Source of the DNA: Candidatus Methylomirabilis limnetica
GTDB taxonomy: Bacteria > Methylomirabilota > Methylomirabilia > Methylomirabilales > Methylomirabilaceae
DNA: 32,000 bases
NCBI RefSeq assembly: GCF_003044035.1
Contig: NZ_NVQC01000011.1
Coordinates: 29,714 to 61,713 of the forward strand
Direction: 5' to 3'
How positions within the stretch are numbered: position 1 is the stretch's first letter; each line of letters opens with the position of its first letter. The translations under genes were made by a program, and so were the position numbers. The notes under the pieces are model-generated. The model did no database searches. It saw nothing but the letters and a program-made list of their open reading frames with translations, and was not told the origin of the DNA. Positions 1 to 32,000 of this stretch are shown here, one piece after another.

Positions 1-525
1 CCGGCAGGCGTCCTGACGACCTTATCCGATCCTCGTGGACGGCCGATCATCAGCGACCTCCTGCCGTCTGAAGGGCTGCCAAGGCTCTTTCCTGTTGGGC
101 GTCTTGACTATCACACAGAAGGACTCATACTTCTCACGAATGATGGAGAGTTAGCCTACGGGCTCATGCATCCCAGCTTCGAGATCGAGAAGGAATATCT
201 CGCCCAGGTGCGTGGTTGCCCCAAGCCTGCCGATCTGGCTAAGTTGGAGGCGGGGGTAATATCGGATGGGGAGAGGTTGTGGGCCACCCAAGCCAAGCTC
301 GTTACCCGTGGGGTAAGCTCTGCATGGATCGCACTTATCGTACAACAAGGACGGTATCACGAGATCAGACGGCTCTGCGATGCTATTGGGTACCCGGTAA
401 TTCGACTCCAGAGGGTTCGTATTGGGCCCCTCGTCTTGGGGAAACTGGCCAAAGGGTGCTGGCGACGACTCAACCTCGGGGAACTGGCCAGCATCCGTCG
501 CGTGGTGGGACTGGGAACTGCCTGA
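1..525 (+). CDS. pseudouridine synthase, RsuA/RluB/RluF family (5' partial; N-terminus upstream of window)
   Basis: Frame 1 is open from base 1. The translation ...FPVGRLDYHTEGLILLTNDGELA... carries the catalytic-Asp GRLDxxTEGLLLLTNDG motif of the RsuA family. Stop TGA at 523-525. Confidence 0.85.
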   Translation, partial: PAGVLTTLSDPRGRPIISDLLPSEGLPRLFPVGRLDYHTEGLILLTNDGELAYGLMHPSFEIEKEYLAQVRGCPKPADLAKLEAGVISDGERLWATQAKLVTRGVSSAWIALIVQQGRYHEIRRLCDAIGYPVIRLQRVRIGPLVLGKLAKGCWRRLNLGELASIRRVVGLGTA

Positions 526-580
526 TGGGGCATGGTGGCGGCGTGGGTAGCGTGCGCCCCTGCCTGGGCTGGGGAGCCTG

Positions 581-1657
581 ATGAAGATTGCGAGGTTACG
601 GCATAAGATCGATCAGATCGATTCGAAGATCGTATCGCTGCTCGGTGAGCGAGCCGAGGTTGTGTTCAGAGTCGGGCAGGAAAAGGCTAAGGCGAATATG
701 GACCTCCACGTGCCGCAACGCGAGGAGGAGATCTTTACCCGTCTGATGCTGGAGAATACGGGGCGCTTTCCCATTCACGCGATTCGGCCTGTTTTTCGCG
801 AGATCATCTCAGCCTGTCGATCCCTGGAGGGTCCGTTAAAGCTGGCCTACCTTGGCCCGGAAGGGACGTTTACCCACTTGGCCTGTACGCGGCGGTTTGG
901 GGTATCGGCCCAATTCGTGCCGGTTCGCTCAATCAGTGATGTCTTCGCCGAGGTAGAAAAGGGAAACGTCGAGTACGGGGTGGTGCCCATTGAGAACTCC
1001 AGTGAAGGTGTGGTCAGCCATACCCTGGATACATTTATGGAATCGGACCTGAAGATCAGTGGAGAAATTCTCCTGGAAGTGTCCCACAGTCTCCTGTCCA
1101 AATCAGGCGATCTGAGGAAGGTGAAAAAGATCTACTCGCACCCGCATGCCTTCGCTCAGTCCCGAAAATGGCTGGAGGCAAATCTGCTGCGAGTGCCGCT
1201 CTTCGAGGCGTCGAGTACTGCGGCGGCGGCAAAGCTCGCAGCAAAAGAGCCGACAGCGGCTGCGATTGCGAGTGAATTGGCTGCTAGCCTGTACAAACTT
1301 AAAGTCATTTCTCGAAAGATAGAGGATACCCCGCGTAATTTCACACGGTTCTTGATAATTGGTAAGACCCCGGCTACACCAACTCATCGCGATAAAACCT
1401 CCGTGATGTTCTCGATCAAAGACCGGGTAGGGGCGCTGTATCGTATCCTGGAACCTTTCGCGAAGCATCAGATCAACCTGACCAAGGTCGAGTCCAGACC
1501 ATCCAAGACCAAAGCCTGGGAGTACGTTTTCTATTTGGACGTTGAGGGACACGTTGCCGACGAGCCTGTGAAGGCGGCGCTCGCGCTACTGAAAGAGGAG
1601 TGTCTGTTCCTGAAGGTCCTCGGCTCGTACCCCAGGGGAAGCTCCATCGAGACCTAG
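581..1657 (+). CDS. pheA: bifunctional chorismate mutase / prephenate dehydratase (P-protein)
   Basis: 358-aa ORF. N-terminal chorismate-mutase helices (KIDQIDSKIVSLLGERA), a prephenate dehydratase core (LAYLGPEGTFTH, ENSSEGVV) and a C-terminal ACT region (ESRPSK..WEYVFYLDVEGH). GGGGAG lies just upstream of the ATG. Confidence 0.93.
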   Translation: MKIARLRHKIDQIDSKIVSLLGERAEVVFRVGQEKAKANMDLHVPQREEEIFTRLMLENTGRFPIHAIRPVFREIISACRSLEGPLKLAYLGPEGTFTHLACTRRFGVSAQFVPVRSISDVFAEVEKGNVEYGVVPIENSSEGVVSHTLDTFMESDLKISGEILLEVSHSLLSKSGDLRKVKKIYSHPHAFAQSRKWLEANLLRVPLFEASSTAAAAKLAAKEPTAAAIASELAASLYKLKVISRKIEDTPRNFTRFLIIGKTPATPTHRDKTSVMFSIKDRVGALYRILEPFAKHQINLTKVESRPSKTKAWEYVFYLDVEGHVADEPVKAALALLKEECLFLKVLGSYPRGSSIET

Positions 1658-1673
1658 GAGAACCGTAAGAATC

Positions 1674-2819
1674 ATGGCCAAGTCGTTGGCAGAGCTCGCC
1701 TCGCCATACCTTCATGGGCTCGCACCTTACACCCCCGGGAAGCCAATTGAGGAGGTGGAGCGTGAGTTTGGGATCACAGGGGCCATCAAATTGGCGTCAA
1801 ATGAGAACCCCCTGGGCCCTTCGCCGCTGGCACTTCGCGCCTTACGAGAAGCGCTACCGGAGGCCCACAGGTATCCCGATGGCGGCGGCTACTTCCTGAA
1901 GGCGCGGCTGGCCGCTCGCCTTGGACTGACACCAGACCATCTGGTCCTAGGGAACGGGTGTAACGAGGTCTTAGAGCTGATGGCCCGCGCCTTCCTGCTC
2001 GCGGGAGACGAAGTAGTCATCGCTGATCCGGCATTTGTCATCTACGGGATGCTGGCCCATCTGCAGGGGTGTACCACGATCCGCGTGCCGCTGAAGGCGT
2101 GGACCCACGACCTTGAGGCTATGGCGAAGGCCGTAACCCCCAGGACCAAGATGGTGTTTGTCGGCAATCCCAACAACCCCACAGGCACGGCTGTAGGGCC
2201 AACGGAGCTGACTGCCTTTATGGACGCCCTCCCGGCAGAGGTCATAGTGGTCATCGATGAGGCATACATCGAGTACGTCCCGCAGGAGATGATTCCGGAT
2301 TCCCTGACGTACGTCCGGCAGGGGCGCTGGGCGATCGTCCTTCGGACCTTCTCTAAAATCTATGGTCTGGCAGGGCTCCGGATCGGGTATGGGATGGCGC
2401 CGCCGTCGATAGTGGAACTACTCGAGCGGATTCGGGCACCCTTTAACGTCAACGCCCTGGCCCAGCGAGCAGCGTTGGCTGCCCTAGAGGATGAGCACCA
2501 CGTCACCAATAGCCGAATGTTCAATGAGCTGGGAAAGGCGTACCTGTCCAGCGAGCTGCATCGTCTGGGGCTTCAGTTCCCGCCGTCCGTAACGAACTTT
2601 CTGCTGATCGATGTCAATCGCGACGGACGGGTAGTGGCGGATGCGCTGCTCCGAATGGGCGTCATCGTACGCCCACTGGGGGGAGCCCACTTGAAGACCC
2701 ACATCCGCGTGACCATAGGGACGCCCCCGGAGAACGAACGATTCATCGACGCGCTGAGAAGTGTGCTTCAAAAAGGCAGCCATCAGCAATCAGCGATTAG
2801 CAGGCAGGGAAAAAGCTGA
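1674..2819 (+). CDS. hisC: histidinol-phosphate / aromatic aminotransferase (class II PLP aminotransferase)
   Basis: 381 aa. Motifs NENPLGPSP, GNPNNPTG and FSKIYGLAGLRIGY (PLP-lysine region). Sits between pheA and the DAHP synthase gene. Confidence 0.9.
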   Translation: MAKSLAELASPYLHGLAPYTPGKPIEEVEREFGITGAIKLASNENPLGPSPLALRALREALPEAHRYPDGGGYFLKARLAARLGLTPDHLVLGNGCNEVLELMARAFLLAGDEVVIADPAFVIYGMLAHLQGCTTIRVPLKAWTHDLEAMAKAVTPRTKMVFVGNPNNPTGTAVGPTELTAFMDALPAEVIVVIDEAYIEYVPQEMIPDSLTYVRQGRWAIVLRTFSKIYGLAGLRIGYGMAPPSIVELLERIRAPFNVNALAQRAALAALEDEHHVTNSRMFNELGKAYLSSELHRLGLQFPPSVTNFLLIDVNRDGRVVADALLRMGVIVRPLGGAHLKTHIRVTIGTPPENERFIDALRSVLQKGSHQQSAISRQGKS

Positions 2820-2844
2820 TGGCTGATAACTGGAGGCGTAAAAA

Positions 2845-3858
2845 ATGATCATCATTTTGAAACCGCATGCGACTGAGGCCGAGATTGCCTTGGTCGTCAA
2901 GAAGATCGAAGGCTTCGGCTTGGCCGCCCACATCTCGAAAGGGACGGAGCGAACTATCATCGGCGCGATCGGCGACGAGCGGGTTTTGCAGGATCGGCCG
3001 TTAGAGGCCTTCCCCTTTGTGGAACAGGTCCTGCCCGTGCTGAAGCCGTACAAGCTGGCTAGCCGTGAATTTAAACCTGAGGGCACCATCGTCAACATCG
3101 ACGGGGTGCTGGTCGGCGGCAAGCAGGTAGTGGTCATGGCCGGGCCGTGTGCAGTTGAGAATCGAGATAGCCTGCTTCAGGTCGCCAGGTGCGTGAAGGA
3201 TGCAGGGGGGCACATCCTGCGAGGCGGCGCCTACAAGCCCCGGACCTCCCCGTACACCTTTCAAGGTCTTGGTGAAGAGGGGCTGACCTATTTGTCAGAG
3301 GCCAAGGCGGAGACCGGCCTGCCGATCGCCACCGAGCTCATGGATCCCCGGGACGCCCCCCAGGTTTATCAGTGCGCCGATCTGGTCCAGATCGGGGCGC
3401 GGAACATGCAGAACTTCAGGCTCCTGAAAGAGGTTGGGTGCCGTCGAAAGCCGGTCCTCTTGAAGCGGGGGCTAAGCTGTACCGTGAAAGACCTCTTGCT
3501 CGCAGCCGAGTACATCTTGTCGGAGGGTAACTACGACGTCATCCTCTGTGAACGCGGGATCAGGACCTTTGAAGACGCCACCCGCAACACCTTGGATCTG
3601 TCGGCTATCCCCCTGATCAAGAGGCTGTCGCACTTGCCGGTGATTGTCGACCCGAGCCATGCGACAGGTAAGTGGCACCTGGTCGCGCCAATGGCCTTGG
3701 CCGCGGTGGCGGCCGGCGCCGACGGCATCATGGTAGAGGTTCATCCCCACCCGGAGGACGCCCTGTCTGATGGGCCCCAGGCTCTGCTGCCCAGCACATT
3801 CGAGAAACTGATGAACGATCTCAGCAAGGTGGCCCAGGCAGTAGGACGGTCGCTGTGA
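2845..3858 (+). CDS. aroF: 3-deoxy-7-phosphoheptulonate (DAHP) synthase, type I-beta with N-terminal regulatory domain
   Basis: 337 aa. An N-terminal extension of about 70 aa ([25 protein letters not shown]) is followed by a DAHPS/KDO8PS barrel ([33 protein letters not shown]). Confidence 0.9.
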
Positions 3859-4799
3859 CGGTAGCGTCAAGGATCGAGCCGCCTGGCGCTGCTGCCTCGT
3901 CGTCTTCACCACTCGTACAGCGACTTGCGATCATTGGCCTGGGCCTGATCGGTGCAAGTGTGGGGCTGGCTTGTCGCGCCCGCGGTCTGGCCGGAGAGAT
4001 TCGTGGAGCCGACGAAGATCCGGACCATTGTGCGCAGGCCGTCGCGCTGGGTGTGGTGGACTGGGCCGCCGCGGACGCCGCGGTCGCTGTAGAAGGGGCC
4101 GACATCGTACTTCTGGCCGTGCCGGTAGGCGCGATGGAGCCGACCATTAAGCGGATTGTCCCGCATCTGGATTCCGGCGCGGTGGTGACGGATGTGGGGA
4201 GCGTGAAGGGGTTAGTGGCAGCAGTGATGGAGCGGTTACTGCCAGGCGGCAATGGAGTGCCAGGCCACCCGATTACCGGGCGGGAGAAGTCCGGGCCGCA
4301 CGCGGCGTCGGCCGAGCTGTTCGTTGGTAGCAAGTGCGTGCTTACCCCGAGCGCCTCTACCGATCCTGCCGCCGTCCTGCGGGTACGCACCCTGTGGAGG
4401 GCCATAGGATCAGAGGTGCTGGAGATGAGCCCGACTCGCCATGATGATATCTTCGCGGCGGTCAGCCATCTGCCGCATGTCGTCTCGTATGCGCTGATGG
4501 GAGCGATGCTCGATTTAGCTGATGGCGGCGATGATCTGCGAGAATTCGCGGCAGGCGGTCTGAAAGATTTCACGCGAGTGGCCATGAGCCATCCGGTCAT
4601 GTGGCGCGATATCTGCCTGGCGAATCGCCAACCGATCCTGAAGATGATCGGACAATTCCAGGCTGCCCTTGACCACCTGACTGTGATGATCAACGCCGAA
4701 GACGGGGAAGGGCTCTACCGGCAATTTGCGAGCGCCAAGGCCTATCGAGAGGGTTTTGGGAATGGCAATGATGGCGATGATCGTAAGCGCACAGCTTAG
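3855..4799 (+). CDS. tyrA: prephenate (arogenate) dehydrogenase
   Basis: 314 aa. Rossmann motif IIGLGLIGAS and GHPITGREKSG core. The GTG start overlaps the preceding stop (GTGA at 3855-3858), suggesting translational coupling. Confidence 0.85.
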   Translation: MTVASRIEPPGAAASSSSPLVQRLAIIGLGLIGASVGLACRARGLAGEIRGADEDPDHCAQAVALGVVDWAAADAAVAVEGADIVLLAVPVGAMEPTIKRIVPHLDSGAVVTDVGSVKGLVAAVMERLLPGGNGVPGHPITGREKSGPHAASAELFVGSKCVLTPSASTDPAAVLRVRTLWRAIGSEVLEMSPTRHDDIFAAVSHLPHVVSYALMGAMLDLADGGDDLREFAAGGLKDFTRVAMSHPVMWRDICLANRQPILKMIGQFQAALDHLTVMINAEDGEGLYRQFASAKAYREGFGNGNDGDDRKRTA

Positions 4800-5931
4800 T
4801 GACCGAAGGGAACGGGCACTACTGGTAGGGATACATTGCAAGCGCGACCCCAGATGGGAGGCCGAGGACTCGCTCGTCGAGCTTGCCCGGCTGGCGGAGT
4901 CGGCTGGGGCCCTTGTGGCGGGAACGATCCTGCAAGACCGGAACGCACCGGACCCGCGCTATCTGATCGGGAAGGGCAAGGCGCAGGAGATCAAGGCGGA
5001 GTGGAGTGGGAAGATCGATCTGCTGGTGATTGATGAGGAGTTGTCTGGCTCGCAGCAGCGAAGCCTGGAGGAACTGACCGGCTGCAAGACCGTCGATCGC
5101 CCCTTGCTCATCCTGGACATCTTCGCCCAGCGCGCGAGGAGCCGGGAGGGTAAGCTCCAGGTGGAGCTGGCTCAGCTCGACTACCTGCTGCCGCGCCTCG
5201 TCGGGCGAGGGGTTGAGCTGTCGCGCCTTGGCGGCGGAATCGGGACCCGTGGTCCAGGCGAAACCCAGTTGGAGACCGACCGTCGGACGATCCGCCGACG
5301 AATGGCGAAGATCCGGGATGAGCTCACCAAGGTCCGTCGGCATCGGGCCCTCTTGCGGCGGCCTAGAAAGCGTCATGCGATCCCGATCGTGGCCCTGGTC
5401 GGCTACACCAATGCCGGCAAGTCGACGCTCTTCAATGCCCTCACGCACTCGGATGTTCGGACCAACGACGCGCTCTTTGTGACGCTTGATCCCATCCTGC
5501 GTCGGGTCACCACGGCCGACGGATTCAGCTTTCTGCTCTCCGATACCGTGGGGTTCATCCGGCGCCTCCCCGCGCAATTGGTGACGGCGTTCAAGGCCAC
5601 ACTGGAGGAACTCAACGAGGCCGATCTTCTGCTGCACGTGATCGACGCCAGCCATCCCCAGATGATGGAGCAGAAGCAAGCCGTAGACGCGATCTTGGGC
5701 GATCTCGGCCTCTCGGACAAGCCGATCATTGAGGCCTTGAACAAGGTCGATCTTTTGGCGAACGGGATTGCGCCATCCTTTGTGTCCGGCAAGAGCGCAT
5801 TCCCCCGGGTGGCGTGCTCCGCTCTGACCGGGTATGGTATGGATCGTCTGCGACAGGTAGTCCAAGAGAAGCTGACGCCCGCGACGGATCATGCCCCGAT
5901 AGAAGCGGCTGTTGCGTGGCCCTGTCGCTGA
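4762..5931 (+). CDS. hflX: GTPase HflX
   Basis: N-terminal HflX domain (ERALLVGI...), G1 GYTNAGKST, G3 DTVGF, G4 NKVD. The ORF is open from 4726; I prefer ATG 4762, which is preceded by GAGAGGG, but the start is uncertain. Confidence 0.88.
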   Translation: MAMMAMIVSAQLSDRRERALLVGIHCKRDPRWEAEDSLVELARLAESAGALVAGTILQDRNAPDPRYLIGKGKAQEIKAEWSGKIDLLVIDEELSGSQQRSLEELTGCKTVDRPLLILDIFAQRARSREGKLQVELAQLDYLLPRLVGRGVELSRLGGGIGTRGPGETQLETDRRTIRRRMAKIRDELTKVRRHRALLRRPRKRHAIPIVALVGYTNAGKSTLFNALTHSDVRTNDALFVTLDPILRRVTTADGFSFLLSDTVGFIRRLPAQLVTAFKATLEELNEADLLLHVIDASHPQMMEQKQAVDAILGDLGLSDKPIIEALNKVDLLANGIAPSFVSGKSAFPRVACSALTGYGMDRLRQVVQEKLTPATDHAPIEAAVAWPCR

Positions 5932-6458
5932 TGAATCTTGCCAATAGCCTCACGATCTTCAGGATCCTGATGGCGCCTGTCATCTCGATCTTGATGGTCT
6001 ACAAGTACTGGCGACTTGGTTTGGCGATCTTTGTGCTGGCAGGGATCACCGACGCCCTGGATGGTTTCATCGCGCGTTCGAGGTCCCAGGGGACAGAGCT
6101 GGGGATGATCCTGGATCCGCTGGCCGACAAGCTGCTGCTCTTTGCCACTTTCATGACGCTGGTATACCTGCACCAGATCCCCAAGTGGCTCTTCATCATT
6201 GCCGTCAGCCGGGACCTGATAGTGGTTGGCGGTTTCCTGGTTATCTACATCGTCAAAGGCAAGGCAACGGTCTCTGTCTCCTGGATAGGGAAGTGTACGA
6301 CAGGTCTGCAAATGCTGACCGTGCTGGCGACGCTCATTTCCCGTGTGGCCGGCGGGGTAGAGCCCTACGTGCCGGGGCTTATCTATCTTACGGCAGCGGT
6401 CACGATTGTGTCCGGGCTCGATTACCTCAGGCGAGGCACGATGGTACTCAACTCATGA
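5931..6458 (+). CDS. pgsA: CDP-diacylglycerol--glycerol-3-phosphate 3-phosphatidyltransferase
   Basis: CDP-alcohol phosphatidyltransferase motif DALDGFIARSRSQGTELGMILDPLADK within a multi-TM protein. ATG 5931 overlaps the hflX stop by 1 nt (TGATG). The upstream extension of the ORF to 5814 has no resemblance to this family. Confidence 0.88.
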   Translation: MNLANSLTIFRILMAPVISILMVYKYWRLGLAIFVLAGITDALDGFIARSRSQGTELGMILDPLADKLLLFATFMTLVYLHQIPKWLFIIAVSRDLIVVGGFLVIYIVKGKATVSVSWIGKCTTGLQMLTVLATLISRVAGGVEPYVPGLIYLTAAVTIVSGLDYLRRGTMVLNS

Positions 6459-6514
6459 AGTTGACCGCGAAGGTCTTAAATGGCTTGATTTGTGCCTTGC
6501 GAGTTAATGTATAA

Positions 6515-6548
6515 CCTTCAGCCTTCAGTCTAAACACCTAAGTAGTTA
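6515..6548 (-). repeat. dispersed repeat copy A (CCTTCAGCCTTCAG-TCTAAACACCTAAGTAGTTA)
   Basis: Its reverse complement matches 18108-18141 at 32/34 positions by hand alignment. Its 17-nt core is identical to 18844-18860. It lies in the pgsA-der spacer, 36 nt upstream of the der ATG. Confidence 0.8.
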
Positions 6549-6583
6549 TTCCACGATAACGTATCCGATTGGAGAGAACTGCG

Positions 6584-7903
6584 ATGCCCCTTCCTGTGGT
6601 CACGATCGTTGGTCGGCCCAATGTGGGCAAATCGACCCTGTTCAACCGGCTGGTGGGCGGGCGAAGGGCGATTGTACTCGACAAGCCAGGCGTAACCAGA
6701 GACCGGCAGTACGCGCCGATCGAGTGGAAAGGCTGCGCGTTCCTGCTCGGTGATACCGGGGGGTTCGAGCCGGGCGTCAAAAGCGGTCTGGCGGTTCAGG
6801 TGCTCGCCCAGGTCCAGATGGCGGTCCAGGAGGCCGCCCTCATCGTCTTTGTGGTTGATGCCCGCGAGGGGCTGACCCCGCTGGACGAGGAGATCGCCAG
6901 GGCGCTTCGGCACGATGTACGCGCCCGTATAGTCGTAGTGCCGAATAAGGTCGATCGGCCCACCCACGAGGTTTTGGCGTCTGAATTCTTTCGGATGGGA
7001 TTCGACGAAATCTGCCCGGTCTCCGCCGAGCATGGCCTGGGCGTTGCGGAGCTCTGCGACCTGATCGTCGAGGCGCTGCCGCAGACAGATGTCGCACCCG
7101 AGGAGAAAGCCATCCGTGTGGCGGTGGTCGGTCGCCCGAATGTGGGAAAATCATCGCTGGTCAACGCGCTGTTGGGGCAGGAGCGTGTCATCGTGAGCGA
7201 GCAGGCGGGCACAACGAGGGATGCGATCGACACCCCGTTTGCCTACAATGACACCCCGTACATCCTGATCGACACCGCAGGACTCCGGTCGCGAAGCAAG
7301 GTCCACGAGCCATTGGAGCGGTTCAGTGTGGCGAGGGCGCTCAGGGCCATTGAGCGGAGCGACGTCGCCTTAATCCTGGTGGACGCGCAAGTAGGGATCA
7401 CAGACCAGGACGCTAAGATTGCCGCCTACGTCCAGGATACCGGAAGCAGCGCCATCCTTGTCGCGAATAAGTGGGACCTGATGCCGCCTGGCGCCGATGC
7501 CCGGCAAGAGTTCACGCTGCAGATTCGCGATCAACTGAGGCACCTGGATTACGCACCTATCGCATTCGTCTCGGCCCTCAGCGGCTATCAAGTGCTCACG
7601 CTGTTGCCTCTGCTTCAGACCGTCGCGCAGTGGCGTTCACACCGGGTACCAACCCCCCAGATCAACGAACTCATCGGTGAGGCGACCCGGAAGTACCCCC
7701 CGCCTGCCCACGGTAAGCGTCCTGTTAGATTTAGCTATGCTACACAAGCCGCCAATCCTCCCCCAACCTTTCTGCTCTTCGTGAGCGACCCTAGCGGTGT
7801 ACGGGTCCCCTACCGGCGCTATCTGGTCAACCAACTTCGGGCAGCGTACGCATTTATCGGCGCACCGATCCGCCTGGTCTTAAAAGGCAAGAGCGGCAAA
7901 TGA
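6584..7903 (+). CDS. der: ribosome-associated GTPase Der (EngA)
   Basis: Two tandem GTPase domains (GRPNVGKSTLFN..DTGG..NKVD and GRPNVGKSSLVN..DTAG..NKWD) plus a KH-like C-terminus. GGAGAG lies 7 nt upstream of ATG 6584; the track ORF begins at TTG 6569. Confidence 0.93.
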   Translation: MPLPVVTIVGRPNVGKSTLFNRLVGGRRAIVLDKPGVTRDRQYAPIEWKGCAFLLGDTGGFEPGVKSGLAVQVLAQVQMAVQEAALIVFVVDAREGLTPLDEEIARALRHDVRARIVVVPNKVDRPTHEVLASEFFRMGFDEICPVSAEHGLGVAELCDLIVEALPQTDVAPEEKAIRVAVVGRPNVGKSSLVNALLGQERVIVSEQAGTTRDAIDTPFAYNDTPYILIDTAGLRSRSKVHEPLERFSVARALRAIERSDVALILVDAQVGITDQDAKIAAYVQDTGSSAILVANKWDLMPPGADARQEFTLQIRDQLRHLDYAPIAFVSALSGYQVLTLLPLLQTVAQWRSHRVPTPQINELIGEATRKYPPPAHGKRPVRFSYATQAANPPPTFLLFVSDPSGVRVPYRRYLVNQLRAAYAFIGAPIRLVLKGKSGK

Positions 7904-8006
7904 ATAGCTCGGCTTTCTACATGATATGAAGACAAAGGGGGATCTACTCTTGGTCAACCTTAACACGCCTTTCGGTTGCTAAGAGGGCGATCATGGCAGG
8001 CAGTAG

Positions 8007-8032
8007 GTCGGGTTAGCGCAGCGTAACCCGAC
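8007..8032. repeat. REP-like hairpin GTCGGGTTA-N8-TAACCCGAC
   Basis: Perfect 9-bp inverted repeat. A second copy with the same stems lies at 8215-8240. The two flank the RAYT relic. Confidence 0.75.
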
Positions 8033-8038
8033 GAAGCG

Positions 8039-8176
8039 CACGCGATACCGGCGTGCATGTATTTCAATCTAGTCAAACACGGACTTATGTCATTGGCGAT
8101 AGAGTGGCCGTATTCCAGCTTTCGCCGGTATGTTGCGGCGGGGTTTATCCAGCGGATTGGGGACAGGGTGCGATAG
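8039..8176 (+). pseudogene. C-terminal relic of a REP-associated tyrosine transposase (RAYT / IS200-IS605-like)
   Basis: Translation ..CMYFNLVKHGLMSLAIEWPYSSFRRYVAAGFIQRIGDRVR* matches the conserved C-terminal region of RAYTs (Y-I-H-x-N-P-V-K-H-G-L ... W-P-Y-S-S-F). There is no N-terminal HUH domain and no start codon. Confidence 0.6.
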
Positions 8177-8214
8177 ATTTCGAGGGGGTGGGGCATGAGT
8201 GATGGAAGCGGATT

Positions 8215-8240
8215 GTCGGGTTACGCTACGCTAACCCGAC
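8215..8240. repeat. REP-like hairpin GTCGGGTTA-N8-TAACCCGAC
   Basis: Second copy of the 9-bp-stem palindrome seen at 8007-8032. Confidence 0.75.
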
Positions 8241-8332
8241 TCGGGGTCGGTGTGGGTCGCTACGCCTTTAGCGTATAACTCTTTCATTCACAACACCTCG
8301 CCGGTTTATCCCGGCGCACAAGGAGAAACCCC

Positions 8333-9397
8333 ATGCCTATTCCCACTGAACCGATTGGTAGCGTGCCGCGCCAGCGGGAGTTGCAAGAAGCGATGCAGGC
8401 CTTCGCGGCAGGGACGCTTTCGGCTGAGAAATTGGATACCCTCTTCGATGAGGCGGTCCGCGAAACCATCGAGCAGTTCGAAGCCACCGGTTCTCCTATC
8501 ATCACCGACGGCGAACAGACCAAGCCAAGTTTCGCCACCTATCCCTTGGCCGGCCTGGACAATCTTGCCCCTGATGGCATGATTATCCCTTTTGAGGATG
8601 GTCATACGCGCCAACTGCCGCGTCTGATCAGGGGGCCATTCCGTTATGGCGCCTATGCCGGATCGTGTCTGCCCCGTGCCAAAAAGTTTGCCTCCAAGCC
8701 CCTGAAGCAGGCGGTCATTTCGGCGTCCGCCATGTCGCTGCTCTATCCGGCTGATGGGATCGACGGTTACCCGCAGGCGCAATTCCTGGACGATTTAGTG
8801 CGGCACGCCGTTGCCGATATCCGCGGTTGTTTCGACAACGGCGCCTACGATGTGCAAATTGACTTCACGGAGGCGCGGCTTGCGATCAAGCTGGATTCTT
8901 CTAAGCGCTTGTTGCAGCAGTTTATTGACCTCAACAATCGGGTGCTTTCCCACTTCACAGCGGAGGATCGGCAACGCATCGGCGTGCATACCTGCCCCGG
9001 CGGTGATCACGACTCGACCCACAGCGCGGATGTGGATTATGGCGAGCTGATCCCACTCCTGATGACGCTCGATGTGGGGTGTTTCTATATGCAAATGGCC
9101 AGCGAGCGACATCCAGAACGCGCGTTGCGTGTGATCTGTGAGCATCTCAAGCCCCATCAGCGTATTTACGTGGGGGTGATTAATGTTATCGATGAGGAAG
9201 TGGAATCCGCCGAAACGGTGCGCGATCGGGTGTTGATGGCCGCTGAGTACATTCCCGTGGCCCAGCTAGGCACAACCGATGACTGCGGCTTTTCCCCATT
9301 CAGCGACGACATCGCTACCGCCCGCGTCACCGCCTTTGCCAAAATTCAGGCCCGTGTACGCGGATCAGAATTGGCCGCGGAACAGATCGGCGTTTGA
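8333..9397 (+). CDS. cobalamin-independent methionine synthase (MetE C-terminal domain)-like protein, UROD/MetE superfamily
   Basis: 354 aa. Resembles single-domain MetE-like proteins, with candidate metal-ligand regions VHTCPGGDH and DDCGFSPF. This is a family-level call only. Confidence 0.7.
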   Translation: MPIPTEPIGSVPRQRELQEAMQAFAAGTLSAEKLDTLFDEAVRETIEQFEATGSPIITDGEQTKPSFATYPLAGLDNLAPDGMIIPFEDGHTRQLPRLIRGPFRYGAYAGSCLPRAKKFASKPLKQAVISASAMSLLYPADGIDGYPQAQFLDDLVRHAVADIRGCFDNGAYDVQIDFTEARLAIKLDSSKRLLQQFIDLNNRVLSHFTAEDRQRIGVHTCPGGDHDSTHSADVDYGELIPLLMTLDVGCFYMQMASERHPERALRVICEHLKPHQRIYVGVINVIDEEVESAETVRDRVLMAAEYIPVAQLGTTDDCGFSPFSDDIATARVTAFAKIQARVRGSELAAEQIGV

Positions 9398-9764
9398 TCG
9401 CAAACCAAAGTGAGCATAGCCCCCTTCCCCTTTCTTCGCTTCAGGCAACGCCCTGACCAGGCGGGTTGAGGGGCTCGGGCCAGGTCGGTCTCAACGGCAC
9501 GCGCCTGAATAGTCAGATCGACACGCTTCTGCCGCTACGTATGACACCTCCGGTACAGGAGGTGACGATGAAATAATAGGGAACATGCTACTGTTTTGCA
9601 GTAATAAGCTTTTTGTCTGTGCCGCTTTTGGCTGTAAACACTGTGCCGGCCATCAGGCGGCTGCATCAGACGGTTGTCCACGCGGGCACGCTCGCGCCTC
9701 CGCCTGCTGCTGACACGCAATGCCGTTATGCGGACCAGGAGATAAGTGAGCGCCAACGATCTCG

Positions 9765-10015
9765 ATGTTTTATGGCATAATTGTTCGGATGTATTTTGCC
9801 CCTGGCGAGCACAATCCATCGCATTCCACGTCTACTACAACGAGTATAAGGCATCGGTGGACATTCGCATGTGCGAAATCATTGACGGCAATCTGCCCCG
9901 AAGGCAACAGAAACTGGTCCTGGCGTGGGTAGAACTTCACCAGGAGGAGTTGATGGCAGACTTGAATCTCATCATGAATGTAGAAAACCCGTTCAAGATT
10001 CAACTGCTTCAGTGA
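9765..10015 (+). pseudogene. DUF4160-family protein, frameshifted
   Basis: ATG 9765 gives MFYGIIVRMYFAPGEHNPSH, then the family continuation FHVYYNEYKASVDI...ELHQEEL is in the -1 frame (track ORF 9746..10015). One extra T at 9824-9825 (cattcc to catttcc) would restore ...NPSHFHVYY... Confidence 0.6.
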
Positions 10016-10027
10016 GGAGCAGAGACC

Positions 10028-10273
10028 ATGTACCCGTCTATGTCAAAGGTAGTTCCCAATGAAGACTTTACGCTTGCTATCGCGTTCGATAATGGCGAAC
10101 ACGGTATGCTTGATATGAAACCGTATCTCGAGTTTGGGGTGTTTCGAAGGATAAGAGAGTATGAGCATTTCAAGTGCGTCCGGGTTGCCTTCGACACCAT
10201 TGAATGGGACAGTGGAGTTGATCTCGATCCCGAATTCGTATACGGCAAATGTAAGATGACGACCCACGCATAA
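10028..10273 (+). CDS. DUF2442 domain protein (usual partner of DUF4160)
   Basis: 81 aa. The pattern ...VVPNEDFTLAIAFDNGEHGMLDM..YLEFGVFRRI...F..V.....TIEWDSGVDLDPE is typical of DUF2442. It lies 12 nt downstream of the DUF4160 gene. Confidence 0.7.
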   Translation: MYPSMSKVVPNEDFTLAIAFDNGEHGMLDMKPYLEFGVFRRIREYEHFKCVRVAFDTIEWDSGVDLDPEFVYGKCKMTTHA

Positions 10274-10346
10274 CGATTGGATGTAGACGTTTCGGAAGCC
10301 TATCGACATCCGAAGCGGCTGATTCATACGTTGGGCCGAATAGGGC

Positions 10347-10373
10347 TTGCGAAGATCATAGTGCTACTATAGT
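10347..10373 (+). promoter_or_regulatory. candidate promoter/operator of the Phd-ParE operon
   Basis: TTGCGA-15 nt-TATAGT, embedded in ATAGT/CTACTAT repeats (CATAGTGCTACTATAGTATCACTACTATG). The -10 ends only 9 nt before ATG 10383 and there is no SD, so the mRNA may be leaderless. Confidence 0.35.
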
Positions 10374-10382
10374 ATCACTACT

Positions 10383-10640
10383 ATGCGAACCGAGCTCGTC
10401 ACAACACTGAAGCGCCAAGCCACAGAGCTTCTCTCCGAGCTGGAACGGAACAAGGAGCCGATCCTTATTACGCAGCACGGCGTACCAAGCGCCTACTTGG
10501 TGGACGTCGAAACCTACGAGACCTTGCAGCGTCGGATGAGTCTGCTCGAGGGAATCGCGCGTGGGGAGAAAGCTGTTGAGGAAGGGCGTACGCTCACTCA
10601 TGCGCAGGCCAAGAAGCGCATGAATCGATGGCTGAAGTAA
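10383..10640 (+). CDS. type II antitoxin, Phd/YefM family
   Basis: 85 aa. The N-terminus ...LKRQATELLSELERNKEPILITQHGVPSAYLVDVETYE is typical of Phd/YefM. It overlaps the downstream toxin by 13 nt. Confidence 0.88.
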   Translation: MRTELVTTLKRQATELLSELERNKEPILITQHGVPSAYLVDVETYETLQRRMSLLEGIARGEKAVEEGRTLTHAQAKKRMNRWLK

Positions 10641-10948
10641 TTTGGTCCGAGCCTGCGCTTAGCGACCTGGATGCCATCGCCGACTACATCGCATTGGACA
10701 ATTCGGAAGCGGCTAAGATGTTAGTTCGGGACGTATTTCGGCACGTGGGTCAGCTTGCTGATCATCCCAAGAGCGGTTCCAAGCCACAGGAACTAAAGGG
10801 GTGGCGCTACAGACAGATCGTCGAGCCGCCATGCCGGATCTTCTATCGGGAAGAGGGTTCGCGTGTCTATATTCTGCATGCCATGCGAGGCGAACGGTTG
10901 CTTCGACCTTCTGTTGTTGCAACACGCAGCAAGGTGTCAACCAAGTAA
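10628..10948 (+). CDS. type II toxin, RelE/ParE family
   Basis: 106 aa. W.E.AL.DLD.I..YIA..N..AA pattern and C-terminal RIFYREEGSRVYILHAMRGERLL. Confidence 0.85.
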   Translation: MAEVIWSEPALSDLDAIADYIALDNSEAAKMLVRDVFRHVGQLADHPKSGSKPQELKGWRYRQIVEPPCRIFYREEGSRVYILHAMRGERLLRPSVVATRSKVSTK

Positions 10949-11171
10949 AGTCCAACAGCCGGTTCCAGGCGACACTCCTACTCTCATGAGTGTGATCTTG
11001 TCGAGCGCTGCCGCTCGGGTCTGGCCACGCGCTCATTTTCGGCAGACTTCCGTGTCTCCGCTATCACGGCGTATCGCTAATCGCTCTGAGTGTGGCACCA
11101 GCGGAACTCGTCCTGGCCGGACGCTTCAACTTAACGCTTCGCCGGCATGACGTGAAGCCCGACTCACCGCG

Positions 11172-12422
11172 ATGAAGCGCGTTGTCGTAATTGGAGCAGG
11201 GGCGGCGGGGACCATGGCCGCGATCTTTGCGGCCTCTAGCGGCGCCGAGACGTTGCTCCTCGAGCGCACGAAGGACGGCGGACGCAAAATTCTCATTAGC
11301 GGGGGCGGCCGGTGCAACATTCTGCCTGCCATCGTTCATGAGTCGCGCTTCGTTACCGATTCTTCACCCCACACCCTTCGAAAGATGCTCCGCTCCTGGC
11401 CGCTAGGCGAGCAGATCGCGTTCTTCGAAGGCGAAGCCGGGATCCCCCTGATGGAAGAACCAGAGTCGTCTAAGCTGTTTCCACAATCTGAGAGTGCGTG
11501 CGATGTTCGCGACAGGTTGCTGGCGCTCGCACGTGCCAGAGGCGTCTTAATCGAGACCGGCGCGTTGGTCGACGGATTGCTCCCTACTGGCAACGGCTGG
11601 CAGATCGAGCGGCAGGGAGGACCTTCTCTGCAGGCCGATGCCGTCGTTATCGCCACGGGGGGCCGCTCCGTCCCCAGCACGGGAAGCGATGGCCTTGGGC
11701 TCGATATCGTCGCGACGCTGGGACACACGATCAACCGAACCTACCCCGCGCTGACTCCGCTGACGGTGACGGTCCGGCTAAAGTCGGACACTGCGGGTAG
11801 CGCGCCGTTCGCCAAGCTCTCGGGAATCTCGCTGCCGGTCACACTAACCGCCCACGCGGGAACCTTGAAGTCCACGTCGACAGGAGGATTTCTTTTCACC
11901 CATCACGGCTACAGCGGGCCCGCCGTACTCGATGTGTCTCATGTTGCCGTGCGCTCACGCGCCGAGATGGACTCTCCCGCACGTCTCGTTGTGAACTGGA
12001 CGTCATTGAACGATAAGGATTGGGAATCGGCTCTCGGTCCACGTGGTTCTCGAACGGTGTTGAACGCTGTGGCGGCTCATTTACCTCGTCGACTCGCCGA
12101 AGCGCTGATCGAGTTCGTCAGGATTGATCTCTATCAACCACTCTCGCAACTGACCCGCGATGAGCGGCTCCGTCTCATCGAAATCCTCGTGCGCGGTGAA
12201 CTACCGTGGTCGGGAGACGAGGGGTACAGGAAAGCCGAAGTCACCGGCGGTGGCGTGCGTCTGTCGGAGATCGATCCGGAGACGATGGAAAGCAAGATTC
12301 ACAAGGGTTTGTTTCTGTGCGGCGAGATGCTCGACGCTTTCGGACCGATCGGCGGCTACAACTTCCTCTGGGCGTGGGCGACGGGGCGCGCGGCCGGTCT
12401 CGGCGCATCACACACGCAATAG
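11172..12422 (+). CDS. HI0933/YhiN (BaiN-like) family NAD(P)/FAD-dependent flavoprotein
   Basis: 416 aa. VVVIGAGAAGTMAA dinucleotide fold, the family-typical ISGGGRCNI motif, and C-terminal CGEMLDAFGPIGGYNF. Confidence 0.85.
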   Translation: MKRVVVIGAGAAGTMAAIFAASSGAETLLLERTKDGGRKILISGGGRCNILPAIVHESRFVTDSSPHTLRKMLRSWPLGEQIAFFEGEAGIPLMEEPESSKLFPQSESACDVRDRLLALARARGVLIETGALVDGLLPTGNGWQIERQGGPSLQADAVVIATGGRSVPSTGSDGLGLDIVATLGHTINRTYPALTPLTVTVRLKSDTAGSAPFAKLSGISLPVTLTAHAGTLKSTSTGGFLFTHHGYSGPAVLDVSHVAVRSRAEMDSPARLVVNWTSLNDKDWESALGPRGSRTVLNAVAAHLPRRLAEALIEFVRIDLYQPLSQLTRDERLRLIEILVRGELPWSGDEGYRKAEVTGGGVRLSEIDPETMESKIHKGLFLCGEMLDAFGPIGGYNFLWAWATGRAAGLGASHTQ

Positions 12423-12467
12423 GTCTTCACTCATGCAATCTCTCAAGCTGCAAGGCTAGGTTCACCG

Positions 12468-14375
12468 ATGGCACTCGTTTCGCTCGATCACGTCTCCATC
12501 GCGTTCGGACACGTCCCGCTACTCGACGACGCAAGTCTGCAGGTCGAAGCCGGCGAACGTGTGTGCGTGATCGGCCGGAACGGCACCGGCAAATCCACAT
12601 TGCTCCAGATCCTCAGTGGAGATCAGACCCCCGATAGCGGCTCCGTGTGGCGACAGCCTGACATTGGGGTCGCGCGGCTCGTGCAGGATGTTCCCCTGGC
12701 GTCCAACCGGCCCGTCTTCGACGTCGTCGCGGAAGGGCTCGGCAACCTCGGCGAGTTGGTGGCCGCCTACCATCACGCGGCGGTAGAGGTGGCCGAACGA
12801 TGCACCGACATCTCGCTCGAAAAGCTGGGCACGCTGCAGCATGAACTCGAAAAGCGTGACGGGTGGCGCCTTGAGCAGCGAGTGGAAACCGTGATCGAGC
12901 GTCTGGACCTCTCGGCCAATGCCATCGTCGACACCTTGTCAGGCGGCTGGCGGCGGCGCGTACTGCTGGCACGGGCGCTGGTGGCCCAGCCGCAGCTCCT
13001 TCTGCTCGACGAACCCACGAACCATCTCGACATCGAAGCCATGAGCTGGCTCGAAGAATTTCTCAAGACGTACGCAGGTGCGGTGGTGTTTGTTACCCAC
13101 GACCGGGTATTTCTCCAGAATCTGGCAACACGGATCGTAGAAATGGATCGCGGCAAATTGACGTCGTGGCCAGGCGACTACGAGACCTTTCTCCACAAGA
13201 AGGAGGAATGGCTCGCGAACGAAGCCGTCCAGAACGATAAGTTCGACAAGCGTCTGGCTGAGGAAGAGGTGTGGCTTCGCCAGGGCGTGAAGGCGCGACG
13301 TACGCGGAATGAAGGGCGGGTTCGCGCACTGGAGGCCATGCGAAAGGAGCGGGCCGCCCGGCGAGCGCTGATCGGCAATGTGCGTCTGCAGGGTGAGATC
13401 GGCGAACGTTCCGGCCAGCTCGTGTTCGAGGCCACCGGTATCTCGAAGTCGTTCGGCGAAAAGGCCGTCGTCCGAGATTTGTCGTTACGTGTGATGCGCG
13501 GCGATCGTGTGGGGTTGATCGGGCCGAATGGATCAGGCAAGACGACCCTGCTTCGAATGTTGATTGGCGAACTTACGCCCGACACGGGTGAAGTTGAGTG
13601 CGGCACTAACGTCCAGGTGGCGTATTACGATCAGCAACGCGAGCAACTCGATCCCAAGCGCACGGTGTTTGACACGGTCGGTGATGGAAACGACACGGTC
13701 ACGGTGAACGGTCGCACGCAGCACATCCACGGATATCTTCGCGATTTTCTGTTTCCACCTGAGCGAGCGTACGCCAAGGTAAAGGCATTGTCGGGCGGAG
13801 AGCGAAATCGCTTGCTGTTGGCACGCCTGTTCACGCGACCCGCCAACGTCCTTATCCTCGATGAGCCCACAAACGATCTCGACATCGAGACATTGGAATT
13901 GCTCGAATCGCATCTCATCGAGTGGCCGGGAACGCTGCTGCTCGTCAGCCACGATCGCGCGTTTATCGATCACGTCGTCACGAGCACGCTCGTCTTCGAA
14001 AGCGGCGGACATGTGCAGGAGTATGTCGGGGGATACGAGGACTGGCTGCGGCAGCGCGGCACCCGGGAGACGGCGGCCGAGCCGCAGCCGGCGATAGCGG
14101 AACGCACTGCGGAACCACTGGTGACGATGGCGACCCGGAAGAAACCGACGTATCGCGAGCAAAAGGAACTCGATCAGTTGCCGGTGCAGATCGAAGCCCT
14201 GGAACGGGAGCAAGCGCAATTGACCGCCTCGATCGCCGACCCCCACTTTTACCGTCAGCCGGCCGATTCCATCACAGAAGCGCTCGCGCGTCTCGAAATT
14301 CTGAAAAATGAGCTTCACGACACCTATGCTCGCTGGGAGAAGCTTGATTCCCGTATCACAGGCGAGCGCGCGTGA
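12468..14375 (+). CDS. uup: ABC-F family ATPase, Uup-like
   Basis: 635 aa with no TMD. Two NBDs (Walker A GRNGTGKST / GPNGSGKTT; signatures LSGGWRRR / LSGGERNR), an inter-domain linker and a C-terminal coiled-coil extension. Confidence 0.85.
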   Translation: MALVSLDHVSIAFGHVPLLDDASLQVEAGERVCVIGRNGTGKSTLLQILSGDQTPDSGSVWRQPDIGVARLVQDVPLASNRPVFDVVAEGLGNLGELVAAYHHAAVEVAERCTDISLEKLGTLQHELEKRDGWRLEQRVETVIERLDLSANAIVDTLSGGWRRRVLLARALVAQPQLLLLDEPTNHLDIEAMSWLEEFLKTYAGAVVFVTHDRVFLQNLATRIVEMDRGKLTSWPGDYETFLHKKEEWLANEAVQNDKFDKRLAEEEVWLRQGVKARRTRNEGRVRALEAMRKERAARRALIGNVRLQGEIGERSGQLVFEATGISKSFGEKAVVRDLSLRVMRGDRVGLIGPNGSGKTTLLRMLIGELTPDTGEVECGTNVQVAYYDQQREQLDPKRTVFDTVGDGNDTVTVNGRTQHIHGYLRDFLFPPERAYAKVKALSGGERNRLLLARLFTRPANVLILDEPTNDLDIETLELLESHLIEWPGTLLLVSHDRAFIDHVVTSTLVFESGGHVQEYVGGYEDWLRQRGTRETAAEPQPAIAERTAEPLVTMATRKKPTYREQKELDQLPVQIEALEREQAQLTASIADPHFYRQPADSITEALARLEILKNELHDTYARWEKLDSRITGERA

Positions 14376-14447
14376 GGGGCTCACTAAGCTTTTGGAGGCG
14401 TTGCATATCCTGGAAATATTTGTCATTCCTGCTATAATAGGAGAATC

Positions 14448-16046
14448 ATGATATCAGTAGACGGCGTGTGCATGCGGTTCGGCTCGAAAGTCCTGTTTGA
14501 AGGCGTCACGACCACATTTTCCGCAGGGCGGCGCTACGGCCTTACGGGCCCCAACGGTGCCGGCAAGTCGACTTTCATGAAACTGCTTACCGGAGAGATC
14601 GATGCGCAGCGGGGCACGGTGTCCAAGCCTCGTAAGCTCGGTGTCCTCAGTCAGGACCAATACGCGTTCGACCAGTTCCGCGTGATCGACACCGTCATCA
14701 TGGGCAACAAACGCCTGTGGGCAGCCCTTCAGGAGCGCGACGAACTCTACGCGCAGCCGGAGATGACTCACGAGGCCGGCATGCGTCTCGGCGAGCTCGA
14801 GGGCATCGTCGGCGACGAAGACGGCTACTCGGCGGATAGTGACGCGGCCGTGCTGCTGCAGGGGCTCGACATTGCCTACGAAAGCCACGACGTGAAGATG
14901 TCGGAATTACAGGGCGGGCAGAAGGTGCGCGTGTTGCTGGCGCAGGCCTTGTTCGGCCACCCGGAAGCGCTGTTGCTCGACGAGCCGACGAACCACCTGG
15001 ATCTGGATTCGATTCATTGGCTGGAGGAACTCCTTGGCCGGTACGACGGCACGCTCATCGTCATCTCGCACGACCGCCATTTCCTGAACAACATCTGCAC
15101 GCATATCGCCGACATAGACTATCAGACTATCATCACCTATACCGGTGGCTACGACGACATGGTTGTCGCCAAGACGCAGATTCGATCGAAGATCGAGTCG
15201 GAGAACGTGCAACGGGGAAAGAAGATCGAGCAGTTGCAGGAATTCATCCGGCGATTCGGGGCGGGCACGCGGGCGAGCCAGGTCACATCGCGGCGCAAGG
15301 AGGTCGAACGGCTGCGGCTGACCGATTTGGCCCGTTCGAACATTCAGCGTCCGTACATCAAATTCTCGATGAAACGGCCGTCTGGAAAGGTTGCGCTGGA
15401 ATTCGAGCAACTGTCGAAGGGCTTCACTAACAGTCCTGTCATTTCCGACTTCAGCGCCATCGTCAATCGTGGTGAAAAGATCGTGCTCGTCGGCCGCAAT
15501 GGGGCCGGCAAAACCACCATGCTAAAGGCGCTGCTGGCCGATGCGCCCAACTTTCCGGCATCCCCTTCCGATGTAGACAGCGGCAAGGTGAGGTGGGGGC
15601 ACGAAGCGTCGATCGGCTACTTTCCACAGGACCACACAGGAGAGATCGAGAAGGGGCGTACGGCGGCGGACTGGCTGCACAGCTACGATCCGGATGCGTC
15701 ACGGCAGGACATTCACGGGCTGCTGGGACAGATGCTGTTCAGCGGCGAAGAAGGCCACAAGCCGACCGAAGCACTGTCCGGCGGCGAGACCGCCAGGCTG
15801 CTGTTCTGCCGCATCATGCTGCTGAAACCGAACGTGCTAGTCCTGGACGAGCCCACCAACCATCTCGATCTGGAATCCATCAACGCGCTGAACGTGGCGC
15901 TTCAGAAGTTCGAGGGCACCGTGCTGCTGGTCACGCACGACCAGGACCTGCTCGAAGAAGTGGGCACGCGGATGTGGCACTTCGAGCACGGCAAGATTGT
16001 GGATTTCAAGGGAAGCTACGAGGAATACTCTTCGTCGCCGGCCTGA
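14448..16046 (+). CDS. ybiT: ABC-F family ATPase, YbiT-like
   Basis: 532 aa. Collinear by eye with E. coli YbiT (FGSK.LFE...RYGL.G.NG.GKSTFMK.L.G, VIMG...LW, ISHDRHFLN..CTH.AD.DY). AGGAG RBS before ATG 14448. Confidence 0.82.
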   Translation: MISVDGVCMRFGSKVLFEGVTTTFSAGRRYGLTGPNGAGKSTFMKLLTGEIDAQRGTVSKPRKLGVLSQDQYAFDQFRVIDTVIMGNKRLWAALQERDELYAQPEMTHEAGMRLGELEGIVGDEDGYSADSDAAVLLQGLDIAYESHDVKMSELQGGQKVRVLLAQALFGHPEALLLDEPTNHLDLDSIHWLEELLGRYDGTLIVISHDRHFLNNICTHIADIDYQTIITYTGGYDDMVVAKTQIRSKIESENVQRGKKIEQLQEFIRRFGAGTRASQVTSRRKEVERLRLTDLARSNIQRPYIKFSMKRPSGKVALEFEQLSKGFTNSPVISDFSAIVNRGEKIVLVGRNGAGKTTMLKALLADAPNFPASPSDVDSGKVRWGHEASIGYFPQDHTGEIEKGRTAADWLHSYDPDASRQDIHGLLGQMLFSGEEGHKPTEALSGGETARLLFCRIMLLKPNVLVLDEPTNHLDLESINALNVALQKFEGTVLLVTHDQDLLEEVGTRMWHFEHGKIVDFKGSYEEYSSSPA

Positions 16047-16113
16047 CGCACTTCTTCGGCGAAATGGCACGCCGACCAGTGTCCGAGAATCGGGGGGGGC
16101 GTGGGGCGCGTAC

Positions 16114-17106
16114 ATGAATAGTGGCCTTCATTCCTCTCGAAGCATCGCCATCCTGGGCGGCGGAGCGGCGGGCATGTCCTGCGCGCTATGGTTGAAGCAT
16201 CTGGGTTTCTCGCCTGTTATCATCGAGCCAGGCCCGGCGCTGGGCGGGCAATTGTTAAGGATAAACCGGATAAACCGGTGGATATTGGGCATCCCGGGAC
16301 AGACGGGGCCTGCGCTCGCTGAGCTGTACGGCAGGCATGTTGTAGATGAAGCCATCGAAGTCCGCCTTGGTGTCCGGCCCGTATCCGTTATGGTGGAAGA
16401 TTCCAGTTTCAGCCTGGTCGTACGGGAAGGCGAGAATCGCACGGCATCGCTGTCTGTGCGGGCACTTGTCATTGCTACGGGATTGCGGGTAAAATCATCG
16501 GAACTCCTGCACCCAATCCCGGGAGCCCTGTCGCTTTATGAATCCGGCCTCTTATCGTTTTTCCCTCTGGACCATCTCGAACCTATGGAAGCCCTTGAGG
16601 GAAAACGGGTGGCTGTGATAGGCGGCGGCGACAACGCTCATTTCACCGCCAAGGATCTGGCCTCCAGAACTGCCCTCACCCATTTGATAATCCGCTCGCG
16701 GCCCACGGCGCAGCCCATGGTGCGTAAAGACGTGGAAGCGCTTATCCAACAGGGGCGCATCCAGGAACATAGCGGCGCGCTCATCACCGGTTTTCATCAA
16801 GGATCCGCCGGCATCGCCATTGCATTGGCCCGAAACGATTGCAAGGCTGAACGCATCGAGGTTGACCGGATTTTCGCCCGCACTGGCTTCGCGCCGAATA
16901 CGGAATTCCTCGTCGGGCTCGGCCCCTTGGCCGGGCTGGAAAGGAATGGCGAGGGCTATGTGCGGGTCGATGCCTCGAAGCGCGCGTCGCTCCCTTTCGT
17001 GTACGCCATAGGCGATGTCGCCAACCCCGACCATCCCTCCGTGGTCACCGCTATTGCCGACGGCGCAGTGGCGGCGATGGCCATCGCTCAAGACGTGGGA
17101 GCATAG
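16114..17106 (+). CDS. NAD(P)/FAD-dependent oxidoreductase, thioredoxin-reductase-like
   Basis: 330 aa from ATG 16114. IAILGGGAAGMSCA and VIGGGDNA dinucleotide motifs, plus C-terminal YAIGDVAN. The longer track ORF (15997) overlaps ybiT and adds no family-like sequence. Confidence 0.75.
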   Translation: MNSGLHSSRSIAILGGGAAGMSCALWLKHLGFSPVIIEPGPALGGQLLRINRINRWILGIPGQTGPALAELYGRHVVDEAIEVRLGVRPVSVMVEDSSFSLVVREGENRTASLSVRALVIATGLRVKSSELLHPIPGALSLYESGLLSFFPLDHLEPMEALEGKRVAVIGGGDNAHFTAKDLASRTALTHLIIRSRPTAQPMVRKDVEALIQQGRIQEHSGALITGFHQGSAGIAIALARNDCKAERIEVDRIFARTGFAPNTEFLVGLGPLAGLERNGEGYVRVDASKRASLPFVYAIGDVANPDHPSVVTAIADGAVAAMAIAQDVGA

Positions 17107-17108
17107 GC

Positions 17109-18074
17109 ATGGGCGTTGACACGCCGCTGGTCTGGATTGTGGACAGCGCCTACACCGGCGAGTTAAATGCCCGCCTCGGCGTGGCCGAGCGGCTGGGCTA
17201 CGACTACGAGATAATTCCGTTGCCCAACGGCGACATCGGGGCCTACGCCAGGCTGCTGGATAATCGCTATGGCGATGCCTGCCGGGATGGCAAACCCAGA
17301 CCTGTGATCCTGTTGAGCGGGACCGGAGAAGACACGATCGGTCCTATCGCGGATATTAAGGCTTTATTCCAAGGGCGGCTGCTGAACGTGTACCTGGCGT
17401 CCATCCTTCCGGACGAACTCGATATGCGCCTTCTGGAGTACGATTTGGTCGCCTCCCCCCAGTTGAGCGGCGCCAATATCGTCACCACTGTGGGCGTGGT
17501 GCACAAGATGACGGACCGCCTGCTGGACCACGCTTTCCACCGGCACAGGGATATGTTCGCCGACGTTGCCCGGCCCCTGGTGTGCTTACTGCTGGGCGGC
17601 AACACCCGCTATTGCTTCGGCTTCAACGAAGGCTATGCTCGCGGTTTGGGCAGGCGGGTCGCGAGCATCGTCGCATCGCTCAAGGGGAGCCTGGTGGTCA
17701 CCAATAGCCGCCGAACCCCGAAAGAAGCTCTGGCCGCCTTGCTGGACGAGGTCGCGGGCCCGGATCGCAGCTTTTTCGACTGGCAACAAATCGACCCCGA
17801 TGTTTATCCCGCGCTGCTAGCCCATAGCGATGTGTTTGTCGCTACAGGGGATTCAGTCTCCATGTGCTCCGAAGCAAGTTACACAGGCAAGCCACTGTTG
17901 GTTGACATGAGGAACTGTACAACTGAGATCTACCATCGCAATATCATCGGCACGCTCATTGCTTATGGCGCAGCCAAGCCGCTGAGCGACACGTTCGAAA
18001 CCTGGACGTATACCCCACCCGATCCTACCGGGGCCGTGGTCGCAGCAATCCACGAGAGGTTGGTGGAGAAATAG
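17109..18074 (+). CDS. ELM1/DUF1022 family protein (predicted glycosyltransferase-like fold)
   Basis: 321 aa. VWIVDSAYTGELN, LLGGNTRY, VTNSRRTP and TGDSVSMCSEASYTGKPL match the conserved blocks I recall for PF06258. The start is 2 nt after the preceding stop. Confidence 0.6.
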   Translation: MGVDTPLVWIVDSAYTGELNARLGVAERLGYDYEIIPLPNGDIGAYARLLDNRYGDACRDGKPRPVILLSGTGEDTIGPIADIKALFQGRLLNVYLASILPDELDMRLLEYDLVASPQLSGANIVTTVGVVHKMTDRLLDHAFHRHRDMFADVARPLVCLLLGGNTRYCFGFNEGYARGLGRRVASIVASLKGSLVVTNSRRTPKEALAALLDEVAGPDRSFFDWQQIDPDVYPALLAHSDVFVATGDSVSMCSEASYTGKPLLVDMRNCTTEIYHRNIIGTLIAYGAAKPLSDTFETWTYTPPDPTGAVVAAIHERLVEK

Positions 18075-18107
18075 CCGTTCCTCCGAATTGTGGCTTATGC
18101 TGTACCG

Positions 18108-18141
18108 TAACTACTCAGGTGTTTAGGCTGAAGGCTGAAGG
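18108..18141 (+). repeat. dispersed repeat copy B (TAACTACTCAGGTGTTTAG-GCTGAAGGCTGAAGG)
   Basis: 32/34 match to the reverse complement of 6515-6548. It begins 34 nt after the ELM1-family stop. Confidence 0.8.
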
Positions 18142-18196
18142 CTGTTAGGCAGCGTCAAAGAATAACATGTACATATTCATGATCCGACAAATGCAC

Positions 18197-18240
18197 AAAC
18201 CCCCTCTTTCCCCCTTTCGAAAGGGGGATGAAGGGGGTTT
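18197..18240. repeat. nested GC palindrome (AAACCCCCT..TCCCCCTTTCGAAAGGGGGA..AGGGGGTTT)
   Basis: A perfect 20-nt inner palindrome sits inside a 9-bp outer inverted repeat. Related palindromes lie at 24148-24194. Confidence 0.7.
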
Positions 18241-18449
18241 GTTGCTTTGGTAGATGTAAATGTTAATTGTTGACGCCCTCTTAGAATCTCGCTGACAAAG
18301 ACGTCGAGAGTGCTTCGAGGACGTTCCGGGCGTATTGGAGGTGTTTGGTGGTGACACCCACCGATCGCATCTGCTACTCTCTATGTTCAAAGAAGGGCTG
18401 TCGACGCGACAGTTCGGTGCGACTCAATTCTACGAAAGGAGAAACAGTA

Positions 18450-18572
18450 ATGGGTGAAAGTGGAAAAAAAGATAAAGGCAAAAGGGAAACGCAGAAAAAG
18501 GCCCTGCTTGATCCAAAGGCAAAACGAAAAGTGAAACAAGAAAAGAAGAGCAAGCCTGGCTCTTCCAGGTGA
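18450..18572 (+). CDS. hypothetical small lysine-rich protein (40 aa)
   Basis: MGESGKKDKGKRETQKKALLDPKAKRKVKQEKKSKPGSSR. AAAGGAG lies 8 nt upstream of the ATG, and a hairpin lies 13 nt after the stop. No family recognised. Confidence 0.35.
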   Translation: MGESGKKDKGKRETQKKALLDPKAKRKVKQEKKSKPGSSR

Positions 18573-18584
18573 TAATGAACTTCT

Positions 18585-18602
18585 CCCGCAGCAAGCTGCG
18601 GG
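18585..18602 (+). terminator. possible intrinsic terminator hairpin
   Basis: CCCGCAG-caag-CTGCGGG followed by a moderately T-rich tail (gtatcgtcttctgttc). Confidence 0.35.
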
Positions 18603-18843
18603 GTATCGTCTTCTGTTCTGGCCCGTCATTCCGTGCTTGACACGCCTGCCCCGTACTGGATACGGCGGAATCCAGCCGGGCTCTCTGGATACCGGCTTCC
18701 GCCGGTATGACGAACTCGCGGTAAGCCGCGGGGAATGAACCCCCAGTAGATTCAATCAAGCGAGGAGGCTACCAATTCCTGCGTAAGTAAGGCCGCATCG
18801 TGACGCGTACGCACACGTGGGAGCATGAAAGGAGCCTTCGCCA

Positions 18844-18860
18844 AAACACCTAAGTAGTTA
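18844..18860 (-). repeat. dispersed repeat copy C (core only: AAACACCTAAGTAGTTA)
   Basis: 17/17 identical to the core of copy A and 16/17 to the reverse complement of copy B. It lies 4 nt beyond the MFS gene stop. Confidence 0.75.
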
Positions 18861-18863
18861 CCA

Positions 18864-20177
18864 TTACAGAATGTCGTCTTTCGTTTCGCGCGTGGCGTAC
18901 AGGCCCGCAAGCGAGAGGATCGCTGCGGCGGAAAGGTAGTAGCCCACGTACTGCAATCCGTATGTCGTGGCGAGATAGGTGGCGGCGTAGGGCGTAAGCG
19001 ACGCGCCGAAGAGGCCGGCTAGGTTGAAGGTCATGGAGCTCCCAGAGTAGCGCACCGACGCGGGAAACAACTCGGACAGCACCGTGCCGAGCGGACCGTA
19101 TACGAGGCCCATCAGACACATCCCCACGACCATCGTCATCACCGCGCCCGCTGTACCGGCGGCGAACATCGGCGCGAATACCAGACCGAACACGACGATG
19201 CCAACGTTCACCCACATCAGCATGCGGCGGCGCCCCCGCTCGGCCATGACAGCGCCGATCGGGATCGTCAGCGCGAAGAACAGGATGCCGAACAACTGTA
19301 TGATCAGGAATTGTTCGCGGCTATACCCGAGCGCGCTCGTTCCCCACGACAGCGCGAACACCGTCATCAGGTAGAAGATGACGAACGCGGTGAGGGACAC
19401 CAGGACCCCGAGGAACAGCGTTTGGGTGTGGTGCCGGAGGACGGTCAGTAGCGGCACCTTCACGCGCTCGCGCTGATTGAGGATCTTGACGAAGACGGGC
19501 GTCTCGGTAATCGTCAGCCGCACGTAGAGGCCAAGGAGTACGAGCGCGGCGCTCGCCAGGAAGGGGATGCGCCAGCCGAACGCAAAGAACTGTTCGTCGG
19601 TCAGCCACGCGGAGAGCGCCAGGAAGATGCCGCCGGAGAAGACGAATCCGATCGGCGCGCCGAGCTGCGGGAACATGCCGTACCACGCCCGCCTGCCGGG
19701 AGGAGCATTCTCGACGGCCAGGAGCACGGCGCCGCCCCACTCACCGCCGAGACCCAGCCCCTGGCCGAAGCGGCATAACGCGAGGAGGATCGGCGCAGCG
19801 ATGCCGATCGTGTCGTACGCGGGGAGTGCGCCAATGGTGACCGTGGACACGCCCATCGTGAGCAGTGCGGCGACCAGCGTGACCTTACGGCCGATGCGGT
19901 CGCCGAAGTGGCCGAAGACCGCGGAGCCGATCGGTCGCGCGACGAATGCGATTGCGAACGTCGCCAGCGAGGCGAGCGTTGCCGCGGTCGGATCGGACGC
20001 CGGAAAGAACAGACGGGGAAAGACGAGCACCGCCGCCGTGGCGTAGATGTAGAAGTCGAAGAACTCGATCGTGGTGCCGATCAGGCTCGCAAACAGGACC
20101 TGGCGCGGACTGTTAATCGGCTTGGCGGGCGAGGGGTGGTTGTTGCTCACACCGTGGGAGAGATCACGTCTCGACAA
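18864..20177 (-). CDS. MFS transporter, metabolite:H+ symporter (MHS) family
   Basis: 437 aa, multi-TM. N-terminal LIGTTIEFFDFYIY and loop FGHFGDRIGRK are typical of ProP/KgtP/ShiA-type MHS proteins. The start (TTG 20177) is uncertain. Confidence 0.85.
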   Translation of the reverse strand: MSRRDLSHGVSNNHPSPAKPINSPRQVLFASLIGTTIEFFDFYIYATAAVLVFPRLFFPASDPTAATLASLATFAIAFVARPIGSAVFGHFGDRIGRKVTLVAALLTMGVSTVTIGALPAYDTIGIAAPILLALCRFGQGLGLGGEWGGAVLLAVENAPPGRRAWYGMFPQLGAPIGFVFSGGIFLALSAWLTDEQFFAFGWRIPFLASAALVLLGLYVRLTITETPVFVKILNQRERVKVPLLTVLRHHTQTLFLGVLVSLTAFVIFYLMTVFALSWGTSALGYSREQFLIIQLFGILFFALTIPIGAVMAERGRRRMLMWVNVGIVVFGLVFAPMFAAGTAGAVMTMVVGMCLMGLVYGPLGTVLSELFPASVRYSGSSMTFNLAGLFGASLTPYAATYLATTYGLQYVGYYLSAAAILSLAGLYATRETKDDIL

Positions 20178-20328
20178 ACGACCATCCGTATTTCATTCCA
20201 ATGTCTCCTGTCCACCCTCTATTTCTTCTCCCACTTCTCTTTGAATTATCCGATTAGCGGCGGCCCGATCGCGTAGCGCAACCAACGGCATAGTGTTTGG
20301 GCGGTCCGCTCGACGATCGGAATGGGCG

Positions 20329-20706
20329 CTAATGTGAATACTGTAGCGTGCCTGTGAGTTTTGGTGATAGGAAGGCGTATACGATTACGCCTATAAGAAC
20401 CCCTATACCATCCGCCAGCAAGTCGAGCGGGTCACCAAAACGGGTGCTAGTAAGCGCGCCTTGCATGACCTCAATGATAACTCCATGAGTTATTAAGCCA
20501 AAGAAAACGGGTCGCAATCTTTGCGGAAAAGCAAAACATCCCATGATGGAAAGGATGGAGTAGGCTAAAGCGTGTTGCGCCTTGTCCCAAAACTGAAAAG
20601 CCTTTGGAATGGAAGTACTTGGAATTAAAGCGAGTAATGATACGAGAGCGAGGCAGATACAAAACAGTAGCGGCATGTAACGAAGAATTTTAATCGTTTG
20701 TCTCAT
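20329..20706 (-). CDS. VanZ-like family membrane protein
   Basis: 125 aa from ATG 20706. Four hydrophobic segments, with DKAQHALAYSIL and HGVIIEVMQ...R.GDPLDLLADGIG blocks typical of VanZ-like proteins. The region is visibly AT-richer than its flanks. Confidence 0.65.
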   Translation of the reverse strand: MRQTIKILRYMPLLFCICLALVSLLALIPSTSIPKAFQFWDKAQHALAYSILSIMGCFAFPQRLRPVFFGLITHGVIIEVMQGALTSTRFGDPLDLLADGIGVLIGVIVYAFLSPKLTGTLQYSH

Positions 20707-20920
20707 ATCGGTAAGATCAACACGGTTATTGGAGAAGCACAACCATTGAGCATACTGACCGACATACCACCATCCAAACCTTTGACGGATGCGGCGATTC
20801 TCCTGTCTTTTAATGAGCTTGTCAAGTCCGCACGGCACCGATTGTTAAGGTGGACCCCAAAACAGCGATAGAAAGTTGTCATTGCGAACGAAGTGAAGCA
20901 ATCTCCCATTGTTGCACCGA

Positions 20921-20962
20921 CACAACAGACGCAATGACGCGATCGACGCCATAGACGCAATG
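20921..20962 (+). repeat. ACGC-core tandem array R1 (4 cores)
   Basis: cacaacagACGCaatgACGCgatcgACGCcatagACGCaatgg. Immediately followed by TGGTAGAAT. Confidence 0.85.
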
Positions 20963-20971
20963 GTAGAATAC

Positions 20972-21001
20972 TTGCTTCCTGCGGTGATTCCACGCTATAA
21001 T
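20972..21001 (+). promoter_or_regulatory. candidate sigma70-type promoter of the Fic cassette
   Basis: TTGCTT-18 nt-TATAAT. The -10 is bracketed by the inverted repeat CCTGCGG/CCGCAGG. AGGAG lies 9 nt before ATG 21022. Confidence 0.4.
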
Positions 21002-21021
21002 CTCCGCAGGAGCTGCGTAGA

Positions 21022-22125
21022 ATGTATATCCATGAGCGTAAGGACTGGCCCCGGTTTAACTGGAACCGCGAGCTGTTCGCTGAGCCTCTCGCCGACGTTC
21101 GCCACCGACAGGGTCGGCTGATCGGCCACATGGAAGCCCTCGGATTCAATCTCCGCCAGGAGGCCGTCTTGCAAACCCTCACGTCCGATGTTCTCAAGAG
21201 CAGTGACATCGAGGGCGAGAAGCTGGATGCTGAACAGGTCCGGTCCTCGATTGCGCGCCGCCTCGGTCTGGATATCGGCGCCTCCAAGCCCGCAGACCGC
21301 AATGTCGAGGGCATCGTTGAAATGATGCTCGACGCCACGCGCCATTATGACCAGCCACTCAGCGCCGAAAGGCTCTTTGCGTGGCATGCGTCCCTGTTTC
21401 CCACCGGGCGCACCGGCATGACCAAAATCAGGGCAGGGGCCTGGCGTGACGACAGCACCGGTCCGATGGAGGTCGTCTCTGGCCCGGTTGGGAAGGAGCA
21501 CGTCTATTATCAAGCGCTCCCGGCACCACGGGTCGATGGGGAGATGCGTGCGTTCCTGGAGTGGTTCAATGCCAACGCCGACAGTGATCCGGTCTTGAAA
21601 GCTGGACTGGCCCACCTCTGGTTCGTCACCATCCACCCGTTTGATGACGGCAACGGCCGCATTGCGCGCGCCATCGCCGACATGGCCCTGGCGCGCTCAG
21701 AAAATAGTCCGCAGCGCTTTTACAGCATGTCAGCGCAAATCCGGCAGGAGCGTAACGCGTATTACGACATTCTTGAAGAGACGCATAAGGGGACGATGAA
21801 CATCACGCCCTGGATGGAATGGTTCCTCGGCTGTCTGGGCCGCGCCATCGATGGTTCACAAACCACTCTGGCCGCAGTCCTCGCCAAGGCGCGCGTCTGG
21901 GACGCGCTAGCCGGTGTTGCGATCAACGACCGGCAACGCCTTGTGCTCAACCGTCTCCTTGATGGCTTCGAGGGTAAGCTCACGACATCGAAATATGCGA
22001 AGCTCGCCAAGTGTTCCCAGGACACCGCCCTCCGTGACATTCTGCCGCTCGTCGAGCGCGGTATCCTTGTCCGCAACCCGAAAGGCGGGCGGAGCACGAG
22101 CTATGCGCTCGCTCCGCTACGATAG
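21022..22125 (+). CDS. Fic family protein (DUF4172 N-terminal domain, Fic core, C-terminal winged-helix)
   Basis: 367 aa. Fic active-site motif HPFDDGNGRIAR (HPFx[D/E]GNGRxxR). An N-terminal inhibitory-helix-like motif SSDIEG ([S/T]xxxE[G/N]) lies upstream of the core. Confidence 0.9.
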   Translation: MYIHERKDWPRFNWNRELFAEPLADVRHRQGRLIGHMEALGFNLRQEAVLQTLTSDVLKSSDIEGEKLDAEQVRSSIARRLGLDIGASKPADRNVEGIVEMMLDATRHYDQPLSAERLFAWHASLFPTGRTGMTKIRAGAWRDDSTGPMEVVSGPVGKEHVYYQALPAPRVDGEMRAFLEWFNANADSDPVLKAGLAHLWFVTIHPFDDGNGRIARAIADMALARSENSPQRFYSMSAQIRQERNAYYDILEETHKGTMNITPWMEWFLGCLGRAIDGSQTTLAAVLAKARVWDALAGVAINDRQRLVLNRLLDGFEGKLTTSKYAKLAKCSQDTALRDILPLVERGILVRNPKGGRSTSYALAPLR

Positions 22126-22156
22126 AGCGATGCGTGCAACCGACCATCTTGGGTCT

Positions 22157-22281
22157 ATTCCGTCTTTTTCGTCACTGACCACCCGACCAAATAGACTAGA
22201 TAGACCAAGCAGACGCAATCAGCGCCGTACGCCGCACGCTGCACGCAACAGACTCAATGACGCAACAGACGCGATAGACGC
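22157..22281 (+). repeat. ACGC-core tandem array R2 with leader box (7 exact cores plus degenerate units)
   Basis: Leader ATTCCGTCTTTTTCGTCACTGACC (22157-22180), then degenerate units (ACCA/ACTA), then cagACGCaatcagcgccgtACGCcgcACGCtgcACGCaacagactcaatgACGCaacagACGCgatagACGC. Confidence 0.85.
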
Positions 22282-22323
22282 ATGAAAGTTGTCATTCTCG
22301 CCGGTGGTGTCGGTACCCGCATC
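22282..22323 (+). pseudogene. N-terminal relic of a sugar-phosphate nucleotidyltransferase
   Basis: ATG directly abuts array R2. MKVVILAGGVGTRI equals the canonical N-terminal G-loop of RmlA/RfbF-type enzymes. After codon 14 the ORF loses all resemblance to the family. Confidence 0.35.
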
Positions 22324-22368
22324 TTCATGCCTGGGAGGGATAGCGCCATATACCTGTTCCCCCATTTC

Positions 22369-22397
22369 TTGACATTTATATCCATAGGGCTCACAAT
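22369..22397 (+). promoter_or_regulatory. candidate promoter of the RHH-MazF cassette
   Basis: Consensus -35 TTGACA, a 17-nt spacer, then CACAAT. AGAGG lies 7 nt before ATG 22431. Confidence 0.4.
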
Positions 22398-22430
22398 CTT
22401 ACCAAACGTCATACTTAATAGAGGTCTCCT

Positions 22431-22712
22431 ATGCCTACCGTTACAGATCGGTCTCCAAAATCCAAGATCACGGTCACGCTGAGTCCGGACGTAGTCCGTC
22501 AACTGGATGCCCTCCTTGACCTCCCGGGGAACCGCTCCCGAAGCCTCCTGGTTGAAGAGGCCATTCGCCGGTGGCTTCAGGAGCACGCTCAGAAGCAGAT
22601 TGAACGCCAGGTTGAGGATTATTACCTTTCCCTCTCCAAGGCCGAGCGCAAAGAAAATGAAGCGTGGTCCAAAACCTCCGCTCGCGCGGCCAAATACATC
22701 TGGGATAAATAG
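22431..22712 (+). CDS. ribbon-helix-helix (CopG-like) type II antitoxin
   Basis: 93 aa. A KITVTLSPDVVRQLDALL beta-strand/helix start, immediately upstream of a MazF/PemK toxin gene. Confidence 0.75.
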   Translation: MPTVTDRSPKSKITVTLSPDVVRQLDALLDLPGNRSRSLLVEEAIRRWLQEHAQKQIERQVEDYYLSLSKAERKENEAWSKTSARAAKYIWDK

Positions 22713-22717
22713 CCACC

Positions 22718-23065
22718 ATGCCATATCCTGGCCGAGGCGAGATTTACATGGTCAAACTCCCATGGCATCCTTCCGACACTAAAAATCGGCCCGCTCTTGT
22801 TGTGTCAATGGACGTTCGCAATCGGCTGGCCAGCGATGTCATTGTGGTGCCTGTAACCTCGACCCTTCGGCCCGCGCCCACCCATGTCGAACTGCCTGCC
22901 GGAGAGGGAGGCCTCAAGCAAACCTCCATGGCCAAGTGCGAGCAGATCACCACGCTGGATAAATCGTTTCTCCTTCGCGGCCCCTTTGCCGGAACGGTGC
23001 GCCCATCGCTCATGCTTGAAATCGAAAAAGCTATCCAACGGGCCATCGGCATTCCGATCGTTTAA
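22718..23065 (+). CDS. mazF: type II toxin, MazF/PemK family endoribonuclease
   Basis: 115 aa. RGEIYMVKL......K.RPALVVS.D..N....DVIVVPVTS...P..THVEL, then ..KCEQITTLDK. Confidence 0.85.
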   Translation: MPYPGRGEIYMVKLPWHPSDTKNRPALVVSMDVRNRLASDVIVVPVTSTLRPAPTHVELPAGEGGLKQTSMAKCEQITTLDKSFLLRGPFAGTVRPSLMLEIEKAIQRAIGIPIV

Positions 23066-23122
23066 ATAGCGTGTGGCACGCCTTCCCCCGTAGCATCACG
23101 CTTCGCGTACCTCCGCACCCCC

Positions 23123-23148
23123 CAGACGCAATCGACGCGATGACGCAA
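23123..23148 (+). repeat. ACGC-core tandem array R3 (3 cores)
   Basis: cagACGCaatcgACGCgatgACGCaag. Confidence 0.7.
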
Positions 23149-23290
23149 GCCGTGCGGTGATGGCGGCCTGATCAATGGCGGGTTCTTAGTACTCTCCCCG
23201 CGCGATGCCGCGCATCCGCTGCTCGATGGTGATTTTCGTGGGACCGAAACGTGAAACCCGCCGATAGCCCTGAAAGTCTTCTTGCTTTGG

Positions 23291-23311
23291 TTATACCAGT
23301 ACAGGTATAAT
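23291..23311 (+). promoter_or_regulatory. operator palindrome overlapping a consensus -10 (HigBA-like cassette)
   Basis: TTATACC-agtaca-GGTATAA is a perfect 7-bp inverted repeat. TATAAT at 23306-23311 lies 6 nt before ATG 23318. Confidence 0.5.
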
Positions 23312-23317
23312 AAGCAC

Positions 23318-23528
23318 ATGCCATTCCTAAGAAAAACCGATCGAATGGGTGGGGAGCAGCAAAAAGGATTTGATGGCGCTTCCTGCCGACGTGCGGAAGT
23401 TCTTCGGCCATGCCCTGGACTTCGCACAGCGCGGCGATCAGCATGACGCGGCGAAGGTGCTCAAAGGTTTCGGCGGTACCGGCGTACTTGAGGTGGCCGA
23501 AAACGCTTGCAAAGGAGCGACGAAATGA
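23318..23528 (+). pseudogene. HigB-like toxin relic (RelE superfamily, phage Gp49/DUF891 type), frameshifted and C-terminally truncated
   Basis: Frame from 23337: PIEWVGSSKKDLMALPADVRKFFGHALDFAQRGDQHDAAKVLKGFGGTGVLEVAEN, then ACKGATK*. This matches the N-terminal half of this toxin family. The ATG (23318) is in another frame and is joined by removing one A of the A5 run at 23332-23336. The C-terminal half of the family is absent. The stop overlaps the antitoxin start (ATGA). Confidence 0.65.
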
Positions 23529-23860
23529 AAAAAAGGCTCATTAATGGTATCGAGGCGGAAAGCAGCTCCGGCAATGTGTTTGCTGACCTGGGCCTGCCGA
23601 ATGCCGACAAGCTCAAGATCAAGTCCGGCTTGGTGATCAAAATCACCCAGGCCGTGCGCAAGCTGGGCTTGACTCAAGAAGAAGCCGCCCGTCGCATGGG
23701 GATCACCCAGCCGAAAGTGTCCGGCATGATGCGCGGCGACTTTTCCAACTTATCCGAGCGCAAGCTGATGGACTGCCTGAACCGGCTTGGCTACGACATC
23801 GAAATCAAGGTGAAGCCGGCTGCGGAGCCGGTCGGCCACCTCGTGCTGGCTGTCGCTTGA
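23525..23860 (+). CDS. XRE-family HTH antitoxin (HigA-like partner of Gp49-type toxins)
   Basis: 111 aa from ATG 23525 (AAGGAG 8 nt upstream). SSGNVFADLGL...LTQEEAARRMGITQPKVSGMMRG.F..LSERKLMDCLNRLGYDIEIKVKP. Confidence 0.85.
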   Translation: MKKRLINGIEAESSSGNVFADLGLPNADKLKIKSGLVIKITQAVRKLGLTQEEAARRMGITQPKVSGMMRGDFSNLSERKLMDCLNRLGYDIEIKVKPAAEPVGHLVLAVA

Positions 23861-23962
23861 CCGGATTCAGGAAGCACCTCGCCCCGCTGCGTCACCGCCC
23901 GCAGTCATTGGCAATCGCCGTCGGCTGACTTACGTACTTGTTACATTTGTCCTTGTTGTCAG

Positions 23963-23991
23963 GTCTTTCTCGTCACAGACCAAACAGACGT
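23963..23991 (+). repeat. vestigial array: leader-like box plus two degenerate units
   Basis: GTCTTTCTCGTCACAGACC matches the R2 leader at 17/19 positions. It is followed by aaacagACGT. Confidence 0.5.
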
Positions 23992-24147
23992 TTGAGCGGT
24001 TGGTTGACGCGGAGCTAGCGGGCAGCGTCTTCGCAATGATGGATGCTAAGGTCCACCACGGGTTAGCCCGATCCATTTGTTCAGATGCCGGACAACTTAT
24101 TAACGCTCTCAAAATACTAACTTTACGTGATCGAAGAACCCTTCTGA

Positions 24148-24194
24148 CCTCCCTTTGCCAAAGGGAGGATTTACCCCTCTTTGGAAAAGAGGGG
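24148..24194. repeat. pair of GC palindromes (CCTCCCTTTGcCAAAGGGAGG; CCCCTCTTtggaaAAGAGGGG)
   Basis: Same style as 18197-18240. They lie in a 0.55-kb stretch with no convincing coding potential. Confidence 0.6.
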
Positions 24195-24461
24195 CGAGGG
24201 GAGATTTTAAGATTGCTGTCCAAATCCGGTCTTTCAAAAATCCTATGTTGGACAAGTATGATTGGGATGTGTTATTGCGAGTGTTACGCTGAGATTGTCG
24301 CGCACCCTTCGGGTACTCGCAATGACGTACACATGAACGGATTGGGCCGTCAATGCCTATTTGTGGGGTGGATGAGGTGCTGGCGGTTGGGGGGCGTGAT
24401 AAGCTGAAGAGAAATGTTCAGCTTCAAGGGACGAGTTACGAAGTCGTCATGGGGTAGAAAC

Positions 24462-24518
24462 CACTTGCAACGCAACTCGGCGCAGCTAATTGGCAATATC
24501 GTCACTGAGGTGAGATAC
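24462..24518 (+). pseudogene. 57-nt relic of an ABC-exporter membrane domain
   Basis: HLQRNSAQLIGNIVTEVRY versus HLPRNSAQLIRNIIAEVGM of the ORF at 27914-27970. About 45/57 nt are identical by hand alignment. Confidence 0.5.
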
Positions 24519-24654
24519 TAGACTTTCTCCGGGATCATCCTTGGCGTGTTGCTGTTCACTGAACCCTCGACTCGGTGACGCTATAGACACCACCCCTCGT
24601 TTGGCCTAAAGTGTTGGCACCAGTGGGGCACGCTGCGGGAGACCTGAAACCGGC

Positions 24655-25004
24655 ATGGTAGGCCACATGGACCAAGTAGTGCGGACATTTGCAACGGAGT
24701 TGAGAGGGGCTGGGGCCTCGTGTGCGGCAGATCCTGCTCTTTGGCTCCAGGGCCGAGGGGACGCTGGGGAAGGGTCTGATGATGACATGCTGGTGGTCAT
24801 CGATCAGCGCACGCCCGAGCCGTACTGGACGTTGAGCGGGGGCTCATGGATCGCTATGGGGTCTTGGTATCGACGATCCTTCGCAGCGAGGAGGAATGGC
24901 AACACAGTCAGGCTTTCGCCTTGGCTCGTAATATCATACGGGAAGGCGTACCTTGTGAAGGACGAGCTCGACCAACCAGACGCAATAACACAATAACGCC
25001 ATAG
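24655..25004 (+). pseudogene. nucleotidyltransferase (MNT-type antitoxin-like) with at least three frameshifts
   Basis: Family-like segments lie in three frames: MDQVVRTFATELRG (frame of 24655), GPRVRQILLFGSRA (24713-24754), RGDAGEGSDDDMLVVIDQRTPE (from 24754) and VLDVERGLMDRYGVLVSTILRSEEEWQHSQAFALARNIIREGV (from 24822). Confidence 0.65.
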
Positions 25005-25044
25005 ACGCAATAAACGCTATGAACGCAATGAACGCCATAGACCG
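24977..25044 (+). repeat. ACGC-core tandem array R4 (6 cores)
   Basis: cagACGCaataacacaataACGCcatagACGCaataaACGCtatgaACGCaatgaACGCcatagaccgg. Contains the first codons of the next CDS. Confidence 0.85.
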
Positions 25045-25432
25045 GACACTCAAGCAGGCTCTCCTGGCTGCTATCTGCATTCAGCCGGGTATCGGGCTGG
25101 TCATTATGTTCGGTTCGCTGGTGGCCGGCAAGGGGCGTATGGAAAGCGATCTGGACCTGGCGGTAGACGCGGGGCGCCGCCTGACGGCCAGCGAGAAAAT
25201 AGCGCTGATCTCCGAGTTGGCGAGAAGAACCGGCCGGCCGATTGACCTGGTGGATATCCACACCGTTGGCGAGCCTCTTCTGGGGCAGATTCTTCGGCAC
25301 GGAAAAAGGTTGCTGGGCAGCGATACGCACTACGCCAACCTGATCCGCAGGCACCTCTTCGATCAAGCGGACTACCTGCCGTACCGCAACAGAATCCTCG
25401 CTGAAAGGAGGCAGGCATGGATCGGGAGGTGA
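25019..25432 (+). CDS. mntA: nucleotidyltransferase antitoxin MntA (MNT domain)
   Basis: 137 aa. The FGSLVAGKGRMESDLDLAV motif (GS-x-G...D-x-D) and a 16-nt overlap with the downstream HEPN gene. The start (ATG 25019 or 25028) lies inside array R4 with no SD, so it is uncertain. Confidence 0.8.
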   Translation: MNAMNAIDRTLKQALLAAICIQPGIGLVIMFGSLVAGKGRMESDLDLAVDAGRRLTASEKIALISELARRTGRPIDLVDIHTVGEPLLGQILRHGKRLLGSDTHYANLIRRHLFDQADYLPYRNRILAERRQAWIGR

Positions 25433-25833
25433 TCGAGCACAAGCTCGAATCCCTGCGCCGATGTCTTCAGCGCGTCGCGGACAAATGCCCGCCCAACCCA
25501 GAAATGTTGGAGCGAGACCCCGATCTTCAAGATATTATCGCGCTCAACCTGACCCGTGCCGTGCAATTGTGCGTGGACATCGCCGCGCACCTTATTGCCG
25601 GCATGGAAGTGCCACCACCGGATACGATGGGCCAAACCTTCGATGCCTTGGCCAAGGCTGGCGTGATCCATGAGAACCTGGCAATGCAACTGAAGCAAGC
25701 AGTGGGCTTTCGTAATGTCGCCGTGCACAACTACGAGGAAATCAACTGGACTATTGTCCACACCATTGCCCGCCATCACCTTGGCAATTTCACAGAATTC
25801 GCTAGGGTTATTGTCTCCAGATTGGCAAGATGA
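25417..25833 (+). CDS. hepT: HEPN-domain toxin HepT (DUF86)
   Basis: 138 aa. The R-x4-H motif is in GFRNVAVHNY, and the helical DUF86 pattern is present. Confidence 0.85.
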   Translation: MDREVIEHKLESLRRCLQRVADKCPPNPEMLERDPDLQDIIALNLTRAVQLCVDIAAHLIAGMEVPPPDTMGQTFDALAKAGVIHENLAMQLKQAVGFRNVAVHNYEEINWTIVHTIARHHLGNFTEFARVIVSRLAR

Positions 25834-25835
25834 CC

Positions 25836-25956
25836 ATTCCGTCTATCTCGGCACAGCCCAAACCAACGCAATCAACGCGATGACGCAACAGACGCAATAA
25901 ACGCCATAGACGTAATGACGCAATAACGCAATGACGCAATCAACGCTATAGACGCC
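25836..25956 (+). repeat. ACGC-core tandem array R5 with leader box (10 cores)
   Basis: Leader ATTCCGTCTATCTCGGCACAGCCC (19/24 match to the R2 leader), then ccaACGCaatcaACGCgatgACGCaacagACGCaataaACGCcatagacgtaatgACGCaataACGCaatgACGCaatcaACGCtatagACGCc. Confidence 0.9.
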
Positions 25957-25973
25957 TTCCAGCCTTCAACTTC

Positions 25974-26378
25974 CTAAGAATGGTGCAAGTCGTCCAGGAA
26001 ACCAGCGAGCGTGAGTATGCGGATCTCTTCATGGCAGACGAGCGAAAGAAGATGGCGGTCACCGGAGACGATGATTTTGGCCTCAGCCAGCAGGGCACAT
26101 TCGAGAATCCGATTGTCCGGCTCATCCGTGAGAATATGAAGGTGAGGCTGGGTCTTCAGGACCGTAGCCGTCTTGCTGATGGACGTGAGGAGTTGCTCGA
26201 CCTTCTCATCCGTCCAGTCGAATTTAGTTCGGAGGATGTTGGCGGTTTCGGTGAGAATGAAGAAAGAAGTGAAGAGGACGAATCTTCCCCGCACGGCATG
26301 CAGATAGGCCTCTTCCGCATTGCCGCCAGGAATGGCAAAGGCCGAGATGAAGATATTCGTATCGAAGACGACCCGCAC
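25974..26378 (-). CDS. PIN-domain toxin (TIGR00305-like putative TA toxin)
   Basis: 134 aa. VVFDTNIFISA..., ...TDEPDNRILECA, IVSGDRHLL. The GTG start lies 2 nt after the upstream RHH stop. Confidence 0.85.
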   Translation of the reverse strand: MRVVFDTNIFISAFAIPGGNAEEAYLHAVRGRFVLFTSFFILTETANILRTKFDWTDEKVEQLLTSISKTATVLKTQPHLHILTDEPDNRILECALLAEAKIIVSGDRHLLSLVCHEEIRILTLAGFLDDLHHS

Positions 26379-26380
26379 GT

Positions 26381-26626
26381 TCAGCGACCCTGAAGGACCA
26401 GGGCTTCGACGTCAGCTTCGGTCAGGATACCTTTCTTTCTGGCCTGCCGGACGCCGTACCGCTGAAGCTCAAAGAACTCCAACTCCATGCGACGCTGCTC
26501 ATAGGCCTGGAACATATCGCGGAAAAGCTGACTCTTGTTCTTGGCCTCGGCTTTGGCTAATCCGCCGAACCGCCGCGCGAGGTCATGAGGAAGCGACACT
26601 GTTAAGGCTACCCGCTTGTGCTCCAC
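26381..26626 (-). CDS. ribbon-helix-helix (CopG-like) antitoxin
   Basis: 81 aa from GTG 26626 (AAGGAGG 8 nt upstream). RVALTVSLPHDLARRF beta-strand/helix start. The longer track ORF would begin inside the predicted -35. Confidence 0.75.
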   Translation of the reverse strand: MEHKRVALTVSLPHDLARRFGGLAKAEAKNKSQLFRDMFQAYEQRRMELEFFELQRYGVRQARKKGILTEADVEALVLQGR

Positions 26627-26654
26627 ATTACTACCCTCCTTTCTGTATGACAAA

Positions 26655-26683
26655 ATTATACCTGGCATCGCACTGACCGTCAA
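26655..26683 (-). promoter_or_regulatory. sigma70-type promoter of the RHH-PIN operon
   Basis: On the minus strand: TTGACG-17 nt-TATAAT. The 10-mer TCATACAGAA occurs between the -10 and the RBS (26641-26650) and again at 26754-26763, a possible operator pair. Confidence 0.6.
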
Positions 26684-26770
26684 TGCTGAGCATCGTGAGA
26701 GGGGAGTGAATCTTATAAGCTGTATTCATTCAGTGGACCGTGTCAACCCCATTTTCTGTATGAATCGGGA

Positions 26771-26910
26771 CACGACGACCGCCATCGACCCAACCGACGT
26801 AATCAACGCGATGATGCAACGACGTAATGAACGCTATAAACGCCGCACGCAATGACGCCATCAACGCCATAAACGCCGCACGCAATAAACGCCATCGACG
26901 CAACAGACGC
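26771..26910 (+). repeat. ACGC-core tandem array R6 (11 exact cores plus degenerate units; longest array)
   Basis: ...aatcaACGCgatgatgcaacgacgtaatgaACGCtataaACGCcgcACGCaatgACGCcatcaACGCcataaACGCcgcACGCaataaACGCcatcgACGCaacagACGC. Confidence 0.9.
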
Positions 26911-26911
26911 G

Positions 26912-26920
26912 TGGTATAGT
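26912..26920 (+). promoter_or_regulatory. extended -10 (TGGTATAGT) abutting array R6
   Basis: A TGnTATAGT element starts 2 nt after the last repeat unit, 40 nt upstream of the HicB ATG, with an AAGGAGGAAGGAA RBS region. Compare TGGTAGAAT right after R1. Confidence 0.4.
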
Positions 26921-26959
26921 CCTCATGGAAGATGGATAGAGTACTCAAGGAGGAAGGAA

Positions 26960-27190
26960 ATGGAACGGGTTGTGAGAATCCATATTGAGAAGCTGCCAGA
27001 GGGTGTGTACCTCGCCACCTCCGGCGCCGTACCAGGTCTGGTCGCTCAAGGGCGAACTGTTGCAGAAACATTGGAAATCGCCAGGGATGTTGCTCGAAGG
27101 CTACTGGAAGCCCGGGCCGAACGCCAGGAGGTGAACTCGCTTCAGCCAGCCGAAGAGGTTGTGGAATTCCCATTGGTCGTCAATATCTGA
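26960..27190 (+). CDS. hicB: HicB-family antitoxin (short form)
   Basis: 76 aa. IHIEKLPEGVYLATSGAVPGLVAQGRTVAETLEIARDVARRLLE is typical of the HicB N-terminal domain. Confidence 0.75.
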   Translation: MERVVRIHIEKLPEGVYLATSGAVPGLVAQGRTVAETLEIARDVARRLLEARAERQEVNSLQPAEEVVEFPLVVNI

Positions 27191-27193
27191 GCC

Positions 27194-27366
27194 ATGGGAC
27201 GGTTGGCTGGGTTTCGATATCGTGAGGTCATCAAGCGACTGCAAAGACTTGGGTTTGCATTCGCTACACGACGGTTCCCAATCACCCAGGGGACATACCG
27301 GTAGGAACACTGCGCGCAATCCTGAAACAAGCTGGGATTGATCCGGAAGACTTTCTCAACTCATGA
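27194..27366 (+). pseudogene. hicA: HicA toxin relic (internal deletion plus frame change)
   Basis: The N-terminal frame gives MGRLAGFRYREVIKRLQRLGFAF... and stops at 27302-27304. The C-terminal frame gives ..TTVPNHPGDIPVGTLRAILKQAGIDPEDFLNS*. The total is 173 nt (not a multiple of 3), and the segment that normally carries the conserved G-S-H is missing. Confidence 0.65.
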
Positions 27367-27445
27367 AGTTTCTTGACACTCCAATCTCTCACCATAAGCT
27401 TATCGCGTCTTGATCTTCCATGTGAGGCCGATTCGCGTTTCCGTC

Positions 27446-27530
27446 CGACCCAATCAACGCAATAAACGCCGCACGCCATCGACGCAATCGACGCAATGAC
27501 GCAACAGACGCAATGAACGCAACAACCGCC
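27446..27530 (+). repeat. ACGC-core tandem array R7 (8 cores)
   Basis: gacccaatcaACGCaataaACGCcgcACGCcatcgACGCaatcgACGCaatgACGCaacagACGCaatgaACGCaacaaccgcc. The last units supply ATG 27513. Confidence 0.9.
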
Positions 27531-28426
27531 CGGAAAATCTGGGACCTGCTCACCTCCGCCGAACGACGCAGTGCGGTGGTGTTGCTGGGCCTGATGTGCG
27601 TCGGCATGGTGCAGACGCAACAGACGCCATGACGCTACTCGGTGCGGGTCTGATGATCCCGGCGACTGCACTGCTCACACAGCGTGATGTTGCACGCACC
27701 TATCCGGCGCTTCACCCGGCCCTGCACGCCCTCGGCAACCCCAGCGAGCAGACCCTTGTCATCGGTGGCATGTTGGCGCTGGTTGGAGTATATCTCATCA
27801 AGACACTGTTGCTGGCTGTACTCGCCTGGCGGCAGACGCGTTTTGCCTTTGGTGTGCAGGCGCAACTGTCGCAGCGCCTATTCACCGTCTATCTGCGCCA
27901 GCCGTATACGTTTCACTTGCCACGCAACTCGGCGCAATTGATTCGAAATATCATCGCCGAGGTGGGCATGTTCACGTTCAGCGGAATCCATCCGGGCATC
28001 ACGTTGCTTGCTGAATCACTGGTATTGCTCGGCCTGTGCAGCCTGCTCCTCGCCGTCGAGCCGCTGGGTGCGCTCATTGTGGTGAGTGTGTTGGGTGCGG
28101 CCGCCTGGGGGTTCCATCGTCTCACCAGCGGGCGCATCGCGCGCTGGGGCAAGGCGGTGCGCCAGCATCATGACGGCGTGCGCCTTCAGCACCTGCAACA
28201 TGGCCTGGGCGGCGCCAAGGATGTGACACTGCTCGGAAGGGAAATCGACTTTCTCGACCAATACTGCGTGTACAATGCCCAGTCTGCCCGCGCCTGGCAG
28301 TTGCACACCACTCTGCAACAATTCCCGCGCTTGTGGCTGGAACTGCTTGCCGTCAGTGGCCTCGCCATACCGGTGATCAGCATGCTGGCGCGGGACCTGG
28401 CGGCGCGGCTACTTCTGGAGATCTAG
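27513..28426 (+). pseudogene. ABC exporter (type-1 transmembrane domain) gene, frameshifted by a repeat patch and lacking the ATPase domain
   Basis: MNATTARKIWDLLTSAERRSAVVLLGLMCVGMV (frame of 27513) continues as LLGAGLMIPATALL... and about 260 further aa of ABC-TMD-like sequence in the frame of 27596. There is no Walker A or signature motif before the stop at 28426, which abuts array R8. Confidence 0.7.
27610..27635 (+). repeat. ACGC-core patch R7b (3 cores) inside the ABC-exporter reading frame
   Basis: gcagACGCaacagACGCcatgACGCt. Removing 26 nt (or any length equal to 2 mod 3) rejoins the two halves of the frame. Confidence 0.75.
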
Positions 28427-28452
28427 CAGCGGAGTCGCAACGTCACGTCACC

Positions 28453-28510
28453 TAGACGCAACAGACGCAATAGACGCAACGAACGCCATCAACGCCGCAC
28501 GCAACGAACA
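28453..28510 (+). repeat. ACGC-core tandem array R8 (6 cores)
   Basis: tagACGCaacagACGCaatagACGCaacgaACGCcatcaACGCcgcACGCaacgaaca. Confidence 0.88.
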
Positions 28511-28527
28511 CTGGAGCGAATGAACTC

Positions 28528-28689
28528 ATGAAGGTGAGGTTGCACCCCCATGCGGTAGAGCGACTGCGAGAGAGGGTAACGACGGAGGAAGAAGTCAAGA
28601 GGGCCGTGGAACACGGTGAACGCTTTGCGGCAAAGCATGGACGAACGGGATTCCGACGAAACTTCCGAGGTTATACTGAAGTCCGTTGA
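28528..28689 (+). pseudogene. DUF4258-family (toxin-like) gene, N-terminal part, interrupted by an IS element
   Basis: MKVRLHPHAVERLRERVTTEEEVKRAVEHGERFAAKHGRTGFRRNF... matches the family pattern (..HA..R..eRgit.eev...fRrnF). The remainder is found at 30056-30199. Confidence 0.65.
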
Positions 28690-28697
28690 AATTTGAA

Positions 28698-30055
28698 GAG
28701 TGGCTCCCTCCGTGGAATACTCCACGGTAGCAATAACGAAAGGAGCCACAGATGAGAAGAGACACGAGGCAACGGAAGCACGCCATGGTTGGATTGAGGG
28801 CGATATCGGGGGAACAGCAGTTGTTGGGGGTCCTGACCCGTGTGATTCACTCGGGCAAGCAGGCGCTCGACGCGGTCATGCTGGAGATGGGACGCCTGGT
28901 CGCCGAGAGCGTCATGCTGATCGAGCGAGAGGAGCTCGCAGGACCCGGGCTCCTATCCGACGGACCCGAATCTCCAGAAGTGGGCGCACGAGGAGCGGTC
29001 GATCTTTATCGGCGACCAGAAGGTCAGGGTGCACCGCCCGCGACTCCGACATGTGGTTCGTGGGGAAGTGCCCATGCAGTCGTACGCACACCTGCACTCC
29101 CCAGGGCAGTTCTCCGAGGAGTTGTTGGAGAAAATCCTGCGAGGGGTCTCGGCGCGGAAATACGAGGAGACCGTCCTCGACGCGGCGCACGCATTCGGCG
29201 TGTCGCCGTCGTCAATCTCCCAGAAGATGGTGACGCTGACGGCCCAGAAACTGAAGGCGTTCCAAGAGCGGTCCCTGGCGGAGTTCACGCCGTTCGCGAT
29301 CTTCTTGGACACGATCCACCGGGGCGGCGAGGCATTTCTTGTCGCGCTGGGCGTGGACGTGAGCGGCCAGAAGATGGCCCTGGGATTTTGGCAGGGCTCC
29401 TTTCGAGAATCACGAGATCGGCGTCGCGCTGTTCAACGATCTGGAGCGCCGCGGTCTCTCGCTCTCCAAACGGATCCTGTTCGTGACCGACGGTGGCAGC
29501 GGCCTGCTCAAGGCGCTGCGGGAACGGTTCGGCAAGAAGCTGGTGCATCAACGCTGTGCGATTCATAAGAGCCGGAACCTCCAGCGACACTTGGCCAAGC
29601 GGTACCGCAAAGAGGCCCATCAGCGGCTCAAGACCGCGCTGGAGCAGACGCGCCACGCCGATGCCAGGCAGATGCTGCTGGAGCTGGAGGCGTGGCTGCG
29701 AGCCAAGAACGAGTCGGCGGCGGATTCGCTCCTGGAAGCCTTCGAGGAGTTGTTGACGCTGCATCGACTGAAGGTGCCGGCGCTGCTGCGCAAGACGCTG
29801 ATGTCAACCAACCCGATCGAGAGCATGTTCTCGCTGGTCCGGCACAGCGAGCGGAACATCAAACGCACACGAGGAAGCACGATGCTCCAGCGTTGGCTGG
29901 GGACGGTGTTGCTGTACTGCGAGAAGCAGCTCAAGCGCGTGAAAGGCTTTGCGGGTATTGCTCAGGTCGTCGCGACCATCGAGTACGAGCAAGCGGAGCA
30001 GCAGTCCGCTCTGACGAAGACGGCGGCGTGAGAAAACCATGGGAGCCGCTCAGAT
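28698..30055 (+). mobile_element. IS256-family insertion sequence (about 1.36 kb), transposase frameshifted
   Basis: Terminal inverted repeat GAGTGGCTCCC (28698-28708) versus GGGAGCCGCTC (30041-30051), 10/11 complementary. Flanked by AATTTGAA (28690-28697) and AATTTCAA (30056-30063) as a likely 8-bp target duplication. The exact ends are uncertain by a few nt. Confidence 0.7.
28752..30031 (+). pseudogene. IS256-family (Mutator-like) transposase with two frameshifts
   Basis: Three consecutive frames carry the family sequence: ...VMLIEREELAG | PGSYPTDPNLQKWAHEERSIFIGDQKVRVHRPRLR...ISQKMV...FLDTIHRGGEAFLVALGVDVSGQKMALGFWQGS | ENHEIGVALFNDLERRGL..ILFVTDGGSGL..QRCAIHKSRN...STNPIESMF. The shifts lie at the G-run 28947-28949 and the T-run 29401-29403. 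Confidence 0.8.
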
Positions 30056-30199
30056 AATTTCAACGAACTTATTGACAACCTCAAACTTCCGTATGGCGGC
30101 ATGTTGAATGATAAGATGTACTCAACAAAGCAAGTGGAAGCGTACGCCGTGGAGGAAGACGGATGGCTCGTCCTGACGGTCATCGTCAAGTTCTTCTAA
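30056..30199 (+). pseudogene. DUF4258-family gene, C-terminal part
   Basis: NFNELIDNLKLPYGGMLNDKMYSTKQVEAYAVEEDGWLVLTVIVKFF* matches the family C-terminus (..Y.tKQV....veE.....VvTVy..yf). Confidence 0.6.
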
Positions 30200-30212
30200 G
30201 ATCGGAGGAGAC

Positions 30213-30443
30213 ATGAAACTCAACTATGATCCGAAGCACAACATCGCGTACCTGAGAATTCACGAGAAGATCGAACAAGTCACGACGATCAAGCTCAGTG
30301 ATGAAATGAACATCGATATCGCTCCAGATGGAACAGTCTATGGCATTGAGTTCCTGAATGCCAATGAGCAACTGACCGAGGACCGGGGTGCTCTCGTCGT
30401 CGAGTTGGAGAGCAAGAGACACGAGATCAAGCTGGTGGCATGA
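30213..30443 (+). CDS. DUF2283 domain protein (usual partner of DUF4258)
   Basis: 76 aa. MKLNYDPKHNIAYLRI...IDIAPDGTVYGIEFLNA. GGAGGAG RBS. Confidence 0.8.
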   Translation: MKLNYDPKHNIAYLRIHEKIEQVTTIKLSDEMNIDIAPDGTVYGIEFLNANEQLTEDRGALVVELESKRHEIKLVA

Positions 30444-30859
30444 AGTTCGTCGAGACCCGCCGTAAAGGCACCTGCGTCATCGAGCTGGAATCCGTCGAAG
30501 ACGAACGCAGTCTACTGAGCGAAGAGCTTTTTGCGGAGGTTCAAAGAAATGTCGAAGCACTGGGGCAAGGGCATGGGCTTGACGTGGCCGTCACCGATCC
30601 CATCGTCCGCTCAACCGCCATTCAACTCCCCTTATCCCGCCATCGCGAACAAAACGGCCCTGATCATCTCAGGCCTGGCCCCTCCGCACGCCATAAACGC
30701 TGCACGCCGCACGCAATCGACGCCATCAACGCTATGGACGCAACAGACGCCATGAACGCAATAGTCTCGCTCGTCTCGCGAGTCCCGCAGCCCCCATCAA
30801 CGCCATCGACGCCGCACGCAATCAACGCGATGACGCAATCGACGCAACAGACGCAATGA
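30440..30859 (+). CDS. hypothetical ORF; only the first ~80 codons are non-repeat sequence, the rest reads through arrays R9/R10
   Basis: ATGA overlap with the DUF2283 stop. No family recognised. The C-terminal portion (..HAIDAINAMDATDAMNAI..) is simply the translated repeat, so the true product, if any, is unclear. Confidence 0.25.
   Translation: MKFVETRRKGTCVIELESVEDERSLLSEELFAEVQRNVEALGQGHGLDVAVTDPIVRSTAIQLPLSRHREQNGPDHLRPGPSARHKRCTPHAIDAINAMDATDAMNAIVSLVSRVPQPPSTPSTPHAINAMTQSTQQTQ
30685..30764 (+). repeat. ACGC-core tandem array R9 (9 cores)
   Basis: cgcACGCcataaACGCtgcACGCcgcACGCaatcgACGCcatcaACGCtatggACGCaacagACGCcatgaACGCaatag. Confidence 0.9.
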
Positions 30860-30907
30860 CGCCATGGACGCAATCGGCCGAACAGACCAAATAGATCAAA
30901 CAGACCC
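30795..30907 (+). repeat. ACGC-core tandem array R10 (10 cores plus degenerate tail)
   Basis: catcaACGCcatcgACGCcgcACGCaatcaACGCgatgACGCaatcgACGCaacagACGCaatgACGCcatggACGCaatcggccgaacagACCAaatagATCAaacagACCC. Confidence 0.9.
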
Positions 30908-31003
30908 TAAGGTCCACTGGACATACCTTCTGCTTTGGCCTAAAGTGGACACAGAGCGAGCGCAAACAGCCCAAGCCCGAACTTGCGACCGAGAGGTAGA
31001 GCC

Positions 31004-31243
31004 ATGAAGACCCTGACAATCCGGACGACCATCGGCGCCAACCACCAGTTGACCATCCCTCTGCCGGAGGATTTCCCATCCGGTCCGACCGAAGTGGTCG
31101 TAATTTTGAACCCATTGGCAGAGCACCTCGATCTCAAAGCCCGTGGATGGACTGAAAGCGACGCCGCCGAGACGCGAGCGCGCCTGAAATCATTTGAGGC
31201 GGACTGGGAGGCCCTTGGGATGGAAGCATACGATGCCCTGTAA
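31004..31243 (+). CDS. putative antitoxin (partner of MazF/PemK-like toxin)
   Basis: 79 aa from ATG 31004 (GAGAGG 7 nt upstream). MKTLTIRTTIGANHQLTIPLPEDFP..TEVVVIL plus a C-terminal ...AAETRARLKSFEADWEALGMEAYDAL tail of the kind I recall for partners of MazF-like toxins. 11-nt overlap with the toxin stub. Confidence 0.55.
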   Translation: MKTLTIRTTIGANHQLTIPLPEDFPSGPTEVVVILNPLAEHLDLKARGWTESDAAETRARLKSFEADWEALGMEAYDAL

Positions 31244-31340
31244 TCGGGGGGACGTCGTGCTCGTGCTGTACCCACATGCCGACCTCCGGACCGCGAAGAA
31301 GCGCCCTGCGCTGGTCGTGCAATTGATTTCGCTAGAGTAA
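31233..31340 (+). pseudogene. MazF/PemK-like toxin, N-terminal 30-aa stub truncated by IS21-family insertion
   Basis: MPCNRGDVVLVLYPHADLRTAKKRPALVVQ follows the family pattern (RGDVvLv.fP......K.RPALVVq). After about 31322 the sequence changes to IS-end DNA and stops at 31338-31340. Confidence 0.65.
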
Positions 31341-32000
31341 AAGGGACCCACCTAACACGGCAATGATCGAGCAAAAGGAGCCCACTCTGATACGCTCGCT
31401 GTTTCTCGTGTGTTCGAGCAAGACCACACCAGAGACAGGGAGGGAGAGGAGTGCTAGGGATGGATCAGTACGAGCTCATCAGGACGGCCGCTCGGGTGTA
31501 TCAGAAGAGTATTCGTCAGATCGCGCGGGAGACTGGGCATACACGCAAAACGATCCGCAAGGTTCTAGCTGGCTGGGAGCCTAAGTACCGGAGGAGGCAC
31601 GAACCGGCCTCCCGGGTGATGGACTCGGTCGCCGCCATCATCGAGGGCTGGCTCCGCACGGATCAGGAGACCCCCAAGAAGCATCGCCACACGGCGCACC
31701 GGATCTGGACCCGACTGGTCGAAGAGTATGCCTTTCCGGGTGCGGAGTCGACAGTTAGACGATGGGTGCGGGAGCAGAAGGCTCGGCTGGGATGGCCGAC
31801 AGTCACAGCGGTCATCCCCTTAGACCCGGAGCTCGCGCAGGAGGCGGAAGTCGACTGGGGAGCTGCCTGGGTCCGCATGGCAGGAGAGGAGCGGCAGGTC
31901 AAGCTCTTCTGTATGCGATCGCGCTATTCGGGCATGCCCTTTGTGCGGGCCTATCCGTACGAGCGACAGGAGATGTTCTTCGATGGCCACACCCGAGCCT
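31320..32000 (+). mobile_element. IS21-family insertion sequence, left end (continues beyond the window)
   Basis: An istA gene is preceded by a ~140-nt end region with direct repeats AAAGGGACCCAC (31340-31351) and AAAGGAGCCCAC (31374-31385), as in the multi-repeat termini of IS21-family elements. The exact left boundary (about 31317-31325) was not determined. Confidence 0.7.
31460..32000 (+). CDS. istA: IS21-family transposase IstA (3' partial)
   Basis: MDQYELIRTAARVYQKSIRQIARETGHTRKTIRKVLAG (HTH)...HRHTAHRIWTRLVEEY.F.G.ESTVRRWVRE...EAEVDWG...V.LFCMRSRYSG..FVRAYP.ERQE.FFDGH. The frame is open to the window end. Confidence 0.9.
   Translation, partial: MDQYELIRTAARVYQKSIRQIARETGHTRKTIRKVLAGWEPKYRRRHEPASRVMDSVAAIIEGWLRTDQETPKKHRHTAHRIWTRLVEEYAFPGAESTVRRWVREQKARLGWPTVTAVIPLDPELAQEAEVDWGAAWVRMAGEERQVKLFCMRSRYSGMPFVRAYPYERQEMFFDGHTRA

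Follow-up and report, generated by a model that had tools for sequence, protein, structure and literature searches.

The 32-kb window, that is, the whole stretch of DNA that was analysed, comes from a Methylomirabilis-like bacterium (phylum NC10) and contains an island of ~10 kb in which arrays of short tandem repeats alternate with toxin-antitoxin (TA) modules and gene relics. A regular-expression search of both strands for at least three ACGC cores spaced 7-9 nt apart yielded 13 runs that merge into 11 arrays; all 13 lie on the + strand between positions 20929 and 30871, and none was found on the - strand or in positions 1-20900. Tandem Repeats Finder likewise reported period 7-9 arrays at every position given by an earlier note on this DNA, which had described 11 co-oriented arrays and an array-free first 20.9 kb. 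Both descriptions were confirmed, while its hand count of 77 cores was corrected to 76 within the 11 intervals, which contain no GCGT. Each repeat consists of ACGC-N-A-Y followed by 1-2 nt, or of ACGC-YGC, with periods of 7, 8 and 9 nt, and Tandem Repeats Finder also detected higher-order periods of 17, 26, 33 and 35 nt inside the arrays. The two-unit motif ACGCNAYNNACGCNAY occurs 32 times, always on the + strand of the island, compared with 0.04 occurrences expected from dinucleotide-preserving shuffles, and the ratio of ACGC to GCGT is 133:45 in 20.9-32 kb versus 122:116 in the first 20.9 kb. Since the same island was found in assemblies of at least eight different samples, an assembly artefact was ruled out as the origin of the arrays.

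All features described here lie on the + strand unless indicated otherwise. Array 1 (20921-20962, 4 cores) precedes the Fic start codon (21022) by 60 nt, and a TTGCTT-18-TATAAT promoter-like site can be read from the sequence between the array and this ATG. Array 2 (22189-22281, 7 cores) has a degenerate GACCAAATA-type head, and its final GACGC directly adjoins the ATG at 22282. The array thereby leads a relic gene start of 13 codons (22282-22320), whose translation, MKVVILAGGVGTR, has a motif that would mark it as the putative start of a sugar-nucleotidyltransferase-like gene. The relic is followed by an RHH-MazF module, for which a promoter scan indicated a promoter-like site of its own at 22369-22397, and array 3 (23123-23148, 3 cores) separates MazF from a HigB fragment (Gp49/HigB in Pfam). 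Two vestiges had been proposed further downstream. The first, originally placed at 23963-23991, is real, as positions 23950-23991 align with an array of locus L164, matching its 5′ flank plus its AGACCAAAC-type head; the array head is thus present in the window and the array body missing. The second (24578-24591) is a weak candidate comprising a single GACGCTATAGAC unit, which by itself does not exceed chance.

Array 4 (24977-25044, 6 cores) holds the MntA start codons at 25019 and 25028, leaving no room for a Shine-Dalgarno sequence before them, and the MntA-HepT module (25028-25833; Polbeta and HepT in Pfam) travels with this 5′ array. The 3′ end of array 5 (25863-25956, 10 cores, 26-nt higher-order period) and the stop codon of a minus-strand PIN gene are 18 nt apart, and array 6 (26771-26910, 11 cores, 33-nt higher-order period), the sense RNA of which forms less structure than shuffles do (z +2.4), lies 50 nt upstream of a HicB-like ORF. 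Array 7 (27446-27530, 8 cores) provides the ATG at 27513 of an ABC-exporter N-terminus; homologues of this array precede the ABC exporter genes in L164, L165, L167 and L183. Array R7b (27610-27635, 3 cores), which the earlier note had singled out as the only array not at a module boundary, indeed lies within the ABC gene. There, however, it splits the gene into two ORFs, ending ORF1 (27513-27632) and starting ORF2 (27629-28426) with an ATGA stop/start overlap, and its junction of ggtgcag with ACGC recurs in L145, L165 and L188. Array 8 (28453-28510, 6 cores) follows the truncated ABC ORF and is located 18 nt before the ATG of a DUF4258 fragment, and array 9 (30685-30764, 9 cores) falls within the 3′ portion of a predicted ORF of 139 aa. 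Array 10 (30795-30907, 9 cores, degenerate AGACCAAAT tail) is located upstream of an antitoxin/MazF* pair and is preceded by a conserved spacer (aatagtctcgc...cccgcag..., 30765-30794). By blastn, the spacer has counterparts in L165, L167 and L183, where it lies 5′ of ABC-gene arrays, and is also present in L145; elsewhere it thus stands before ABC-gene arrays, here before the antitoxin/MazF array. The island extends past an IS21 insertion, as L131 contains two further arrays after an intact MazF.

Most of the module assignments made earlier were supported by Pfam, namely DUF4172 with Fic, RHH_1 with PemK, the Gp49/HigB fragment with HTH_37, Polbeta with HepT, PIN_3 with RHH_1, DUF2283 and Transposase_mut. 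The DUF4258 fragment gave a weak hit, the ABC_membrane match is below the curated cut-off but is backed by a 601-aa homologue in L165, and neither HicB/HicA* nor the MNT relic gave a significant Pfam hit. The location of the arrays at module boundaries was likewise corroborated. If recombination between arrays has acted as proposed below, the island would be a patchwork of TA modules and gene relics in which nearly every seam carries an array. It occupies a variable hotspot adjoining an MFS gene, where L249 contains a type I restriction-modification system and AbiV. Three arrays of the window provide or adjoin a start codon. In addition, the promoter scan of the window placed promoter-like sites of TA modules downstream of arrays, which is compatible with insulation.

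The length of the arrays varies between strains. Among near-identical strains, every multi-base indel comprises whole repeat units and lies inside an array: L131 has one 9-nt unit fewer in array 8 (-9 nt at 28454-28462), and L134 has one extra 9-nt unit in array 7 (+9 nt at 27477). L134 also shows a 17-nt indel at 27615-27636 and is devoid of R7b, at the place of which lies a divergent recombination tract. Such gain and loss of units, together with multi-unit duplications, fits replication slippage or unequal exchange.

In comparisons with relatives, sequence homology was found to end at arrays. Twelve of 29 homology end-points are located at most 20 nt from an array, versus 12.5% expected (p = 1e-4, with the whole island as a lenient null). 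The array together with MntA-HepT is 94% identical to L145 over window positions 24978-25847, and both flanks are unrelated, with divergence setting in at the array's 5′ edge and ~15 nt past the HepT stop codon; at the place matching array 4, L145 carries a different array. Likewise, the 5′ fragment of the ABC gene, bounded by two arrays, is found in three settings: before the rest of the gene (window, L145 and L188), before a full 601-aa gene (L165), and before a nucleotidyltransferase start (L223), the last joining homologues of window positions 22214-22323 and 27457-27664. Moreover, homology with L167 and L214 stops inside array 8. Judged by these alignments, the arrays probably mark places at which gene modules have been exchanged.

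Alignment ends would tend to fall in hypervariable intergenic arrays even without recombination. The independent mosaic events documented are a few only, and arrays of 26-140 nt with heterogeneous units are poor RecA substrates.

Regarding the distribution of the arrays, none was present in ~90 kb of sampled backbone and orthologous DNA of the source organism and its relatives, the sample from which the genome-wide distribution in the source organism was assessed. No array occurs in L004, L005 or L006, which represent the same organism or strain variants, nor in the relatives' orthologous loci (L249, L250 and L251). TA or defence modules without arrays occur at 9.5-10.9 kb of the window, in L249 and in L251. 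A search for the unit elsewhere revealed heterogeneous ACGC-N-A-Y arrays in 11 MAG loci labelled Nitrospirota and in 69 of the 106 metagenome loci; a single borderline non-coding heterogeneous array was observed among 103 viral hits. On Nitrospirota-type or unassigned metagenome contigs, arrays precede the genes for Obg, Lgt, TrmFO, PALP (a PLP enzyme), radical-SAM proteins and RmuC, and the family also precedes epimerase, AsnB-GT (glycan synthesis) and ABC-exporter genes, with some arrays beside TA genes too. Thus, the unit does exist in other genomes and metagenomes, but it is not restricted to TA loci, and a specific tie to TA genes is not supported. The family, for which we found no published description, is apparently lineage-restricted, comprising NC10 and Nitrospirota genomes (L195 was assigned to Nitrospirota by Lgt similarity), and L159, L062 and L011 contain other 7-9-nt repeat families.

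Across these loci, the ACGC-N-A-Y core is kept from ~35% to 63% GC, and the 3′ ends of arrays coincide with ORF boundaries in 46 of 108 cases versus 11 of 108 for the 5′ ends, 22 of the 3′ ends lying at the stop codon of a convergent gene and 24 at a co-oriented start. Divergent array pairs fold into long hairpins spanning the intergenic region (L195, L175, L181 and L203), the partners being mirror images, unit by unit, and close relatives are without arrays at orthologous sites. Passive slippage leaves all four features unexplained: the kept core, the far more frequent contact of 3′ ends with ORF boundaries, the mirror-image pairs and the missing arrays in close relatives.

Our preferred explanation, to which we attach an about even chance, is that the arrays constitute a slippage-prone repeat family, similar to the cyanobacterial STRR tracts, that acts as recombination seams. 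Being dispersed, co-oriented and mutually similar, the tracts would therefore provide patches for homologous or microhomology-mediated recombination, which may delete, duplicate and re-join the modules between them, and individual arrays would gain and lose units by replication slippage or unequal exchange. The arrays occupy untranslated DNA, their 3′ ends near ORF boundaries, and can travel with the downstream gene; they would represent seams and fellow-travellers of genes rather than sites of a dedicated cassette-capture machine. Some factor may recognise or regenerate the core, as its conservation over two phyla and a wide range of GC contents would suggest.

It is conceivable, though unlikely, that the arrays function at the RNA level as 5′ leaders or intercistronic spacers. 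The unstructured sense transcript, rich in A and C and containing stop codons, would separate translation of the downstream ORF from that of upstream genes and allow initiation on the downstream ORF without a Shine-Dalgarno sequence, often at an ATG provided by the array. In line with this notion, genes with a Pfam match from residues 1-10, such as those for AsnB (MCGIAG), TrmFO, epimerase, Obg, Lgt, Memo and a NusG-like protein, have their true start codon within an array or 0-4 nt past its end, as do MntA, ABC ORF1, ABC ORF2 with its ATGA overlap and the nucleotidyltransferase relic in the window. Furthermore, an array travels with MntA-HepT, in five of six cases a sense array folds more poorly than shuffles (z +1.05 to +2.4), the spaces between co-directional ORFs are taken up by arrays in L153 and L159, and in L195 the array pair separates a conserved promoter-like site of lgt from the ATG. 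However, the RNA-level function leaves unexplained that convergent stop codons are about as common at the 3′ ends as co-oriented starts, and the depletion of Shine-Dalgarno-like sequences in array-led genes is not significant (5/14 versus 103/190, p = 0.27). In addition, the promoter-like sites of Fic, RHH-MazF and RHH-PIN are located downstream of or away from the window arrays, and stop codons in the sense arrays bias the start positions.

Cooperative binding of a lineage-specific factor, for example a ribbon-helix-helix repressor or a nucleoid protein, to iteron- or operator-like DNA arrays, by which neighbouring genes would be regulated or silenced, appears more doubtful still. The invariant core amid varying positions in two phyla, the variable copy number, the direct as well as inverted arrangements and the proximity to gene starts would fit such a function. 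The omega repressor heptad arrays and the tandem 8-bp MetJ boxes have a similar layout, and together with ParR iterons they share contiguous 7-9-bp boxes with the arrays described here. The latter, however, far exceed those boxes in length (up to 16 units), and their mixed periods of 7, 8 and 9 nt destroy helical phasing. Moreover, the neighbouring genes are functionally unrelated, the same genes in close relatives are free of arrays, and no candidate DNA-binding protein was found adjoining the arrays nor is a cognate protein known.

A dedicated integron-like system, in which an enzyme inserts and excises gene cassettes at the arrays, is highly improbable: the compact and mostly co-oriented modules rich in TA genes, the start codons very near the preceding array, the single inverted cassette (PIN-RHH), the synteny breaks at arrays and the strain-variable hotspot next to the MFS gene, with other content in L249, do resemble integron cassettes, but arrays precede core genes in Nitrospirota-type contigs, the defence/TA modules of L249 and L251 do without them, and the array stands 5′ of the shared MntA-HepT module, whereas attC travels on the 3′ side of its cassette. 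Nor did we detect IntI or any other tyrosine or serine recombinase, either in the window or in those parts of the ~60-kb contig that were read, and the ORFs scanned with Pfam include neither an integrase nor a cas gene, in agreement with the earlier note. Its statement that the arrays are neither palindromic nor CRISPR-like also holds, as they contain no inverted repeats of at least 14 nt and no attC-like imperfect palindromes; they match no Rfam family, and no tRNA was found.

With REP/BIME elements the arrays share an intergenic, dispersed location and, in the divergent pairs, stable hairpins. The window arrays are however unstructured and of single orientation, consist of 7-9-nt tandem units rather than palindromes of about 35 nt, and no RAYT transposase was seen. 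Contingency-locus repeats of phase-variable Neisseria and Haemophilus genes are similar in their unit-number polymorphism between strains, in their position in 5′ regions or even first codons, and in unit lengths not divisible by 3, which can switch reading frames. In contrast to these, the units are heterogeneous here and slippage should therefore be slower, arrays also occur after stop codons and beside housekeeping genes, and no ON/OFF alleles were observed among the strains compared.

The closest analogue is the cyanobacterial STRR tract, a short tandemly repeated repetitive heptamer reportedly described by Mazel et al. in 1990; the analogy drawn in the earlier note is thus apt. Both consist of short head-to-tail units (7-9 nt), are lineage-restricted, dispersed over many non-coding sites and strand-asymmetric, have no established function, and may occur as several unit families per genome. 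In contrast to STRR, the arrays have an ACGC core followed by a variable spacer, mix periods of 7, 8 and 9 nt within one array, reside in NC10 and Nitrospirota hosts, adjoin ORF boundaries and can provide start codons, form mirror-image hairpin pairs in Nitrospirota-type contigs and, in the source genome, are clustered in one island.

Tandem Repeats Finder detected repeats with a period of 7-9 nucleotides at every position of the window for which the earlier note had named an array of head-to-tail units with an ACGC core, all of them within the approximately 10-kb toxin-antitoxin (TA) island (20921-30907). In several of these arrays, higher-order periods of 17, 26, 33, and 35 nucleotides were found in addition. 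A search for three or more ACGC cores at intervals of 7-9 nucleotides yielded 13 runs between positions 20929 and 30871, all on the plus strand. In line with the note, this search revealed no array in the first 20.9 kb, and the minus strand was likewise free of runs. The eleven intervals (11 arrays in 10 kb of the window) contain 76 ACGC, compared with the 77 cores counted by hand, and no GCGT. For the two-unit motif ACGCNAYNNACGCNAY, 32 occurrences were counted, compared with 0.04 expected. The units are heterogeneous and comprise ACGCAACAG (eight copies), ACGCCGC (seven), and ACGCAATG (five), besides others; the ACGC core, position 6 (A), and position 7 (a pyrimidine) are invariant, resulting in the form ACGC-N-A-Y-N(1-2), and three to five bases vary within each 7-9-nucleotide unit. 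Nearly all ACGC arrays are non-coding, and their sense strand consists of 33% A, 34% C, 24% G, and 8.5% T. Further roles that might be considered for the arrays are footprints of IS target-site duplication, the type IIS site GACGC (HgaI), polar signals resembling Chi or KOPS, Rho rut sites (although YC dimers are few), and decoys for MazF cleavage. A preferred terminal unit was not apparent, as ATAGACGC accounts for about 15% of the last and about 12% of the internal units, which is no real difference. Nor do decayed units extend the arrays on the 5′-side, given that the composition of both flanks returns to background within 18 nucleotides.

The likeness to the cyanobacterial short tandemly repeated repetitive (STRR) sequences holds. 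STRR sequences are tandem units of about 7 nucleotides, placed head-to-tail at many dispersed non-coding sites per genome, and the same organization is seen for the arrays in the window and in the metagenome contig L195. However, the ACGC unit differs from the named units (STRR1, CCCCAGT, etc.), and the host is Methylomirabilis-like and not a cyanobacterium. Integron attC sites are imperfect inverted repeats (R''-L''...L'-R') of about 55-140 nucleotides at the 3′-end of a cassette, whereas inverted repeats of 14 or more nucleotides within 200 nucleotides are absent across 20800-31400. Moreover, unlike in integron cassettes, the array is found 5′ of the MntA-HepT module that the window shares with another locus. 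With respect to IntI/attI, no integrase was found among the window ORFs searched with Pfam or among the precomputed Pfam matches of the 60-kb contig, where the sole transposases are IS256- and IS21-like. CRISPR arrays contain repeats of about 23-50 nucleotides and unique spacers of similar length, usually with cas genes nearby, whereas the units studied here comprise 7-9 nucleotides and the window ORFs revealed no cas domain (Pfam). In contrast to REP/BIME elements, the palindromic units of which (about 20-40 nucleotides) form a stem-loop, the window arrays lack self-complementarity, and the hairpins formed by related divergent pairs in Nitrospirota-type contigs are built from tandem 9-mers. 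The note's exclusion of these three classes is thus upheld. Phase-variable contingency repeats are defined by changes in unit number that turn a reading frame or promoter on or off from one cell or strain to the next. The ACGC arrays are polymorphic in unit number and contain start codons; the variants observed leave the frame of intact genes unaltered. No match to Rfam 15 at the gathering threshold and no tRNA were found in the window, and the full-text literature searched, a limited collection and therefore no proof of novelty, contains no description of such repeats.

Within the approximately 90 kb of DNA sampled from this lineage, arrays occur exclusively in the island. The 30 kb upstream on the same contig and the strain variants L005 and L006 contain none, and arrays are absent from the orthologous loci around the MFS transporter gene in two relatives (L249/L250 and L251). 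At the position of the island, L249/L250 (94% identity) harbor a type I restriction-modification system, Fic, and AbiV, and L251 (83% identity) harbors an RHH-PemK pair, in either case without arrays. The island was found in assemblies of at least eight different samples, and the short-read contigs L002 and L003, which carry it, start about 45 nucleotides upstream of the first array, consistent with assembly breaking at repeats. Transfer of the island out of a Nitrospirota genome rich in arrays is not supported by its tetranucleotide profile, which correlates at 0.86 and 0.92 with two Methylomirabilis-like loci versus 0.81-0.85 with three Nitrospirota loci; the GC content is 56.6% in the island versus 58.9% in the backbone. 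The site beside the MFS transporter gene (window 20200-21000 versus L249 1-8052) is a variable hotspot, where a HEPN_AbiV gene and a type I restriction-modification system with Fic replace the TA island in L249. A second small variable insertion, likewise without ACGC arrays, was observed at 7903-11172 (versus L249 16829-19515), where a MetE-like gene and two TA pairs, DUF4160/DUF2442 and Phd/ParE, located between Der and an HI0933-like gene, are missing from L249.

The first 20.9 kb encode housekeeping functions (PheA, DAHP synthase, HflX, Der, ABC-F, and others) and two TA pairs at 9.5-10.9 kb that lack arrays; PheA and the MFS transporter share 83-89% identity with proteins that bear the name Candidatus Methylomirabilis or NC10. 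The window is therefore assigned to a Methylomirabilis-like organism, and an assignment to Nitrospira, as its gene content and matches labeled Nitrospirae had suggested, is rejected. For the island, Pfam analysis supported the modules named in the note as far as Fic, RHH-PemK, a truncated Gp49/HigB with HTH_37, Polbeta(MntA)-HepT, PIN_3-RHH on the minus strand, and DUF2283 are concerned, whereas DUF4258 and ABC_membrane scored below the curated cut-offs. The island also encodes an IS256-type transposase.

The note had further described an association of the arrays with TA modules. Specificity for TA genes was not borne out, as arrays of the same family adjoin core genes (Obg, Lgt, TrmFO) in other genomes. 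Among MAGs labeled Nitrospirota, a four-unit pattern applied to one genome per species revealed at least 11 loci with heterogeneous non-coding arrays, including the AT-rich versions ACGCTATAA and ACGCAACAA; taxon labels were taken from MAG record titles and protein names. Most of the non-Nitrospirota matches, among those listed, are homogeneous 9-nucleotide coding repeats inside long ORFs. A more specific pattern yielded 106 loci in JGI metagenomes, 69 of them with heterogeneous arrays and 15 with three or more arrays. In L195, 14 arrays are found in 8.3 kb; its Lgt is 79-80% identical to those of Candidatus Nitrospira bockiana and a Nitrospirota MAG, which assigns the contig to the Nitrospirota by similarity. 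Arrays end a few bases from the starts of genes for Obg, a PLP enzyme, an AsnB-glycosyltransferase, an epimerase, an FkbM methyltransferase, a full-length ABC exporter, TrmFO, a radical-SAM protein, Lgt, FecR, Memo, RmuC, a NusG-like protein, and MNT antitoxins. The distribution is patchy: the array pair upstream of lgt in L195 is absent from relatives with protein identities of 86%, 80%, and 72%. L253 and L254 contain one GACGCAACA unit 10 nucleotides before the lgt ATG, which may represent the seed of an array. Of the 103 matches in viral contigs, essentially all are repeats within coding sequence, and a single array is borderline non-coding; the arrays are not a phage feature.

Other families of 7-9-nucleotide repeats (GTCAGANN, AGAACGY, GGGTTTATC, and CATGCTC) were observed beside ACGC arrays (L159 1800-5800; L062 5560-5720; L011 7560-7620), and genomes with several such families appear to be generally permissive for short intergenic tandem repeats. 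On three metagenome contigs (L195, at 424-589 and 2102-2137; L155; L175), a conserved element (...GAGCTCGCCGAAGTC[T/A]G) immediately precedes several arrays on their 5′-side, so that some arrays may belong to a larger dispersed element.

To relate the arrays to ORFs, we used a simple codon-usage caller built from long ORFs of these loci, which recovers the known genes of the window including the minus-strand PIN gene. A gene boundary lies within 40 nucleotides of the 3′-end in 46 of 108 arrays (24 co-oriented starts and 22 stops of convergent genes), and within 40 nucleotides of the 5′-end in 11 of 108 (three divergent starts and eight ends of co-oriented upstream genes); the stop-codon cases are unaffected by bias in start calling. 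Neighboring arrays are arranged divergently in 19 pairs, convergently in three, and in tandem in 14, and the reverse-complement core GCGTCT occurs in 38 of 109 5′-flanks versus four of 109 3′-flanks. Divergent pairs form long in-register hairpins (z -3.0 to -8.2). The window arrays have a single orientation, and folding of the sense strand is, if anything, weaker than that of shuffled sequences.

Three arrays of the window touch start codons directly: array 2 terminates at the ATG that opens a nucleotidyltransferase-like relic of 13 codons, array 4 includes the MntA start, and array 7 provides the ATG for the N-terminus of the ABC exporter. The arrays might act as an RNA leader or translation element, a reading that stays live. 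Shine-Dalgarno motifs were found for 5 of 14 array-led genes versus 103 of 190 (p = 0.27), a test underpowered for depletion. Promoter-like sites of TA genes lie downstream of arrays, such as that of RHH-MazF at 22369-22397; the promoter-like site of RHH-PIN is located at 26683-26655 on the minus strand. Also live is the reading that the arrays could be bound by a protein, for which no candidate cognate DNA-binding protein of the iteron or operator class was identified. A leaderless sigma-70 promoter within the arrays is not supported upon inspection, since the hexamer at -12 to -7 of the array-abutted ATGs is unlike TATAAT and shifts with the length of the gap.

Among near-identical strains, the multi-base indels over approximately 10 kb are all unit-sized (-9, +9, and 17 nucleotides) and located inside arrays, which verifies that array length is strain-polymorphic. 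The small array R7b (27610-27635) divides the ABC gene into ORFs of 39 and 265 amino acids that overlap by ATGA. Strain locus L134 lacks R7b and shows a local SNP cluster at this site, which marks a recombination tract from an intact allele. Given that the gene-array junction of R7b is common to L145, L165, and L188, the array is old. Thus, a recent insertion of R7b in the window is rejected, and R7b was removed in L134. Dense SNP clusters at 26265-26289, 27613-27754, and 28053-28271 in the otherwise 99-100% identical strains L134, L137, L138, and L131 point to short tracts acquired from diverged alleles by recombination.

At larger distance, the window shares the array and the MntA-HepT module with L145 at 94% identity, where homology extends from the 5′-edge of the array to about 15 nucleotides past the HepT stop codon; the flanks are unrelated, and the arrays are not alignable unit by unit. 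The first 100 nucleotides of the ABC gene, bounded by two arrays, were found in three arrangements (window, L145, L188, L165, and L223), and a spacer (30765-30794) that elsewhere lies 5′ of ABC-gene arrays here precedes the array of the antitoxin/MazF pair. Overall, 12 of 29 homology end-points fall within 20 nucleotides of an array (p = 1e-4), against a null that is lenient, given the hypervariability and intergenic location of the arrays. At 23950-23991, a vestige consists of the head of an array, the body of which is missing.

Taken together, these data best support an STRR-like, slippage-prone repeat family, the dispersed co-oriented tracts of which serve as recombination seams within a flexible island. 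A dedicated cassette system is not shown, as there is neither a recombinase nor a palindromic site, the array lies 5′ of the gene, and core genes are flanked as well. Several features, namely the conserved core, the polarity of arrays relative to ORF ends, the start codons that arrays supply, and the mirror-image pairs, argue against passive slippage as the sole process. It is conceivable, if rather improbable in our estimation, that the arrays constitute a functional element marking ORF boundaries in NC10 and Nitrospirota, either as a Shine-Dalgarno-free leader or as the target of a sequence-specific factor. In the former case, the leader would move with its gene, and crossovers between arrays would re-join genes, resulting in module shuffling without an integrase; in the latter, the factor would extend the array in a polar manner up to ORF ends. 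Such a boundary element would explain the conserved core and the polarity of the 3′-end to start and stop codons, and likewise the mirror-image hairpin pairs and array-supplied start codons, and either version would be new.

To our knowledge, no function of short tandem intergenic repeats of the STRR kind has gained acceptance since their description in 1990. The STRR-like ACGC family represents a second, independent case, in two phyla of environmental importance, those of nitrite-dependent methane oxidizers and nitrite oxidizers. It offers several unusually clear handles for study, namely a conserved core of 4+2 bases, polarity to ORF ends, repeat-supplied start codons, hairpin-forming mirror pairs, length polymorphism measurable between co-occurring strains, and module swaps documented at the repeats. 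In addition, the ACGC repeats mislead gene callers on start sites and could act as strain markers in enrichment cultures.

Several minor observations concern the annotation of the island. An IS256-family element (Transposase_mut, 28690-30060) interrupts the DUF4258 toxin gene; the transposase of this element is divided between two overlapping ORFs (28752-29486 and 29483-30031). The MazF toxin is truncated at about 31323 by an IS21-like element (31323-32000). In L131, an intact PemK toxin of 76 amino acids (9671-10013) is followed by two more ACGC arrays (10085-10122 and 10330-10366) and, beyond PemK, by different insertion sequences (rve, DDE_3). The PIN gene is encoded on the minus strand at 25974-26378 (PIN_3, E = 3.6e-15), and several public metagenome assemblies call a plus-strand shadow ORF (25980-26393) instead. 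Finally, a non-coding 0.8-kb stretch (23861-24654) contains two adjacent short G/C-rich hairpins at 24150-24215 (ccctttgccaaagggagg and cccctctttggaaaagagggg), and a similar ccccttta...aaaaggg hairpin is located upstream of the MntA array in L145.

Follow-up and report, generated by a model that had tools for sequence, protein, structure and literature searches.

The DNA analysed here, a window of 32,000 nt from Candidatus Methylomirabilis limnetica (contig NZ_NVQC01000011.1, positions 29,714-61,713, forward strand), contains an island in which clusters of a very short repeat partition small gene cassettes, many of them of the toxin-antitoxin kind (Table 1). All 12 clusters lie within 20.9-30.9 kb of the window, and none of them is on the minus strand. 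The cassettes hold Fic, RHH with PemK/MazF, a Gp49-like gene with HTH, MNT with HEPN, PIN with RHH (on the minus strand), a DUF1902/HicB-like ORF, the remnant of an ABC exporter that is the subject of this analysis, a DUF4258-like ORF with an IS256-family element inside it, and DUF2283. The island is flanked by MFS, VanZ and housekeeping genes, and further upstream there are aromatic amino-acid genes, GTPases and ABC-F genes. Apart from the IS256 transposase, no recombinase, integrase or reverse transcriptase was found among the island genes and the 10 largest upstream ORFs (1-17.1 kb) of the 32-kb window; a 437-aa ORF adjoining the island was considered as an integrase and rejected, being an MFS transporter. 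The IS256-family insertion itself is missing at the orthologous locus of a related contig (L022).

Table 1. Coordinates of the island, the exporter remnant and the associated repeats (positions in the window)
Feature	Position	Strand	Details
Island	20929..30876	+	12 repeat-unit clusters partitioning small cassettes, many of the toxin-antitoxin kind
Second small ABC-exporter remnant	24462..24563	+	family residues 133-166, in-frame stop, in another cassette
Array R7	27451..27524	+	~8 repeat units, each of 7-9 nt with an ACGC core
PglK-type ABC-exporter remnant, N-terminal part	27513..27611	+	frame of ATG 27513
Patch	27612..27637	+	26 nt between Val GTG and Leu CTC; 9 nt in relatives (CTGGAGACA = Leu-Glu-Thr)
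TGA stop created by the patch	27630..27632	+	in the upstream frame
Remaining transmembrane domain	27638..28402	+	family residues ~41-293, shifted frame
Tail without family homology	28403..28455	+	~52 nt; stop codon 28424-28426; marks the 3' truncation
Array R8	28456..28509	+	6 units; start given as 28454-28456
IS256-family insertion (Transposase_mut)	28668..30082	+	9-bp target duplication AAACTTCCG

Half of a PglK-type exporter gene

The remnant begins within array R7, whose last units provide the ATG at 27513 and the first three to four codons, native homology starting at about 27521 (T-ARKIWDLLTSAERRSAVVLLGLMCVGMV). From this ATG the frame reads MNATTARKIWDLLTSAERRSAVVLLGLMCVGMV and then QTQQTP before it stops, giving an ORF of 39 aa (27513..27632, MNATTARKIWDLLTSAERRSAVVLLGLMCVGMVQTQQTP*), and the upstream piece is 67% identical to residues 2-37 of an intact relative, P0003, by tblastn. 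The family sequence resumes in the second frame (+2) at CTC GGT 27638 with LGAGLMIPATALLTQRD... and continues for about 255 codons; up to 28393 it is 71% identical to intact homologs (tblastn, E 3e-104; P0003 residues 41-291), and the downstream frame of 265 codons contains no further stop. What is annotated here is an ORF from ATG 27629 to 28426, the hypothetical protein CLG94_02440 of M. limnetica (P0001, 100% identity). An earlier, sequence-only reading of this DNA had described an ABC-exporter N-terminus that opens with R7 units, runs into further repeat units and stops, with the family sequence resuming in a different frame and ending without an ATPase domain just before array R8. All of these observations were borne out.

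The repaired translation retrieved 140 relatives, and the best intact ones (65-79% identical) are half-transporters with ABC_membrane and ABC_tran domains. Homology to the transmembrane domain (type IV/ABCB) spans the whole length of the remnant, from about 27521 to about 28402, although the match to PF00664 itself is weak and falls below the cut-off (21.3 bits versus 28). The relatives extend more than 200 residues past the truncation point and include the ATPase domain, while a tblastn search with three full-length homologs found no nucleotide-binding domain (PF00005) of the exporter family in the window, the sole hits to such domains being unrelated ABC-F genes at 12.5-15.6 kb. Since homology stops at about 28402, where the relatives continue through an ATPase domain of which there is none in the window, the region represents half a gene. 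Its reading frame is also interrupted, by a patch of repeat units with a net gain of 17 nt and by the TGA at 27630, and its start region has been replaced by array units. The stretch 27513-28426 is a pseudogene, a decaying and non-functional 5' remnant that retains only the transmembrane half, i.e. approximately residues 5-293 of about 580. An origin by duplication of the 635-aa ABC gene at 12468-14375 was considered and rejected, since that gene encodes an ABC-F protein and shows no similarity to the remnant.

The likeness to known transporters is to the PglK/WlaB half-transporters, flippases of lipid-linked oligosaccharides in ABC subfamily B, with which the intact relatives of the remnant align over their full length (P0003 against 5c73, E 9e-63). 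In contrast to these, the remnant consists of the transmembrane half only, is frameshifted and truncated, and has lost its 5' end to repeat units. The second, smaller remnant, 102 nt of a related ABC exporter in another cassette (24462-24563), has its best match to P0006 (E 1.6e-9) and is 82% identical at the nucleotide level, over 51 nt, to 27914-27964 of the main remnant.

The patch and its counterparts in sister copies

Split at ACGC, the patch reads cag ACGCAACAG ACGCCATG ACGCTac, that is, three units with cores at 27615, 27624 and 27632. When the native GTGC-TGGAGAC-ACTCGGT is aligned with GTGC-AGACGCAACAGACGCCATGACGCT-ACTCGGT of the window, 24 nt (27613-27636) stand in place of the seven of TGGAGAC, a net gain of 17 nt that shifts the frame by +2. 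Both anchor motifs were identifiable in 27 homologs, some intact and some partial, and GMV-LET-LGxGLxIP is identically spaced in 27/27; repeat units are absent at the site from all of these homologs, as well as from seven sister copies of the remnant. The corresponding bases are gtg ctg gag acc ctc ggt in a distant homolog (L004) and GTG CTGGAGACA CTC GGT in the closest copies, L022 and L023. Because the sister copies keep the native CTGGAGACA codons, the true excess is 17 nt and not the 26 nt whose deletion had been proposed to rejoin the two halves. Such a deletion does restore the frame, as 26 and 17 leave the same remainder, 2, on division by 3, at the price of also removing three native codons. 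The comparison with homologs thus confirms that the repeat units are extra while assigning the LET codons to the native gene, and the inspection of relatives for an uninterrupted gene, also suggested earlier, yielded seven sister copies in which the site is native.

Short repeats are prone to misassembly, and one could suspect an assembly or sequencing artefact at this low-complexity tract. Nonetheless, three assemblies made from different runs and with different assemblers (ENA ERZ4201064, Logan SRR24858483 and Logan SRR6684603) agree with 100% identity over 24179-30252, patch included, as part of an identity to the window that extends over ~6 to 13.7 kb, and homologous patches occur in diverged copies from other samples. 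Since three assemblies agree across the patch, an artefact is very unlikely, and we consider its probability negligible.

The remnant belongs to a multi-copy family. We compared 12 copies, namely the one in the window and 11 more (85-95% nucleotide identity) from a metagenome scan and two contig look-ups, and all 11 are attached to arrays of the ACGC-core repeat. The patch site is native, with 0 units, in seven of the 12 (L022, L023, L055 copy 2, L060, L061 copy 2, L062 and L066), where it reads CTGGAGACACTC or one of the one-base variants TTGGAGACACTC (L055 copy 2) and CTAGAGACACTC (L061 copy 2). The other five are patched: the window, L061 copy 1 and L063 with three units each (+17 nt), L056 with four (+26) and L055 copy 1 with six (+44), so that all net gains are 2 modulo 3. 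In the patched copies the left junction is GTG|CAGACGC (GCG in L061 copy 1 and L063), and all five share one architecture, in which 9-mers are followed by a single internal 8-mer, ACGCxATG, and then by the right junction ACGCT[A/T]CTC. Between the patch of the window and the one found in L061 and L063, 25/29 positions are identical, which is comparable to the 88-93% identity of the flanks. The sequence-only reading had taken the patch for the only array copy inside a gene; four other copies are patched at the same junctions, so the event is not unique.

Patched and native copies coexist, and in L055 and L061 one of each is found on a single contig. Judged by their flanks, the patched copies are not monophyletic and those of the window resemble native copies, in a phylogeny that is blurred by recombination; as to the patch and an 84-nt insert that has nothing to do with it, each of the four possible combinations is found. 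Some lesions have no counterpart in the window, i.e. the 84-nt insert (in L022 and L055 copy 1) and a TAG codon in L022, and the L023 copy is truncated at another place. L023 also contains an internal patch of its own (ACGCAACCA ACGCAATCA ACTCTATGG ACTCAACCA), which starts exactly at a native ACGCAAC, within codons for HLQRNSAQL, and fuses the remnant's 5' half to sequence that the window has at 24468-24968; the small 24462-24563 remnant is thereby found directly behind that 5' half. L066, in turn, joins the remnant at 27664 to the region of array R2, and ABC fragments of differing extent are scattered between the cassettes. The neighbors of a sister remnant on L055 are genes for an intact ABC exporter and for a sugar epimerase.

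The two ends of the gene help to order the events. Three copies, namely that of the window, L022 (unpatched) and L055 copy 1 (patched), have in common the truncation at about 28402 on the 3' side, the tail of 52 nt and R8, and in L022 the R8 array shares its 3' units with that of the window and has three extra units on the 5' side. At the other end, the R7 junction ATGAACGCAACAACCGCCCGG is identical in the window and L022 and differs in L023, L055 copy 2 and L056, the border between R7 and the gene shifting among copies by unit-sized steps. Since the truncation is shared with the unpatched L022, loss of the ATPase half preceded the patch or was independent of it; it is no younger than the split between the window, L022 and L055 copy 1, and the gene was already dead when the patch came to matter. 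The ratio dN/dS is 0.34 between the window and L055 copy 2, versus 0.16-0.19 against intact homologs, which suggests that constraint on the remnant is relaxed and not fully neutral. A value of 0.34, being below 1, implies either that inactivation is young compared with the divergence among copies or that some copies are still selected; L055 copy 2, which has an open 335-codon ORF for the transmembrane part only, could be one of the latter.

These observations leave little room for a fresh insertion, specific to this genome, that arose de novo and knocked out a working exporter gene. In its favor are the derived state of the patch relative to all homologs and the 265 codons of the remaining frame without a further stop. 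However, same-site patches with the same junctions are present in four copies from other metagenomes, the ATPase-half truncation is also seen in an unpatched copy, the remnant family is multi-copy (two per contig in L055 and L061), and the 7-15% nucleotide divergence of the sister contigs speaks against the same strain having been misassembled. We therefore regard a fresh knock-out as very improbable.

Even less probable, in our view scarcely credible, is that the patch serves as a phase-variable or programmed-frameshift switch of a functional protein. A tandem, frame-shifting tract within an ORF, with a number of units that is not constant, does recall simple-sequence contingency loci, where slipped-strand mispairing leads to phase variation, e.g. 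through the pentamer repeats of the Neisseria opa genes. In contrast to such loci, the patch varies in frame-neutral 9-nt steps and all five patched copies are in the same wrong frame; since every patched allele is +2 out of frame, the tract cannot toggle expression. In addition, its units are heterogeneous and do not form a homogeneous slippery tract, and its target is a truncated pseudogene that has no ATPase domain and no switchable product, with stops and inserts in other copies.

How the patch may have arisen

Measured against the homologs and the native sister copies, the patched state is derived, and because it is derived the repeat units must be seen as having come to occupy what was formerly coding DNA. 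This part of the earlier proposal, that the repeat can arise or insert de novo, stands, whereas the freshness that it implied does not, and the gene was already truncated. The event was either a replacement of 7 nt by 24 or a loss of 3 nt combined with a gain of 20, and not a clean insertion or duplication; microhomology at its junctions is only 1-2 nt. The native GGAGACAC was already unit-like (compare (C)AGACGC).

The reading that we prefer, and consider probable, is that a dead PglK-type half-gene within the cassette island carries a micro-array that came by conversion, slippage and spread. The patch is thus an old, shared and length-variable event in an already truncated pseudogene, an inherited micro-array in a multi-copy family rather than something new in this genome. 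The unit-like native GGAGACAC may have been converted from a true array, by short-homology template switching or by gene conversion. On the most economical account this would have happened once, after which the length of the tract could have been altered in 9-nt steps through slippage or unequal exchange, and the patch may have been passed among paralogous copies through gene conversion. The unit-like junctions and the unit-sized steps at R7 and R8 fit short-homology exchange followed by slippage, without proving it.

Templated insertions, by template switching at quasi-palindromes or mediated by microhomology, occur in bacterial mutagenesis. The patch is like them in being a replacement indel, placed where the site was partly similar beforehand, and in having taken up sequence of canonical array units; it differs from known cases in that its donor is not traceable. 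An 18-mer (ACGCAACAGACGCCATGA) common to the patch and the array at 30741 is not significant and was dropped as evidence for a donor, about 0.5 chance matches being expected from the unit frequencies. A hairpin between the native TGCGTC (27597-27602) and the first patch unit, GACGCA, considered as a requirement for the event, was rejected as well: its folding falls short of significance (z -1.48), and those patched copies that have GTCATC instead cannot form it, so that it is not required.

An alternative is that arrays were seeded repeatedly and independently at a hot spot, the unit-like GGAGACAC. This could explain why patched copies are scattered among native ones in the flank tree and why the window's flanks are native-like, and in L023 another junction also lies on unit-like native sequence. 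On the other hand, 5/5 patches have identical junctions on both sides and a common architecture, the divergence of the patches matches that of their flanks, and the presence of patched and native paralogs on one contig gives ample chance for conversion. Recurrent seeding therefore seems rather unlikely, and we rank it below a single origin followed by gene conversion.

The repeat family and the island

The unit of the repeat is 7-9 nt long and consists of an ACGC core followed by 3-5 variable nucleotides, heterogeneous within an array. GACGCAA occurs 28 times in the window, always on the plus strand, compared with 6.0 +/- 2.3 expected from shuffles. No match at the gathering score was found in Rfam 15 for the entire window, no promoter or terminator consensus above chance around the arrays, and no common element in their upstream or downstream flanks. 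The arrays fold worse than shuffled sequences (z +1.2 to +2.5), 178-200 of 200 shuffles folding at least as well. A literature search by unit sequence and keywords found no description of an ACGC-core repeat family.

Outside M. limnetica, a 20-base diagnostic pattern, for which about two chance matches were estimated in 596 Gb, retrieved 16 contigs, with clusters of at least four ACGC cores at 13/16 loci. The hosts are Nitrospirae, a Syntrophales MAG (four contigs), Armatimonadetes (two), Stahlbacteria (GC 0.38), Limnocylindrales, another member of Methylomirabilota, and two actinobacterial records; array-bearing genomes include Syntrophales STB_114, Nitrospirae nzgw276 and Armatimonadetes NC_groundwater_691. 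A phage origin was rejected, as the pattern had no match in 2.9 million viral contigs. In the other phyla the arrays precede housekeeping genes by 8-35 nt and share their strand, e.g. before ispH/LytB (L006), an aldehyde dehydrogenase gene (L016), a MoxR ATPase gene (L021), an NtrC-type regulator gene (L010), and a radical-SAM gene and purU (L008). The suggestion that the patch shows the repeat to be newly arising "rather than" an ancient intergenic satellite is therefore a false contrast: the family is old and widespread, yet able to colonise new sites.

Could the arrays be the joints of a dedicated cassette-exchange system with an integron-like outcome, and the patch a nascent or vestigial joint made by a putative enzyme? 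Arrays border nearly every cassette on one strand, cassette order is strain-variable with breakpoints at arrays or patches (L023 at window position 24468, L066 at 27664), ABC fragments of unequal extent are dispersed between cassettes, and the conservation of the unit core across phyla suggests a trans-acting factor. Against this, the only enzyme of the kind in the window is the IS256 transposase, with no recombinase, integrase or reverse transcriptase; the arrays are devoid of inverted-repeat structure and fold poorly, those of other phyla stand upstream of housekeeping genes and not of cassettes, and plain homologous recombination between direct repeats gives the same patterns. We see such a dedicated system as an outside chance. 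An integron in the strict sense was rejected, as the units are direct repeats on one strand rather than attC-type hairpins and no IntI or tyrosine recombinase adjoins them in the 32-kb window.

A broader and similarly doubtful proposal is that the arrays are a functional element shared across phyla and recognised by a putative trans-acting factor and placed from a few to a few dozen bases ahead of start codons. In Methylomirabilis they would have been co-opted as the joints of an integrase-less shuffling of cassettes, or would serve natively as such, and new joints could be planted in genes at any unit-like sequence. If this were true, both the patch of the window (27612-27637) and the internal one of L023 would represent newly planted joints.

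Taken alone, the patch is an ordinary pseudogene lesion that changes nothing in the physiology of the organism. Under the reading that we favor, conversion and slippage in a dead half-gene, its value is that of a dated marker: repeat units can take over unit-like native sequence, and tracts of this kind would lengthen and shorten by 9 nt at a time and pass from one paralog to another. This is relevant to the way in which the Methylomirabilis island of toxin-antitoxin cassettes is built up and rearranged. The repeat family outranks the patch in interest, given its position at cassette joints, the same core in distant phyla and its consistent location just upstream of genes.

Two known systems invite comparison with the island and its repeats. 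Sedentary chromosomal integron cassette arrays consist of IntI plus attC sites. The island is like them in having small, one-directional cassettes, many of the toxin-antitoxin type, with a recurring repeat between them, in a position beside core genes and with strain-variable content; in contrast to them, it has no intI or tyrosine recombinase gene in the window, its joints are direct tandem repeats without the inverted repeats of attC, and gene fragments are found among its cassettes. The STRR (short tandemly repeated repetitive) heptamers of heterocystous cyanobacteria, whose function is reportedly unknown, are similar in being very short tandem units at many, mostly intergenic loci with a strand bias, which here amounts to 12 one-strand clusters in 10 kb and to several arrays per contig elsewhere. 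They are heptamers in a cyanobacterial host, whereas the ACGC-core units measure 7-9 nt, with an invariant core and a variable spacer, and are shared across several phyla, their hosts being NC10, Nitrospirae, Syntrophales, Armatimonadetes and others; ACGC arrays stand 8-35 nt before start codons, and in the island described here they border toxin-antitoxin cassettes.

Lesions in the exporter remnants

At the repeat patch of the truncated PglK-type ABC-exporter pseudogene, the first unit (GACGCA) is the reverse complement of the native TGCGTC, which encodes Cys-Val, so that the two can pair as a hairpin of 6 bp. This fold does not reach significance (z -1.48), and the TGCGTC/GACGCA hairpin is missing from some of the patched sister copies. 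In metagenome contig L023 the same ABC pseudogene has a different internal patch, whose start falls exactly on a native ACGCAAC in the QRNSAQL codons. Two diverged copies of one ABC segment lie on either side of this L023 patch. Two sister copies, one of them at the unpatched orthologous locus (L022), are interrupted by an insert of about 84 nt that is absent from the window copy; it is GC-rich and partly palindromic (..ccctccccccaccgagggggagggcg..), and may be a small mobile element.

The window also contains a second remnant, of a related ABC exporter, 102 nt long and situated in a cassette other than that of the main remnant. It corresponds to family residues 133-166 and has an in-frame stop. 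In L023 this second remnant directly follows the main remnant's 5' half, and cassette order therefore varies between strains.

The IS256-family element

An element of the IS256 family (Transposase_mut), whose terminal inverted repeats are imperfect, shows a 9-bp target duplication, AAACTTCCG, and interrupts a DUF4258-like small ORF. Its transposase reads as two ORFs, and the orthologous locus L022 does not contain the element.

Repeat arrays and neighbouring genes

The nucleotidyltransferase (MNT) gene of an MNT/HEPN pair begins within an array (MNAMNAID...), and thus first codons made of repeat units are not limited to the ABC remnant ORF. The 12-mer AAAGTTGTCATT occurs twice in the window (0.04 expected), once some 45 nt 5' of array R1, where it continues ...GTCATTGCGAACGAAGTGAAGCAATC, and once immediately 3' of array R2. 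Arrays of the window's nonamer, with units ACGCAACAG, ACGCAATAG and similar, were observed in distant phyla (loci L006-L021, with examples in the table below), 8-35 nt upstream of housekeeping genes and on the same strand as the gene; we found no description of these arrays.

Coordinates of the remnants, lesions, repeats and arrays
Feature	Location	Strand	Adjacent gene
Patch hairpin	window 27596-27620
L023 patch	L023:607-645
~84-nt insert	L022:437-522; L055:2981-3098
Position of ~84-nt insert	between window 27914 and 27929
Second remnant	window 24462-24563
IS256-family element	window 28668-30082
Transposase ORFs	28752-29486; 29483-30031
MNT gene start within array	window 24980-25039 / 25019-25432
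12-mer, R1 copy	20872-20883
12-mer, R2 copy	22285-22296
Array	L006:1862-1896	-	ispH
Array	L016:46-81		aldehyde dehydrogenase gene
Array	L021:3855-3899		MoxR gene
Array	L010:5422-5456		NtrC-type regulator gene
Arrays	L008:3412-3537(-) and 5234-5339		radical-SAM gene and purU
Sister remnant and adjoining intact exporter in L055	L055:5992-8787

A sister remnant beside an intact exporter

On L055, a 67-kb metagenome contig, a sister remnant is an open, transmembrane-only ORF of 335 codons. It stops 1 base short of the start of an intact ABC exporter of 595 aa, and a sugar epimerase comes next after the exporter. This neighbourhood suggests that the remnant family borders a polysaccharide gene cluster.
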